The notes beneath the pieces were generated by a model. The model did not search any database. It had not been told where the DNA came from and saw only the letters and a list, made by a program, of their open reading frames with translations. A program made the position numbers and the translations under genes. Positions 1 through 64,000 of a DNA stretch of 64,000 nucleotides are shown piece by piece. Source of the DNA: Blasia pusilla. Its lineage: Eukaryota. The first letter of the stretch is position 1. Each line of letters starts with the position of its first letter. The stretch lies in the NCBI GenBank assembly GCA_050084515.1, contig CM114271.1, positions 2,170,001 through 2,234,000 of the forward strand, read 5' to 3'.

Positions 1-869
1 AAATCAAGGTTGGCGTCTTTTCTAAGAATCTGTGATTCTGATGAAATGTTAGCTGGTTTCTGCAGTGCAGTCTGAATAAAAAGACTTTCTTGATTATTGT
101 GGAAGAGTTGCTAGAACTTGCTCTGGTGAATCAATGTCTCACAATGTTTGTGCTGTTGCTGGCTGATCAGGTGTTGATGGCCACAAATCGGATTGACATC
201 CTTGATCAAGCCCTCCTTCGACCTGGCAGGATTGACCGCAAAATTGAGTTTCCTAATCCTACTGAGGAGGTATGTTCTTTCATATTGTTGCATACAGAAA
301 GTTAGTTCTAGGTTTGTGTGGATGTGATCGCCATCTCAGCCTTGATGGGATAGAGACTGGCTATTCTTTCTACCATCCTGTAACTCTGATAACTGCTTTG
401 TTGGTACAGTCTCGATTGGACATTCTCAAGATTCATTCAAGAAGGATGAACTTAATGCGTGGTATAGACTTAAAGAAAATTGCAGAGAAGATGGGCGGTG
501 CTTCTGGGGCTGAGTTGAAGGTAAGAAGTTACATGAAATTGTTTTTAGAGTGCTTTCTACACTACCTCATGGAGAGGCAGTGGAGAGAGGGACTGGGAAG
601 TAGCGAAAGTATTTGGAGAGGTTGGGAGAAATTTGTTGTGCCACAGTGTTTGTTCAAGGGTAAATACCAATCTCTACAGTTTCCATCCTTGGCATCACAA
701 TCTCACATGTTACTTTTGTGGGTGGCAGTCTGTCTGTACAGAAGCAGGAATGTTTGCATTGCGTGAACGCCGGGTTCATGTAACACAGGAAGATTTTGAG
801 ATGGCTGTAGCTAAGGTTATGAAGAAGGAAACAGAGAAGAATATGTCCCTTAAGAAGCTGTGGAAATAG
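1..869 (+). CDS. RPT6: 26S proteasome regulatory AAA-ATPase RPT6, 3' part (exons <1-8, 171-269, 410-520, 729-869)
   Basis: GT-AG introns 9-170, 270-409 and 521-728 splice in frame to ...[118 protein letters not shown]. This is the recognisable plant RPT6 C-terminus, including the AAA second region of homology. Confidence 0.96.
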
Positions 870-2112
870 TTTGATATTTCTAGGTGTCTCAAATGTAGAA
901 ACAAAATGTCTGATTGTAATGATAATTGCCATGATGCCTCATGACCCAAAAGAAAGTGAGTGCTGTTAACATTTCTTGCCTTAGTGCTCCCATTGGCTGG
1001 CTTGACCTGTTTCTGTACAGAAATTCATAGGAACTGTGAGGCTTCTGCTTGTATTTCTGTTCTTGTCTATATTCTGGTCTGACCCCGAGGAGTTCAGAGC
1101 CAGACAAAGAATGGTAGCCTGATATTCCTTCTGCAGATGTTGAGTGATACTTCATCAGTATTGTCATGGGATAATGTTTATAAAGAAAGTAGGTGCAGTA
1201 TGTGCATCTATGCTGCTTCTTGGGGGCTTGCCATCAACCCATCTCAAATCATCCACCGGTAGATAGTTTGGTGTGGTCAAATATTGTAGAGATCCTCTCT
1301 TATTGTCCTTGTGATCAGCTTCCATAGAATCAATTCACAAACTGCCATCCAGGTTGTGAATTGGTTGGTCATACGATTGTGTTGTGTGCATACATTCTTG
1401 CATTAGTCCTCTGAGGGAATTCTCTTTTTTTATCCTTAGTTACCTCGGGCATTTATTCACGTTAACAATTTTAATCCCTCCCTCCCTCCCTCCCTCCTGT
1501 TAACAATTGTGATCCTCCCCTCCCTCCACTCTCATAGTGTGCTCATGTTATTTGTCATTTTGTGCATTTTGGCCTTCATCCACTACATACCTGGTCAGAT
1601 GCACCCCTCCATGTCCTAAACGCATCAGCAAGTTTCTCATACCTTTTATTGATTGATGGGTAGTATGTAGAGTGGAAGAGCAGAGGTTAGGTTTGATGGC
1701 TAAGACTACACCAAACTCATCTAATCCTACTTAACATCTCAACAAAACAAGCTGTAGACTTCCGCGGATTGATGAAATGTACGTTCACAACAAATGGGTA
1801 CGACGAGAGGAGAATCCAGAAAAGTGCAGAGTATGGGGTCAAGAGTGTGGAATGCATGCGTTTCATGGCAGGATTCTTCCCAACTATACCTACCACAGGT
1901 AGAAAAAATATCATGAAAAAACTTGCATCAGGAATATTAAATGAAGACGTCATATCTCATTGGAAGTTATCTAGTTGGAATTGCCATGGGATAATGCCAA
2001 CCTACCTGCCATTCCACCTCCTTACCTTTAACTCACTCCGAACGATGAGCTTGGAGATGGAGACATGGAGAGTAGGGGGCAGTGACATGGGCAAATTGGA
2101 GTTAAGTGGAGT

Positions 2113-2467
2113 GGAGTAGGGTGGTGTGGCTTTTGTGCAAATTTTGGAGTGTGATCAAGCAGAAAACCAAAACCATATCAAAACGAGTGTGATATGAGAC
2201 TGATAGTCACTTTCAGCCAAAAGTATTGGAACTTGAGTGGGTGGTTTGTGGCTTTTGTGCAAATTTTGGAGTGTGCTCAAGTAGAAAACCACATCCAAGA
2301 CGAGTGTGATAGGAGACCATAGCCACTTTCAGTCCAAAGTATTGGAGTTTGAGTGGGTGGTTTGTGGTTTTTGTGCAAACTTTGGAGTGTGCTCAAGCAG
2401 AAAACCAAAACCACATCCAAAACGAGGGTGATAGGAGACCATAGCCACTTTCAGCCAAAAGTAATGG
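2113..2467. repeat. Three tandem copies of a ~116-122 bp unit
   Basis: The unit gggtggtttgtggcttttgtgcaaattttggagtgtg...agccactttcagccaaaagta recurs at ~2113, ~2235 and ~2351. Confidence 0.85.
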
Positions 2468-3074
2468 TTGTGTGAACTTTCACATGGGTATTGGTTGCTT
2501 GGTTGTGTGACTTGTGTTGTTGCGTCGTTGGTGGGTACGTCATGTGCCATGGGAAACGTGAGGACTGAATTTATGTGTTGAAGAATCCCACTTCAAATAC
2601 ATTTGTACAACTATCCTTGAATTTGGGTGTACTACGACCAAACTCTCCTCTTGGAGATTTAGGAGATTTTCATGGTCAAGAACATAGTTGGGAAGAATCC
2701 CAACAATCTTGCTTCACGTTGTACACATATTCTTGAAGGTTGGTCCACTACATATAAGAGGAGATTTTTTGGTGTGTTTGTTTTTTCCCCCTAACCCATA
2801 ATTTTGATTAGAATATTAATCTTATCTTGGCTTATAGTTGACCAAATAATTACCGTGACCAACATCATGTCATCCAGGATGTGATTTAATTACAATCTGG
2901 AAGAAAATGTGTCAATTTTTTACCATCAATTCTCTTACCATAAAAAGCCCTATTACTACCAAAACTCTCTTCTTGAAGATTATAATGAGGTTTTTTCTAA
3001 GGACGATGGCCTTAGTTTGAAGGAGTTTCTTCGGGTTAAATTAAAGGGTGGGTAGTGAAGCAATGACGATAAGA

Positions 3075-3076
<2 letters not shown>

Positions 3077-3140
<64 letters not shown>
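3077..3140. repeat. (AT)n microsatellite
   Basis: Uninterrupted AT run of about 64 bp. Confidence 0.98.
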
Positions 3141-3143
<3 letters not shown>

Positions 3144-3976
3144 AATACTAGCTTAGATATTAATTTGTCTCTCTCACAACACATTGAAATTGTTGATTTT
3201 TTTTGGAGCTTCAATTTGGGGATCTTGGTATGGTTTGTCTTGTCCTTGGTAAAATTGATGAAATAAATAATGGGAAATAAATTGAGAAATAAAAATTGGG
3301 AATGAGGAGTTGGGTTAGGTCATAAAACTCCCCAAAATCCAAACTTTTCCATAACAGTTTGGAAAATTTTCACGACAAGATATTCTTGTAAACAACATCA
3401 TATGTTGCAAAGTTGAACTTGAATTACTAGGGCTACTTAAACTTCCCATTATGGGGAGGTTATGAAAAAAATAATTTTAGATGTGGAAGACAAACCTAAA
3501 ATTATTTTTACCACAACACGCGGGATATTAAAAAGTTACTATTTCTTTTAGAAACAAGTAAAAATGGAAGCTATTTGTTTAGAACGAAGATAAAAGTATC
3601 TTTCTAAGGGTTTTTTTTTCTTCGTAACACTGAGGAAGGCTACATAAAGAGGTACCTTGTTTGGTTATGAAATTTTTTTGTAAAATGAAGTTGTGGGAGT
3701 CTATGGGGAAGGGCTCTGAGTAACAATGCTAATTCTTTTCCATACTCACAATTTTATTTCCATGAGCTTAAAAACTATTGTTTCCCTTAGGTCCCTTGAA
3801 GCAAGTACTTTTTGGGTATGTCAACCAAAGGGTCGAGGAAGACCCGCTAATATTTGTGGAAGATGTGAGTGTTCACTTATACTATACAAGCAACCTCTTC
3901 TTGACAAGTCAACCAAGTTATGTCTCGAGATGGCTTTTGCCGGTTGGGCGATGAGGATGGTTGCTGATAATACACA

Positions 3977-4215
3977 CTAGGAAGGTGCTCGTGCGATGCA
4001 CGGAAATAGAATACTGGTTGAAGAACTTTTGTTAGTGTATAGCTCGTGAAGGGAAGGGACTAATGATGAAGGAATTAATGATGTTGCACAAAAATTCATT
4101 TTTTTCCTTGCTGCCCGTAGTATGTGAAACATTTTCTTGCTGCCCAATTGCCATGTGTCAAACAAAGAAGTGTTTGCATATCAAGAAGGCACTCTCCCAT
4201 AATAATATAGATTTT
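3977..4215 (-). mobile_element. Helitron-like 3' terminus (non-autonomous)
   Basis: The minus strand reads cgtgc-atc-gcacg (hairpin), a short spacer, then CTAG|T at 3980-3977. The adjacent 4081-4215 is homologous to 8381-8505, which lies next to a second such end. Confidence 0.6.
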
Positions 4216-5339
4216 GATTTGGTTTGTTGAACTACGAGTTTTTAAGGTTATGTGATGGATATTGTAGAAAGAATCAAGGAGTTATGTTAGGTAATGAGAT
4301 ATGCAACCGATTGCTCTATCCTTTTTATAGTGGATTTTTTTTCATATTTACATTTATCTTTTGATACTTTCATGAAAACATTTTCTTACCATTTCATTAG
4401 AATCATAAACTTGTCCCTTCTCATAGTCCCTCTCTTTCCATTGTTACCACTTATTATCAATAATGGATCTTGACAGGATTACAGTATGCACAAGCATTGG
4501 CATTGATACGGTAGGTTGGAACAATGGATGGCCATTAATATTCGTGTAAGATTTATTTCAAATGATAGATTACTTAAGTTATTGAGGTATTTTTTGATTT
4601 GGCTTGTTACCATCTTCTTTTTGGATTTTCGTCTTCTTCCCCTCGTGGGATCTTGTTTACTTTCTTTGTCCTCTTATAAGTTTTGGTTACATAACAAAGT
4701 GGATGCTCCCTACTACAATTGTTGGAGATACAATAACTTCCATCTATAATAATCGTTCCTATCTCCAACAAGTTCCATCTAGAGTAAATAATGCTCCTTA
4801 AGAACATCTATCATATATAAGGAATTAAGACCACTTCATGACATGCCCTTATAGAGGATCTCAAAGGCTTATATTAGTGAAAGTAACTATGGGATTTACC
4901 CTCCCTAGGTGTCATGTTGGAAAGAGGAATTAAAAAACTCCTTATTGAAAAAGAAAGAAGACATGTATTAGTGGAGTTTTGAATGTGGACGTATGATCTA
5001 TATCATTTTGGGAGAGTGCTTTCTTGATTTGCAAAGTCTTTGACGACGAGAAAAAATGTTTTCTTTGTGAACAAAAATTGTGACCCTATTAATCCCATTG
5101 CCCACTAGTTGAATTAAAAATGAAATAAATAAAATGAAATATATTACGAGAGTCTAAATGGTAACGTATAATTAAATATTAAAAAGGAACGTATAATTAA
5201 CTGTTAAAAAGGAGAGAAAAAGACACATATTACGGGAGCTCCGAGGGTCTTATTGACACCCCCTCATAGCGCGTTTGATTTGTTTGCCATTGTGTATAGA
5301 TCATTGAGTCCGGAATCCGCAAACGCGCCATGGGGTGAA

Positions 5340-6385
5340 TGGGGAATTTGAATGGGATGAAGCGCAGAAACGAGACTGCACTCATTTGGAGGATGGACCG
5401 CAAACAAGAGTACGCTGATTGGAAGGGAATGCAGCGCAAGAACAAGATTGCGCTGGTTTGAATGGGATGAAGCGCAAGAACAAGATTGCGCTCGCTGGTT
5501 TGAATGGGATGAAGCGCAAAAACGAGACTGCACTGATTTAGAACAAGATTGCGCGGATATGAATGGAATGAAACGCAAAAACGAGACTGCACTGATTTGG
5601 AACAAGATTGCGCTGATTTGAATGGAATGAAGCGCAGAAACGAGACTGCACTGATTTGGAACAAGATTGCGCTGATTTGAATGGAATGAAGCGCAAAAAC
5701 GAGACTGCACTGATTTCGAACAAGATTGCGCTGATTTGAATGGAATGAAGCGAAAAAACGAGACTGCGCTGATTTGGAGGATGAAGCGGAAAACGAGTCT
5801 GCGCTGATTTGAATGGGATGAAGCGCAGAAACGAGACTGCGCTGATTTGGAGGATGAAGCGGAAAACGAGCCTGGACCGATTCGGAGGATGAACCGTAAA
5901 CAAGATTGCGCTGATTCCAATGGGATGAAGCGCAAAATTAAGATCGCGCTGCTGATATGAATGCAGAACGGCGAGGGAAAGTGGGCTGAATTGGGTCCAG
6001 GACCTCGGACAAGAGTGCGCTGATTTGGAGGGCTTGAACTGCAAAATGAAGATTGCGCTTCGCTGTTTGGAATGGGAGAAACTGCAAACAGTACTGCGCT
6101 GCGGTGATTTGGATGGGAAGATCGTAGCAAGTGGAATCCAGAACCTTAAGAAAGAATGCCCTGATTTGAATGGGATGAACTACAAAATCAAGAATGCGCT
6201 GATTAGAATTCGGAGCCGCAAAAAAGACTGCGCCGATTTGGACGGGGGGATCATGGCTAGTTGAATTTAGAACGGCACAAGAGATTTGGATCGGAAGGTC
6301 ATAGCGAGTTGTATCCAGAACCGCAAGAAAACTGCGGTGATTTGGATTTGAAGAACTGCAAACAGGACTGCGGTGATTCGGATGA
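5340..6385. repeat. Minisatellite with ~59-bp core units decaying into ~30-bp variants
   Basis: The unit gatttgaatggaatgaagcgca(g/a)aaacgagactgcactgatttggaacaagattgcgct has a 59-bp period at ~5495-5760. Degenerate ctgcgctgatttgga... variants continue to ~6385. Confidence 0.9.
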
Positions 6386-6689
6386 AAGAATTGCAAATAA
6401 TGGAAAAACGTAAAATAAAGCTAATGAAGCCTGACCATGTACACCGTCTTTTTTACACTCATGTTGCATTCGACCGGCGTCCGGAAAGAGATACACAGAT
6501 CGCGCCATGCAACGAGGATGTGGAGAGAGTAGAGCCGCCTCTAATCAAGGGCCGACTCACAAGGATCCAAATCAGCGAAGCCTCGTTTGTAGATGGATTC
6601 AACTTGCAGTTGTTCCCATCCAAGTCGGCGAGGGTTTTGCTCTCGTTCCGGTTTCGTTTCCTTATGCTCTTTACCTTCTACTGGAATCC

Positions 6690-7800
6690 CCAGCATTGTG
6701 TCCAAGGCCATAAATCTCTCCAAGAGACTGCAACGACGCATCGAGCGAGAGTGCCATTTGAACGGCATTCAAAGCGGCAATTCTGCTGTGGATTTTTTCG
6801 AATCTCGCTAGAGAATGTACGCTCGCTATTTTCCCGCTCTCACATGATTCGCATCTCGAGACCCTTTTGATTGATCCTATCGACTTTGATCCAGGAGCGG
6901 ATGGTCATTTCAGAAGTTCATGTCGATCTAGCAATTAGAAAAGCGGAGATGGATAGGGTAGTGGATCAGCGACCTCCCGAGAAGATATCACACATCCAGC
7001 TAACGATTTCGCTGACCTCTCGGTCTCACATGCTTCGCTTCTCAAGACCATTTGAATTCCCTCCGACCGACATTGATCCATGAGCGTTTCGCCATTTGAA
7101 GAGTTCAGGTCGACCTTGAATCTGAAGAAAGCGAAGGAGACGGTAGTGGATCGGGCACATACCAAGGAAACAGAACCACTTCACAAGCGAACAATATCGC
7201 TGATCTCTCAGCCTCACAGGATTCACATCTCAAGACGATTCCAATCCACTCAGATCAATACTGACGGACAAGCGGATTCCTATTCCAAGAGTCGATGTCG
7301 ACCTTGAATTTGGGAAAAGCGTGCAAGGGATATGGCAGTGCATCCGGGACCTCCCAAGACGCTGGTACACAGCAATCAAGCCGTGCTGACCTCTCGGTCC
7401 CACATGCGTCGGCTCTCAAGACCATGTCAAATCCCTCCCATCAGCGCCGATCTATGAGCAGATGTCTCTTTCAAGAGCCGATGACCACCGTGAATACGAA
7501 AAAGGCAACAAAGAAGGATGTGGTAGTGCACCGGCGATGTCCCAAGAATCGTCTCGCTGACCTCCTGGTCTCACACGATTCGCATCTCAGGAAGATTTCA
7601 AATCACTCCGATCAAGACCATTTCAAGTCAGCCACTGGTTCCGCTCGACATTGATCCAAGAGCAGAAAGCTATTCATGACATTTCATGTGGACCTTGAAC
7701 GTCAACAAATCAAGGAAGGGATATGATACCGGATCAGCGAGTTCCCAAGAAGTCGCTCACTGCAAAGAAGAGTCCATCTCGCCGCCCTCGATCTCGCTCA
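6690..7800. repeat. Degenerate ~187-bp tandem repeat (~5-6 units)
   Basis: The anchor tcacatgattcgcatctc(g/a)agacc and its variants occur at ~6840, 7027, 7214, 7400 and 7571. Confidence 0.7.
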
Positions 7801-8337
7801 TGAGCAAGCGCAAGCCCAAGCGAGGACTCCACTCTGGCGACGGAAATCTTCGCAGCCTCAATCGGTACAACCATCCATCATGGCGTTACGAGAATTGGTT
7901 GCTTTCAGCGAACGCATCCCGCCAAGAAAAAAACCTGTCACCTGGATTTCTCCATAGCCATCTTCGTCATCATCTCACGATTTTCAAAATCCTCTTTCTT
8001 TCTTGACATGTCACCTTGCCAATCAGAAAATGCCTTCACTCCACTTTATGATAAGAAAATCTTAGAGACTTATGCCATGTGGATGCAGATTTAGAGGTAA
8101 TATGTGCCTACATGACTTGAAAAAACCAAAAGAGTAATTAGTTAATTCCCATAATTTCATAACTACATCCTATACTTACTTGTTTTTTTTTGGCCATCTA
8201 GATTATCCACGTGCTCATATATGTTAATCATTTTCTTCAGTCTATTTTCTTGCTTTCATGTCAAAAAAACACTAGTGTAGAATCCGTGCTAACTATTTTC
8301 TTGAGTTGATATTCTTGCTCTTCATGTTAAGAAAACA

Positions 8338-8505
8338 CTAGTGTACAATCCGTGCATGGCACGGGAGTGAAGGGACTATCGTGCTGCGCAAAAAATTAAA
8401 ATTTGTTCGTGGTGCCCGTAGTTTGAGAAATATTTCTTTGATGTCCAATTGTCACGGGTGCTTACAAATCAATAAGTCACTCTCCAATAATAGTATAGAT
8501 TTTTT
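8338..8505 (-). mobile_element. Helitron-like 3' terminus (second copy)
   Basis: The minus strand has a ccgtgc-cat-gcacgg hairpin (8350-8364), an 8-nt spacer, then CTAG|T (8341-8338). A partial duplicate of this end lies at ~8265-8289. Confidence 0.65.
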
Positions 8506-9504
8506 AAATGCCATGTGTTTGCAACTCAAGAAGCTATCCTCCATGAATTGTAGAGATGAGGACAATAAGAAAATGTTTGCATTCCATTAAATGGATAGAA
8601 AATCTTAGATTATCTATGCCATGTAGATTTTGACTTACAAGCCAATAAGAAAATCTTAGAGGTCATGTGTGTTTATTGGGAGTGATTTAATTCACGACCA
8701 GTAATGCATATTGGTGGTGGTTACTTCTTGACCTTGAGATTTGCATCCATCCAACCCATAGTGTGAACCATGGATGATATTAATACTGCCCAATTCTTAA
8801 GTCATCTTATTATTTGGGTTCAACCATTAGAACTTTAAAGATCCTTAGGGACACGATCACAAGAGAATGAGTATTGTGTTATTGACATAATTTTATTTGC
8901 AAAGCATTACAAATTATTTTTTTGGGTTTTTTTTGGGCCGCAGAGATTGGCGATTTTTTTTAATGGTGATGTATAGTTGATAGAATATTTTCTGAGATGG
9001 TTATTTCCAACAAAGAAATCTAGTAAAAAATTAACATCATAGAGGTATGAAACCTAGAAAATAATCAGTTTCAATTTATAGGGTTACAAAGTTCAAGTTC
9101 CAATCATATATTAAAAAGAGTAACAAAAGAGGTAAGGTGCCACATCATATTTCCTTATGGAGATGAACTTCACTACTTTTGGACAAACGTACACATATAT
9201 CATCCTCCTAAGAGACGTTTTCATTTTCGAAATTTTTTTAATGTATTTATTGGTAAAATAAATGATAAATAATATTCATTAATAAAAATTTTACTCAATT
9301 TTCTTGCGCATAATGGAATAAAATATTGAATAAAAAAGGTGCAAATTTTTTTAGAGGATCATTTAATTTAGTATAGACGCTGTGTTCTATTGCTCTCATT
9401 CTCCCCTTTTTGTGAAAATAAAAAGAGAGGTTAGAAAATTCCTAAGTTAGAGCCTAATCCGTGGTAATAAGAATAATGATTAGTAATTGAGAAAAAAGAG
9501 GGAA

Positions 9505-10022
9505 GAACCCCTCTAAGTCAAAATCTCACTAGTAGCTATTATCAAGTTTGAAAGCGTCCAGAAAGCCCGAAGGGAAAAAAATAAACTTTCTCATCAAATA
9601 TTCTCGTCTAGACCTCTCTAGAGAATTGTGAATCTTTGTCAAGAATCATTTTTGCTGATCGAGAATCATCAAAATCTTCAAGACCCCCTTTAAGGCGAAT
9701 ATGGACCTTTCACGAATATTCACATCAATCCATAAGTGCCATGAAGACCTCAAAGACCCCTTTAACGGTGGAAAGTGAAGCTTTCTCATTTATACGCATA
9801 TACATATATTCTCGTGACTCGAAAAATGTCAATGCCTCGAAGACCCCTTTAAGAGAAATATCAACGTTTCTTGCTCTTAAAACAATCTCGTCAATCGAGA
9901 AAAGTGAAGATATATCTCTAAAGACCCCTCTAACGTAAGCGAGAATCTCATGCTTTCTCTCATGAATTCTTTTTCACCCAAAGATTCTTGTGAATCCACA
10001 ATTTTCAAAGACCCCTCTAAAA
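9505..10022. repeat. Periodic aagacccct(c/t)taa motif, ~70-105 bp spacing
   Basis: The motif or a close variant occurs at ~9505, 9610, 9680, 9753, 9840, 9920 and 10008. It resembles subterminal repeats of a DNA transposon. Confidence 0.6.
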
Positions 10023-10135
10023 GAACAACGAAACTTTCTCTCCAATATTTTTGTGTTTCCTTCCCTCTAGCAAAAGTGGAATCCATCCACCTCATCACGA
10101 GAAACGGACCACCTTCGATTATTTGACCTGTTAAG

Positions 10136-10230
10136 AAACCCTCTCTTTTCCTAGTCACGTTTGTAAAATGAGAGGGTTAAAGGGTTTGCCCCTCTCATTT
10201 TACAAACATGACTAGGAAAAGAGAGGGTTT
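10136..10230. repeat. Near-perfect 41-bp inverted repeat with a 13-nt loop
   Basis: aaaccctctcttttcctagtcacgtttgtaaaatgagaggg (10136-10176) matches the reverse complement of 10190-10230 with one mismatch. Confidence 0.92.
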
Positions 10231-11543
10231 ATCTCGTCATTATGAATAGTCGTGTTGTTTGGGGGGAGCATTGTCACGATGGAAGGAATGGGTTAAGTTG
10301 GGGATGGAGTTGTGTTCGAGATGATGATGGAAGAAGAAAAACCGAAAGACCTCCTCTTGAGATACTATTCCTCACCATTTGAAGGGGTTTTCTCGAGGAG
10401 GAGGAGGATGAGGATGTTGTAACCAGAAAGTTAGTAAACTCATGGGGAGACCAAGAAGTCCTCATAGACTAGAATGCCAAGAGAGACGATCGATAAAGTT
10501 GAGTTGTGGAGGGAGCAAAAGTACTTTTGTGGACTTTAGATTCCAAGACCAAAAATCTTTGTAAGACCCTTTTTGGCATGTGTGGTAATTAATAATACTT
10601 CTCAAGTTGCAAAAGGTTCAAGCATTGGAGGGCTCTCATCGTGAGATTAAATTGTGGTGAGAAGGTGGAGAACACGAATAGTGACACATGTTTTCATACA
10701 TCTTAAGGTTGCCACCTGGACAATTGGTAGATACATAAGATCAGGACCTAAGAAGTGGTACTCACTAGTGATCCCTTTTCTATGGGATAGTGTACTAAGA
10801 CACGTTTAGGTGCTGGCCCCATACCCCCTCATTAACCAAAGTGGGAAGCAAAAATGGGAAGCAAAAATGGATCCTATGATTATATCCAGACGATATTGTA
10901 TATGTAGTACATATGAAATTTATATTCGTAATGACAGGTGTCATGAGGGGAGCATGTTTGGCACCACGTGTCCTCCCATGAGAATATAGAGTCTATTCAT
11001 TGAAAAGGCTACGAAACCTTTGAATCCTCTCTGCATTGGCTACGGCCGATGGCCGTAAATCCCCAACTGAGACGCCCGCACACAAATCCTCTCGAGTTGC
11101 AGGATTTCCCGTAAGGTCCCCCGTTTCCCGTTTCGTGAGATGACCATTTGGCGGAGAAAGGTGCGCCACGGGACTCGGAGGAGTATCCGTTTAGGCGACT
11201 TCCGCAGTGGGAACGCGCTCAGTGAAAGAGTTATGCGCCGAGAGTCTGCGCGGTAAGTCAAAACCAGAGGTATCATTCCGCGCGGAATCTGGGAAGTCAA
11301 AGATTCCGTGTCGTGTGAAAAGAAACGATCCAAAACTGACGCCCTTGAGAAGATCTTTTCGGTGATGCAAGTCGTCCTCTCCGCCTCACGATATGATCTT
11401 ATTCATGATGACGGAACGTTGGACGGGGAACTTCCCGTCATCCGACAGAGTTGCACCTCCCGGGGAAGTTGGACGGCGAACTAGGGAGACATAGAAATTA
11501 TACCTCCCGGGCGTCTAGGAGGTCATTCCCGTAAGTTTTCTAA

Positions 11544-11749
11544 GGGCCTTATCCCATAGACGCCATGACCCTGGTTTACGCGACCAAAGTAAGTTCCCAT
11601 TGAATAATAGAGTGAAATACATCGATCTTTAATAATTGCTTCCGGTTATAGTCATATGGTAGATGTTGGATCCGCCCAAAAGTTTTGGGTGCAAAAAAAG
11701 TGCGGACCCTCTAAGGTCGTCACGACCGGGAATGCATGGGATAAGGCCC
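11544..11749. mobile_element. Tourist-like (PIF/Harbinger) MITE, 206 bp
   Basis: Perfect 14-bp TIRs gggccttatcccat / atgggataaggccc, flanked by TAA at 11541-11543 and 11750-11752. Confidence 0.85.
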
Positions 11750-12525
11750 TAACATGAGTTGATATGACATTTAGGGGTTAGGGCTTTTGTTACAGAGAAA
11801 TTGTATTTTGGGCGATGATTTTTTCCAAATTAATTCTAAACAGATTGGAAATTCTTAATTTCTATTCCTAGTGCCCATAGATTCCCGCAACACTAATGTC
11901 CTTCCTACCATGTAACTAAGTGCAATAGAGATCAGCTTCTGGAAAGTGACCCGTGAAAGTCCTTTTTTTATTGGAACCGGGCCCATGATTTGTACTTGGA
12001 TATGGCATGAGCCACACTCACCGCCAGTCGGTCAAACCGACGTGCCATAGGGCTCTTGTATGGAAAAGAGTTTGGCAGACTCCATCCAAAGATGAGCAGA
12101 TGGAGTATGCCAAATTTTTTTTTGTATGTGCGTTGGCCGGATACATACATACACATCATGTTGAAAGAGAGATGATTTCAGTTAGATTTGTAGTCCATGG
12201 GAAGCCTAGAGGCGTATGGACCCCTTCCATATGTGATACTAGTATAGCATTCTTCAAGTCCAAATTTCAAATATTTCCATTTGGGTTTCCCATAAAAGAG
12301 ATTTTTTTTCTTCAGGCTTAGACTCTTGACCATGACAAGCACACAAGGCATTTTCTCTCTTCCGCACGCGTCATCCATGTCCTAGGTAGGGGGGGTACCA
12401 TTGCCCATGGTGGGAATTGAATTGATGTCTACTTTGAATGGACCTTAAATCAGTTCCAATATACCACTTGGTCATCATGCAATAGATGATGTGTGAGGGA
12501 GAGAGAATGCACACAATATTCATCA

Positions 12526-12729
12526 TCTATATTATTATTTGAGGAGCGTTTCTCAAATGGCGACAGCTTGAGCGTTCATCACGTAATTTTTTAAAATCAG
12601 AAACATATGACCCATGGCATCTATGTTTATCATATAAAATAGGTTTTTAGTAACTTACTTCTAGGAACCCATGCGTTTAGGGTTACAATGACCTTGTGAT
12701 GCACAAAATCTCTCACGGATCCTAACTAG
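12526..12729 (+). mobile_element. Possible ~200-bp non-autonomous Helitron
   Basis: Starts A|TCTATATTATT and ends ...tcacggatcctaaCTAG|T. The 3' hairpin is degenerate, so the call is weak. Confidence 0.3.
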
Positions 12730-13203
12730 TTCTCTCCAAAGTGCGAATTACACTGGATACATTGTGTCGAAAACAAGAATCAGATAAAATCTTTCCCTCA
12801 TGTCGCCTAGCTTGAAGCTATGGTAAGTGAGTGCCTTCAGCTTAGATTGCCATAGCATGAACATGGTAAAGATCCTCTTTCTAACCAAGTAGGTTATTTT
12901 AATTTTATTCTATAAATAATTTAATAAATGTAATAAATTCACTACTACGGCTATAAATGGGCTCACCATACTTTTCCTGAGAATTGACCATAAAATTGAC
13001 TAGCCCTTAACTCAACCACAGAAGCAGGACGGGTAGACACGTAGTAAACAACGCAAACGCAACTTTGCACGAGCACCGCAAACGTCACTGGGAGACGACC
13101 GGCCGCAGCATTTTGCACATCCGCCGACTGAGAAACAGAGGCAGACTGAGGAAAGAGTGAGTCATGGATGCGACAAGGGTCTGTCCGTGAAGGTCCGTCC
13201 AGG

Positions 13204-16200
13204 AAAAATAAAGGTGCACTTCGATAAAAACGTGTGATGGAAAACCCATCGGAAGTACAAAAGAGGGGGACTCAAAGAGTCAAAACCTGAAGGCCACAAC
13301 AAGACCAGAAAAGGAAGAGGGGGGCATTCCCCCCCTAACAACGAAACTCACCAACAGCAGAGACAATATCAACAACAACAAGAGAGCTATGACTACTACT
13401 AAGTGGGCCTCTAGCGCCGGCGTCTCCCACAGCCTGAGCCCGCCGCAAAAGCCCATTAGCCTTGGGCACGCCGCAACGCTATGGAGACCCGCTGCCTACA
13501 ATAGAGAATCGCAGTAGCTAAGGACAACCCATTTCTCGAGTGGAGATGATGGGCACAGTCCGTAAGGAACGAGTCGAACCTCTCCCCCATAGCCCCATAC
13601 ATCTCTATGGCCAGGGGGATGAAGATGTGTCCCTCGTGAAGTCGACTGTAGATATGTGTCTTCTTCACCGCCGCCGCCGCCGCCGCCGCTCCTTGTAGCA
13701 TTCGCCCTTGGGCCACCACTTGGGCTCGCAGTGCCTCCCGCGTAGGATCTGTGACTACCATGTCCGCCACCACCATCTCAACCTCTCGTGTCATGTAAAG
13801 ATCAGCACGAATAAGGGAATCCCGCATGGAGTAGTGCCTCTCTCTCTCCACATGGAAGCCACTCTCCCGAGCAATACTGAACAGGATATCCCGCACTGCA
13901 TCGTGAGTGGCTTTCCTCTCACCCCCAACTGGACAGCGTGCCAAATGCACACCAAGTGGATCCAGGCTCCGGCAACACTCGCATTGTGTCGAACCAACCA
14001 CCGATGGTTGGGGGAGGCCCAAGCAGAACCGCATCGCTGTGGTATAGGTAAGTGGTGCGATACGGAAAGCCTGGAGAAGGGGGCGTGCCCCTACCCATGA
14101 GCCTGCCCCCTTTCCGGAGCAAGAGCGAATACGGGCCCTAACCTCCATGGGGATATTCCCGTCAAACATAGTGCCTCTAAAAACTGCCTCAAAGTGGGCT
14201 TCCATCAAGGAAGATTGGAGCCAGGCCCGACCGGAGGTAACTAAGGAGGAGAAAGTGGGGAGAACGGCTCTGGCCTCAACTCGAAGGGAATCTCTACAAG
14301 TTGTGAGTGAAGACTGAAGTGGGAAAGAGCCATCCTCAACCTGGGAGACGTAGTGTAGAAGGAGCGGTCTATCTCTAACCAAAAATCGGGAGCAAAGGAG
14401 GGGTGCCACTGTGGCCCAACTCCCTAAAAAAGCGGAGGGCGCCACTAACTCGGTCGAGAGAAGACCTACTCCACCAAAAGAAATCGGCCAAGAGGCCTGT
14501 CTACAAGCTAACTCCCCCATGGGGCACTCTAAGGAGCCGGGTCCTAGAAGATCCCCAAACACCTGCATGAGCTTCCTATCAAAGGATCTATATAGGGAAG
14601 AAAGGTGACTAGATGTCCAGACCGTTCTAGTGAGGTAACCAGGTCTACGAGCAAAACAAGAAGAGATAATGCCAAAGGCGACTTGAGGGTCACCAATCCT
14701 TGTAAGATCATCAACGTGGAGAAGATCCTCGGTAAGAGCGGCGCCCGAGGCTTCGATACAAAGTCCTGGCTCCCGAGCGGGACTCCCAAGACTCGAAGCC
14801 CTCCGACAGGTCGCAAGAAGCCGTCGGGTAAATGTAGATCATCACGTAGGCCTGATGGAGACCAAGCCTTGCACTTTCCCACCTTCACCGCCACGCCGAC
14901 ACGTGCCAACTGTGCTGAAAAGTGCTCAAATGCAGGGACAAACAGATCTCCAGGACCAACAATATGAGTATCATCTGCCAACGAAGGGAACATGCAACCC
15001 GGGAAAGCCTCCACCGTAGAAAGAACGCTCGATAATGAGCCCAAAGCAAACAACGCGCCACCCAGAGGGTCACCAGACGAGTCCCGGTAGCAGACTCCAA
15101 GACCGTGACCTCCTCCTCGAATCGACCATGGTGGAAATAGAGGGCCGAAGGGGCCCCATAGAAAGCCTGCACAAAGGGAATGAGGCTCACCATGGGGCCT
15201 CCCGCGTCCCTCAACTCTGTGAATATAGTAGCCCGAGATCTTTGAGTTGAAGGCGTTCTCCACGTCCACTTGGAGAACCACCCCTCTGGATGTACATCTA
15301 GACAAGCCCTCAAACCTAAGGCAACCGTCTCACATCCGGTGGCGTGGCAACTCCAAAGCGATGCGGACTCGGATATGGCGGAAAGCCTCACGGAATTGCA
15401 AAGCGAGAGTACGACTCACCAACCGCAAGAGCACCTCACCTATAGCAATCGGACGGATACCACCACCCTCCTTCGACAACGCCAAAAGTCGCCCCGCCCC
15501 TAATACTTGGGCCACTGCTGTTGGCACTCTCCCCTGAGCTAGGTGAGAGGCAACCTGAAGCAACTCGGAGAAGCCGCTAGCGGTGTCCTCGGAAGGAAAG
15601 CAATCACGAAGGTGTTCGTACATCATACCAGACAAACCTCCGGCGGCAATCCTCGGAGAACGTCCGAGTGCCTGTGCAAAGAGGGACGGGTCAAGGCATA
15701 TAGCCGTGTCAGGATGGAAGTCACGTGCAAAAGCTGGAATGTCAACCGCTGGACGAGGATGTATCCTCCGAAGGGCATCGATGGTAACAGTTGAAGAAGG
15801 AGCCATGTCCATCGGGCGAAGAGCACGTGCAGCTCGCGAGTACTCACAGGCTCGCCCTAGTGTCCTACATTGTCGCAACCTGGCTGCTCCAAGATCGTCC
15901 GCCGGGAAACCAGGTGAACTACTACCTCTGGCGAATGCCACAAACTCACTCTGCAGAGACTCCCAATCACCTCCTCGAAAGCGTCTCAAACGTGCCACAA
16001 CCTCTCTATGACCGGCCTTCCCTCCCCAAGTGTAACGAAGACACCATCGTGGAAGGAGAAGTAGTAGGTACCAAGAGAGCTCATCCATAGGATCAAGAGC
16101 GATCCTAGCTAGGGGAAGGAGGAATGCGTGGCGGAGGTCATCCCGAATAGCATGGGGGATCCTATGGAACAACCTCGGGCAGGGAAAACGGGTCTCGAAG

Positions 16201-17138
16201 AGACCTATAATGCTTCCCTGGTGGGACCTCAACCACTCCCATGCCTCAGGAGGGGGCGATGATGCGGGAAGCACCGGAGAGCATCCATGGTCAACCGGAG
16301 GGACCACCCATCCAAATCTATCAAAGTCATGATGTTTAGCCGCTAAGTGGTTCCGAATTCCTGAACGAGTGAAGAATTTGGGACAACATGGGCATTTAGT
16401 ATCCCGACTAGACAACCCACGGGTCCCCACACGGGGAGCCGATGCGGGTCGAGGCATGGATGCAACTCACCAAGAAGAGGTCATGGCCCCCTCCAATAAA
16501 ATCGTGCGACAATCCCCCGCCAATAACTGTCCTATCATCCCCATTCGAACGAGCGTTCCTGGCAAACAACTCTCTTCCCGTCCACAGTAATGCTCCCTCT
16601 AACATAAACTCTCACCTACCAACATCACCTAGGACTTCTAGTCCCAACCCCCTCCCAAAAATGAACTCATGAATACCTAGAGTTGCTAAGAGTGTGAAAA
16701 GATCATGGGCCAAAATAGATAAAATAGATGAGAAGAAAAGTGTATCTACGGGAGGGGTAACAAATACAAACGTGAATCGAACCAAAATGAGAAGCACATA
16801 CGACAAATACGACAAACAAGGAAGGGTGGGTGAATAGAGGACGTTACCTTGGGAAATTTCTCCAAATGACAATAAGCAAAGCCCTAATACTCACATTTGG
16901 AACCCTAATATGAACCAAATTCTAAAAAGATGAATAAAAATAAAAATACATCACGCCATGCATCAAGGTCCAGATCAAAACGAAGCCCTCATCACGCTCT
17001 CCGTTTCGATATGTAGCACGTCCCTTCTCTTCCCCGGCACCCACCGTTCTTCCTCCCGTCGTCCCCGTCCATGCCTCCTGCCGCCCCCGTCCCAAACTCA
17101 AAACTGATAGAGCATATAGCCCTACGTGGGGAGAAGAA
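13204..17138 (-). mobile_element. CRE-like RLE non-LTR retrotransposon, copy A (near full length)
   Basis: Single-ORF layout C2H2 finger, RT, CCHC, RLE. The 5' region (~17040-17095) is homologous to the 5' end of copy B. A candidate short TSD tccagg lies at 13198-13203 and 17139-17144. Confidence 0.85.
13335..16457 (-). pseudogene. Frameshifted RT/RLE ORF of CRE copy A
   Basis: Motifs in order: CPCCPKFFTRSGIRNHLAAKH (C2H2); GGIRPIAIGEVLLRL; QVDVENAFN; GDPLG; SLADD; GLRVLG; CECCRSLDPLGVHLARC (CCHC); THDAVRD; RADLYM..ADMVVTD..KK..Y..FIPLAIEMYG (RLE). Several frameshifts interrupt it. Confidence 0.9.
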
Positions 17139-20100
17139 TCCAGGTCAGTACCAACGGACGATTATGGGGGGGGGACGTTGCATGGACGGGACGGATGTGA
17201 AGCAATGAACCAACCAATCGACTACCGTCCCCCCCCCCGTCCGTGCTATACCGTCACCGGTCGTCCGAAAGCAGATACCGGGAACCGGGCAGATTCTCAC
17301 CACCGCCTCGACCGCTCTGCTCATATGCTCCAAATAGCAGAAATCTTTCAAACACAATATTCGTTTTCCGCTATAGAAACCAGTGTGGCGGCCTTTAAGC
17401 TCTATAAGTGTTTTTCCAGTAGATGACTCATCACGAGAATTTTTTTATGGACGTACATCCAAAATTTGATATATTTTTAAATTTGGTGACTAAAATGTGA
17501 ATATAATTATGGAAACGGATATATATAAACCATAGTGGGGCCCTTTGAGAGGGGTGGGAGTAGACAAATTTTAATAAACAATTGTGGAAGACATGTGGAT
17601 AGTGTAAATGATGAAAAAAAAATGATGGGAACTTGTAAGGGCCATAATTAACATAAACAATGTGATGCACACGTTCATAATTAATTTTTCTAATTTTAAA
17701 ATATTATTTCAAATAAAATTTGAATGATCTTATTGGTTCAAAAAGTGAATAATTTTATTAGTTGAAAATACCAAATGTCAAGCAAGAAAATTTGCAAAAT
17801 GAAAAGATATTCTCCCATAATAATACAGTTATACAAAATTCAGAGCATCATAGATAGAAAAGAGTTATCGTTTTTCTTTATTCAAATCTCCTACCATCGA
17901 TAAAATATATATGTCTTTTTTTTAAAATTTTAAATCTATTTAGATTATTTTTTGAATTTTTTCCTTTGCATTTCTCACTATGTGTCACAAAAATATTTTC
18001 ATGTAAATATTTAATAATTTTTGCAATAAAAATCATGGAATGAAATCCTATTTTGGATGTGGATATGGGATTTGGAAATGGTAAAAGTTTTAAAGGGTGC
18101 CAAATTCATGGCGCTAAATAATGAGGCTATGCAACAATTGAACAATCTAGCATGAGTCATAATTAGAAAAACCTTATAGAAATTTACATGGACATGAAAT
18201 TATTTGAGTTTTTGGGATGAAGGAGAAGGCAAAACTACAAATAAAATACTATCAAAACTAATGGAAGATTTTTGACCCAAATGTATCAACAAAAGTCAAT
18301 GAGATATTTGGAATTTTCTGGATGAGATAGAGGGTTTAGATCAAACTTTTGAAAATTCAAAAAATGTGGAATAAACTTTTAAGAGAAGGGTAAAGCAATA
18401 AATACTTGTGAGATATATTGTGTATAATAAAATATTTTTTTATGCCATATGTAAAATTAAATCAAATTCCAATTTGTTGAAGTTGACGCGGATAATGTTT
18501 TACACCACTTGCAAAACATAGAGAACTAATATTGTCATAATAATATAGATAATGAAAAAAATATAAGACTAAATATTCTTGCGTGCCATGATAATACGCG
18601 TCTTGAAAACTGAAACAAACAAATATAAAATAAATATACGTGGCTGAGCCTAAGGAAAGGAGGGAGTTACAGAAGGACACTTGGATGGAATATCTCTCCG
18701 TTGGACTTTAATGCATGAAGCTACCCCCTCCGGTCCCGTCCTTCCTTGGGCGACTCCTGATCAATCCATGACCGCTAAAGCCCGAGGCCGTCGGTCGCGG
18801 GTACCTTCTGTCTTCGTTTCTTTTTTTACCGGGTAAGGCCTCAATCTGCGGCACCGAGAAACCGGCTGCGTGCCATCCCATGGCGACAGGAGGACCGGCT
18901 GAAAAGGGTCATGAAGTGGGGCCCACGCCAGTGAGTTCTTCATCTCCAGCGATCGAACGGTGCGGGTTCTCCGGTTACGGATGCGGAGTGAGTTTATAAT
19001 TAGTGACCTGTAGGTGTTAAGGATAATCGGCAGAGGAGACGGTGATTACGGGGGCGCCCCGTAATCAGCTCCCGCCTCGGCGCGGGGCCTGGCCGGGCCG
19101 GCCCGGGCCGGACCGGGCCTCGTTTACCGATTGCCGCGGATTCTTCCCGAGACACGAATCACAGGCCAAGCGTGCCACCTCTGCGGCTCCGTAGCGGCCG
19201 TAAGATGTGCGTGGAGCGCCGTACTACTAGCCGTAGAGCGATGGATGGGCCGTAGACCACTCACAAGCAGCCACGAGACTCATGGGAGTCATGGCATGCT
19301 AGAAAGTGTAGAATTCGGCACTACTCTACGGTACCGACCGTACGCGGACGGGAGAGAGCACGCCCATTAGAGCATGAAGGCGGTTTGCCATTTTTCCCCG
19401 GCCTAAAACATGTGAAGTTGACTTTGGATAGAGGATAATCAAATTATAATTCACACTAGTTGGTCCAATTGTCTATAATATTTTATGTTGAATTGGAGTG
19501 ATCTTACTGGTTTAGATAGTTAGCTATTCTATTTTCTAAACAGAAATGAGAGGTGATTTCAAAATGAATTGGTATTCTTTAATAATAATGTAGAATTTTT
19601 CTGATATTTATTGGAAAACTTGTGTGGCCCGAGAGGGATAGGGAGAATAAGATTATTAAATTACTAAACACGTGTGGAGTACACGTGAAAAGAAAAACGA
19701 TGGATATCAATAGATGCCGTAATTATTTCATTTCGGTATAGCTAGATGGTTGCTTCGTGATTTGAGAGTCTATCCATGAGCATTTACCTCCAGAGATAAG
19801 TAGATACTTACGCTAAGGCCACCTCCTTTATCCGCTTATCATGGTTTCTTTTTCTTTTTTTTACACATTAGGTTACTTGAATGATGTGTAATGATGTTCT
19901 CACTTTCGTGTCTTATTTTTCTATTATTAGTATCAGATTTTATACTTCTACAAGTTTTTTGATATTTCTACAATATTTTGATTTATGGAATTTCAAACTA
20001 ATTTTCTCACATCAATATCTATTTATATGCATTTACCATATTTCTTTTATGTACTTTTATGCAACAAGGATAGATGAGGATTATAATAGCATTACGTTAT

Positions 20101-20910
20101 GGGAGGTTTCACACAAGTGATTCTTTGCAAGCCACTGGTGATTGGAAGCCAACAATATGCAATTATGCAATTGATGAAGATCTGCCAACATCACGTGAAT
20201 ACTTAACATGCCCAAAAATGTCACTACAAGTCTACCACAATATATGTATCGCATTAGATCAAGCTAAGAAGAACTTGTGCCACTTATCTACACGTTTTGC
20301 AGAACTTAGTCGCCAATTGGATACAAGCTATGACAGAAACAACTCCATTTTGATGGCTCTTGAAAAGATTTTTTTTTAAAAGTCAGTAATGCAAAACCGA
20401 CATTTGCTGACTTTTCTAAAGATATTGAGCATGAGATCTGGCCCTTATATGAATCTAGGATCTTCATATATGCGAGAGAGTGGGCCATGGACCGGAGGAC
20501 CAAATTGTGATCATAGATTTTTGGGACTAATCGCTTTATTTTAACATTTAAATAAAATTCCTATTTTTTAAATTGGAAGGATTTAATTTCCTGTGCATAA
20601 TGGGAAATCCTATTCTTACATGCTGATTTTATTCAAAGGTTCTTACAGCGTTGGGCCATGAGTTAGGTTGTGCTTGTGCCTTGTCATAATCTCGTATGTA
20701 GGACTCGTTGGTGTCACAACTTTTTAGGATAGATCGGAGAGATCTAATAGAGTTGTTGGATTCTCAACATCCACTTCTCTTAGCACCATTAATCTGATCG
20801 GCCCCCTTGTATGAGGAGAAGCCTAGATTGATGGTTCCGACTTAGACGTCGAACGAGTCATAGTAATATGACTTAGGTGGTTTTAGGAGTAGCGTATCTA
20901 GGATTATCTA

Positions 20911-20957
20911 ACCCTATATTGCATCAGGGTGCGGGGCACCCTGATGCAATATAGGGT
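20911..20957. mobile_element. 47-bp palindromic micro-MITE with TA duplication in the 5' LTR
   Basis: accctatattgcatcagggtgc-ggg-gcaccctgatgcaatatagggt is flanked by TA on both sides. The 3' LTR shows the empty site tatcTAgatcc at ~25479-25489. Confidence 0.75.
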
Positions 20958-21280
20958 TAGATCCGGGGATGCAGCTTAGGGAAAAAAATTCTATTAATAG
21001 AAACGAAGGAAAATAGGTAAAAAACCCTAGTTTCCTTAGTAGTGAAATAGTTGGGAGCCATAGCGGTAGCGTATTCTCGTATGTTGAGTTATTTCCATGT
21101 TCAGGTTCCATCGAATCTCTTCTGTGAGCGCACGGACGGACTAGGCCACTTTGTATCTCTAAGTTTTGTAAAGATTTAAGTGATTTTGTCACTTTCTATT
21201 TTCTCACATGGTATCAAAGCAGTAGGTTTTCCAGTATTTTGTATCTGGCGATCTAGTGTGTTTGCACAAAATCTTGAGAG

Positions 21281-24200
21281 ATGACTACTTCTTCATCAGT
21301 TCGTGCTCGCCCTCCTCCGCTGGGAAGGGAAGTTAGATGGGTCTAACTATACATTGTGGAAGTTCAAAATGAGAACTGTCCTCCAATCATTTGAGATCTG
21401 GGAGACGGCCACAGGGGTCGATTCGAATCCATAATCTACTTTGAGTTCTGCATGTTCGTCTTCATCTGGTGATATCGATCCTGTTGTATTGCTGGCATGG
21501 AAACGTAGAAACGTTGATGCTCTATATGCGATTTTCACGAATGTAATTGATTCTGTCATGACTCTCATTCAACATACAACCACTATTGCTCAAGCGTGGA
21601 ACATTATGAAGAATCAGTATGAAACGAGGAATGAGACTCGGATTCAGAATCTGGAGAATCAGCTTACGTCCGAGAAATTTTCAGAAGGAGAAAGCGCGGA
21701 GCAATTTTTAACAAGGATGAAGAATCTTCAAGATCAGATGGCGTCCGTAGGAATTTCAAAGTCTAGCGAAGATTTGGCACGTCGGTGCATAAGGATTTTT
21801 CCTCCAAGGTATGATAGTTTGGTCATTCTATTGAATACTCAAGTAAGACCCACGCCACTTACTTTTGAATAATTTAGTACAATGTTGGTAGAAGAGGAAA
21901 TGCGCTTCAAAGCAAGAGAGGGAAGTGATGCAGCATTTACTGCCAACGTACAAAGAGGTAGAAATCATGATTACAGTTCAAATGTCAAGAAAAATTTTCC
22001 AAGGAAAGCCTTCAAATGCTTTTATTGTGGTAAGCTAGGTCATCTTATCAAAGATTGTAGAAAGAGGAGTCAGGATGAGAAGGACGTTTGTTTAAGACCT
22101 AAGAAGGAGTCTGGAAATTCTGTAGAACTAGGAGAACGTGAAGTAGGTGCTTGGGTAGCAATCGAAGAGTTTTGCACACATGCATAACATTCCACAAAGT
22201 CAAAGAGTGAAGATGCATGGGTGCTCGATAGTGGAGCATCTAGGCATATGACCAATCATAAGGATTGGTATAGCTCCTTACAGCCTCTACAGGAGCCCAT
22301 CGTTATTACTATTGGGAATAATGCAACGTGCCCTGTAGAAGGGAAAGGCACAATTTTTTTAGTCTCACAAAAAGGAGATGAAAAGAAGTTAACTGATGTA
22401 CTGCACGTACCAAAGTTGAAGCGAAATTTGATTTCAGTAGCAGTATTATGTGATCGTGACCTAGAAGTTCGTTTCAAGAAAACTGGAGCAATCATTGAGG
22501 ATGCCAATGGGAAAGTAGTGGGTGAAGGTATACGACGTGGAAATATCTACGAGTTGTATGCTTTCACAACAAGTGTAGGTACAGTTCTTAGTAGCAGTAA
22601 GTTGTGGCATGAAAGATTTGGTCACCTAAGCTTTCCCTTACCAAGTCAGATGTAGAAATCTGGCATGGTTGTTGATTTACCAACAATTTATGGAGTGTCG
22701 GATACATATGAAGCTTATATGATGGGCAAGCAACACCGACAACCATTTCCATAAGAGTCCACCAATAGAGCAAAGGCTCCTCTAGAGCTGATTCATGCTG
22801 ACCTTTGTGGTAAAATGAGAACAGTGGCATTAAGTGGTTCTTCCTACTTCTTTTTAGTTGTCGACGATTATAGTAGGAAGATGTGGGTGTATTTCCTTCA
22901 TGATAAGGCAAGTGCTTTTGGAAAATTTAAATTATGGCACAAGCTGGTTGAGAATAAGACAGGAAAGAAGGTACAAAAGCTTCGCACCGATCGAGGAGGA
23001 GAATTCTTATCAACCGAATTCAACAAATCTTTGGGGGAGCATGGAATCAAGCGAGAGTTAACCACGGCACATACACCAAAACAAAATGCAGTTGTTGAGC
23101 GTCGAAACGATATATTGTGGAGATGGCATGTATGATGAAAGAAAAAGGTTTGACAGAAAGATTTTGGGCTGAAGTTGTTAATACTGCCGTTTACATTCTA
23201 AATAGAAGTGCTACCAAGTCAGTGCAAGGCATGACTCCTCATCAATCATACTCAAGTAAGGTACCATCAGTCCAACATTTCATGACTTTTGGTAGTGAGT
23301 GCTTTGTACATATTCTTGAAGCATCCAGGACCAAGCTGGAGTCCAAGAGCAAGCAATGCATCTTTATGGGATACAGTGATGAGTCTAAAGCTTATCGCCT
23401 ATGGTGTCCTGAGGCAAAGAAGATGCTTATGAGTCGTGATGTGGTGTTCCAAGAACAGCCTCATCAAGTGGCGAATATCAGTGGTCCGTCCACATTATCA
23501 TCAAACAAAGAGATAACCCAGCAGAGCACACCACCAATGTTTACACCAGATCATCAAGAAGAAGAATTAAGTGATGATTACAAAGAGCAGCCTGCTCTTC
23601 CACTACGGTTGCCATACCCTAAGTGGAAAAAGCAGCTCTTGGATGGTAAGGATCCACTAGCAACTGATGAAGTTGTTACACATCCAAGGAGATCCAAGAG
23701 ACTAGAGGAGCAGAATAGAACTTCCGCACATCTTGTCAACATGGCCTTGATGACAAAGGTCTTGAAGGTGGAAGAGCCATATGCATCATGCTTGGATGAG
23801 ACCCTTGCTCATCCTCAATGGAGAGAGGCCATGCAGATGGAGATGGACGCTATTCAGAGAAATGAAACTTGGACTTTGGTTGAGAAGCCAAAGGATATGA
23901 AGATAATACGCACCAAGTGGGTGTACAAGACCAAGTACAAGTCGGACGGTACATTGGATAAATTCAAAGCGAGGTTGGTTGCACAAGGATGCTCACAAAT
24001 CGAAGGTTTTGACGGTTATGAGACTTTTGCTCCTACTGCAAGGATGATAACCATTTGAATTGTTCTAGCGGTTGCAGGAACAAGACGTTGGTCTGTATAC
24101 CAATACGATGTGAAGTCTGCCTTTCTGAACGGGAGTCTCAAGGAGGAGGTGTATGTATCTGAACCACCAGGTTTTGAGACACCTAGATCAAAAGAGAAAG

Positions 24201-25298
24201 TGTGTTTACTTCATCGAGCATTGTATGGATTGAAGCAAGCCCCAAGGGTATGGTATCAACGAATAGATACATTCTTCCGAGAGAAGGGTCTCATCAAGAG
24301 TCCATCAGAAGAAAATTTGTATGTGTTTTGCGAAGATGGGATGTATATGTTGATAGTCTTGTATGTGGATGATCTGATCATCACAGGAGACCACAATAAG
24401 AAAATAGAGGAAATGAAGGGAGTGTTGAAATCTGAGTTTGAAATGTCAGATTTAGGTCTTTTGCACTACTTTATAGGGCTGGAGATTTGGCAACAATCAG
24501 ATTCTATTTTTCTCTCTCAGCAAAAGTATGCTAGAGAAATCTTGAAGGCATTCGAGATGACCGAGTGTAAGGCAGTGGTCTTGCCAATGGAGGTAGAGTT
24601 GAAACTCTCTATGGAGGATGTTTCACCATTGGTAGATGAAAAGTTGTACAGAAAACTTGTAGGCAGTTTGATATTTTTGTGTAACACTAGACCAGACATT
24701 AGCTTCGCTATGGGAGTGTTGAGTAGGTTCTCAACTAAGCCTCGTGAGAACCATTGGAAGACAGGGATGCGTGCGTTGAAGCAAAGGCACTATCGAGTAC
24801 CGCATCACCTATGGAGCAGGGACGGAAATGACAGCTTTTTGTGACTCGGATTGGGTAGGAGATTCAGATTCTTGGAGATCAGTTTCGGGTTATTGCTTCT
24901 TGGTAGGATCAGGTGAGGTGTCATGGGTCAGCAAGAAGCAACCTACTATGGCTCTTTCTTCTACCGAGGCAGAGTACAAGGCGGCTTGTTATGCTTCTTG
25001 TGAAGCAATATGGTTGAGATGGATATTGGAGGACATAGGAGAAGCACCATAAAGTGCTACTGTAATGTGGTGTGACAATCAGAGTTGCATTGCCATAGCA
25101 CATAATCCTGTGTTTCATGCTCGTACGAAGCACATAGAGATTTAATATAATTTTTTTCGTGAATTGATCGAGAGAGAGGTTTTGAAGTTAGTCTATTGTC
25201 CAACAGAGGATAACCGTGCATACATCTTCATGAAAGCTTTGAGCGGAGATCAGCTTCACCGACATCTGAAGGGTCTTGGCATAGGTCCAAGACAGTAG
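21281..25298 (+). pseudogene. Copia gag-pol with stops and frameshifts
   Basis: Gag knuckle CFYCGKLGHLIKDC; protease WVLDSGAS; LWHERFGH; integrase VDDYSR, LRTDRGGEF, ERRN; RT KARLVAQG, LYGLKQAP, LYVDD; RNase H CDSDW, STEAEY, CDNQS. Confidence 0.95.
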
Positions 25299-28200
25299 TC
25301 CACATGAGAGAGGATATTGAGGGGGGATGTTGGATTCTCAACATCCACTTCTCTGAGCACCATTAATATGATCGGCCCCCTTTTATGAGGAGAAGCCTAG
25401 ATTGATGGTTCCGACTTAGACGTCAAAGGAGTCATAGTAATATGACGTGGGTGGTTTTAGGAGTGGCGTATCTAAGATTATCTAGATCCGGGGGCGCAGC
25501 CTCTGGTATGCCAAGACGACGTGGGGGTCCAAGGGCGTAGCCTGGGCAAAAATTTTCTATTAATAGAAACAAAGAATAAAAAACCCTAGTTTCCTAAGTA
25601 GTGAAATAGTTAGAAACCGTAGCGGTAGCGTATTCTTGTATGTCGAGTTATCTCCATGTTCAGGTTCCATCGAAGCTCTTCTGTGAGCGCACGGACGGAG
25701 TAGGCCACTTTGTATCTCTAATTTTTGTAAAGATTTCATTGATTTTACTTTCTGTTTTCTCACATGGTATCAGAGTAGTAGGTTTTCCAATATTTTGTAT
25801 GTGGCGATCTAGTGTGTTTGCCTTCGCGAGTAGAGGAGGACATACTCATGAGGTTGAGGATGACCTGTTGAGGTCTAGGGAAATCTGAGAGAGCAGGTTT
25901 CCCTTTCGTTTCGGCTCATTTGGAGCCATATAGAGAAGATTACTATTTTGGGCAAGTTTTAATGTTTGGTAGAGTTGAATTTCCAGTTTGGGAAGCAGCC
26001 CTTGACCCACTACAGTAGGTCAAGAGCCAAGGAGATGACCTACGAGCATAGGTTACCGAGGAGAGAGCTTGGGAGAGGGAAGGGGGTATACCTCAAGGAG
26101 AGAGAGCTTGAGAGCTCATTCTCTCTTTGTTGAACCTCTTGGCATGAGATAGCGGAGCTATGGTCTTGCTTGCCTTGTGAGTGTAATCCATGCCTCTCAT
26201 TAGGAGAGTGGGTTTGGTTTGACATTGAGAGAGACATGTGAGAGTGCACACGTTTGAGAGCTATGGTGTTGAGAGAGATTGGATCTACTTGATTTAATTG
26301 GAGATAGTTTGGTACTTCTTGTCTCGTTGTTTGGATGCCATGAGTTAGGATGGGATCGTGCGTGTTTGTGTGTATATTTGTCGAGAGCAATATATGTTGT
26401 GTAGCAATGTGTATGCGCACAACATTGGCGAGTTTGATTTCCTATGACTTTTTGCATGAAATCTAAAAAGACTTGTGCTAAAAGGGCCACTAAAAGCTAG
26501 ATTGTAAATCAGAGCGGCCTTCCTTGTAGATAGGAACCATGGCTATTTCCTTGGGTGTAAAAGGGAAGCCACAAATGCTTGTTGTTGGTCACTCATGGCA
26601 ATAGCTAAGCGGTGAGTCCTTGTGCTAAATGTTTGAGAGTTAGAGAATGAGCAGACAGTTGCTAACAAATCTCAACTATTTGATCTATCGGATGTACCTT
26701 GTGCCATATATTTCTATCCCCATTTTGAGTTCTCATATTTCCTATAGTCGAGCTTTAAGCGGCCTTCATAGAAATCATGGAAGGAGAGGCATGGTAATAT
26801 CTGAACATAATATTTTTGGGGCGAGATGTAGAGAAAATTTTCATGACCATATTTACATGCTCCAAATCCTGCCCATCTGTTGCAAATTTAAGCCGTGGTT
26901 GTCATAAGGCTTGCCCCCATGAGATAGGGCTCTAATAGGGCTACTCCATGTCTTTCCATGCTTAATCTCTAGATTTCTGGTCACTATGAATTTCCACAAT
27001 TGAAACAGAGTACCTAACGAGGTGTTCCATGCAAAGCTGCAACCAAACAAAGTGAGTAAAACCTAGGATTTCTAGGAGGAAAAGAAAAATTATAGAAAGT
27101 GTTTGTAGCCCAAACCGTTATTTTCCAATTGATTGTGTGTGCAAACTATATTTTCCTTAACTAGTGTACATCCCTTGCTATGCTTGGGACCAATAATCAT
27201 GCTGCCTTAAAATTAAAAAGAAACGTTTCTTGCTCCACATGTTACCAATACTTTTTTACTTAAACCTAAACCCTTACAAATCACCATCCTCCTTTGATAA
27301 TATCAATAATATAGACTGAAATGTATGTTATGTCAGATACCAAAGAACTCACAATTTTCCCACAAGATGTTTTCGTAGTAAGGCTCATACGACAACATTG
27401 ATACTCACATAATTTAAGCCCATCGGCCAAAAACTCTAATATTACCTATCAAGAATATCCTTGAATTTGTAGCCCTTGGGCCATAATAAAATCTAATATT
27501 AGCCAAGGGCATTTTCAAGCAAGGCTTGGATAGAACCGGCATTCTTTGTAAAAGGTGCCCGATTCCCAAACGTGTTTTCCCGATTTGAAATATACATTCA
27601 CGCAAGGGTCACCCACCAGAAAAGTTAGAGTATCGGAAATCATCCTACCCTAATTATACTGCCACTTCTTTTGACAATTGAGAAAAAAAATAAGAAAATT
27701 TTGTAAAGAATAAAAAGGATATATTAGGAAGGCTTGTAACGGGAGTTAAAAGAGGTTAATAAAAGTTTTAGTAGGACTTTTAGGTTAATTTTGTGAGTAA
27801 ACACATGAAAAACTAACTCGGAGACCTATACCCACTCAACAAACCTGTTGTCCACTAGAAGAAAACTGGACCGGACTTAGCCCTATATGAAAAGGACTGG
27901 ATCTTGTAAAAAATGGATGGACTAAAAGAAACTGTCATAGGCTTGCTTTCAAGCAAACGCTTAAATGCTTAGACACTCTAAGGAACACACAATATCAATT
28001 GGCTAAGGAACCCACAATATCAATTGGCTAACTAGTAACTAGTAAATCGTGCATAATGGGACATGGTGGAGGCGGACGGGGACGATAGTGAAGGCGGACG
28101 GGGATGGAGGATGCCACGAAGGGATGGAGGAGGGAGTGGGGTCGTGTGATATACCGAAACGGAGATCTCGGTCTCCTCTACGTTTTGATTCACAGCATCA

Positions 28201-31200
28201 ACTTTATAGTGAAGTATTTTATGTTTTATTCCATTATTTAGATTCCTGATTTTTTTAGGGTTTCTCATGTAGGTATTAGGGTCCCCTTTGTTGTCTTGCC
28301 TCGTTGTTATGTCATGAATGTTTCCAAGATAACTCATGTTGTTCTTCCACACCACCCCTTTTTCTCTATGTTCTTTCTTTATGGCCATGCATATTTCTCG
28401 CTCATGTTTGACCCATGTTCTTCTCCGTTATCCCAGCCTTAGGTAGACCTCTATTCCCATCCATTTTTCTTCGGTTTTTTCTATTCTCTTTCCACATTAT
28501 TAGTACCTCCATACTACCTCTAGTTTGTTTTGGGAGGGGGTTGGGCTAGAAGTCCTAGGTGAAGAATATAGATGAGAGTTCATACTAGGGGGAGCATTAC
28601 CTTGGATGAGAAGAGAGTCGATTACCATTAGTGCTAGTTTGAATGGGGGTTGTGGGGCGGATTCAGTGTGGGTTGTCTCTCGAGTTTGATAGAGGGGGTG
28701 ATGTTCTCTTCTTGGTGAGCGGTGTCCATGCCTCAAACCGCATCGGCCTCTCGTGTAGGGGCCCGTGGGTTGTCTAGTCGGGATAAAAAATTCCCTTGTT
28801 AACCTGAATTCTTCACCCGTTCAGGAATTCTGAGCCACTTAGCGGCTAAACATCCTCACTTTGATAGATTTGGATGGGTGGTTCCTCCAGTCGACCATGG
28901 ATGCTCACCGGTGCTTCATGCATCATCACCCCCTCCTGAGGTATGGGAGTGGTTGAGGTCCCACCTTGGCAGCATCATAGGCCTCTTTGAGACCTATTTT
29001 CCCTGCTCGAGGTTGTTTCATAGGATCCCCCATGCCATTCGAGACGAGCTCCGCCACGCTTTCCTCCTTCCCCTATCTAGGATTGCACTTGATCTTATGG
29101 ATTAGCTCTTGTGATATCTACTTCTCCTTCCACGATGGTGTCTTCGTTATAACCTGGGGGGGGGGGATTGGGAGTCTCTGCAGAGCGAGTTTGTGGCATA
29201 TGCCAGAGGCAGCACTTCACCTAGTTTCCCGACGGATGATCATATAGCATCTAGGTTGCGACAATGTAGACACTTCGACGAGTGGGGGAGTACTCGCGAG
29301 CGGCTCGTGTGCTCCGCCCTGTGGTCATGGCTCCTCCTTCCGCTGTTACCATTGATGCCCTCCGGAGGCTACATCCTCGTCTAGCGGTTGATATTCCAGT
29401 GTTTTTATGTGACTTCCATCCTGACACGGCTTTATGCCTAGATTCGTCCCTCTTTGCACGGAAACTCGGCATTCCCCTAGGATAGCAGCTAGAGGGTTGT
29501 CCAATATGATGTATGAACACCTTTGTGATTGCTTTCCCCCCGAGGACTCTGCTAGCGGATTTTCTGAGTTGCTTCAATTTGCCTCTCACCTAGCTTAGGG
29601 GAGAGTGCCAACAGCAGTGGCTCAGGTATTGGGAGCGGGGTGACTTTTGGCGCTGTCGAAGGAGGGTGGAGGGATCCGTCCCATCGCCATAGGTGAGGTG
29701 CTCTTACGGTTGGTGAGTCACACTATGACTTTGCAATTCCGTGAGGCTTTCTAATCACATCTGAGTCCGCACCAGTTCGGAGTTGCCATGCCAACTGGTT
29801 GTGAGGCCATAGCCTTAGGTTTGAGGGCTTGTCTGGATATCCATCTTGAGTGGGTGGTTCTCCAAGTTGATATGGAGAATGCCTTCAACTTAGTGTCTCG
29901 GGCAGCTATCTTCACGGAGTTGAGAGACGTAGGGGGTCCTATTGCAAGCTTGATTCCCTTTGTGCAGGCTTTCTATGGGGCTCCTTCACCCCTCTATTTT
30001 CACCACGGTAGGTCCGAGGAGGAGGTCATGGTTTTTGAGTCTGCTATCGGGACTCATCAGGGTGATCCCTTGGGTGGTGCATTGTTTGCTTTGGCTCATT
30101 ATCGAGCGGTTCTTTCTACGGTGGAGGCTTTCCCGTGTTGCATTTTCCCTTCGTTGGTAGATGATACTCACATTGTTGGCCTTGGAGACTAGGTCATTCT
30201 TGAATTTCATCACTTTTCACCACAGTTGGCACATGTCGGCCTCGCTGTGAAGGTGGGAAAGTGCAAGGCTTGGTCTCCATAAGGCCTGCCGGCTGATATA
30301 CATTTACCCGACGGATTCTCGACACCTGCTGGAGGGCTTCGCATCTTGGGAGTCCCACTCGGGAGCCAAAACTTTGTATCAAGTTTTGTGGCGGCGGCTC
30401 TTACCAAGGATCTTCTCCATGTCAAAGATCTCATGAGGATTGGTGACCCTCAAGTAGCTTATGGCATCCTGTCATCATGTTTCGCTCATAGACCTGGTTA
30501 TCTTTGTAGGACTGTGTGGGCGTCTAGCCATATTTCTTCCTTACATAGATCCTTTGATAGAAAGATCATGCAGGCGTTTGGGGATCTACTAGGACCTGGC
30601 TCCTTAGAGTGCTCCGTGGGGGAGTTAGGTCGTAGATAGGCTTCTTGGCCGGTTGCCTTTGGTGGAGTAGGTCTTATAGCGACTGAGTTAGTGGCATCTT
30701 CGGCTTTTTTAGGGTGGGCCATTGTAGCACCCCTCCTTTGCTCCCGATTTTTTTTTAGGGATAGACGGCTACTTTTACAATACATTTCCCAGGTTGAGGA
30801 TGGTCTTTTCCCACTTCAATCTTCACTCACAACTTATAGAGATTCCCTTCTTGTTGAGGCTAGAGCAGTTTTTCCCACTTTCTCTTCTCTAGTTATCTCC
30901 GAACAGTCTAGGCTCCAATCTTCTTTGATGGAAGCCCACTTTGAGGCAATGTTCAGAGCTATCCCCATGGAGATGGGAATATCCCCATGGAGATTCGGGC
31001 TCGTATTCGCTCTTGCTCCGAAAAGGGGGCAGGCTCATGGGTGGGGGCTTGCCCTCTCATCCCGGATTTCCGCATCGCACCACTTGCCTACACTACAACA
31101 ATGCAGTTCTGATTGGGCCTGCCCCAACCATCGGTGGTTGGTTTGACACATTACGAGTGTCAGCAAAGCCTGGATCCACTTGGTGTGCATTTGGCACGGT

Positions 31201-31542
31201 GTCCAGTTGGGGGTGAGAGGATAGCCACCCACGATGCAGTGCGGGATACTATGTTCTCTATTGCTCGGGAGGGTGGGTTCCATGTGCAAAGAGAGAGGCA
31301 CTACTCCATGCGGGATTCCCTTATCCATATTGATCTCTACATGACGCGGGAGTTTGAGATGGTGGTAGCGGATGTTGTAGTGATGGATCCTACGCAAGAG
31401 GAGGTGCGGGCCCAAGTGGTGGCACAAGGGAGATTGCTACAAGGAGCGGCGGCGGCGGTAAAGAAGACCCACATTTATAGTCGACTTTATGACGGACATC
31501 AATTTATCCCCCTAGCCATTGAGATATACGAGGCCATGAGGG

Positions 31543-32365
31543 CAAGGTTGCATGCAAACGGACAAGTCCGTCCGTGGGACAGACATGTCCAGACATGACC
31601 ACGGACATGGAACATCGGGCGCGAGCACGGGTTTTTGTGGCGCCAAGATTGACCGCACGGGCTCTACTTGCGGGCCATCGGTGCGGGCTCCGATGAAGGG
31701 TGTGGGCCAGGGTGCAAGCCTTAGTCTCAACGTGGGCTGTAAGCAAGCGCGATGTACGGGCCCTAAAGCCCGCGTCCAGGCTGCTTGCGGGCCTTGGAGC
31801 CTGCATGCACGCTAGGATGCGGGCCCTAAAGCCCGCATCCAGGCTACTTGCGAGCTAGGTCGAGGGATGCTAGCGGGCAACCAAGCCCGCGTGCGGGCTA
31901 GTTTGCAGGCCCTGAAGCCGGTGCGCGGGCTTGTTGCGGGCCGCCCAGCCCGCGAGAGTGCTTTTTGCGAGCCTGCATGCATGCTAGGGTGCGGGCCTTG
32001 AAGCCCACGTCCAGGCTGATTGCGGGCCTCTGAGCCCGCAAGCCGGCTGCTTGCGGGTTGCTTGCGGGCCTAGGAGCCGCATGCGGGCGCTAGGATGCAG
32101 GCCCTAAATCCCGGGCTAGTTGCGGGTCCTTGAGCCCGCGTAGAGCCTGCGCGCGGACTCTAAGGCCTAGGCGATCCATAGTGCGGGCTCTGTGCGGGCC
32201 CTGGAGCCTGCTTGGGGCTAGAATACGGGCTCGCTGGTGGACCATTGAGCCTGCGGATGGCCCGCACTACGCGCCTTGGAGCCCGCATGTGGGCTAGGGC
32301 ACGAGGCCACGCACGGGCTCCTTGCGGGTCGTGCGGGCCAGGATTATAGGCGGGTCCTGTCATTC
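31543..32365. repeat. GC-rich left subterminal region with many gcgggc/gcccgc motifs
   Basis: Dense (t)gcgggcc and agcccgc motifs, mirrored at the right end (~50270-50917). Consistent with hAT subterminal transposase-binding repeats. Confidence 0.75.
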
Positions 32366-33535
32366 AAGTGAGGTATTAAATAAATTCTATCATTATTATG
32401 GTTTGGGTGATTGACGGTTTGAGAGGTTGAAATAGGATTGTTGTAGGAGAATATAGGTTAGTTAGAAATGAGAGTAATTGATGAATTTGGGATCCTGGTG
32501 GTGAAGAAAGGAATGATAATATTAAAATAGATTTGAATAAGGTGGTTGTATTACAAAATAGGTATGTTGGAAATTGAAAGTTGGTCAAGAAGTTAGGATA
32601 GGTGTAACCATCCTTTGTTAGTCATAGTTAAGTTAGAGTCTATGACATGAAGCGCATAAGTGGGAAAGAAGCAACCAAAAAGAGAAAAGACAAGATACAT
32701 GAGATAAAGATGATAGTGGGGCCATAGGTTGGTGAAAAGGAAGATAAGGATGAGGTTGGGACATTAGACTCCAAAGGAGATCCTCTCATGCTATGAGAGT
32801 AGGACATGTGGCATAAGGATAGGTAGAGTTAATTTATCTTCATTGTACCTATCTCTAAGTACATAAAGGAAGAGGAGAGGCCTTAAGGGCATTCTACCTT
32901 TGAGCAACTCTAGAGTGGTTCCGTGAGCTGGAGAGTTACAATGGTATCAGAGCAAGGTTGCTCTTCTAACGAGAGTGGATTACCCCTCTTGGAAGGATGA
33001 CCAAGTAATGATATACTATTTAGAGTAGATAGGTTGTTAGAGGATGGGAGTGGCTATTGAGCTGCAAGTAGAGTAAGGGGGAAGGGCTGTGTTGCAAGTA
33101 ATGGATGGAGGGGGAGCAAGAGTGGCTCCTAATTTCCCGTTTCTTAATCCGTTCACCATCAAACTCTTATATGTAGATAGACACTAGTTCACGAGATACT
33201 TGGTATATCATTTTGGTGAAGTTTTCATGACGCAAGTGATGGAGTCTCATTATCGGGTGATCCTCCCTATTGTTACATATGATCGTGTGTGGGATTGCAC
33301 TATTTATATATTATTTTAGAGGAGATATGGGGAATGGATTTGAATAGGCCCCCACAAGTGTTTTTTAACACTCGATATATAGTCCATGTGTTTTGTCAAC
33401 CTAAGATAGCATATAGAGAGTTAATGGTGAGGAAGTTTGGCCAAGAGTATTATGATGAAGTCATTGCGTCAACATTGCCTTTTGTAGTCCCTATTGTGCG
33501 AAATTGGCAGGTGTATATCTTGATCTTATATTAGA

Positions 33536-36500
33536 GTGATAGTAAAGGGTGAGGGGAAAGTCAGAGCAATTATGGAAGAAACTTTGAGGAATATGATTCG
33601 TGAATTGAGAGAGTTGAGAGTTGCATTTGATCAAAGTCAAAACCAAGTCCAAGAATTAGTGCAAGAAGTTGCTTCGGTGAGAAATGTGAGAGTAGAGAGA
33701 GAGAGAGAGAGAGTTCTTCCGATAGGTGGGATGGAGATAGAAACCACGAGTGTCGTGACTTATGGGGAGAGTGACGAAACCTTAAGGGCACAAGCATTTG
33801 AGGCCCAAGCAGCACAAAGAGTGATGGAGATGAATGCTCAAGCATCATTGATATTGAAAATGAAAAAGGCATGCAAGGTAGAATTGTACTAAGGAAGTCA
33901 AGCCATGGGGGTATTAGAGGGTTGGATCACTCGGATGGAAATCCATTTATCCCTTTTCAACATTGATGATCATATTGCAAGGATGTTCATAAGATCTTGG
34001 TTAATCGATCGAGCATTGATATGGTATCAAGGATGGGAGAGATCCTTGATTGAAACAACTCAACAAATCACATGGAGCGGCTTCCTTCGTAAAATTCTAC
34101 AATTTGAGCTTATGAAGACAAAATTTCATGGTTATATGACCATATCTACCACACTCAAAACATTGGTGTATATCTCTTCAGACTTCGAATTCTCTCCCTC
34201 CTCTAGGAATCCCGACCCCGTCGGTTCGAGGAGCAATCCCTTGTATGTTGGGGTTTCGATCTCTCTCCATTGGCACCCTTTCATTATACCTTCGCGGCGC
34301 ATAACCATCTCGTGCTCGAAGGTTACCCAACTCCATGGGTGTGGATCCGTAGTGGTTGTTCATGGAAGCAACCACCTCTCCTCCTCCTTCGTACATATTT
34401 GCCATGCAAGGTGGAATTGTACGAAGGAAGTCAAGCCAAGGGCTGTTGCAAAATTTCCAAGCTATGGATCCAATCCTCACTGCTAGAATGAAATTATAGC
34501 GATTGGAGCAGAAAAGCACTGTGGAGGACTACATTGAAGAGTTTCGTGACTTGCAGATACAAATCCCCGACATGAGTGGGCCAAAAGCTCTCGATCTGTT
34601 TAAGAGAGGTTTAAAGAAGAAGGTGCATCAAGAGGTGATTCGAAATAACCCAAAAGATATCAATGAAGCAATCGCATGTGCCCAACGTATGGAAATATGT
34701 ACGAAGGAGGAGGAGAGGTGGTTGCTTCCACGAACAACCACTACGGATCCACACCCATGGAGTTGGGTAACCTTCGAGCACGAGATGGTTATGCGCCGCG
34801 AAGGTATAATGAAAGGGTGCCAATGGAGAGAGATCGGAACCCCAACATACAAGGGATTGCTCCTCGAACCGACGGGGTCGGGGTTCCTAGAGGAGGGAGA
34901 GAATTCGAAGTCCGAAGAGATACACACCAATATTTTGAGTATGGTAGATATGGTCATATAGCCATGAATTTTTGTCTTTGTAAGCTCAAAAATAGGCCAT
35001 ATTGTCGCCCCCTTAATCATCTTGACGGAGGACACATGCAGGAAGATGACGAAGAAGGCGGACCTTAGGGAAACGCCAACCACCAATAATCGCGCCTCGC
35101 GGATATACTGGTTCAAACAAAATGAGGAAAGGCGAGGGTCGACACAAACATGTGGAGGTAAATGGTTTGAAGAGAGGAGAAACACGTCTCATTGTTATAG
35201 ATGGGGAAGTAGAAGGATCTCAAGTTAGAGTGTTGATTGATCCTGGGGCAACAGAAAACTTCCTTTCAAAAGCCATAGCTATGAAATTGGGCTTAACTTT
35301 AGAGAGGGATCAAAAAGAAGAGGTACAATTACCAAACGGGCAAACAGAAAAGATTGAGAAGCTTCCTGGAAGGGTAGAGTTGAGGATAGGAAAATATCTG
35401 GAAGAGTTGGAGATGAAGGTCATTAGGTTAGCACGTTATGATATTATCTTGGGAATGCCTTGGATGGAACAGTATAATCCAGAGGTAGATTGGAGAAAAA
35501 AGATTATGAAGACCCGAGAGTGGAAGCTTTACGGAGATAGAGTCAGATCACGTCCTAGAACCCTACCCCTATATCTAATAGGAAAAACCGCCATCAAACA
35601 TCAAGATGTATATTTCCTAGATTTAATAAGAAATGTTTGTGGTTTGAAAAAATATTCAGAGGTACCAGACGAGTTGAGAGAAGTATTGGAGGAATACAAA
35701 GATGTATTCCCAAATGATTTACCATCAAGGTTACCATCCAAACGGAGGGTAGACCACAAGATTGAGGTCCTTCTAGAAAGCACACCATCATGTAAGGCTC
35801 TTTACCACTTAGCTCTAAGAGAATTAGAAGAATGCAAAGCCTAAGTGGATGAGATGTTGTAGAAAGGTTTCATCCAACCAAGCGTCTTGCCATATGGAGC
35901 CCCTGTCCTTTTTGAAAAAAGAAGAATGGAAGCATGCGACTGTGTATCGATTATCGAGCACTGAATCAACAAACAGTCATAAACAAATATCCATTACCAA
36001 GAATGGATGATTTGTTTGACCAGCTACAAGGAGCAAAATACTTCACTAAACTTGACCTTCGCAGCGGCTACAACCAAATTTGAATTGCAGATGAAGATGT
36101 GCACAAGACTGCTTTTTGTATTAGGTATGGACACTTTGAATACTTAGTCATGCCATTTGGTCTTACTAATGCACTTGCAATCTTTATGGGCCTAATGAAT
36201 GATATCTTTCGTCCATATTTAGACAAGGCTGTCATTTTATTCTTAGATGATATCTTAGTCTATAGTAAAATGATAGAGGAGCATATAAATCATCTACGAG
36301 AAGTCCTTCAAATCCTAAGAGATAATGAGTTGTATGGTAAAGCTTCAAAATGTGAGTTCGGTAAGACAGAAGTTGATTATCTAGGGCATCGAGTAAGCGC
36401 AGAAGGTATTGAAGTGATGAGTGAGAAGGTAGAAGCGATCCAAAAATGGAGTGCACCTGAGCATCAAACTCAATTGAAGAGTTTTCTATGATTAACAGGA

Positions 36501-38520
36501 TTCTATCAAAGATTTGTCAAAGGTTTTGCTCAAATTGCACAATCCTTAACAGCTTTACTACGTAAAGGACAAAAATGGAATTTGCGCACATCACAAGAGA
36601 TTGTTTTTCAATCATTAAAGGATGTCTTGATCAAAGCCCCTATTTTGAAGTGGTATGATCCTAATCGACCCATCAAGTTGGCCACATATGCTTCAGGTAC
36701 TAGCATTGGAGGAGTACTACAACAAGAATGGGAGGATGGATGACATCCTATTGCCTTCTTTTCTCGCAAGCTATTGCCAGCGGAGCAAAACTACCATACA
36801 ACTGAGCGAGAAGAACTTGCTATTGTGTTGGCAACCAAGCATTGGAAACATTACTTGGGCGATAAGGAGTTTGTAGTGGAGACTGATCACAAGCCCTTGG
36901 TCTACTTAGAGTCCAAAAAAGGAGCTTTCCAAAAGTCAAATTCGATGGGCAGAATGGCGACAAAAATTCATGATGAAAATTATCTATGTGGAAGGAAAGA
37001 AGCAATTGGCAGACGTCTTGACTCGTATACCACAGATGAATAACATATCTGAAGTGGAGATTCACTCTAGTTGGTGGAAAAAGTTATCCAAAGCCACAAA
37101 GGAGGATGAAGAAATTGCAGTTGCTATTCATGCCAACAGAGTATACAAGGTTCAAGGATTGGTTTTCCATGAAGGCAAAGTATGGATCCTACAAGATCCA
37201 CAATTACGCACTGAAGTATTGTCTGAAGCTCACGACACAATCATTCCGGGTCATATAGGAGCTGAAAAAACCTTAGAGGGATTACAACGGGCATACTATT
37301 GGCCCAAAATGAGAGAAGATGTTGACGTATATGTAAGGAGTTGTAGGATTTATCAACAAATCAAGGCTAGAAACACAAAAGCAGTAGGATTGTTACAACC
37401 GATCCCAATACCTCAAAAACGTTGGGAACAAGTCACTATGGATCTTGTTTGTGAGCTACCTTATACGATCACGGGATATGACTCTATTATGGTCTTTGTG
37501 GATAGATTAAGCAAGATGATACACCTTCGTCCGACCAAGAAGACTGTGACTGCACCAGAGTTGACTAGGATCTACATCAAGATAGTCTTTGTCCATCATG
37601 GTCTTCCTAAAGTGCTTATCATTGATAGGGGAACCCATTTCATGAGTTTATTTTGGAAGGATTTATTCGGATTGCTCCAAACTAAACTAGCCATGTCTAC
37701 GCGCTTATCACCCTCAAACTGATGGACAAACTGAAAGGGCCAACAGTATCATTGAGGATATGCTACGCACCTTAACGTTAGAGGATCAACAAGGATGGGA
37801 CTCGTTGTTATGCTTAGTAGACTTCTCATACAATAACTCCATGAACTCTTCCACTAAGACCACACCGTTCTTTTTAATGCATGGCGAGCATCCCTCAATT
37901 CCTTTTAGTCTCACTCGAATAGGGAAAAGTCTGAGGGAACCTACAAAGGTAGCTGCAGTTAATGAGTTTGTGGACCAGATTGAGAAAGGGTTTCAACTTG
38001 CTAAGGAGAAGTTGGCTATTGCCCAAAATCGACAAAAATAACATATAGATGCTCATCATCGAGATGTCGAGTTTTTTGAAGGGGACAAGGTTTGGTTAGC
38101 AACAACCAATTTATCATTAGTAGGAGTTCGTAAGCTTAATCCTCGCTATATTAGGCCTTTGACTATCCTACAAAAAGTAGGCGGCGTGGCGTATAAGCTA
38201 GACCCACCAATGCATATGAAAATCCATCCTATGTTTCATGTCTCTCTTCTTCGACCGTTTATTCCACGCCCTAAGAGATTTAAGGACAATATTGTCACTC
38301 CACCACTACCTTAAACAGTCGGAGATCATGAAGAATTTGAAGTGGAACGTATCTTGAAGAAATGCACTCAAGAAGCTCATCACCACCGAGTTGAATATTT
38401 GGTCCATTGGAAAGGATATCCACTATTTAAGGCCACATGGGAACCCTCAGCCAACTTGGCGAACGCACCATTAATAGTGCAAGAGTTTGAAAGTTCTCAC
38501 AACGAGGACGTTTTATTTTA
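33536..38520 (+). pseudogene. Gypsy gag-pol (PR-RT-RH-IN-chromodomain), degenerate
   Basis: [46 protein letters not shown]. Chromodomain FEVERIL...EYLVHWKGYP..ATWEPSANL at ~38330-38465. Confidence 0.93.
34103..34990. repeat. ~300-bp inverted duplication inside Gypsy gag
   Basis: 34103-34405 is the reverse complement of 34689-34990, with a spacer of ~283 bp. The ORF track shows the same peptides on opposite strands. Confidence 0.92.
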
Positions 38521-39078
38521 AATGGGGGGAGGTTTGTAACCATACTTTGTTAGTCATAGTTAAGTTAGAATTTATGATATGAAGCGCATAAGTGGAAAAG
38601 AATCAACCAAAAAGAGAAAAGACAAGATACATGAGATAAAGATGAGAGTGGGGCCATAGGTTGGTGAAAAGGAAGATAAAGATGAGATTGAGGAAGATGA
38701 GGTTGAGACATTAGACTCCAAAGGAGATTCTCTCATGCTATGAGAGTAGAACATGTGGCATAAGGATAGGTAGAGCTAATTTGTCTTCATTGTACCTATC
38801 TCTAAGTATATAAAGGAAGAGGAGAGGCCATGAAGGCATTCTACTTTTGAGCAACTCTAGAGTGGTTCCGTCAGCTGGAGAGTTACAATAGGTCAAGAAG
38901 GAATCTAATAGAAGAATAAAAGTAGGTTTAATGAAGAAAATTAATGGAGATGGTTTAGTAATCAATTGTAAGTGGGGATAGATGATTTGTGGAGTTAGAA
39001 GGGATCATTTTCTTCCTTCCATCCTCCCCTAGATAAACTTGCTCATTTTTTTATACCCTCACAATCTCATTCCTCCCT

Positions 39079-39123
<45 letters not shown>

Positions 39124-39393
39124 CGTTTTTTTCCATAGATAGTTGAACTTGATAAGTGAGAATATGTTTTGCCATTAGATAACCATGATACTAAAAGTAT
39201 TTTGGTTATCTAGGTTAGCATATTGATCTTTCTTGTTCATAGTGAGTGTTCCAAGTTTTGTTATTGGAGCATTCATGGACAATATTTGGTGTAATTTGCA
39301 TACAATTTAATGATCGATATATACTAAAATTGACAGTAAATTGTTGCAAATTTTCCAAATATTGTTGGGTGGGGTTAGTGAGTGCCTCTAGTC

Positions 39394-41843
39394 ATGACCA
39401 AAGCCAGAGAACTCCAACAGATTATGAAGGAATATTCGGAAGAAGTACAGATGGAAGGTGGAACATCAAACAGATGGCAGTGCAAGTATTGTTCATATTC
39501 TATGAAAACCTATCATAGCACACGGATGGTGGAACATTTTACACAAGAGAGACAAAAGACAAAGGATGGGAATAAGGATACCCATCATGCCAAATTATGT
39601 GTGAAGGTCCCTCCCAACGTGCAACGAGATCTTCGAAACAGGGTACTAGTGGAAAATGGACAAAGAAGGGAAGCAAGACCTTCGAAAAAAGTGGAAGAGA
39701 CGACTCCATTACAAATAGGTTTGCAACAAACAAGAAATAGTGTTTATGTTGTACAAAATATTGATGGGGTTGCAGACATGCCACCAAGTGTCAGTCTCGA
39801 GGAATGCATAGGAGTTGTTGGGCCCATTCGAGGGAGTAGTAGTTCTGGGAAGAAACAAGCCGATCTGAGGGATTCTTTCAACATCCAAGGAATAGAAGTT
39901 GCAAATGACATGTGGGCGAAGTGTTTCTATGAATTTGGAATACCATTCAACGTAGTACGGTAGGATGCTTTCAAAGAAGCAGTGTTGGAAACAACAAAGG
40001 TGAAGGGTTACTCACGTCCCAATTATAATTCGTTGCGCACCACCCTACTTGAGAAACATATGGGGAAGGTGAAGGAAAAGGTGGATGGCATATTGGACAA
40101 TTTGCGTTTGGGGGCCACGATCATAACGCATTCTTGGACCAATGTGAGAAGCGAGTCTTTAGTGAATATAATGGTCTCTTGTCCACAAGGTGAGGTCATG
40201 ATTAAGTCGATAGACACCAAAGGAGAATCCCAAATGGCGGAATGGTTGGCAAGTCACATAGAGAGGACTATCATGCGAATCGGTCCAGAGAATGTGTTGC
40301 AACTTGTGACAGACAATGCTAGCAATGAGCGAGCAGTAGGGAAACTACCGAAGCAAAGTTCCCTCATATTCTTTGGGATGGATGCGTATCACATTGTCTT
40401 GATCTAGTCTGCGAAGAGTGGGATAAATGGCCTTGGGTGGACATGATTTTTGCACAAGATCGTGAGATGGTAGTATTTGTGAAGACTAGAACTTGGGTGA
40501 TGGCCAAATTTATGGAAACCAATCCAATGAAGAGACGATTGTTGCTTCCTGCAAATACACGCTTTGCAACAAATTTTATCATGTTGGGACGCGTCTTAGA
40601 ATTTAGGGAGGCGTTCTACGCCACGGTTGCTACCAATGCTTTTAGGGAGTATTTCAATGGCAAGGATGCAAGGCAAAGGGAGAAGGCACGAGAGATTGAG
40701 ACTACTGTGGCCAATCACGGTTTTTGGATGGAGGGTGAGGAGTTGTTTGCTGCGGCTCAACCAACAACTATTCTGTTGAGAGAGTGTGATGGTCATAAAG
40801 CAATGACTGGGCGTATTTATCGCCGTATTTTTTAGATAATGGAAGAGACTTGTTCTTTTCTTGTGACTCCATGGCCGGGTGTGGGCGGAAGGCGTCACGG
40901 TTATTTTATCACAATATCTAGAGCTATAGAGATGGTCGATGTTATTTCTAGGCGGTGGGCACTTATCCACAACAAGTTACATGCACTAGGCTATATTCTC
41001 GACCCTTACAATCTTCTTGATGATGTTCAAGACATCACTTCAAATGCTGAGCGCATGAGAGATTTCAAACAATATCTGAAACTGTATGCAATGGGGGTGC
41101 ATGGCCTCAATGTCACCCAGGCTAATTATTATGTGGCAACTTGCTTGCGAGAGTTGGGCAACATTGTGAACCATAAGGAAATATTTGTGGATGAATTTGG
41201 TAGGGAAGTTGTTGATTCACTATGTCCCTCTGATTGGTGGAGCATGCACGATCAAGGTGCACCAACATTGCGCTCTGTGGCTAAGTCCATATTAGCACAA
41301 GTGGTTTCATCTTCTTCAGCGGAGAGGAATTGGAGTAGTTATGGTTTCATCCACAACAAACAGAGGAATAAATTGACCAACGAGCGTGCCAAGGATTTGG
41401 CTTATATCTATACAAACTCAAGGTTTGGAGACAAGGGTGTTTCTCAGAAATCAAGACAAGTGCTCTTGTACGAGCAATAATTTTCAGAAAGGGATGGACA
41501 AGAACAAGCTAGAAGGGTAGTAGAAGATGGCAGTGAATCTAGCTTGCATGCAAGAAACAATGATGGTAATCATGAAGACAACCTTGACTTGCAAGATGAG
41601 GATCTAGAGGAGATGGATGTGATATGTGGAATTCATGGCATCAAAGGGAGAGAGGATACTCATATCGGCAATACTGAAAATTTTGATTCCGAGGGGCTTG
41701 GAAGAGATGAAAATGATGTTGAAATGGAACATTGGATTCGAGAGCACAAAGAAGAGCAACAACGGAGGACTTCAAGCAAATCCAATCTTCCCATCACTTC
41801 TCCTAACACAACCTACCACTCAGAATTATTCCATCGAGTCTAG
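39394..41843 (+). pseudogene. hAT transposase (BED finger, DUF659-like core, dimerisation domain)
   Basis: WQCKYC..H (BED-like); FGIPFN; ITHSWT (first catalytic D apparently lost); VTDNA; CVSH; TRFAT; WW..APTL..ILAQVVSSSSAERNWS..IHNKQRNKL. In-frame stops at 39961, 40833 and 41478, plus a frameshift at ~40350. Confidence 0.92.
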
Positions 41844-42249
41844 TGAACCTATGCGGGATACTCCACCACAATCTTTGAGCGCTGAAACGGTGGACTTAGT
41901 TGATGAGCCTAATGATAATGATGTTCTCATATCGATGGTTCCAAACTCTCAACCCATCAATCATGGCATGGATAGTTTATGTATTTCCTCCGATGTGAAA
42001 CAACTACAATAAGAGCTCGTCGTCGATCCACCCGCCTTTGAACTATTGAGCCGCCAAATTACCGCTTACATCTTAATCCACTGGACCCAACCATAGACCT
42101 AGAGTAGAAGAGTAATTACAAAATTTAGTGAGACGGATTAATAGACAGTTGTAGCAAACTTGTTTTGTGATGACTATTGTAACAATGTCATTTTTATGAC
42201 AATCCTTTTTATATACTTCTCCTTAATAAAGCGTTTATTTTTACATTGA

Positions 42250-44960
42250 GGTGAAATTGGTAAGCGTCATTTTTGAGCTCATGGTCACCACTCCAATTTG
42301 CTCAAAACTTTGCAAGAGTGCTACAAACACAAGTTGGGAGAGTTGGGCATGATGAAAAATGAAAAAACCTTATTTCCATTCAAGGTTTAGTGGTTCGGGG
42401 CCAAAAGTACTTACATATTTTTGAGGTTTTCCTCACAAATTTCTTTTGGTTAAAACTTGGAAAAAGTGGAACATGCATCTTAGAAACCATGTCAAAAAAC
42501 TTTTAGCTCAAGATGAGAAAGTAAGACAAGGTGAAAAATGAAAAAACCTTATTTTGATAGAAGGTCTGATGGTTCGGGTCCAAAAAGGAGTTAGAAATTT
42601 TTGAGCTTTTGCTCACAACTCCATTTTTCCTCAAACTTGGCAAGAGTGGTAGACTCACCTTGGGGACCTTGTTGGCCCAATTTCAGCTCAAGATGAAGAA
42701 ATTGGACAAGATGAAAAATGAAAAAACCTTATTTTGATAGAAGGTCTCATGTTTGGGTCCAAAAAGGAGTTAGTAATTTTTTAGATTTTTCACACAACTC
42801 CATTTTGACTAAAACTTGGCTAGAGTGTATTATGCACCCTGGGGACCACGTGGGCTAAATTTTAGCTCAATATGACAAAGTTGAACAATATGAAAAAATC
42901 TTATTTTGGTAGAAGGTTTGATGGTTCAGGTCCAAAAAAGAGTTAGAAATTTTTGAGCTTTTTCTCACCACTCCATTTTTCCTAAAACTTGGCAAGCGTG
43001 CTAGGGTAACCTTGGGGACCATGTTGGCCAAATTTCAGCTCAAGATGACAAAGCTGGACAAGATGAAAAATGGAAAAGCCTTATTTTGGTAGAAGGTCTA
43101 ATGGTTCGGGTCCAAAAAAGGAGTTAGAAATTTTTGGGCTTTTGCTCAAAACTTAATTTTGCCTAAAACTTGGTAAGAGTGCTAGGGCCACCTTGGGGAT
43201 CATTTTGGCCAAATTTCAGTTCAAGATAAAAAGTTGGACAAGATGAAAATTGGAAAACCCTTATTTTGATAGAAGGTCTGATGGTTCAGGTCCAAAAAGG
43301 AGTTAGAAATTTTTGAGGTTTTGCTAACAACTTGATTTTGCCTAAAACTTAGCAAGAGTTCTAGATGCACCTTTGGGACCAATATGGCCAAATTGCAGTT
43401 CAAGATGATAAAGTTGGACAAGATGAAAAATGAAAAAACCTTATTTTGATAGAAGGTCTGATGGTTCGGGTCCAAAAAGGACTTGCCAAATTTTGAGCTA
43501 GTGGTCCCAACTCCATTTTGCTTGAAAATTGGCGAGACTACTAGATGAACCTTGGAGACCATGTGGGATAAATTTCACCTCAAGTTGAAAAAGGTGGACA
43601 AGATGAAAAATCATAAGACTTTCTTTTCATTCAAGGTTTAATGGTTTGGGTCCAAAAAGAAGTTCGTACTTTTTGAGCATTTGCTCACAAATTTGTTTTG
43701 CGTGAAACTTGGTGAGAGTTCTAGATGCATCTTGGGGACCATGTTGGCCAAATTTCAGCTCAAGATGACAAAGTTGGACAAGATGAAAAAATGAAAAAAC
43801 CTTATTTTGATAGAAGGGCTGATGGTTCGGGTCCAAAAAGGAGTAAGTAAGTTTTGAGCATTTTCTCACAACTCCATTTTTTGTGAAACTTTGCAAGAGT
43901 GCTAGATGCATCTTGAAGACCATGTTGGCCAAATTTCAACTGAAGATGACAAAGTTGGACAAGATGAAAAATGAAAAAACCTTATTTGAGTAGTAGGTTT
44001 GATGGTTGGGGTCCAAAAAGGAGTTAGAACTTTTTGAGCTTTTTCTCACAACCTCATTTTTTTTTGGGGAGCATGTTGGCCAAATTTCAGCTCCAGATGA
44101 CAAATTTGGACTAGATGAAAAATGAAAAAATCTTATTTTGATAGAAGGTCTGATGGTTCGGGTCCGAAAAGGACTTGCCAAATTTTGAGCTTGTAGTCTT
44201 AACTCCATCTTGCTTGAAAATTGGCAAGACTGCTAGATGCACCTTGGAGACCACGTGGACCAAATTTTACTTCAAGTTGAGAAAGGTGGAGAAGGTGAAA
44301 AATCATAAGACCTTATTTTCATTTAAAGTTTAATGGTTCGGGTCCCAAAAGGAGTGAGTAATTTTTGAGCTTTTTCTCATAACTTTTTTTTTCCTGAAAC
44401 TTGGCAAGAGTGCTAGATGCACCTTGGGGACCATATTGGCCAAATTGCAGCTCAAGATGACAAAGTTGGACAAGATGAAAAATAAAAAAACCTTATTTTG
44501 GTAAAAGGTGTGATGGTTCGGGTCCAAAAATGAGTTAGTAATTTTTGGGTTTTTTTTCACAACTCCATTTTGCATGAAACTTTACTAGATTTTAACATGC
44601 ACCTTTGGGAACACGTGGGATAATTTCTGTTCAAAATGCGAATGTTGGACAAGATTAAAAATGAAAAAAACCCTATTTTGATAGAAGGTCTGATGGTTCG
44701 AGTCCAAAATGGACTTGCCGCTTTTTGGGCTTGTGGTCCCAACTCCATTTTGCTTTAAAATTGGCAAGACTGCTAGTTGCACCTTAGAGATAACGTGGGC
44801 TAAATTTTAGCTCAAGATGGAAACGTTGGACAAGATGTCTGGTTAAAGACCTTTTTTTTTGCATTCAAGATTATCTGCTTCGGGTCCAAAAGGTCATTTT
44901 AAACTTAATTTGGGATGAGACTTTGCGAGAGTGATAGATGTTACTTGGGGACCATATGCA
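42250..44960. repeat. ~180-bp tandem array (~15 units) inside the hAT
   Basis: The anchor aaaccttattttgatagaaggtctgatggttcgggtccaaaaagg recurs at ~42364, 42545, 42724, 42900, 43078, 43258, 43438, 43618, 43798, 43978, 44130 (shortened unit), 44310, 44490, 44670 and 44848. Confidence 0.96.
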
Positions 44961-45746
44961 CTTTTCTATAGAATGTTAGAAGAGTTATTACATTTCACTC
45001 TTATAAATAATTACACTCTTGCAATCTAATGTAAATGATATCCTACTTCCTAGAGTAAATCCATCATTCCATAAAATTCAAACCAAATCTATTCATTCTC
45101 CATTTAAATTCAATTTCCCTTTCCATTACATATGAATCAAGGCACCTCTAAATTTATTTATCTAACATTTTCAAATCTAGAAAATTTTAGTAATATTTTT
45201 ATTCACCTATTATAATATTAAATAAAAATGAATTAATACGTAAATGTGGTTTTCTATTCCACCCAAGTCCCTTTCAAATTCTACCCCATGCAATATTGGT
45301 CAAAGGGATCAAATTCATACATTATTTTCCCTTAAAATTCAATTCAAACATATATTTTCCTTTATTAATTTTGGAAAAAAATTCATCCCTTTTCCAATCT
45401 CCATCTTTCAATAAATAAAAGAAAATCGCTTATTTTTATGAAATAGTAATTTTTTGGAATTAGTAATAAAAAAATGTAAAAGTATATCAAATAAATCATT
45501 CAATTATGGTATCTTCCACCTTATCCAAGGATTTATAACCCAAGATAACAATTTCATCCATTTCATGAACTCACTTCATGGACAACATTCGTGATCGTCT
45601 CACATTCACAAGTTTTCTTAGTGGAATATTATGATTTTTTTTGAAAATGTTTTACAACAAATGAGGAGTATCCCACAAAAAACCTGGATTGAGAGGAACC
45701 TAATACTTATGTACATTACAAAGATATAAATATCAACTCATTCTCT

Positions 45747-48114
45747 CTAATTTGATTCATCGTCCGATATATGTAACATCGGTGCTGACGTCTCACCATT
45801 TCTTCCTTCTCTTCCCCTAGCTCTAGTCACGCGCATCCCACCTCCACGAGGAATAGTCCTTTCCAACTCAACATCAGCTTCACCATCATCAGTTTCTTGT
45901 GTTGGCTGTGTCGGAAATATCTCCCACTCTCTCTCGAAGAATCCAAACAGTTCCTTGTGCATTCGACGAGGGTAATAGTATGTTCGAGGATATCCGCCTT
46001 CAGTCCTTTAAGGAATATCTTGCCATAAGAAAGGTAGCAAGATCAATTCGAGTCTCCTCAAAACAAGCTCATCCATCGATGGATTTTGATGATGGTTTAG
46101 CACAAGTTGTCGAGTTGTGTTGAGGGCGTCTCGAACTTCTTGTAAATTCAACCCTTGAGCAAAGAAGAAGTTTTCCGCCTCTCGATTTTGGATATCAATG
46201 GCTGTTTCGTAGATGAGCTCTCCTCGATCGTACATGTCAATGAAGTTGACCAACCACGCTCGCATTTCCCGATCAATCCTCCGTTGGCGAGGGATTTCCG
46301 CTTCAACCACCCGTCTATAACCCGAGTCTTCGGGGTTATAGTTCGATTGGGGGCTACGATGTCCCAAACTATGAACTTTTCTTGCTCTTGGGTTAATTTG
46401 TGATAAGTGGGTGGTGCATTGCCATCAAGAGCGCGGAAAGATATGTTGAAAAGGTGATAGAGTCTTCTTGACCAAGCTTGTCTACAATTTGGCCACTTGT
46501 GAGACAGTTGCCTTTTGAAGACAATATGGATGCCAATAACAAGCTTTACATGTGCCTGTCATGTAGCAACATTCTGCAACAATGGGGTTGAAGCAGATCA
46601 TGCATTTGGGCCAATTGTTTGGCGTGAGGGCCCCTCCTTCACATACTGCGATTGCCTTCATCCAATCCGGAAGATCTTGCACTTGTGTGTTCGGATTAAG
46701 AGGTGTTGGTGCCAGCATCATAGAGGCATAGTTCGCAGCGTTTGGATCTACGACATTATCCCATGCTACGCATAGAGCTGGAGGCCACAACTGCTCGATA
46801 GGTTGAAATAAGATCATATCAACCTCCTTCACGAGATGACCCTCAAGAAGGTTGTCTTTGGGTTGAGTTCTCCCACGTTACCTCTTGCTCTCCATCGCAA
46901 TAATTCATCCATCTCTTGCTGTCGTCTTGCCATGATGTTCTCATATGCTCTCCTCCACTGCTTTGTGTGGTCAACCATTACATCTCTTTGCCTTCTATGG
47001 AGGTCATCTCTTGCAAGAGATTCGTTCAAAGCCTGTCCATCTCTTTCTTCAATTGATGTGCTCCTCAGATAGCTGTTCATACTTGCCCTTCAAAACGTTG
47101 AATTCCACGGCAAAATCAAAATTGTGTTGGGAATTTATTATTTAACTCTCCAATTGTGATAGACGAGACATTACCTCGCTTTTCTCCAGAGCACTCTCCC
47201 CGCAAAAGGTTTGGGGAGGAGCACCGCTATGTATAGGGCGATCAGAACTCTCCTCGGGCTCATCAAAGCTCGTACTACGACCTACATAGAGGTAATTCAA
47301 ACCACCTCGTCTATCCTCCGCCCCCATCTGTACTCACCCTTCATCTCTACTCTCGTCTTGTATATATTCTTCAACACGACTATTTCTTCTTTGACCATCC
47401 AAGGAAGATAGTATGGCTCTAAGGCTCCTTGACAATCCACCTTGCTGATAATGGTGTGACGACGCTCGTGGTGATGAAGCTTCCACTCTTGCTCATTTAA
47501 AGTGTTGCCGTGGGGTTATACTGTCTTCTTCTCTTGGTCTCTTATCTCTTCTCGAAGACCCCTCATCCACATCACCATACTGGACCTCCATATCTTTCAT
47601 CAACTCCGCAACTTTGAGCTGAACAAATACCTTGCTCACTTACTTCATCTTTCTCTTGGGAAGGTCTTCGTACTTTCGGACGCCATTGAATTCAATCTTT
47701 TCATCCTCTTCCACATGGGACCTCCATATCTTTCATCAACTCCGCAACTTTGAGCTGAACAAATACCTTGCTCACTTACTTCATCTTTCTCTTGGGAAGG
47801 TCTTCGTACTTTCGGACGCCATTGAATAAAGCCCAATCCTTTGTCCAGTCATCCTCTTCCACTTTCCTTGCAAATTCTCCAATTGCACGCTCCGGCCACT
47901 TCAGCCGCGACTTCTTGAACTCTCCTTTCAAAACTTGTGGGTCAATGGTGCTATCCAAGTGTGCCTTCAATTCATCTTCCCTGACAAATTGCGATACCAT
48001 CTTCTTGTTCACCTTTTGAGGGATCTTTGGTGTCGGTGTATCTAGGGAATCTTCCCCTCTTCCGTCGTCCTGATTGTCGTGAGGGCTATGGTCTTCATGA
48101 GGCGGCAACTCCAT
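45747..48114 (-). pseudogene. hAT cargo gene 2: charged/coiled-coil protein with a RING-like Cys/His finger (~740 aa if repaired)
   Basis: Consecutive minus-strand ORF pieces run from MELPPHED to ...HISDDESN*. The finger CMIC-x14-CKACYWHPYC continues after a frameshift as (W)PNC. Stops, frameshifts and an internal 109-bp duplication disrupt it. Confidence 0.6.
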
Positions 48115-48308
48115 CTTGTCTTTTACCAAAATACAAAAAGAAAGGTGATTTAGAAATGATTCCAAGAATAGTGATACGATGGCACACGATACATCCACAC
48201 ATCAATCAAGATTCATTATTTGCAAAATTTCATAGTAACACATTCATCTTTTTGAACCAAGTCTTCCATTTCTCATGAAAAATATCCAATCCTCAAACGG
48301 GTTTACAA

Positions 48309-49690
48309 TCATACTACCAATGTTATTGGCCTTAATCCCGAATCTACATCGTCTACACCTAATACTTTCGTATTTGCTCTAATATATGCAATAAGAAACT
48401 CTAAGATTTTGCGATCAGAGGGATTCGGAGCTAATGCCCACTTTCGAATCCTTTCCAAATAAGTAAATCTCACCTTCGCTTGGGCATTCCCGATAGAGAG
48501 ATTGTATGTCACATAGTTCAAATTCTTCACAATCATTCCTAGGGCATAGATTTCAGTGGCCATGCTAAAAGGGAGATTCTGAGGCCCTGTTGTCAACTCC
48601 GGTGCTATATGCCCAACATGATTTTTTTGTTCCTGCTGCCACCATCCATGAGGAGACTCTAAGACTTCATCAGTCCACATGGCATTCCCCCAATCTCCAA
48701 CGCCGATGTATGGGCTAGAGTTGGATCCAAAATGGATGAACATGTTTCTAGCATGGAGGTCGGTATAAAAAACCCCACGCTTGTGGGCAGTCTCCATGGT
48801 TCCAAGAAGGGAAACCACAAGCTGGACGACATTTGATGCTATTGCAAGACATCTCATCTTTTCCAACTCTCCTAGATTACCCCTGCCGTTCTTCAAGTTA
48901 TGGCATGCTTGCAACTAATTTTTGAGGTGTCCACCATTCCAATATGGAAAAATGGCACGTGGTGGATCCTCGATCAACCTTCCCACCATGCAAACAACAT
49001 GGCGATGTAAAATACTAGCAAACAACTCTCTCGCATCATCGATTTTCTAGATCCTGATAGAGATGATTCCTTATACACCTTCATGCAATAGTACATTTCT
49101 TCCCTAAAGCCATGGGTTCCGTTTATTTTACAACGGTACACGATTCCATGTAAATCGGTTCCCACAATATCGCTCGGGTCATGTCCTATTACTACATTCT
49201 TATCACAAATGAAAGTTATTGCACATGGAACGGTCAATGTCAACCCCAGAGAAGTACTTCGTCCCTTGAAAGGACGTTGAGCACTTCTTAACTCTATACA
49301 GAATCTTTCTAGGAGAGCTGACTCTGCAGCATTCTGCTTCTCATCCTTATATGTCTTGGGATTGACATATGCTCTCTCTAGGTTAACACCTTGTTGGGCT
49401 CAAAATTTTGTCAATGTATCAGCCTCTGCGACATCCACTTCCCAGTCAAATGCCTTTGCCACTCTATTGGACAATCTCTGCAACTCCAAGGTGTAGTCAT
49501 GTAAACCATCCATACCCCTCAAAATATAGGATCGTCTCTTCTCTAAAGAAAGCTGGAAAAACCAGTCTAACCTTGCCTCTCTTACGACCATGTTGAAATC
49601 ATTCCTCAGAGTTGCTCTTTGCCTCTTGGCACCAACGTTGGACTCATTTCGGTTCTCTCCCGCTCTCGATGACCCAGCCCCACTAGACAT
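48309..49690 (-). pseudogene. hAT cargo gene 1: atypical eukaryotic-type protein kinase (~460 aa if repaired)
   Basis: Subdomains in order: IVGTDLHGIVY, CMKVYK, MMRE, LHRHVV, FPYWNGGHL, FYTDLHARN, VGDWG, HIAPE, TEIYALG, PSDR. Lesions: TGA at 49400, a frameshift at ~49020 and TAG at ~48915. Confidence 0.85.
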
Positions 49691-52600
49691 TTTCCTCGGA
49701 TGAAGAAGATAATATCTTAAAAAATACAAGGGAGAGAAATGGACGGGTTGAGATAAGAAAATACCGAAAAGAGAATGACGTGAGATGCTAAAAAAATGGC
49801 TCGGAATGTACTAGCGCGTGAATGATGGAAGTCTAGGGTTGGGCTCTCAAAGGGAATAGGTAGATATGGGCGTGTTTAGACAAGGTTTCTTGATCACCTC
49901 CACATCCTCGATGTGCTAAGGAGAACCAATGGAACAAGTAAAAAAAAACTCGGGTCTATGAATCGGAAATCTCAAAATCACCAAGCAAGTTTAGTGAAAT
50001 AAGATATTTCCACACTCACAAACATTCACCTAATGTGGAGTCGATTGGAGTTTATTTTAGATGCAACAAGGATCGCAAATATCCAAGTTGGTCCCAAATA
50101 AAATCCAAGTACTCCCAAAAGGCACCCAAGGGATTTCTCCAAAATTCCTAATAACCTTGAAAGCCCTTAGCTCTCAAGGCATCATAAAAATTTGGAGCCT
50201 AATCCAAAATATGACTAAAAAACTGGATAAATAGGGAAAATAAGGGTTAATTACCTAATCAACTCTTAAACACCCCCCCCATATGTACATTTTTGGGGCC
50301 CCTTGTGGGCCCTTCCCTTATGGGTTTTACCCCAAAGGGAAAAAAGGGGGAAGGGGAGGGGAGGGAATTGGGGCCAAGTTCAAACTTGGCCCCAGCCACT
50401 CCCAGGCATGCGGGCGGGGGCTCACGGCCCCACATGCGAGCAAGGGAGGGCTCGCGAGCCCAGGGGGCGGATGTCGCGCGCCACAAAGCCCCTGCGCGGG
50501 ATGTACAGCGGGCCCGTGGGGGGGCTCCAGGGGGTGGGGTGGGGTGGGAGTCCATGAGTGGGCCCGCCATAGCCCGCATGTGAGCTCGAGGGGGGGGGGG
50601 CTTGCAGGCAGGAGGGAGGCTCGCGGGCTCCATCGCGGGCCACAAAGCCCGTCGCGCGGGATGTACGCGGGCCCTAGAGCCCGCATGAGGGCGAGGCCTA
50701 AAGCGACGAATTAGAGGGTGCGACGCAACCCAATTTTTCCGCGACGCGGGTCAGACAGAAATATAGGGGCCGAGCATGATGCGCATTGGCCAGGAAAGGG
50801 CGGATTGCTCGATATGCATAGGCCTGGGTAAGGGCAACGCGGGCTCATGGAGCCCGCACCCGGGCCCGCACGGACATGTCCGTCCTCGGGACGGACATAT
50901 GTACGCGTGCAACCTTGCATGAGGGAGAGGTTTGACTCGTTCCTTACGGATTGCGCCCATCATTTCCAGTCGAGAAATGGATTGTCCTTAGCCACTGCGA
51001 TACTTGAATGTAGGCAACGGGTCTCCATAGCTTTGCAGCGTGCCCAGGAAAATGGGCTTTTGCGGCGGGCTCAGGCGGTTGGAGACGCCAATGCTAGAGG
51101 CCCACTTAGTAGTAGCCATAATTCTATTTGTGTTGCTGATATTGCCTCTGCTGTTGGTGATTTTGGTCGTTAGACAGGAGGCCCCCTTTTTTCTCTTCTC
51201 TGCGGGTTTATTGGCTCTCTATGGCCCCCTTCCTTTGTATCCCGATGGGTTTTCCATCTCGGTTTCTATTAAAGTGTATAATCGTCTCACTAGTAACTTT
51301 ATCCCCGCCACTTCGCTAACTCATCCCCATACCACTAACTCATCCCCGTACTTTGGGGGATAAAAGCCTAAAATCCTCTCTATCAAGCTGTGCCATTTAA
51401 AACCTTCTTTATTTACTGATTAAAAAACACCCCTAAAAGCTCTTCAATAATTCTCCCCGTAATAAAGTCGGCGAATGGGCCGAAGTCAAAATATGTATGA
51501 ATGTCAGGGCATCCGGTCTCTCTGGAGAATGGACTTAATGGACTTCGGGGAACTTGTCAGTGGAGTAATGCTCAGTAATCTACTTCCGATCCCGTTTAAT
51601 GAGCGCGGACAAAGATCCCGTAGATGACAGGTTCAACGCAAAGTCAACACAGGCGAGCAGTAAATAAAGAAGAGAGCTCCCGTGGGAACTGGGGGACTCA
51701 GGCCCTCAGGGAACTCAGGGAGTCAGGGATTCAAGGGAAGTGCCGGTTTCCCGAAAAGTGTCGCGCCACGTTATGGCGGTAGTCGCTGCTGCTCCCCTCC
51801 CCACCTCCTCGTCGCCAGACGTCCTCCCCACGAGCGCGAGGGTCCCGGGGAGGGGAAACCGAGAGAGAGAGAGAGCGAGCGAGCGAGCGCATGGCATGCG
51901 ATTGCTCGGTTCCGCGTCGGGTTCGGATTGGCTGCGAGCTCCCGCACGCACGCGCGCGCGCACAGTCGCTACGGGATTCTGCTTGCCAGCGACCAGAGCT
52001 GGCGAGCGACTTGAAGTCTCGACTCTTGAAGGTGAAGGATATTGAAGCCCTCCAACTCTTTCCGTTTTTTTTTTTTTTTCCCCAGCGAACGGCAACACAA
52101 TCAATGCTGCGCATGGGAGACGAGGATGGATGATGGATCGATCCGTTGGAACTCGCAAGAGCTGATAGGATAGGATCCGAGATTCGGAGGAGGATGGGCT
52201 AGCGGGCGTCAGATGATTTCGAAGTTGGCAGCAGCGGCGGCAACAGCAACAGACGACATTCGACCCGCAAGAGGAAAGGAAGAAGTGACCCACGCCTCTA
52301 GTTTTTCACGGGCGTGGCGATGGTGGGCGGAGTCGGTTCGCGGCGGATAGCTTCGTAATGAATGAATGAATCGTGCCATTGTAGAAGCCGTGATTTTCCA
52401 GCCATCGCCAGCTCCTGTGGGGCCAACCATCGGCTTTACCCGTTTCGAGCATCGCGTCTAATAAGAAAGAAAGAAAGCCCCCCAGTGATGATTCGGGGGT
52501 TTCCCCGCGTGCGCGACGCTCTTCCCATCCCGTCGCGCAACCGCAGACATCGGCGAATAGTTGGGTTCTTTTTTGGTTTTTTGTTGTTTCTAGTAGGGGC

Positions 52601-52917
52601 AATGAAGGAGCGTACGTCGCAGGGAGGGAGGTTGTACGAGAACTCGCGAAACTTTGATTGGGCTGTGTCGTGTTTGAACTTTGACAGCATACCTACCTCG
52701 GCAAACGACAATTCTAAGGCTGCCTGCCAGGCGCTGACATTTGAGACAGGATGCTACCGTTCCGAACGAGATTACATTCAAGACGATGGACATGTGGAGA
52801 CGGGTGATTCCGCCAATTTTCAACGAATCGTTGCGTGCTGTCACTCTTACATCGCTGTAGTTAAGACACACCACCGCCTACGGAAAAACGTACGAATCAG
52901 TAATCCTCCTTCTTCCG

Positions 52918-54929
52918 GAAGTGGAAGTGGACGTGGAGAACTCCTTCAACTCAATATCTCGGGTTATTATATTCACAGAGTTGAGGGACGCGGGTGGCCC
53001 CATGGCGAGTCTCACTCTTTTTGTGCAGGCTTTCTATGGGGCCCCTTCGGCTCTCTATTTCCACCATGGTCGATTCGAGGAGGAAGTCCCGGTCTTGGAG
53101 TCTGCTACTGAGACTCGTCAGGGTGACCCTCTGGGTGGCGCGTTGTTTGCTGTGGCTCATTACCGAGCGGTTCTTTCTACGGTGGAGGCTTTCCCGGGTT
53201 GCATGTTCCCTTCGCTGGCAGATGATACTCATATTGTTGGTCCTGGAGATCTGGTTGTCCCTGCATTCGAGCACTTTTCAGCACAGTTGGCACGTGTCGG
53301 CCTGGCGGTGAAGGTGGGGAAGTGCAAGGCTTGGTCTCCATCAGGCCTACGTGATGATCTACATTTACCCGACGGCTTCTTGCGACCTGTCGGAGGGCTT
53401 CGAGTCTTGGGAGTCCCGCTCGGGAGCCAGGACTTTGTATCGACTTTCGTGGCAGCGGCTCTTACCGAGGATCTTCTCCACGTTGATGATCTTACGAGGA
53501 TTGGTGACCCTCAAGTCGCCTTCGGCATTCTCTCTTCTTGTTTTGCTCGTAGACCTGGTTACCTCACTAGAACTGTCTGGACATCTAGTCACCTTTCTTC
53601 CCTATATAGATCCTTTGATAGGAAGCTCATGCAGGTGTTTGGGGATCTTCTAGGACCCGGCTCCTTAGAGTGCCCCATGGGGGAGTTAGCTCGTAGACAG
53701 GCCTCTTGGCCGATTTCTTTTGGTGGAGTAGGTCTTCTCTCGACCGAGTTAGTGGCGCCCTCCGCTTTTTTAGGGAGTTGGGCCACAGTGGCACCCCTCC
53801 TTTGCTCCCGATTTTTGGTTAGAGATAGACCGCTCCTTTTACACTACGTCTCCCAGGTCGAGGATGGCTCTTTCCCACATCCGTCTTCACTCACAGCTTG
53901 TAGAGATTCCCTTCGAGTTGAGGCCAGAGCCGTTCTCCCCACTTTCTCCTCCTTAGTTACCTCCGGTCAGTCTGGGCTCCAATCTTCCTTGATGGAAGCC
54001 CACTTTGAGGCAGTTTTTAGAGGCACTATGTCTGACGGGAATATCCCCATGGAGGTTAGGGCCCGTATTCGCTCTTGCTCCGGAAAGGGAGCAGGCTCAT
54101 GGGTAGGGGCGCGCCCCCTTCTCCAGGCTTTCCGTATCGCACCACTTACCTATACCACAGCGATGCGGTTCCGCTTGGGCCTCCCCCAACCATCGGTGGT
54201 TGGTTCGACACACTGCGAGTGTCGCCGGAGCCTGGATCCACTTGGTGTGCATTTGGCACGCTGTCCAGTTGGGGGTGAGAGGATAGCCACTCACGATGCA
54301 GTGCGGGATATTATGTTCAGTATTGCTCGGGAGAGTGGCTTCCATGTGCAGAGAGAGAGGCACTACTCCATGCGGGATTCCCTCATTCGTGCCGATCTCT
54401 ACATGACACGTGAGGCTGAGGTGGTTCTGGCGGACGTGGTAGTCACAGATCCTATGCGGGAGGCAGTGCGAGCCCAAGTGGTGGCCCAAGGGCCAATGCT
54501 ACAAGGAGCGGCGGCGGTGGCGGCGGCGAAGAAGACACATATCTCTGATCGACTACGACGGGACACATCTTCATCCCCCTGGCCATAGAGATGTATGGGG
54601 CTATGGGGGAGAGGTTCGACTCGTTCCTTACGGACTGCGCCCATCATCTCCACTCAAGAAATGGGTTGTCATTAGCTACTGCGATTCTGTATTGTAGGCA
54701 GCGGGTCTCCATAGCGTTACAGCGTGCCCAGGCTGTGGGAGATGCCGACGCTAGAGGCCCACTTAGTAGTAGTCATAGCTCTCTTGTTGTTGCTGATATT
54801 GTCTCTGCTGTTGGTGAGTTTAGGGTTAGGGGGGGAATGCCCCCTTCTTCCTTTTCTGGTCTTGTTGTGGCCTTCAGGTTTTGACTCTTTGAGTCCCCCT
54901 CGTTTTTATCGAAGTGCATCTTCTTTCTT
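52918..54929 (+). mobile_element. CRE-like RLE retrotransposon, copy C (5'-truncated, young)
   Basis: A 555-aa open frame starts at VDVENSFN in the RT and is very similar to copy A. Candidate 12-bp TSD ctcct(t/g)cttccg at 52906-52917 and 54930-54941. Confidence 0.9.
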
Positions 54930-56277
54930 CTCCTGCTTCCGAGTCCGAACTCCGGAGTCCTCACTGGGCCGCCTCCTTTCCATGTCTACGGCCATTCTTA
55001 GCGTTCTGATCGATTCCCTGTCTCTGACGTCTCCTACCGGGAGCAGTCCGCATTTTAGTGGAGAGCGATGTGTGGCAGCGATGAGCTCGTGCTTCAAGCT
55101 TCCAAGGAAAAATCGCGAAATGCGCGGGATTCAAACTCGAATGTTCCAGGCAACGGTCACACGCCTCAATCTGGATGCTGTTGCTGCTGCAGGGCACGGC
55201 CGACCTAGAAAGCAACCCCCCCCCTTTCACACAAAGTCTCCTGGTGGGATTCATGCATGTCAGGATCCGACCAATACTCCCCTCGTTGCGTACATAGATG
55301 AATTGCACGGCTGGATAATGCAAGTGAGAATTGAAAGGGGTGCGTGTCTAAGGGCGCTATCGCAGAAAGCAACAGTGAGAAGTACGAGCGGAACCACAGC
55401 TCAATAATTCACAACAGAAGTGACCGCAAGAAAGCAAGAACTCCTCCAGACAACAGGAGGACGAGGACGAAGAGGAGGGACGACAGAAAACAAATCCATG
55501 CACAGAGAAAGAGCGGCGACATCACCAGAGCTTCCAATACGACGACGTGAGATAAAATGAAATTGGGCGAATGAGTTAGATTAAGCTTCACGGTCAAAAT
55601 ATGGCCAAGCGATTGAATTTTTACATCAAAGTAGTTCTATCTATATAACCCCGGCGGATATATTCGAGCATTGAGGTTTCTCTCACCCGACTACTAATGG
55701 TGAGTTGAAGGTGCCTGGAGGATCCATGGACGAACAGGATCGTACGCCAGACGTTTATGCAAAAACTGCAAATTCTGTTCATCTAATTAATTTCGATTGA
55801 GAAGAGGAGAGAGATGCACGAGCTCACTGCATGCCCCTCGTTATGGAAGAATTAATTTACAAGAAACTGCTGTTCAACAAAGACCTTTCCCTTATCTTGT
55901 ACGGCCGGTCGGTCGGTCGGTGGGTCAGAAGGCCACTCGAGGAATCCCCCGTCGAGAAGGTTTCGATCCCTGTTCAATTGCCAGAGTTTCATCGGAGCGT
56001 AGATTGCCCCTCCTTTCCAGCTCAACTGATTCAGGATTATACAGAAGACCCTGGGATCAAAAAGCCCCAGGATCAAGGTTTGGACTCACTTGAGGAATCG
56101 TTCGTTCTTGGGTGATTATCCAGGCAGGCTGTGCTTGCAGTTTGCAGTGCCAGGATCCATCCGGTGCGAGTGCAACTCCATGGTACAATTCGTCGCCGGT
56201 CGGTCGGTCGGTCATTAATCAAATGGAGGCTTCAACTAAATCTTATATCATCGGTGGCGTCATTTTCGACGCTGTAG

Positions 56278-58629
56278 CTATTGCCATTGCAGCTTGTTGG
56301 GGTCCTCCAGCGATCTAAACGTGCGAAGCGTGTAATCTCGTAAGTGTGTGTCGTGCACTTCACAGAAGCGGGATTCCCAATCTTCTGGCTTCACCGCCTC
56401 CGTGCCCAAACCCGGAGTTCTGTCTTTCGATCCCGAGTTTTCCTGCTTCTTCCAATCTGTGGTGTAAGTTCCTGCTCTCCTCACGAACTTCAGCTTGAAG
56501 ACGTCCCAAGACTGCATTGCATGCGCACACAACACACGCAAACATCTTAAAAACTCGTCTCATGATCCTGTCATCGTACAGCTTAATTCACTACACCGAA
56601 TCGAAAGTTCCAAAATCCTGTCATCGTACAGCTTAGCTCACTTCACCGAATCGAAATTTCACTCCATCGCGACCCTCGGCCGACAATTCAGAGTTTTTGA
56701 GATTGAAGGGAAGGTGACAGATAGTGGAAGGAAACATGGAATCCGAGCGAAAGCCTCGACGTCGAAGAAAACAGTGCGGTTTAAGATGGAGTGAAAATCC
56801 TCGAGATCTGCGAATAAGATCCTCGGCTTCACAGACGCATGGCTTGAGCCAATCCCATACGTGACCTCAAGTTGAACCATGAGGAAGGGAAGGGAAGGCA
56901 GTGCCGCTACGAGGAGAACAGGAGCCTCACCTGAAACTTGTAGTGATTGACGACGGCGACGTTGCGGAGGAGTTTGACACTGCGGTAGCTGGAGCGCAGC
57001 TCGAAGTGATGAAGAACGTTGAGCAGACTGGTGTTCACCGCCTCGAGAAACACGATGGACTTGTGTCTCTCGGGGTTTTTCAGTCGGCAAGTGTACCCCA
57101 CTGTCACCCCTTGTTCGGGGGAGTGATCCAAGCCAGACGGGCCAAAGTTGTTGCAGTCGAATTGAATTTCTCCGAGCGCTGCTCCGCTTTTCCTCAGCAT
57201 CTTGTTGCTCTCATTGTCTATAATCCTATGGAGAACCTGCGCATCCTTCACTGTGGACGTGTTGTCTTTACTGAGATAATAAGGAGCGTAAATATATTCG
57301 TCGACGTCCGAAAACATCACCCATTCGCACTCCTCCCTCGCGAGAATGGTGCAATGCGAGAAAGCCGCCTGCTGCGTCTTAATCCATGGCCACGCCATGC
57401 GACTGACATTGTGTGCAGCCAGAGAATCGATCACCTCTTCGGTGTTGTCATCACTGTCGTTATCATACACGAAGTACCTCTCCACTCCGAAAAAGCTATG
57501 GTACGTGACCCACTCCTTGATGAATTGGGCCTTGTTCCAGACCATCGTGCAAGCGCACAGCTTGCGCTTCGGTACGAAAGACTTGATGGCGCGCGCAGAC
57601 GGCTCGCTGGCTTCATCGGCGTCGAGCTCGGTCTGCGCAGCGCCGTCGGTGTCGAAATTTCCAGGTTCCGACGCAACATCTCCATCGCCTTTCCAATTGG
57701 AGCTCTCGTCGTCCGAGTCCGAGTCCGAGTCCGAGTCCGCAGCGGAGACGATATTAGGCGTCCCCCCCCCCATCGTGAAATACTTGAGGAACCTGTCGGG
57801 ATTGTTGTCGGGATTGTAGTAAGTCACGGATGGAAGCACTCCCAGCCAATCGGCGTAAACGCTCACTCTGAATCCCCTCAGCTTGTCCTGCAGGTGCGGA
57901 GGCGGTTTCTCGCAGCGGACGATTTCTTGGGCCGCCGTGAGCACTCGCGTCTCCACGAGGTTTTTGGCGGAGAGCGTTCTTCCGAAAACGCATTTGAGAG
58001 AAGTGACGTCGATTCGCTTGGAGCTTTTGGTGACCAGACCTTTCACTAGGAGAACCAGACTGTCCGTGTCCAGCAGGTTCTCGTATACTACGAAGTCCCA
58101 GGTTGGTAATCTGGCAGGATCATACACCGCGTTGGATTGGAACCTCACATCACTGCCTCGAATTCCGAGAGTGACGTTCTGGTGAGACTTAGAGGGGAAA
58201 TCTTTGAGCCAGTCGGGAAGGCTGCATCTCACCATCTGCACATCTCTCGTTCGCGACTTAATGTTGATCACCGGGGTCGTGCTCCGGTTCTTCATGCCTC
58301 CGAACCTGCACTCCAGGATGTCCATGTTACCCTGGAGATCCACGGAATTGGAAAACACCTTCACGACCAACAGAATATTGTCCGGGAAAACCACAGCGTC
58401 TTGAACGTAAAACGACCGCTGAGTGTCCGGCGTCGCCATGCTCCATCCCAAATCGCTCTCGGATGCTATCGCAGGCAAACTCGATAGTTGATGAAGGCTC
58501 ACCGACACTGTCGAATTCGCCCGCGGCCCTGCAGAATTCCACCGATCTCAATCAATCCACTTCCTCGAGTAAACCCTTCCTGCAATCTCCGCAGACACGA
58601 GCTTTTCCCGACATACAACAAAGGGAACG

Positions 58630-58697
<68 letters not shown>

Positions 58698-59044
58698 GTG
58701 GAGCACCGGCTCTGCAATTGTGTCTCTTCTAACTGGCAACCTCACTCCTTTACGATCCTTGGGAGGGGTGGGGAGAGGGGGGAAGAAATCTTCATCAAGT
58801 TCGGTGAGGGCGAGATCGACAATGCGAGAGGAATCGACGGATCCAGACGTGGGAACGTCGATGACGGCTTACCTTCCAGCCACTGACCCCATACCAACGT
58901 GGTGACGGTGCAAAGGCAAGCGAGGACCAAACAAGTAGTCCATGTTCTCCAGAGGCTGATCGACGGTGCGCTGGGAGCGTCGACTCCTGCGAGCAAGAGA
59001 GATTTCTCCTTGAGCGGACTCTTTCTTCTCTCGACGATCTCCAT
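56278..59044 (-). CDS. DUF23 / glycosyltransferase family 92 protein, type II membrane (exons 59044-58873, 58528-56931, 56511-56278; ~667 aa)
   Basis: N-terminal TM (TCLVLACLCTVTTLVW). The phase-compatible junctions G|GTAAG...CAG|GG and CAG|GTGAG...CAG|TCT give an open frame. Motifs: LCACTMVWN..EWVTYH..GVERYFVYDNDS, WPWIKTQ, FSDVDEY, PERHKSIV, NHYKFQ|SWDVFKLKF, DRTPGLG. An upstream in-frame ATG at 59164 is possible. Confidence 0.9.
58634..58690. repeat. (CT)n microsatellite in GT92 intron 1
   Basis: Pure CT run of about 57 bp. Confidence 0.97.
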
Positions 59045-62000
59045 GTTGCCGGAAGAAATGAGTGGATCCTTCCAATTGCTACTCCACTCCGTGATGAATT
59101 TCAGTGATTCGCCATCGCCAGTAGCCACCGATTTCAGGCTCTCACCCCCGATTACGTGAAACATCTATTAAGCTGTGTACTATCGCTGAACTCGAAGGGC
59201 AGGAACTCGCTCGTCCTTAAATCTCTACTCTGCGTGGCTCCCGTGGACTTTCAGTACGCGCCTGTGGATCCTCCGGCGTTGAGGTTCCCCGCGAGTTTCC
59301 CGCAGATGCGCAAGGGATCGCCCAACACGCGACTGCAACAGTTCGGTGATGAATGTGGTCCGACGAGACTGGGGGAACAACACCATAGCTAACGCTCCAT
59401 CGGCATGCCGATGGACACGCACGTTGGCCCCTTGAGCTCCCCTCACGCTGTAGCCCCAGGCGCTGCGATCACGATTTCAATGTGCCACAATCATCCCCTC
59501 CTCGCACACTGCGATGATATTGCAGATGTTCTGCATTTCAAGACATCCCAACATCTTTCTCGCCCTCCCCCACTCCGCACTCCTCCTCACGTCCACATGC
59601 GCCGCGGGTGTGGCAGCATTTCAGGTCCTACTTCTCCTCCTCCTTGACATTCCTCCTAGCAGATCCACAGGCACGAATATGTGTGCTGTACACCGACTGC
59701 CCTGCGCGAGACGAGCGAGCGAAATATATTCTCCTCGACTCCTTAATAAATTCTCCATCGCCACGTCTTCTTCCGCAGCTTACTCCCTTTTTTCTCTCTC
59801 CCTCCCTCCCTCTCTCGCTCCCTCCTCTCCTCCGCCTCTCATGTTCTCGTTTAGCGCTTTGCGCCGAGTTTGCAGACAGGATCCGCCCTGGACGGCGCAC
59901 CGTCCACCCGTCGCTCCCGATCGCGACGCCGTTGCTATTTTCGGCCGCGACCTCCCCTGACTGCGGACTCCCGCCGTCATTGTATATTTGCTCTTTGACT
60001 TCCTTCACTCACAGTGACTCACTCGCTCGCTCACTCACAGTGACTCACCTGATTAGTCACTCGGTTCTTGAGTCAAATCTGACGCGTGTTACTGGATCCT
60101 TCGCCTCCCTCGGATCAACGACGGATCGAAACGATCGGAACGACTCGCTTTCGCGATCGCACTGTCGCATCATTTCTTTCCGTCTTTCGCCTCGTCTTGA
60201 ACTCCCGTTCAGATGAAAAAAGAAAGTTTTGGGTTGTGGCGAAAGATCCGGCACTACATCGTGAGAGGTTACACCTTCAGTTACGGGAATCCATCATAGT
60301 GCACTATAGGGGGTCTCAATAACACCCTCCGTCGTGGGACCTACAGGGTTATTGAGTCTAATTGGGTACCTGTTTTGGATTCGGGTTGTAAGGAGGGATC
60401 ATAGATTTATTTTCCACCGGGTAATTAAAACTATATATAAATTAATATCATAAGAACAAGAGAAGGAAGATCTAGAGGGAAAATTGAGACGCCCTTCATT
60501 GGACCATAGGGCGTGTCAAAATGGTTTTGGAAGTCGCGCGGGGAGATTACGGGTGTCAAACATCTCCCGTATTTGCTTCGGGACGGAAAACCACGCTCCT
60601 CTCAAGTCTTGCTTCGAACCGTTCGAACTGAAAGAAATATGGAAACAAAACATCTGCCATTCCATGGCTCTCATAACACACCCTCTAAAGGGCGTGTCAA
60701 ATATTGCCTCCGGGAAATATTTGACACTCCCTCTACTAAAGATTTCCTTCCCTTTCCAACCATACAACGAGATTTTTTTTCTAAAGCCTCCCTAATTAAA
60801 ATGAAACCCTAGCCAAGCATAATTATAAGGTGTTCATAATCATAACCCATAGGCTAGCAAAAACCCCTTTGACAAGAAACACATCACTATAGACGTGTGA
60901 GCATTTCAAGTGAAAGCTTTTGACGAACCTTGGTCTTTAAGGCACTACTAACCTACCCCATAAGATTTCAAGGTATTAAAATTTGGGATTATCATCATAA
61001 CCATAGATGAAATATATTACAAAGAAACGTCGTATTACATTACTTTCTGGTTGGGCATTAGAAAGAATAAGGCACACAGAGAGGTAGTGCAAAAGGCATC
61101 GCTTATCCCCACACTCGTCTTTTGTTTTGACCATGGAAATAAGACACCTATGGAATACTCAAACACCATTTTTTTTTTCTCTCCTTGGCTTGTGTGTACC
61201 ATTCGATTCTTGCAAATTTGGTAAAGTAAGGTCCTATGGGTTATGTTGAGAATACGTCACTTCATTCATCCATTTACTATTTCCTTCTTCCCCTTCTATC
61301 CTGATTTTTCAATGGCATCCTTCTTTCTTAGTGCACCTACTAGGAAAGATTGAGCATCCACGGATTTATTAAATACTGCAAGATCTTCTATATGGAAAAT
61401 CTTGAAGGAAAATAGAAAAATGGGAGCACCTTGTTGTTTGTGCCCTACAACATTAACAATGCCTATGCATGCATGGCTTCCAAATGTTGCATTTAGCCCA
61501 TCTACAAACCAAACTTACTTCATCTCAGCTTATCACCAACAAATTTATTTTTTTCCAAGTAGTCCCCAAGAAACAATATCTATGTGGGTGTTTTTTCTTG
61601 GTGTAAAATCATCCATAGATATTGAGAATATCCACTCCCACAAAAAGAAACAAAATTGGAATACATGTGGGATGGGAGATTTTGTTTGAGTGGATTTTGT
61701 AATACTTTATGGGTTTTGTCCCACGTGTCCACTCAAAAAATATTCGATTGGAACATCTATGCAACAACCCCATTACAAAACCCTACTTCTATGGGCAATC
61801 TTAAGGGGGTGCTCTATGACCACTTAATTATCTTCTTCCCCCCTCCTCCTCCTCCTCCTCCTCCTCTACTTCTTCTTCTTCGTTGTTGTATTGGATTCGT
61901 TGTTGTATTGGAGGAAAAGGTTTAGGGTTTGTGGGTATCCCCATACCTTTTCCAAGAGTTATATGGCTATGGGCTCATATAAATCTTGAAAAGTGGCGTC

Positions 62001-64000
62001 TTGGACCACAAGATGGATGGATTTCTCAAGTCTTCGAAAGTGTGGGGTGATAAATAACATCAATACCTTTCCAGATTCGTTCTCTCTCCTCCTCGTCACT
62101 TCTCGAATGATCATATTTTGTGGTTGGTCCTCCTAATTTGGGTGCATGTATTTCACGCCAATTGTTTTTATTTTTGTTTTTATTCTTGTGCTTTTCTTGC
62201 CTCACGTGTGCATTGGTGAGTTTTGGCCATTTTCTTTATCGTTAGTTGGATTATGTAAAGGAGAACAACGAAAAGAGTAGTAGTAGTAATTATTATGATC
62301 ACCATTATTATAATGATATTGTGTGTGTTATAATAATAACATGATGAGGCTTTTGCCTTGTTGGATTCTTCCATTTCTTTATGACCAATCATGGATGGCT
62401 TGGGCGTTTGTCCTTGCCATGTCTTGGAGTGTAGGGAAGTACACTAGGACAATCCTTGCATCCACGTTGGGGTAGTGACCATATCACTTTGATGATGATG
62501 TAAAAATTTCGTTTGGTGAAATGATTAGTGTGCACCTTGAAGAATCCCTCTAGTAAAAGTGATACAATCAGCCCCATGCATTTGGATTTAGTGGATTGGG
62601 GGGTAAAGTGTGGTTAGGGGAGTTTCCTCTTCTTTTTCTTTTTCTTTTTTCTTTCTTTCTTTCTCATGCAGATTGCGTTGTGGTGATGTAGTCGATTTTC
62701 ATGCCCTTTTGTTGTTGGATAGAAGCTGAATTGGGCCAATCTTCTTGGTGATGTTGTCCATATTTGATAGATAGGCATGGAGAGTGGTGCAAAATATTTG
62801 ATAGATATGCATGAAGATTCCAACTGAATTCCAATGTTAACATTTCCAAAAAAGAAATCTTGCCCACCATTGCAAAATTGACTACACCTCTCCTACAAAG
62901 ACACATGTTCTCCATTCACCCTAGAGAAAAATCAAGAATACATTATCTTAATATAATAGATGTTGGTTGCCTTTACAATTCAACACATGCTAATGCTACT
63001 AAAGATGATTCTCTTAACATCCCTAAAAGGTGAACTAAAAGATGTTATTTTGGGAGGACGAAATTGAAGTTTACTACTTGTCCAAAATGATTTTTGGAAA
63101 CTACTTGAGTGTTTAAGTTGAATCAATATAATATTATGAATGTATGGGCTCGGCATGTTCATGAGTACAATCCTTCAAACTCGATTATTTTATGGTTAAA
63201 TTTCATATATCTTGATCATATATAACAAAATTTTTTGAGCATCCAAGCATTTCGAGTTCTTTAATAATTAGGGGTGAATAATGATTTTGGATCTTTGAAT
63301 CTTGTTTCTTTCTTGTTGGATGAGTTCTCCCATCTCAATTTTGTGCTATCATTTCTCTTCCATTTCACTCCGCCATCATACTCTTCCCCTATCCTTTATA
63401 CCAAAGTCCCAAGAAACATTCCAAAAGGAAAGTGAATTTGACTTAACGATTAGGAGAAGCGAGATTTTAACTCCGACATTCTCATATGGAGAAAAAAGTT
63501 CATCATATGAAAATGAACCTTTGGGATTAGAAACCCCAAAAACACAAGAACAAGAATTAAAAACAAGAAGTAGTAAAAGTTTAACCCCCACATTCTCCCC
63601 CACCCAAGAAAGTTTCTTGCTTGAGGTTCCACCTTTGGCTTAAAAACCAAAACAATGGAGGGCAAAAAAAAGACTAACAAACACTAAATTAGAAGAAGTA
63701 AGATCTTAACTAACCCCCTCCCCCATATTCTCCCCTTAAGGAGGTTGCTTACTTGAGCTTTAACCTTATGGTTTAGAAGCCGAAAATAGAAATTTAAACT
63801 AATAAATAATAAATGAAAAGAAGTGAGATTTTAACTCCCACATTCTCCCTCACCGAAAGAAGTGTCGTACGTGACGTTTAACCCTTTGGGTTAGAGAGCG
63901 TAATGAGCAAATTTATTTTATTTATATATATATAGTCGCGCCTCCACTGCTGTTTGCCGTTTTGGGTGGCGTTCCCCAAACAGAAAGATTCCTGGGAAGA

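Follow-up and report, generated by a model that had tools for sequence, protein, structure and literature searches.

A Candidate Multigene hAT Transposon Family in Blasia pusilla Carrying a Divergent Protein-Kinase Gene

Introduction

Plant members of the hAT superfamily, such as Ac/Ds, Tam3, and Tag1, are elements of a few kb that carry one gene. The unit analyzed here lies within a 64-kb stretch of the Blasia pusilla genome (hereafter, the window), and it has in common with Ac/Ds, Tam3, and Tag1 the 8-bp duplication, a short terminal inverted repeat (TIR), and short repeats in the subterminal regions of either end, as well as a transposase with the hAT C-terminal dimerisation domain. It differs from them in its size of ~13 kb, in the presence of two further genes, and in an internal array.

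DNA transposons with genes other than the transposase are likewise known in MuDR (mudrA/mudrB), CACTA (TnpA/TnpD), and VANDAL (VANA/B/C), and there are few other ways than through such accessory genes (e.g., MURB, TnpA, and VANC) to learn how a transposon copes with control by its host. These elements belong to superfamilies other than hAT, and the likeness to the Blasia unit considered here is one of layout and gene content. MuDR is composed of two units read inward from the two ends, a layout that is common to MuDR and the unit described here. To our knowledge, no accessory protein of MuDR, CACTA, or VANDAL is a kinase.

Within the hAT superfamily itself, the pandoravirus elements S0, S1, and S2 measure 7–10 kb and harbor 7–11 genes besides the transposase (PMC6418002). 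These elements reside in giant-virus genomes at low copy number; their cargo consists of orphan genes that vary between elements, and no kinase has been reported in it, whereas the Blasia family is found in a plant-like genome in hundreds of copies and its cargo seems fixed. Class II elements are also described as amplifying host-derived coding sequence, including the grapevine hAT Hatvine-6, which carries transduplicated host sequence, and the KAONASHI/ULP-carrying MULE and CACTA elements, ULP being recurrent in transposons (PMC2528002). The cargo of Hatvine-6 varies, and in many cases it occurs in one copy only. In contrast, the depth of the Blasia cargo equals that of the transposase, and its kinase is without a close host-type relative. 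The statement of a preliminary description of this locus that hATs encode only a transposase was too strong in view of these grapevine and pandoravirus cases. A search of the literature at the level of main article texts brought up no kinase-bearing hAT element.

Results

Boundaries and Target Site

The unit spans positions 31543–50917 of the window (19,375 bp). Its ends are 10-bp inverted repeats without a mismatch, and a target duplication of 8 bp flanks them. The left TIR, CAAGGTTGCA, lies at 31543–31552 (plus strand), and the sequence of the right TIR (50908–50917, minus strand) is the exact reverse complement of CAAGGTTGCA. The target octamer CATGAGGG occupies positions 31535–31542 on the left and positions 50918–50925 on the right, in keeping with the comparison with paralogues and with the eight letters shared at the empty-site joint. 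The TIR by itself is weak proof of an element, since 10-mers with at most one mismatch from it are frequent by chance (5 found against 4.56 expected).

The evidence for the element comes from three further results. When the unit is removed and the flanks are joined, the reading frame of the host retroelement runs on through the junction. Two uninterrupted paralogues of this host element are present in the window (16660–13217 on the minus strand and 52925–54908 on the plus strand), both of which are colinear across the insertion site and contain one copy of the target octamer each. Additionally, 107 whole-genome shotgun (WGS) reads of run X11 (58 + 49, with 75 start places) join position 31535 to position 50919 and represent the empty site, the joint comprising eight letters assignable to either side. 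The continuous host frame, the uninterrupted paralogues, and the empty-site reads together establish the boundaries of the unit and its insertion as one piece. Hence, the TIRs, the exact 8-bp duplication, and the one-piece insertion into an ORF that had been proposed in the preliminary description are all borne out, as is its layout of ends, transposase, array, second gene, and kinase. No second copy of the hAT element was found in the 64-kb window.

Subterminal Regions and Transposase

Both ends of the unit are rich in G+C. The left subterminal region (31543–32400, G+C 0.64) contains 23 GCCCGC/GCGGGC hexamers in addition to degenerate repeats of 31–35 nt, and the right one (50251–50917, G+C 0.65) contains 11 hexamers, which places 34 of the 40 such hexamers of the window within these two regions. 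This concentration of hexamers at both sides, in combination with the alignment of the terminal ~50 nt of the two ends with each other, indicates at the sequence level that the two ends belong to one element. Ac possesses subterminal repeats, and by analogy the left region is presumed to comprise the transposase-binding and promoter region; the right region is presumably the promoter of the kinase and ORF2 unit.

The transposase gene is located at 39395–41480 on the plus strand and bears DUF659 and the hAT C-terminal dimerisation domain, with scores of 89.1 bits for DUF659 and 42.2 bits for PF05699 (cut-off 21.4). Its relatives are colinear with it and carry both PF04937 and PF05699, the best ones found being ~29% identical. 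On account of these domain scores and colinear relatives, the sequence identifies the unit as a member of the hAT superfamily, and the 8-bp duplication, the perfect 10-bp TIR, and the C-terminal dimerisation domain are all features of that superfamily, whose TIRs start with YARNG. The N-terminal stretch (39382–39963), the place of the BED-type zinc finger in hAT transposases, yielded no Pfam match up to an E value of 5, although its residues WQCKYCSY...HSTRMVEH follow the pattern CxxC...HxxxxH. The gene, which in an autonomous element would encode an intact DDE catalytic core, is broken by in-frame stops and by one frameshift near 40348, and this copy therefore cannot be autonomous.

The Protein-Kinase Gene

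The gene nearest to the right end is an intronless protein-kinase gene of ~460 codons (48309–49689, minus strand), which is broken in this copy by a TGA at 49400–49402, a frameshift near 49020, and a TAG near 48915. With the Pkinase profile (PF00069), the longest piece of it that is open reaches 30.1 bits, slightly below the cut-off of 31.7, and all seven relatives that were tested pass this cut-off with 41–65 bits; a profile of the kinase family aligned to the gene in the window with 135.8 bits. The catalytic motifs (the Lys of VAIK, HxD...N, DxG, and APE) are present in the form of YCMKV, YTDLHARN, GDWG, and IAPE, and the glycine loop is degenerate in this copy (GTDLHG).

A HMMER search among 1.84 billion representative proteins produced 23 matches at E ≤ 0.001, the best of which is 34% identical. 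Around 12 of these 23 share WNGG, HxDLHxxN, DWG, and APE together with a C-terminal GLRP, and the full-length relatives measure 443–473 aa, comparable with the ~460 codons observed here. A word-based search of the kinase piece among longer proteins was blank, which represents a miss of that method given the relatives of 443–473 aa found by HMMER. The relatives that could be named come from the liverwort Riccia fluitans (KAL2609948.1) and the fern Adiantum nelumboides (among them MCO5566894.1, MCO5554107.1, MCO5546586.1, and MCO5580937.1), and others come from transcript-sized contigs. Among the matches listed, five relatives derive from one fern and one from a liverwort; the occurrence of several in one fern fits a multi-copy gene.

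The structural comparisons are in line with these results. The fold predicted for one relative is that of a kinase (pLDDT 82), the family is characterized by ~120 aa of helical domain at the N terminus, and Atlas places the kinase piece among kinases. The best profile matches (E ~1e-20) and fold matches of the family are TK/TKL kinases such as B-Raf, FGFR2, JAK1, and c-KIT, with Foldseek E values of ~1e-11 and TM scores of 0.6–0.7 on the target, and both groups have the D, N, DxG, and APE residues of catalysis. The identity to these kinases is only 14–20%, and the family is distinguished from them by WNGG, by DWG replacing DFG, and by GLRP. The motifs and the 135.8-bit profile score assign the gene to a rare and divergent kinase family. 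The kinase gene of the preliminary description thus truly belongs to a family that is conserved.

A metagenome scan with a four-sequence kinase alignment returned three loci; the one inspected (L002) displays densely packed, prokaryote-like genes, its kinase is unrelated, and it lacks a hAT. A scan of viral contigs returned no locus.

The Second Cargo Gene and the Array

The second cargo gene, ORF2 (45747–48114, minus strand), spans several frames in this copy and belongs to no known family. It comprises a Cys-rich stretch at 46482–46877 and a 136-bp tandem duplication at 47575–47827. One of its stops (47776–47778) is private to this copy, as all 69 WGS reads covering position 47777 differ there in a manner that abolishes the stop. 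The GTAAGT that follows the first exon of ORF2 had suggested an intron, an idea that was abandoned once the reads revealed the stop at that place to be private.

The preliminary description had labeled this gene as RING-like and as a putative ubiquitin ligase, a label that reflects a cysteine pattern and that the searches do not support. The match to zf-RING_2 (cut-off 27.3 bits) reaches 11.8 bits at an E value of 0.32 and extends over profile positions 2–34 of 44 only, and the last Cys pair of the eight-ligand RING cross-brace (C3HC4 or C3H2C3) is absent from the frame. The single-sequence fold of the Cys-rich ORF is too poor for use (pLDDT 42.7), and Atlas returned only scores of 0.76 for it. 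No relative of the Cys-rich ORF was detected among longer proteins by the word-based search, the ORF2 pieces gave nothing below E 0.4 in the PDB sequence searches, and in the databases searched ORF2 as a whole is without relatives.

Between the convergent transcription units lies a non-coding array of ~15 units of ~180 bp (42266–44960), in agreement with the 15-fold array noted previously. The units are 60–100% alike and lack the GCCCGC motif that marks both ends of the element. The array was also considered as a coding repeat, a possibility that was rejected in view of the 38–41 stops in the minus frames against ~48 in the best frame of shuffled sequences.

Copy Number and Transcription

Copy number was assessed from the depth of the WGS reads of run X11 at 85% likeness. 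Depth amounts to 109–149 in the bins of the transposase and to 86–116 in those of ORF2 and the kinase. Since only 58 of 16,662 reads are at least 99% alike, a single copy contributes at most ~0.4× depth, and the transposase and the cargo are thus each present in hundreds of copies. Every part of the element is multi-copy. The array (32–42) and the two G+C-rich ends (26 and 43) are covered at lower depth, the coding parts being covered about three times better, a difference that fits a stronger conservation of all three genes among the copies. The lower depth of the ends is likewise what would be seen if interior parts occurred in more copies than the ends. The nested LTR element, which is unrelated, exhibits a similar depth of 120–160; hence, the equal depth of transposase and cargo is weak evidence for their linkage and may be a coincidence. 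We nevertheless infer that in other copies the cargo is linked to the transposase between the same ends.

Transcription was evaluated from raw RNA reads. Over 47900–49891, read pairs whose first mate maps to the plus strand give a depth of 1.0–2.7, compared with 0–0.44 in the opposite orientation, and since the plus-strand LTR element displays the opposite bias, this weak signal corresponds to sense transcripts of the two cargo genes on the minus strand. For a family with hundreds of copies, this is a very low depth of RNA, and the transposase is almost silent (0–2.9, with no clear strand).

Discussion

We consider it rather likely that the unit represents an old, inactivated copy of a high-copy hAT family of ~13 kb with three genes, in which the kinase and ORF2 are accessory genes; in the copy at hand, none of the three genes is intact. 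In such a family, the transposase would be read inward from the left G+C-rich end, and the divergent TK/TKL-like kinase, followed by the orphan Cys-rich protein, would be read inward from the right one, with the non-coding 180-bp array at the convergence of the two units. The transposase would move the whole unit by cut-and-paste, giving rise to the 8-bp duplication. The kinase and ORF2 would be characteristic of the family instead of a private accident of this copy, and they may act in trans on the life cycle of the element itself, most plausibly through phosphorylation of the transposase or of a host chromatin, repair, or silencing protein. Their role could be comparable to that of the second genes of MuDR, CACTA, and VANDAL, with which no likeness in sequence is implied. 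The unit is probably an accessory-gene-bearing DNA transposon, unusual but not unprecedented. As regards the multigene hAT family suggested in the preliminary description, the two further minus-strand genes, the array, and the highly repeated cargo stand, and the ubiquitin-ligase label is unsupported. The manipulation of host silencing and the targeting through the array that it proposed, on the model of VANC proteins of VANDAL, which bind repeat motifs of their own element and bring about a loss of DNA methylation, are at present speculative; the array does not contain the hexamer of the ends.

A wider proposal, which we regard as doubtful, is that a hAT lineage of spore-bearing land plants has retained, as fixed accessory genes, its own kinase together with a partner that binds zinc, arranged as in MuDR with two promoters, and that the WNGG/GLRP kinases are all transposon-borne, ancient, and active in modifying the transposase or host chromatin and silencing proteins. 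A hAT family of the kind favored above, keeping a kinase through hundreds of copies, would make the phosphorylation of self or host by a transposon testable, and the origin of an otherwise orphan bryophyte/fern kinase family would be explained.

The cargo genes might instead be passengers, that is, one or two host genes captured by an ancestor of the family through Pack-MULE-like transduplication or readthrough and amplified with no benefit to the element, a scenario that we judge possible but rather unlikely. Capture of host sequence by a hAT is described for Hatvine-6 of grapevine (PMC2528002), and the broken state of the cargo genes in this copy, their very low RNA depth, and the lack of a recognizable family for ORF2 all agree with it. 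Nevertheless, the kinase gene is complete and not a fragment: its length is typical of the family, and it has an upstream region of its own. No close host-type kinase was found among the 1.84 billion representatives, and with 34% identity for the best match, an ordinary kinase of the host is unlikely to have been captured recently. Read coverage of the cargo's coding parts, moreover, equals that of the transposase and is about threefold that of the non-coding parts. Even if the cargo were a passenger, the locus would still illustrate cleanly how elements nest in three layers and how a hAT can amplify whole genes.

We find it improbable that the kinase and ORF2 block, with or without the array, comprises a separate repeat inside the hAT (e.g., a Helitron-like or otherwise terminus-poor element), in which case the three-gene layout would be confined to this locus or to a minor subfamily. 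Nested insertions are common in the window and the depth drops to 32–69 on both sides of the block (41924–45907 and 49892–50555), both of which speak for such a repeat. However, no TIR, LTR, flanking duplication, or flanking direct or inverted repeat was found around 44800–50400, and the right hAT end, with the same hexamer motif as the left one, follows directly. Among the six loose-end piles listed for run X11 (the weakest with 59 reads), ahead of 3,038 further rows from all four runs together, none falls inside 39–50.5 kb, which adds a weak point in the same direction.

Lastly, an assembly chimera of unrelated repeats is highly improbable, since a mis-join would not yield an exact duplication and TIR bracketing the unit inside the reading frame of the host element, nor paralogues that fit both flanks to the base, even though every part is repeated, the reads at least 99% alike number only 58, and no long piece across the stretch appears among the matches listed.

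Host Retroelement and Nested LTR Element

The accessory-gene hAT favored here sits in the last ORF of a host retroelement copy (copy A, plus strand), the left part of which occupies 28528–31542 and which continues at 50926–51276. The assignment of this host element to the CRE clade of non-LTR retrotransposons, whose reverse transcriptase is accompanied by a C-terminal restriction-like endonuclease, is tentative, a weak RVT_1 match of 26 bits (cut-off 29.6) being the sole match that bears on it. The other ORFs of the host element gave no Pfam or PDB match, with nothing below E 0.4 in the PDB sequence searches.

Inside the hAT unit, the preliminary description had recognized a nested Gypsy element and a length of ~13.1 kb without it, and both points are corroborated. 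The nested LTR retrotransposon (32603–38889, plus strand) is bounded by LTRs at 32603–32942 and 38535–38889, which differ by 19 mismatches and one 15-nt gap and have TG..CA ends, and by a 5-bp duplication, ATAGG, at 32598–32602 and 38890–38894. Its domain order is PR-RT-INT, and its features are those of a Gypsy (Ty3) LTR retrotransposon. The form without this element is represented by 14 WGS reads and one contig that join 32597 to 38888, and the subtraction of 6,292 bp from the 19,375 bp of the unit leaves 13,083 bp for the hAT. The locus consequently displays three layers of nesting, with the LTR element within the hAT and the hAT within the retroelement. As judged from RNA depth, the nested LTR element is strongly transcribed.

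Boundaries and Insertion Site of the hAT Element

The region from 31543 to 50917, inserted into the open reading frame of a host retroelement, is best accounted for as a degenerate member of a multi-copy hAT family whose three genes form two inward-reading units. Its first ten bases comprise the TIR CAAGGTTGCA, its last ten are the exact reverse complement, and the octamer CATGAGGG directly flanks both ends as a TSD. The two termini also align over ~50 bases, sharing the motifs GTCCGTCC and GGACATGTCC. TIR-like 10-mers with up to one mismatch are no rarer in the window than expected by chance (5 observed vs. 4.56 expected), and the case for the boundaries therefore rests on context. Joining the flanks restores an uninterrupted host reading frame, and the two host-retroelement paralogs lacking the insertion in the window, at 16660–13217 (minus strand) and 52925–54908 (plus strand), are colinear across the insertion site to the base, each with a single copy of the octamer, there TATGGGGG. 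The empty-site joint 31535–50919 was further spanned by 107 genomic reads of run X11, with 75 start places and 8 letters fitting either side; these reads derive from many other host-retroelement copies without the insertion. The frame, the empty paralogs, and the reads together bear out the one-piece hAT insertion with TIR and 8-bp TSD proposed in the preliminary description. Membership in the hAT superfamily is given by the 8-bp duplication, the TIR, and the dimerization domain. No further copy of the element was found within the window.

Both ends are G+C rich (64% in the left end, 31543–32400, and 65% in the right end, 50251–50917). The left end accounts for 23 and the right end for 11 of the 40 occurrences of the hexamer GCCCGC/GCGGGC across the 64-kb window; this clustering indicates one subterminal motif common to both, as expected for a single hAT element.

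An LTR retrotransposon with TG..CA ends and a 5-bp ATAGG duplication is nested at 32603–38889, with its protease, RT, and integrase domains ordered as in Gypsy elements; its two LTRs show 19 mismatches and a single 15-nt gap relative to each other. The joint 32597–38888, found in 14 genomic reads and one contig, shows that this element is missing from other hAT copies, and without it the unit measures 13,083 bp. Inside the LTR element lies a 298-nt inverted repeat (34103–34400/34693–34990) that is 96% complementary. Most reads skip 34080–34437 and carry 7 other letters instead (42 WGS; 152 and 106 RNA), and hence the gag region here bears a private rearrangement or insertion. In the RT region, 563 bases with GT..AT ends (36124–36688) are skipped by 76 and 45 RNA reads and 1 WGS read, which may point to transcripts of the LTR family that are spliced or carry a deletion here.

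Transposase Gene and Tandem Array

The transposase gene (39395–41480, plus strand) matches DUF659 with 89.1 bits and the hAT dimerization domain with 42.2 bits (cut-off 21.4). Its best relatives share only ~29% identity and align colinearly, with no introns and a single frameshift near 40348; in-frame stops interrupt the gene as well. A Logan contig of run X1 bridges 39592 to 42026, a joint that would correspond to a Ds-like derivative with most of the transposase deleted, weakly evidenced given that its shorter side spans 29 letters. Downstream, at 42266–44960, lies a non-coding array of ~15 units of ~180 bp, from which the end hexamer is absent.

Kinase and ORF2 Cargo

On the minus strand, the kinase gene occupies 49689–48309 and has no introns. 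Its longest open piece scored 30.1 bits, just below the Pfam cut-off of 31.7, and a HMMER search against 1.84 billion representatives yielded just 23 proteins with E ≤ 0.001; the top match was 34% identical. About 12 of these 23 form one family, whose named members come from Riccia fluitans (one protein) and Adiantum nelumboides (five), the remainder lying on short contigs. Full-length relatives of 443–473 aa match the ~460 codons found here, and the family shares the motifs WNGG, HxDLHxxN, DWG, APE, and a C-terminal GLRP. All seven relatives scanned passed the Pkinase cut-off, and a profile built from nine relatives recovered the C-lobe of the window kinase with 135.8 bits and, in another frame, a weak N-lobe (8.9 bits). 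The present copy is broken by a TGA at 49400, a frameshift near 49020, and a TAG near 48915, through which the alignment of the relatives continues. Among solved structures, the family comes closest to TK/TKL kinases, B-Raf and FGFR2 among them, and one relative has a confident predicted fold (pLDDT 82). An N-terminal helical domain of ~120 residues is also confidently predicted in the family (P0002, P0005, P0015, and P0026, residues 1–120), with no Pfam match found for these residues; it could serve as a substrate-picking or DNA-binding part.

ORF2, the second cargo gene, follows the kinase gene on the minus strand in several frames (48114 to ~45747). A frame-shifting 136-bp tandem duplication, its copies 97–100% alike, occupies 47575–47827. 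The preliminary description had labeled this gene RING-like, and the label is not upheld: the Cys-rich stretch (CMIC...CC...CKAC..H..C) covers the zf-RING_2 profile only in part, with 11.8 bits and E 0.32, and searches for relatives, a fold, or a PDB match found none. ORF2 is best called a Cys-rich orphan. All 69 genomic reads differ from the present copy at position 47777, a change that makes its stop a sense codon; this one observation suggests that ORF2 is a real gene of the hAT family.

Copy Number and Transcription

Copy number was estimated at 85% likeness from WGS reads totaling ~2,000 million letters. Only 58 of 16,662 reads were ≥99% alike to the present copy, placing a single copy at ≤ ~0.4×. 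Summed depths reached 109–149 in the transposase bins, 86–116 in the ORF2 and kinase bins, 32–42 in the array, 26 and 43 in the G+C-rich ends, and 73–163 in the nested LTR element (120–160 in eight of ten bins), which at ≤ ~0.4× per copy amounts to hundreds of copies of every part. Most copies are 5–15% diverged from the present one, C>T and G>A changes predominating. Transposase and cargo are covered equally deeply and better than the non-coding parts, which fits a three-gene family under constraint, with the caveat that the unrelated LTR element reaches depths of similar order.

In two stranded RNA runs, pairs covering the plus-strand nested LTR element had the first mate mainly on the minus strand. 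In the cargo bins (47900–49891), the first mate lay on the plus strand at a depth of 1.0–2.7, versus 0–0.44 on the other strand; this weak signal represents sense transcripts of the minus-strand genes that originate from diverged copies. Over the transposase bins, depth was 0–2.9 with no clear strand.

Possible Role of the Cargo

The transposase mechanism rests on established hAT biology; the kinase and ORF2 may act in the element's own life cycle. An anti-silencing role of the cargo and its targeting through the array, put forward at first from the sequence, have gained no support so far. A less likely rival account is that kinase and ORF2 are passenger genes, captured once and amplified by hitchhiking. 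Less likely still, the cargo block is a separate nested repeat; a repeat pair bracketing the kinase/ORF2 block was looked for and none was found. That a structure with matching termini and a direct octamer at both ends is an assembly chimera is very unlikely.

As a three-gene hAT family, the unit resembles MuDR in layout and would work like it, and VANDAL and CACTA elements are alike in principle; no sequence relation to any of these is claimed. Multi-gene hAT elements are known from pandoraviruses, according to passages of PMC6418002, and hAT elements with captured host sequence from grapevine, according to passages of PMC2528002. Searches of a paper library turned up no kinase-bearing hAT element.

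Neighboring Elements

The G+C-rich host retroelement is present in three copies within 64 kb: copy A, which carries the hAT element (28528–31542 and 50926–51276, plus strand), copy B (13217–16660, minus strand), and copy C (52925–54908, plus strand). Likeness is 94% between B and C and ~82% between A and either of them; copy C, which is 5′-truncated, begins only ~1.6 kb past copy A. Transcription of this family is strong and its abundance very high (WGS depth ~270), and its domain search yielded a weak RVT_1 match only. A Copia-type RT/integrase lies at 23099–24844. A 546-codon ORF at 56907–58547 (minus strand), whose glycosyltransferase family 92 domain scores 98.1 bits, was the one ordinary host-type gene noted in the window.

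Follow-up and report, generated by a model that had tools for sequence, protein, structure and literature searches.

The window, that is, the whole 64,000-nucleotide stretch of Blasia pusilla DNA analysed here, contains a decayed protein kinase gene on its minus strand. Reading that strand from 49690 to 48309, with two stop codons and one 1-nt frameshift bridged and an X placed at each break, yielded 460 residues. The start ATG occupies 49690-49688, the first frame extends to 49043, and the second runs from the frameshift to the stop codon at 48311-48309. The gene is composed of the following parts.

48309..49690, minus strand: kinase pseudogene, 460 codons when read through, stop codon 48309-48311 included
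49163..49690, minus strand: N-terminal extension of ~176 residues, ending where the Gly-loop remnant begins at residue 177
49400..49402, minus strand: lesion 1, an in-frame TGA at codon 97, in the N-terminal helical region
49043..49046, minus strand: lesion 2, a shift of the frame by one base at an A-run (within it or immediately upstream), placed by collinearity with relatives
48915..48917, minus strand: lesion 3, an in-frame TAG four codons past WNGG, placed by the reading frame and relatives
48312..49162, minus strand: kinase domain and C-terminal tail, delimited by motifs and relatives
49162-49145, minus strand: Gly-rich loop remnant GTDLHG, from residue 177 onward
49087-49076, minus strand: CMKV, with the beta3 Lys
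48944-48930, minus strand: YWNGG
48767-48744, minus strand: catalytic loop YTDLHARN
48698-48687, minus strand: GDWG
48608-48597, minus strand: IAPE
48425-48411, minus strand: NPSDR
48341-48327, minus strand: C-terminal SGLRP

Bridging lesion 2 joins ...SLSGSRK to IDDAREL..., and a basic KRQR stretch lies within the N-terminal extension at 49627-49616. The initial annotation had described an intronless open reading frame of ~460 aa that emerges once three lesions are repaired, with an N-terminal extension of ~170 aa and with the kinase subdomains, including YTDLHARN and DWG, in order. Our coordinates bear this description out in each respect: the three lesions are those given above, the extension is of nearly the length stated, and the motif coordinates agree with the collinearity. 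The subdomain order is collinear with that of full-length relatives, and intron-sized gaps are not needed. At two conserved sites the window copy differs from its family, the second G-loop glycine being replaced by D and the His of HxD by Y, and these substitutions fit decay. It keeps the residues K, D, N, D, and E; in the alphaC column an R is aligned, and the residue after it is an E. Judged from its sequence, with two stops, one frameshift, and substitutions in both the G-loop and HxD, the window copy is dead and non-functional.

We searched for relatives of this gene. The 201-aa C-terminal open frame scored 30.1 bits against Pfam Pkinase, slightly below the 31.7-bit cut-off, and the other six window pieces gave no significant Pfam match. 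A phmmer search of 1.84 billion representative proteins with the same 201-aa frame returned 23 matches at E<=1e-3, none of them at or below 1e-10; the best had E=3.8e-10 and 34-35% identity. In the reverse direction, tblastn of the phmmer relatives against the window found this locus only, and the best alignment, that of the Riccia relative (E=1.9e-22), spanned the TAG codon. The kinase similarity of the window locus, as measured by these searches, is not chance.

About 20 of the phmmer matches, together with their cluster mates, form a distinct family, whose whole members are 443-502 aa long; the remaining matches at E<=1e-3 were ordinary kinases or unrelated proteins. Common to the family are WNGG after the hinge, HxDLHxxN, DWG, APE, and a C-terminal SGLRP, within a layout of an N-terminal helical region, a basic linker, the kinase domain, and an SGLRP tail. 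The members in named species, all annotated merely as "hypothetical" or in generic terms, are as follows, and the other members lie on contigs of 1-3 kb.

Riccia fluitans: KAL2609948.1
Adiantum nelumboides, four members: MCO5546586.1, MCO5580937.1, MCO5566894.1, and MCO5554107.1
Adiantum capillus-veneris: KAI5075984.1, in the 90% cluster of the fern-type relative P0041

All eight relatives that were scanned scored above the Pfam Pkinase cut-off (35.7-72.9 bits), and PK_Tyr_Ser-Thr scores were equally high. In a quick maximum-likelihood tree, the 18 family rows (window included) stood apart from five ordinary kinases with an SH-aLRT of 100. The window row was placed loosely (82) beside those of Riccia and A. 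nelumboides, and its long branch (2.08) leaves its exact position unsure.

Other searches added few relatives. A word-index protein search with the family profile recovered only sequences like the fern relative P0005 and ordinary kinases, and the same kind of search with the window kinase piece against longer proteins gave no match. The window piece found no relative in metagenomes or in IMG/VR, nor did P0005 in IMG/VR, in a scan that detects close relatives only. A narrower-alignment search brought up one metagenome locus (L001), which proved to encode an HRDLK/DFG kinase with leucine-rich repeats; this is an ordinary kinase, and it was placed outside the family. The kinase, though divergent, genuinely belongs to the eukaryotic protein kinase fold, and its family, as delimited by these searches, is small, rare, and unannotated, and comes from seed-free land plants (ferns and a liverwort). 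The view of the initial annotation that the gene is not a captured fragment of a standard RLK or CDPK agrees with this result, as the gene belongs to a separate rare family with its own common layout and odd motifs.

We then examined the catalytic residues, counting each site over the family rows that cover it. The beta3 Lys was present in 17/17 rows, the alphaC Glu in 16/20, the catalytic Asp in 22/22, and the following Asn in 21/22. In the DWG motif, D was found in 21/22 rows and both W and G in 22/22, and the Glu of APE was found in 20/20. The His at D+2 was shared by 18 of the 22 rows, and nine of the 22, the window copy included, had an Arg at D+4. A profile of the family (window piece included) matched PDB sequences with E ~4e-21, the best being FGFR2, EGFR, RET, JAK, and B-Raf. 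The bilobal kinase fold was modelled on the relative P0005, not on the window copy; the AF2 model had a pLDDT of 86.2, with a confidently modelled helical domain at residues 1-118 and a disordered basic linker at 119-147, which together correspond to the N-terminal extension of the window copy, followed by the kinase domain. In a Foldseek search against the PDB, this model had at least 500 matches at E<=0.001, and those listed were all protein kinases; the best were FGFR2/3, MET, Csk, and MerTK (E ~2e-12, 14-19% identity). By profile and by modelled fold, with R at D+4 in only 9/22 members, the family appears nearest to tyrosine and TKL kinases.

Because the catalytic residues are conserved, intact family members are probably active kinases. 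They combine these conserved residues with DWG and with the loss of the RD arginine, a combination that suggests that they are probably constitutively active, so that their activity may be independent of activation-loop phosphorylation. The initial annotation had stressed the oddity of the motifs, and they are present as described, but they look less exotic beside two known kinase types. The catalytic loop of tyrosine kinases reads DLAARN, which DLHxRN resembles. DWG is normal in CK2alpha, where, as one report describes it, the motif takes the place of DFG and, in this constitutively active kinase, stabilises DFG-in, the active state, while disfavouring DFG-out (PMC9608649). The further suggestion of an effector- or toxin-like kinase was not borne out, as no sign of such a role was found.

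The N-terminal domain, when folded alone (P0050), gave a pLDDT of 86.9, but its best structural match had a Z of 5.5, too low to be significant in the case of a helical domain. The Atlas clusters nearest to the kinase family include kinases bearing MLKL_N (23% and 98% of members), which we treated as a lead only. The candidate resemblance to the MLKL N-terminal domain was not supported: Pfam MLKL_N had no match in the relatives at E<=0.01, MLKL was absent among the 50 structural matches listed, and the domain model has no significant structural neighbour. Presumably, the domain serves in targeting or oligomerisation.

The kinase pseudogene does not stand alone. Downstream of it on the same strand lie the remnants of a second long open frame (ORF2), and the two share a block of repeated DNA.

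45750..48114, minus strand: ORF2 remnants, ~790 codons, beginning 195 bp downstream of the kinase
47575..47827, unstranded: 136-bp tandem duplication, 1.8 copies, 97-100% identical, disrupting ORF2
45450..50250 (approximate), minus strand: co-amplified repeat unit of ~4.8 kb with kinase and ORF2, delimited by read depth and a GC jump

ORF2 carries several stops and frameshifts, and a cysteine-rich stretch of the pattern CxxC...CC...CxxC...H..C at ~46500-46600. Four pieces of it had no Pfam match at E<=1, the comparison with PDB sequences was not significant (E 0.83), and a word-index protein search with one piece found no match. At 46508-46509, AGCA was extra in 65/120 reads and G in 84/101 reads; as many other ORF2 copies thus have bases that are lacking here, the window copy has its own deletion at this site.

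Copy number was estimated by mapping one WGS run (X12, of which ~1 in 100 reads was used) and three stranded RNA runs with the same species label to positions 38000-57999, counting reads from at least 80% likeness. Summed WGS depth was 98-131 over the kinase (48005-50005) and 92-140 over ORF2 (45337-48004), against 0.84 and 0.83 in the low-copy controls at 55342-57999 and 51340-52673. The depth of 36 in the bin 50006-50672 is what would be expected if the repeat reached ~245 bp into this bin and stopped at the GC jump near 50250. The ends of the unit are estimates from 667-bp depth bins and this jump, not termini. Relative to single-copy DNA, the unit is present in ~100-150 copies, a figure that holds to an order of magnitude only because 9925 of 18656 reads were partly aligned and the control depth came from few reads. 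Within the window, no second copy of the kinase or of the unit was found. CpG observed/expected was 0.57 in the kinase and 0.66 in the unit, close to the values for the neighbouring hAT and Ty3 transposons (0.54 and 0.57) and well below those for low-copy DNA and the host GT92 gene (1.08-1.13). CpG depletion like that of neighbouring transposons fits long-term methylation of a repeat, and together with the high read depth it supports the view that the kinase is repeat-borne.

These results bear on whether the locus could be a retrocopy, a processed pseudogene recently derived from an ordinary host kinase with introns. The intronless reading frame is what such an origin would leave. Among the phmmer relatives, however, none was closer than 35% identity and no family member was a standard RLK or CDPK, the atypical motifs and the N-terminal domain are common to all relatives, no poly(A) tract follows the stop codon, and neither the high copy number nor the co-amplified downstream ORF2 fits a retrocopy. 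We consider this origin barely credible.

Hardly more probable is that the locus descends from an integrated large DNA virus, or from another endogenous viral element, that carried a kinase. Giant viruses encode many kinases, which the P0005 model matches at the fold level, and in the Atlas the nearest proteins to the ORF2 piece were hypothetical proteins of Nucleocytoviricota, but at 0.76, under the lead threshold. In BFVD, a set of viral structures, the model had only generic kinase matches, the strongest at E 4e-13 and at identities of 12-18%, and the cellular kinases of the PDB match it at least as well. The IMG/VR scans with the window piece and with P0005, able to detect close relatives only, came back empty, and capsid, polymerase, and packaging genes are absent nearby.

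Several other repeats surround the unit. The nearest are the following.

39382..41840, plus strand: hAT transposase pseudogene with DUF659 and the hAT dimerisation domain, 6.5 kb from the kinase unit
42341..44837, unstranded: 180-bp satellite array of ~14 monomers, between hAT and the kinase unit

The satellite monomers are 67-82% alike, with a CpG observed/expected of 0.25. The hAT pseudogene carries a frameshift that about half of the other copies lack, as an extra T after 40345 was present in 70/135 WGS reads. Farther out, 38000-38889 is the end of a Ty3-type retrotransposon whose gag, protease, and integrase open frames lie at 34.5-37.7 kb. DNA depth over this end was ~184. RNA depth was 320-334 in all three runs and, with the first mate on minus, came from the plus strand. 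The alignment of DNA reads stops at 38887/38889, where 77 and 109 reads have loose ends. On the other side, 52674-55341 is a GC-rich repeat with a DNA depth of 120-530 and strong RNA; a 575-aa open frame within it (52861-54585) had no match in Pfam. The stretches 50919-51193 and 54603-54850 are partial direct repeats of each other, 77-88% identical. Elsewhere in the window, remnants of a Ty1/copia-type polyprotein (Pol_BBD, SH3_retrovirus, RVT_2) occupy 22188-24841 on the plus strand, and three long open frames (460, 261, and 378 aa) with no Pfam match lie in a 55% GC block at 13459-16466 on the minus strand.

The initial annotation had tied the kinase to the hAT transposon. If so, the kinase and ORF2 would be passengers in one element of ~11 kb whose transposase is the frame at 39382-41840. 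The transposase shares an AT-rich, CpG-poor block with the kinase at a distance of 6.5 kb, its depth is of the same order as that of the unit (147-165 vs 92-140), and a single element could run from the boundary at 38887/38889, with its 77 and 109 loose ends, to the one near 50250. Yet comparison of 38850-39390 with 49700-50900 gave no inverted repeats flanked by an 8-bp duplication, although the copy is decayed and its termini may be lost, and a search of 41800-45800 for ends belonging to hAT alone found none. The satellite and AT-rich spacer between them have a depth of 33-85, below that of both flanks, which is unexpected if the two were joined in most copies and argues that hAT and the kinase unit are neighbouring but separate repeats. 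In addition, the two genes are on opposite strands, and hAT had almost no sense RNA (0-2.6 over 39334-42001) while the kinase region had some. The hAT pseudogene is probably a separate repeat from the kinase unit, and one composite hAT element appears improbable. The hAT part of the earlier claim was thus not upheld; residence in transposon-like DNA, present in ~100-150 copies and with low CpG, was.

The unit itself gave no direct sign of its type. No TIR, LTR, target-site duplication, or poly(A) was found delimiting it, and the Pfam search found no transposase, RT, integrase, or helicase domain within it. The only pair of candidate termini, agreeing at 12/14 bp at 45444 and 50217 with an AAA flank, was rejected as being at chance level by estimate.

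Transcription was assessed in the three stranded RNA runs, with a glycosyltransferase family 92 (GT92) gene at 56910-58547 on the minus strand as the single-copy and strand control. This gene is expressed and single-copy by depth, and reads spliced across its intron at ~56512-56930 skip 419 nt (5, 17, and 15 reads in the three runs). It fixed the library orientation, as reads from a minus-strand gene have their first mate on plus. Over 48005-50005, RNA depth was 1.46-6.32 in the GT92 orientation, compared with 0-0.75 in the other. ORF2 RNA was lower (0.2-1.0 over 45337-47337), and the bin 47338-48004 had inflated depth because a 38-nt stretch in it (47828-47866) is shared with an abundant transcript that is otherwise unrelated. 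At this stretch 45-77 RNA reads per row had perfectly agreeing loose ends, which fell at 47828 in every run and at 47866 in two of the three. The RNA signal shows that some kinase copies or paralogues are weakly transcribed in sense; it is a family-level signal and does not single out the window copy.

We favour, with moderate confidence, the interpretation that the locus is a decayed, silenced copy of a ~4.8-kb repeat, present in the order of 10^2 copies and most likely a transposable element or the cargo of one, which encodes an atypical TK/TKL-like kinase together with ORF2. One strand of the repeat unit would carry an intronless kinase gene and a second gene of no known family, and the kinase would begin with the helical N-terminal domain, continue through a disordered basic linker into the kinase domain, marked by HxDLHxxN and DWG, and end in the SGLRP tail. 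The description of the kinase as "transposon-borne" is likely to be correct.

A different account, which we regard as rather unlikely, is that of a lineage-specific host gene family that was amplified in tandem, segmentally, or by nearby transposons, the locus being a pseudogene of it. Neither a transposition enzyme nor termini were found for the kinase unit, and the same depth would be expected had a cluster of host genes been amplified in tandem or segmentally. The intact relatives of 470-502 aa, which lie on contigs of 1.8-3.3 kb from several sequencing runs, may be expressed genes. A precedent has been described in Rhizophagus irregularis, in which high-copy kinase genes behave like repeats, carry methylation, and lie beside Mutator-like elements (PMC8647823). 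On the other hand, ~10^2 copies at least 80% alike, with uniform depth over ~4.8 kb that includes ORF2 and non-coding flanks, are not readily explained in this way, and the CpG decay is like that of transposons. The family is also nearly absent from annotated proteomes (23 matches in 1.84 billion), which would fit repeat masking.

Returning to the transposon reading, a more specific form of it can be put forward only tentatively. A transposable element lineage of seed-free land plants might encode a constitutively active TK-like kinase that acts on proteins of the host or the element, for instance silencing, DNA-repair, or cell-cycle factors, with the cysteine-rich ORF2 product as a possible mobility or structural protein. 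Such a lineage would amount to a eukaryotic transposon with a protein kinase of its own, of which our literature searches found no description.

Captured gene fragments are common in plant transposons. What is uncommon here is that a whole, conserved, probably active kinase gene has been amplified about a hundredfold with a second gene of no known family. Our literature searches for transposon-encoded, -borne, -derived, or -associated protein kinases found nothing relevant, the matches being to the aminoglycoside kinase of bacterial Tn5. Should the unit prove mobile, a signalling enzyme would join the few accessory functions that eukaryotic transposons carry, and the unit would offer a way to study the interplay between elements and the control exerted by their host. 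If it instead belongs to a host family, the kinase would represent a clade found in ferns and bryophytes, lineage-specific and so far without annotation, whose catalytic loop is unusual and which has DWG; this would be relevant to kinase evolution and to annotation where such genes are masked as repeats.

Among known systems, the family is most like tyrosine and TKL kinases. Its best profile matches are FGFR2, EGFR, RET, JAK, and B-Raf, its modelled fold resembles those of FGFR, MET, Csk, MerTK, and Abl, and nine of 22 members have the Arg four residues past the catalytic Asp, as in DLAARN. It differs from them in having HND instead of HRD, His instead of Lys or Ala at D+2 (18/22), and DWG instead of DFG; the structural alignments are at only 14-19% identity, and the N-terminal helical domain and SGLRP tail are family-specific. 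The likeness to CK2alpha is limited to the DWG motif, as no CK2 chain was among the best 60 PDB profile matches and the family is not CMGC-like. With MLKL it shares a general plan, in which an N-terminal helical domain of ~120 residues precedes a kinase-like domain in a total of ~450-490 aa, but the catalytic residues of the family are intact, unlike those of a pseudokinase.

As to genomic setting, hAT elements offer a neighbour of similar copy number 6.5 kb away, but the two share no termini, and kinase-carrying hAT elements were not found in the literature searches. A closer parallel is provided by the Rhizophagus genes and by maize MULEs, which, according to the same source, hold pieces of receptor kinases (PMC8647823). 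In these cases, as here, kinase genes behave as repeats and lie beside DNA transposons. However, those genes are members or fragments of large kinase families of their fungal or grass host, whereas in Blasia, with no MULE, a whole intronless gene of a rare family and its companion ORF2 are co-amplified.
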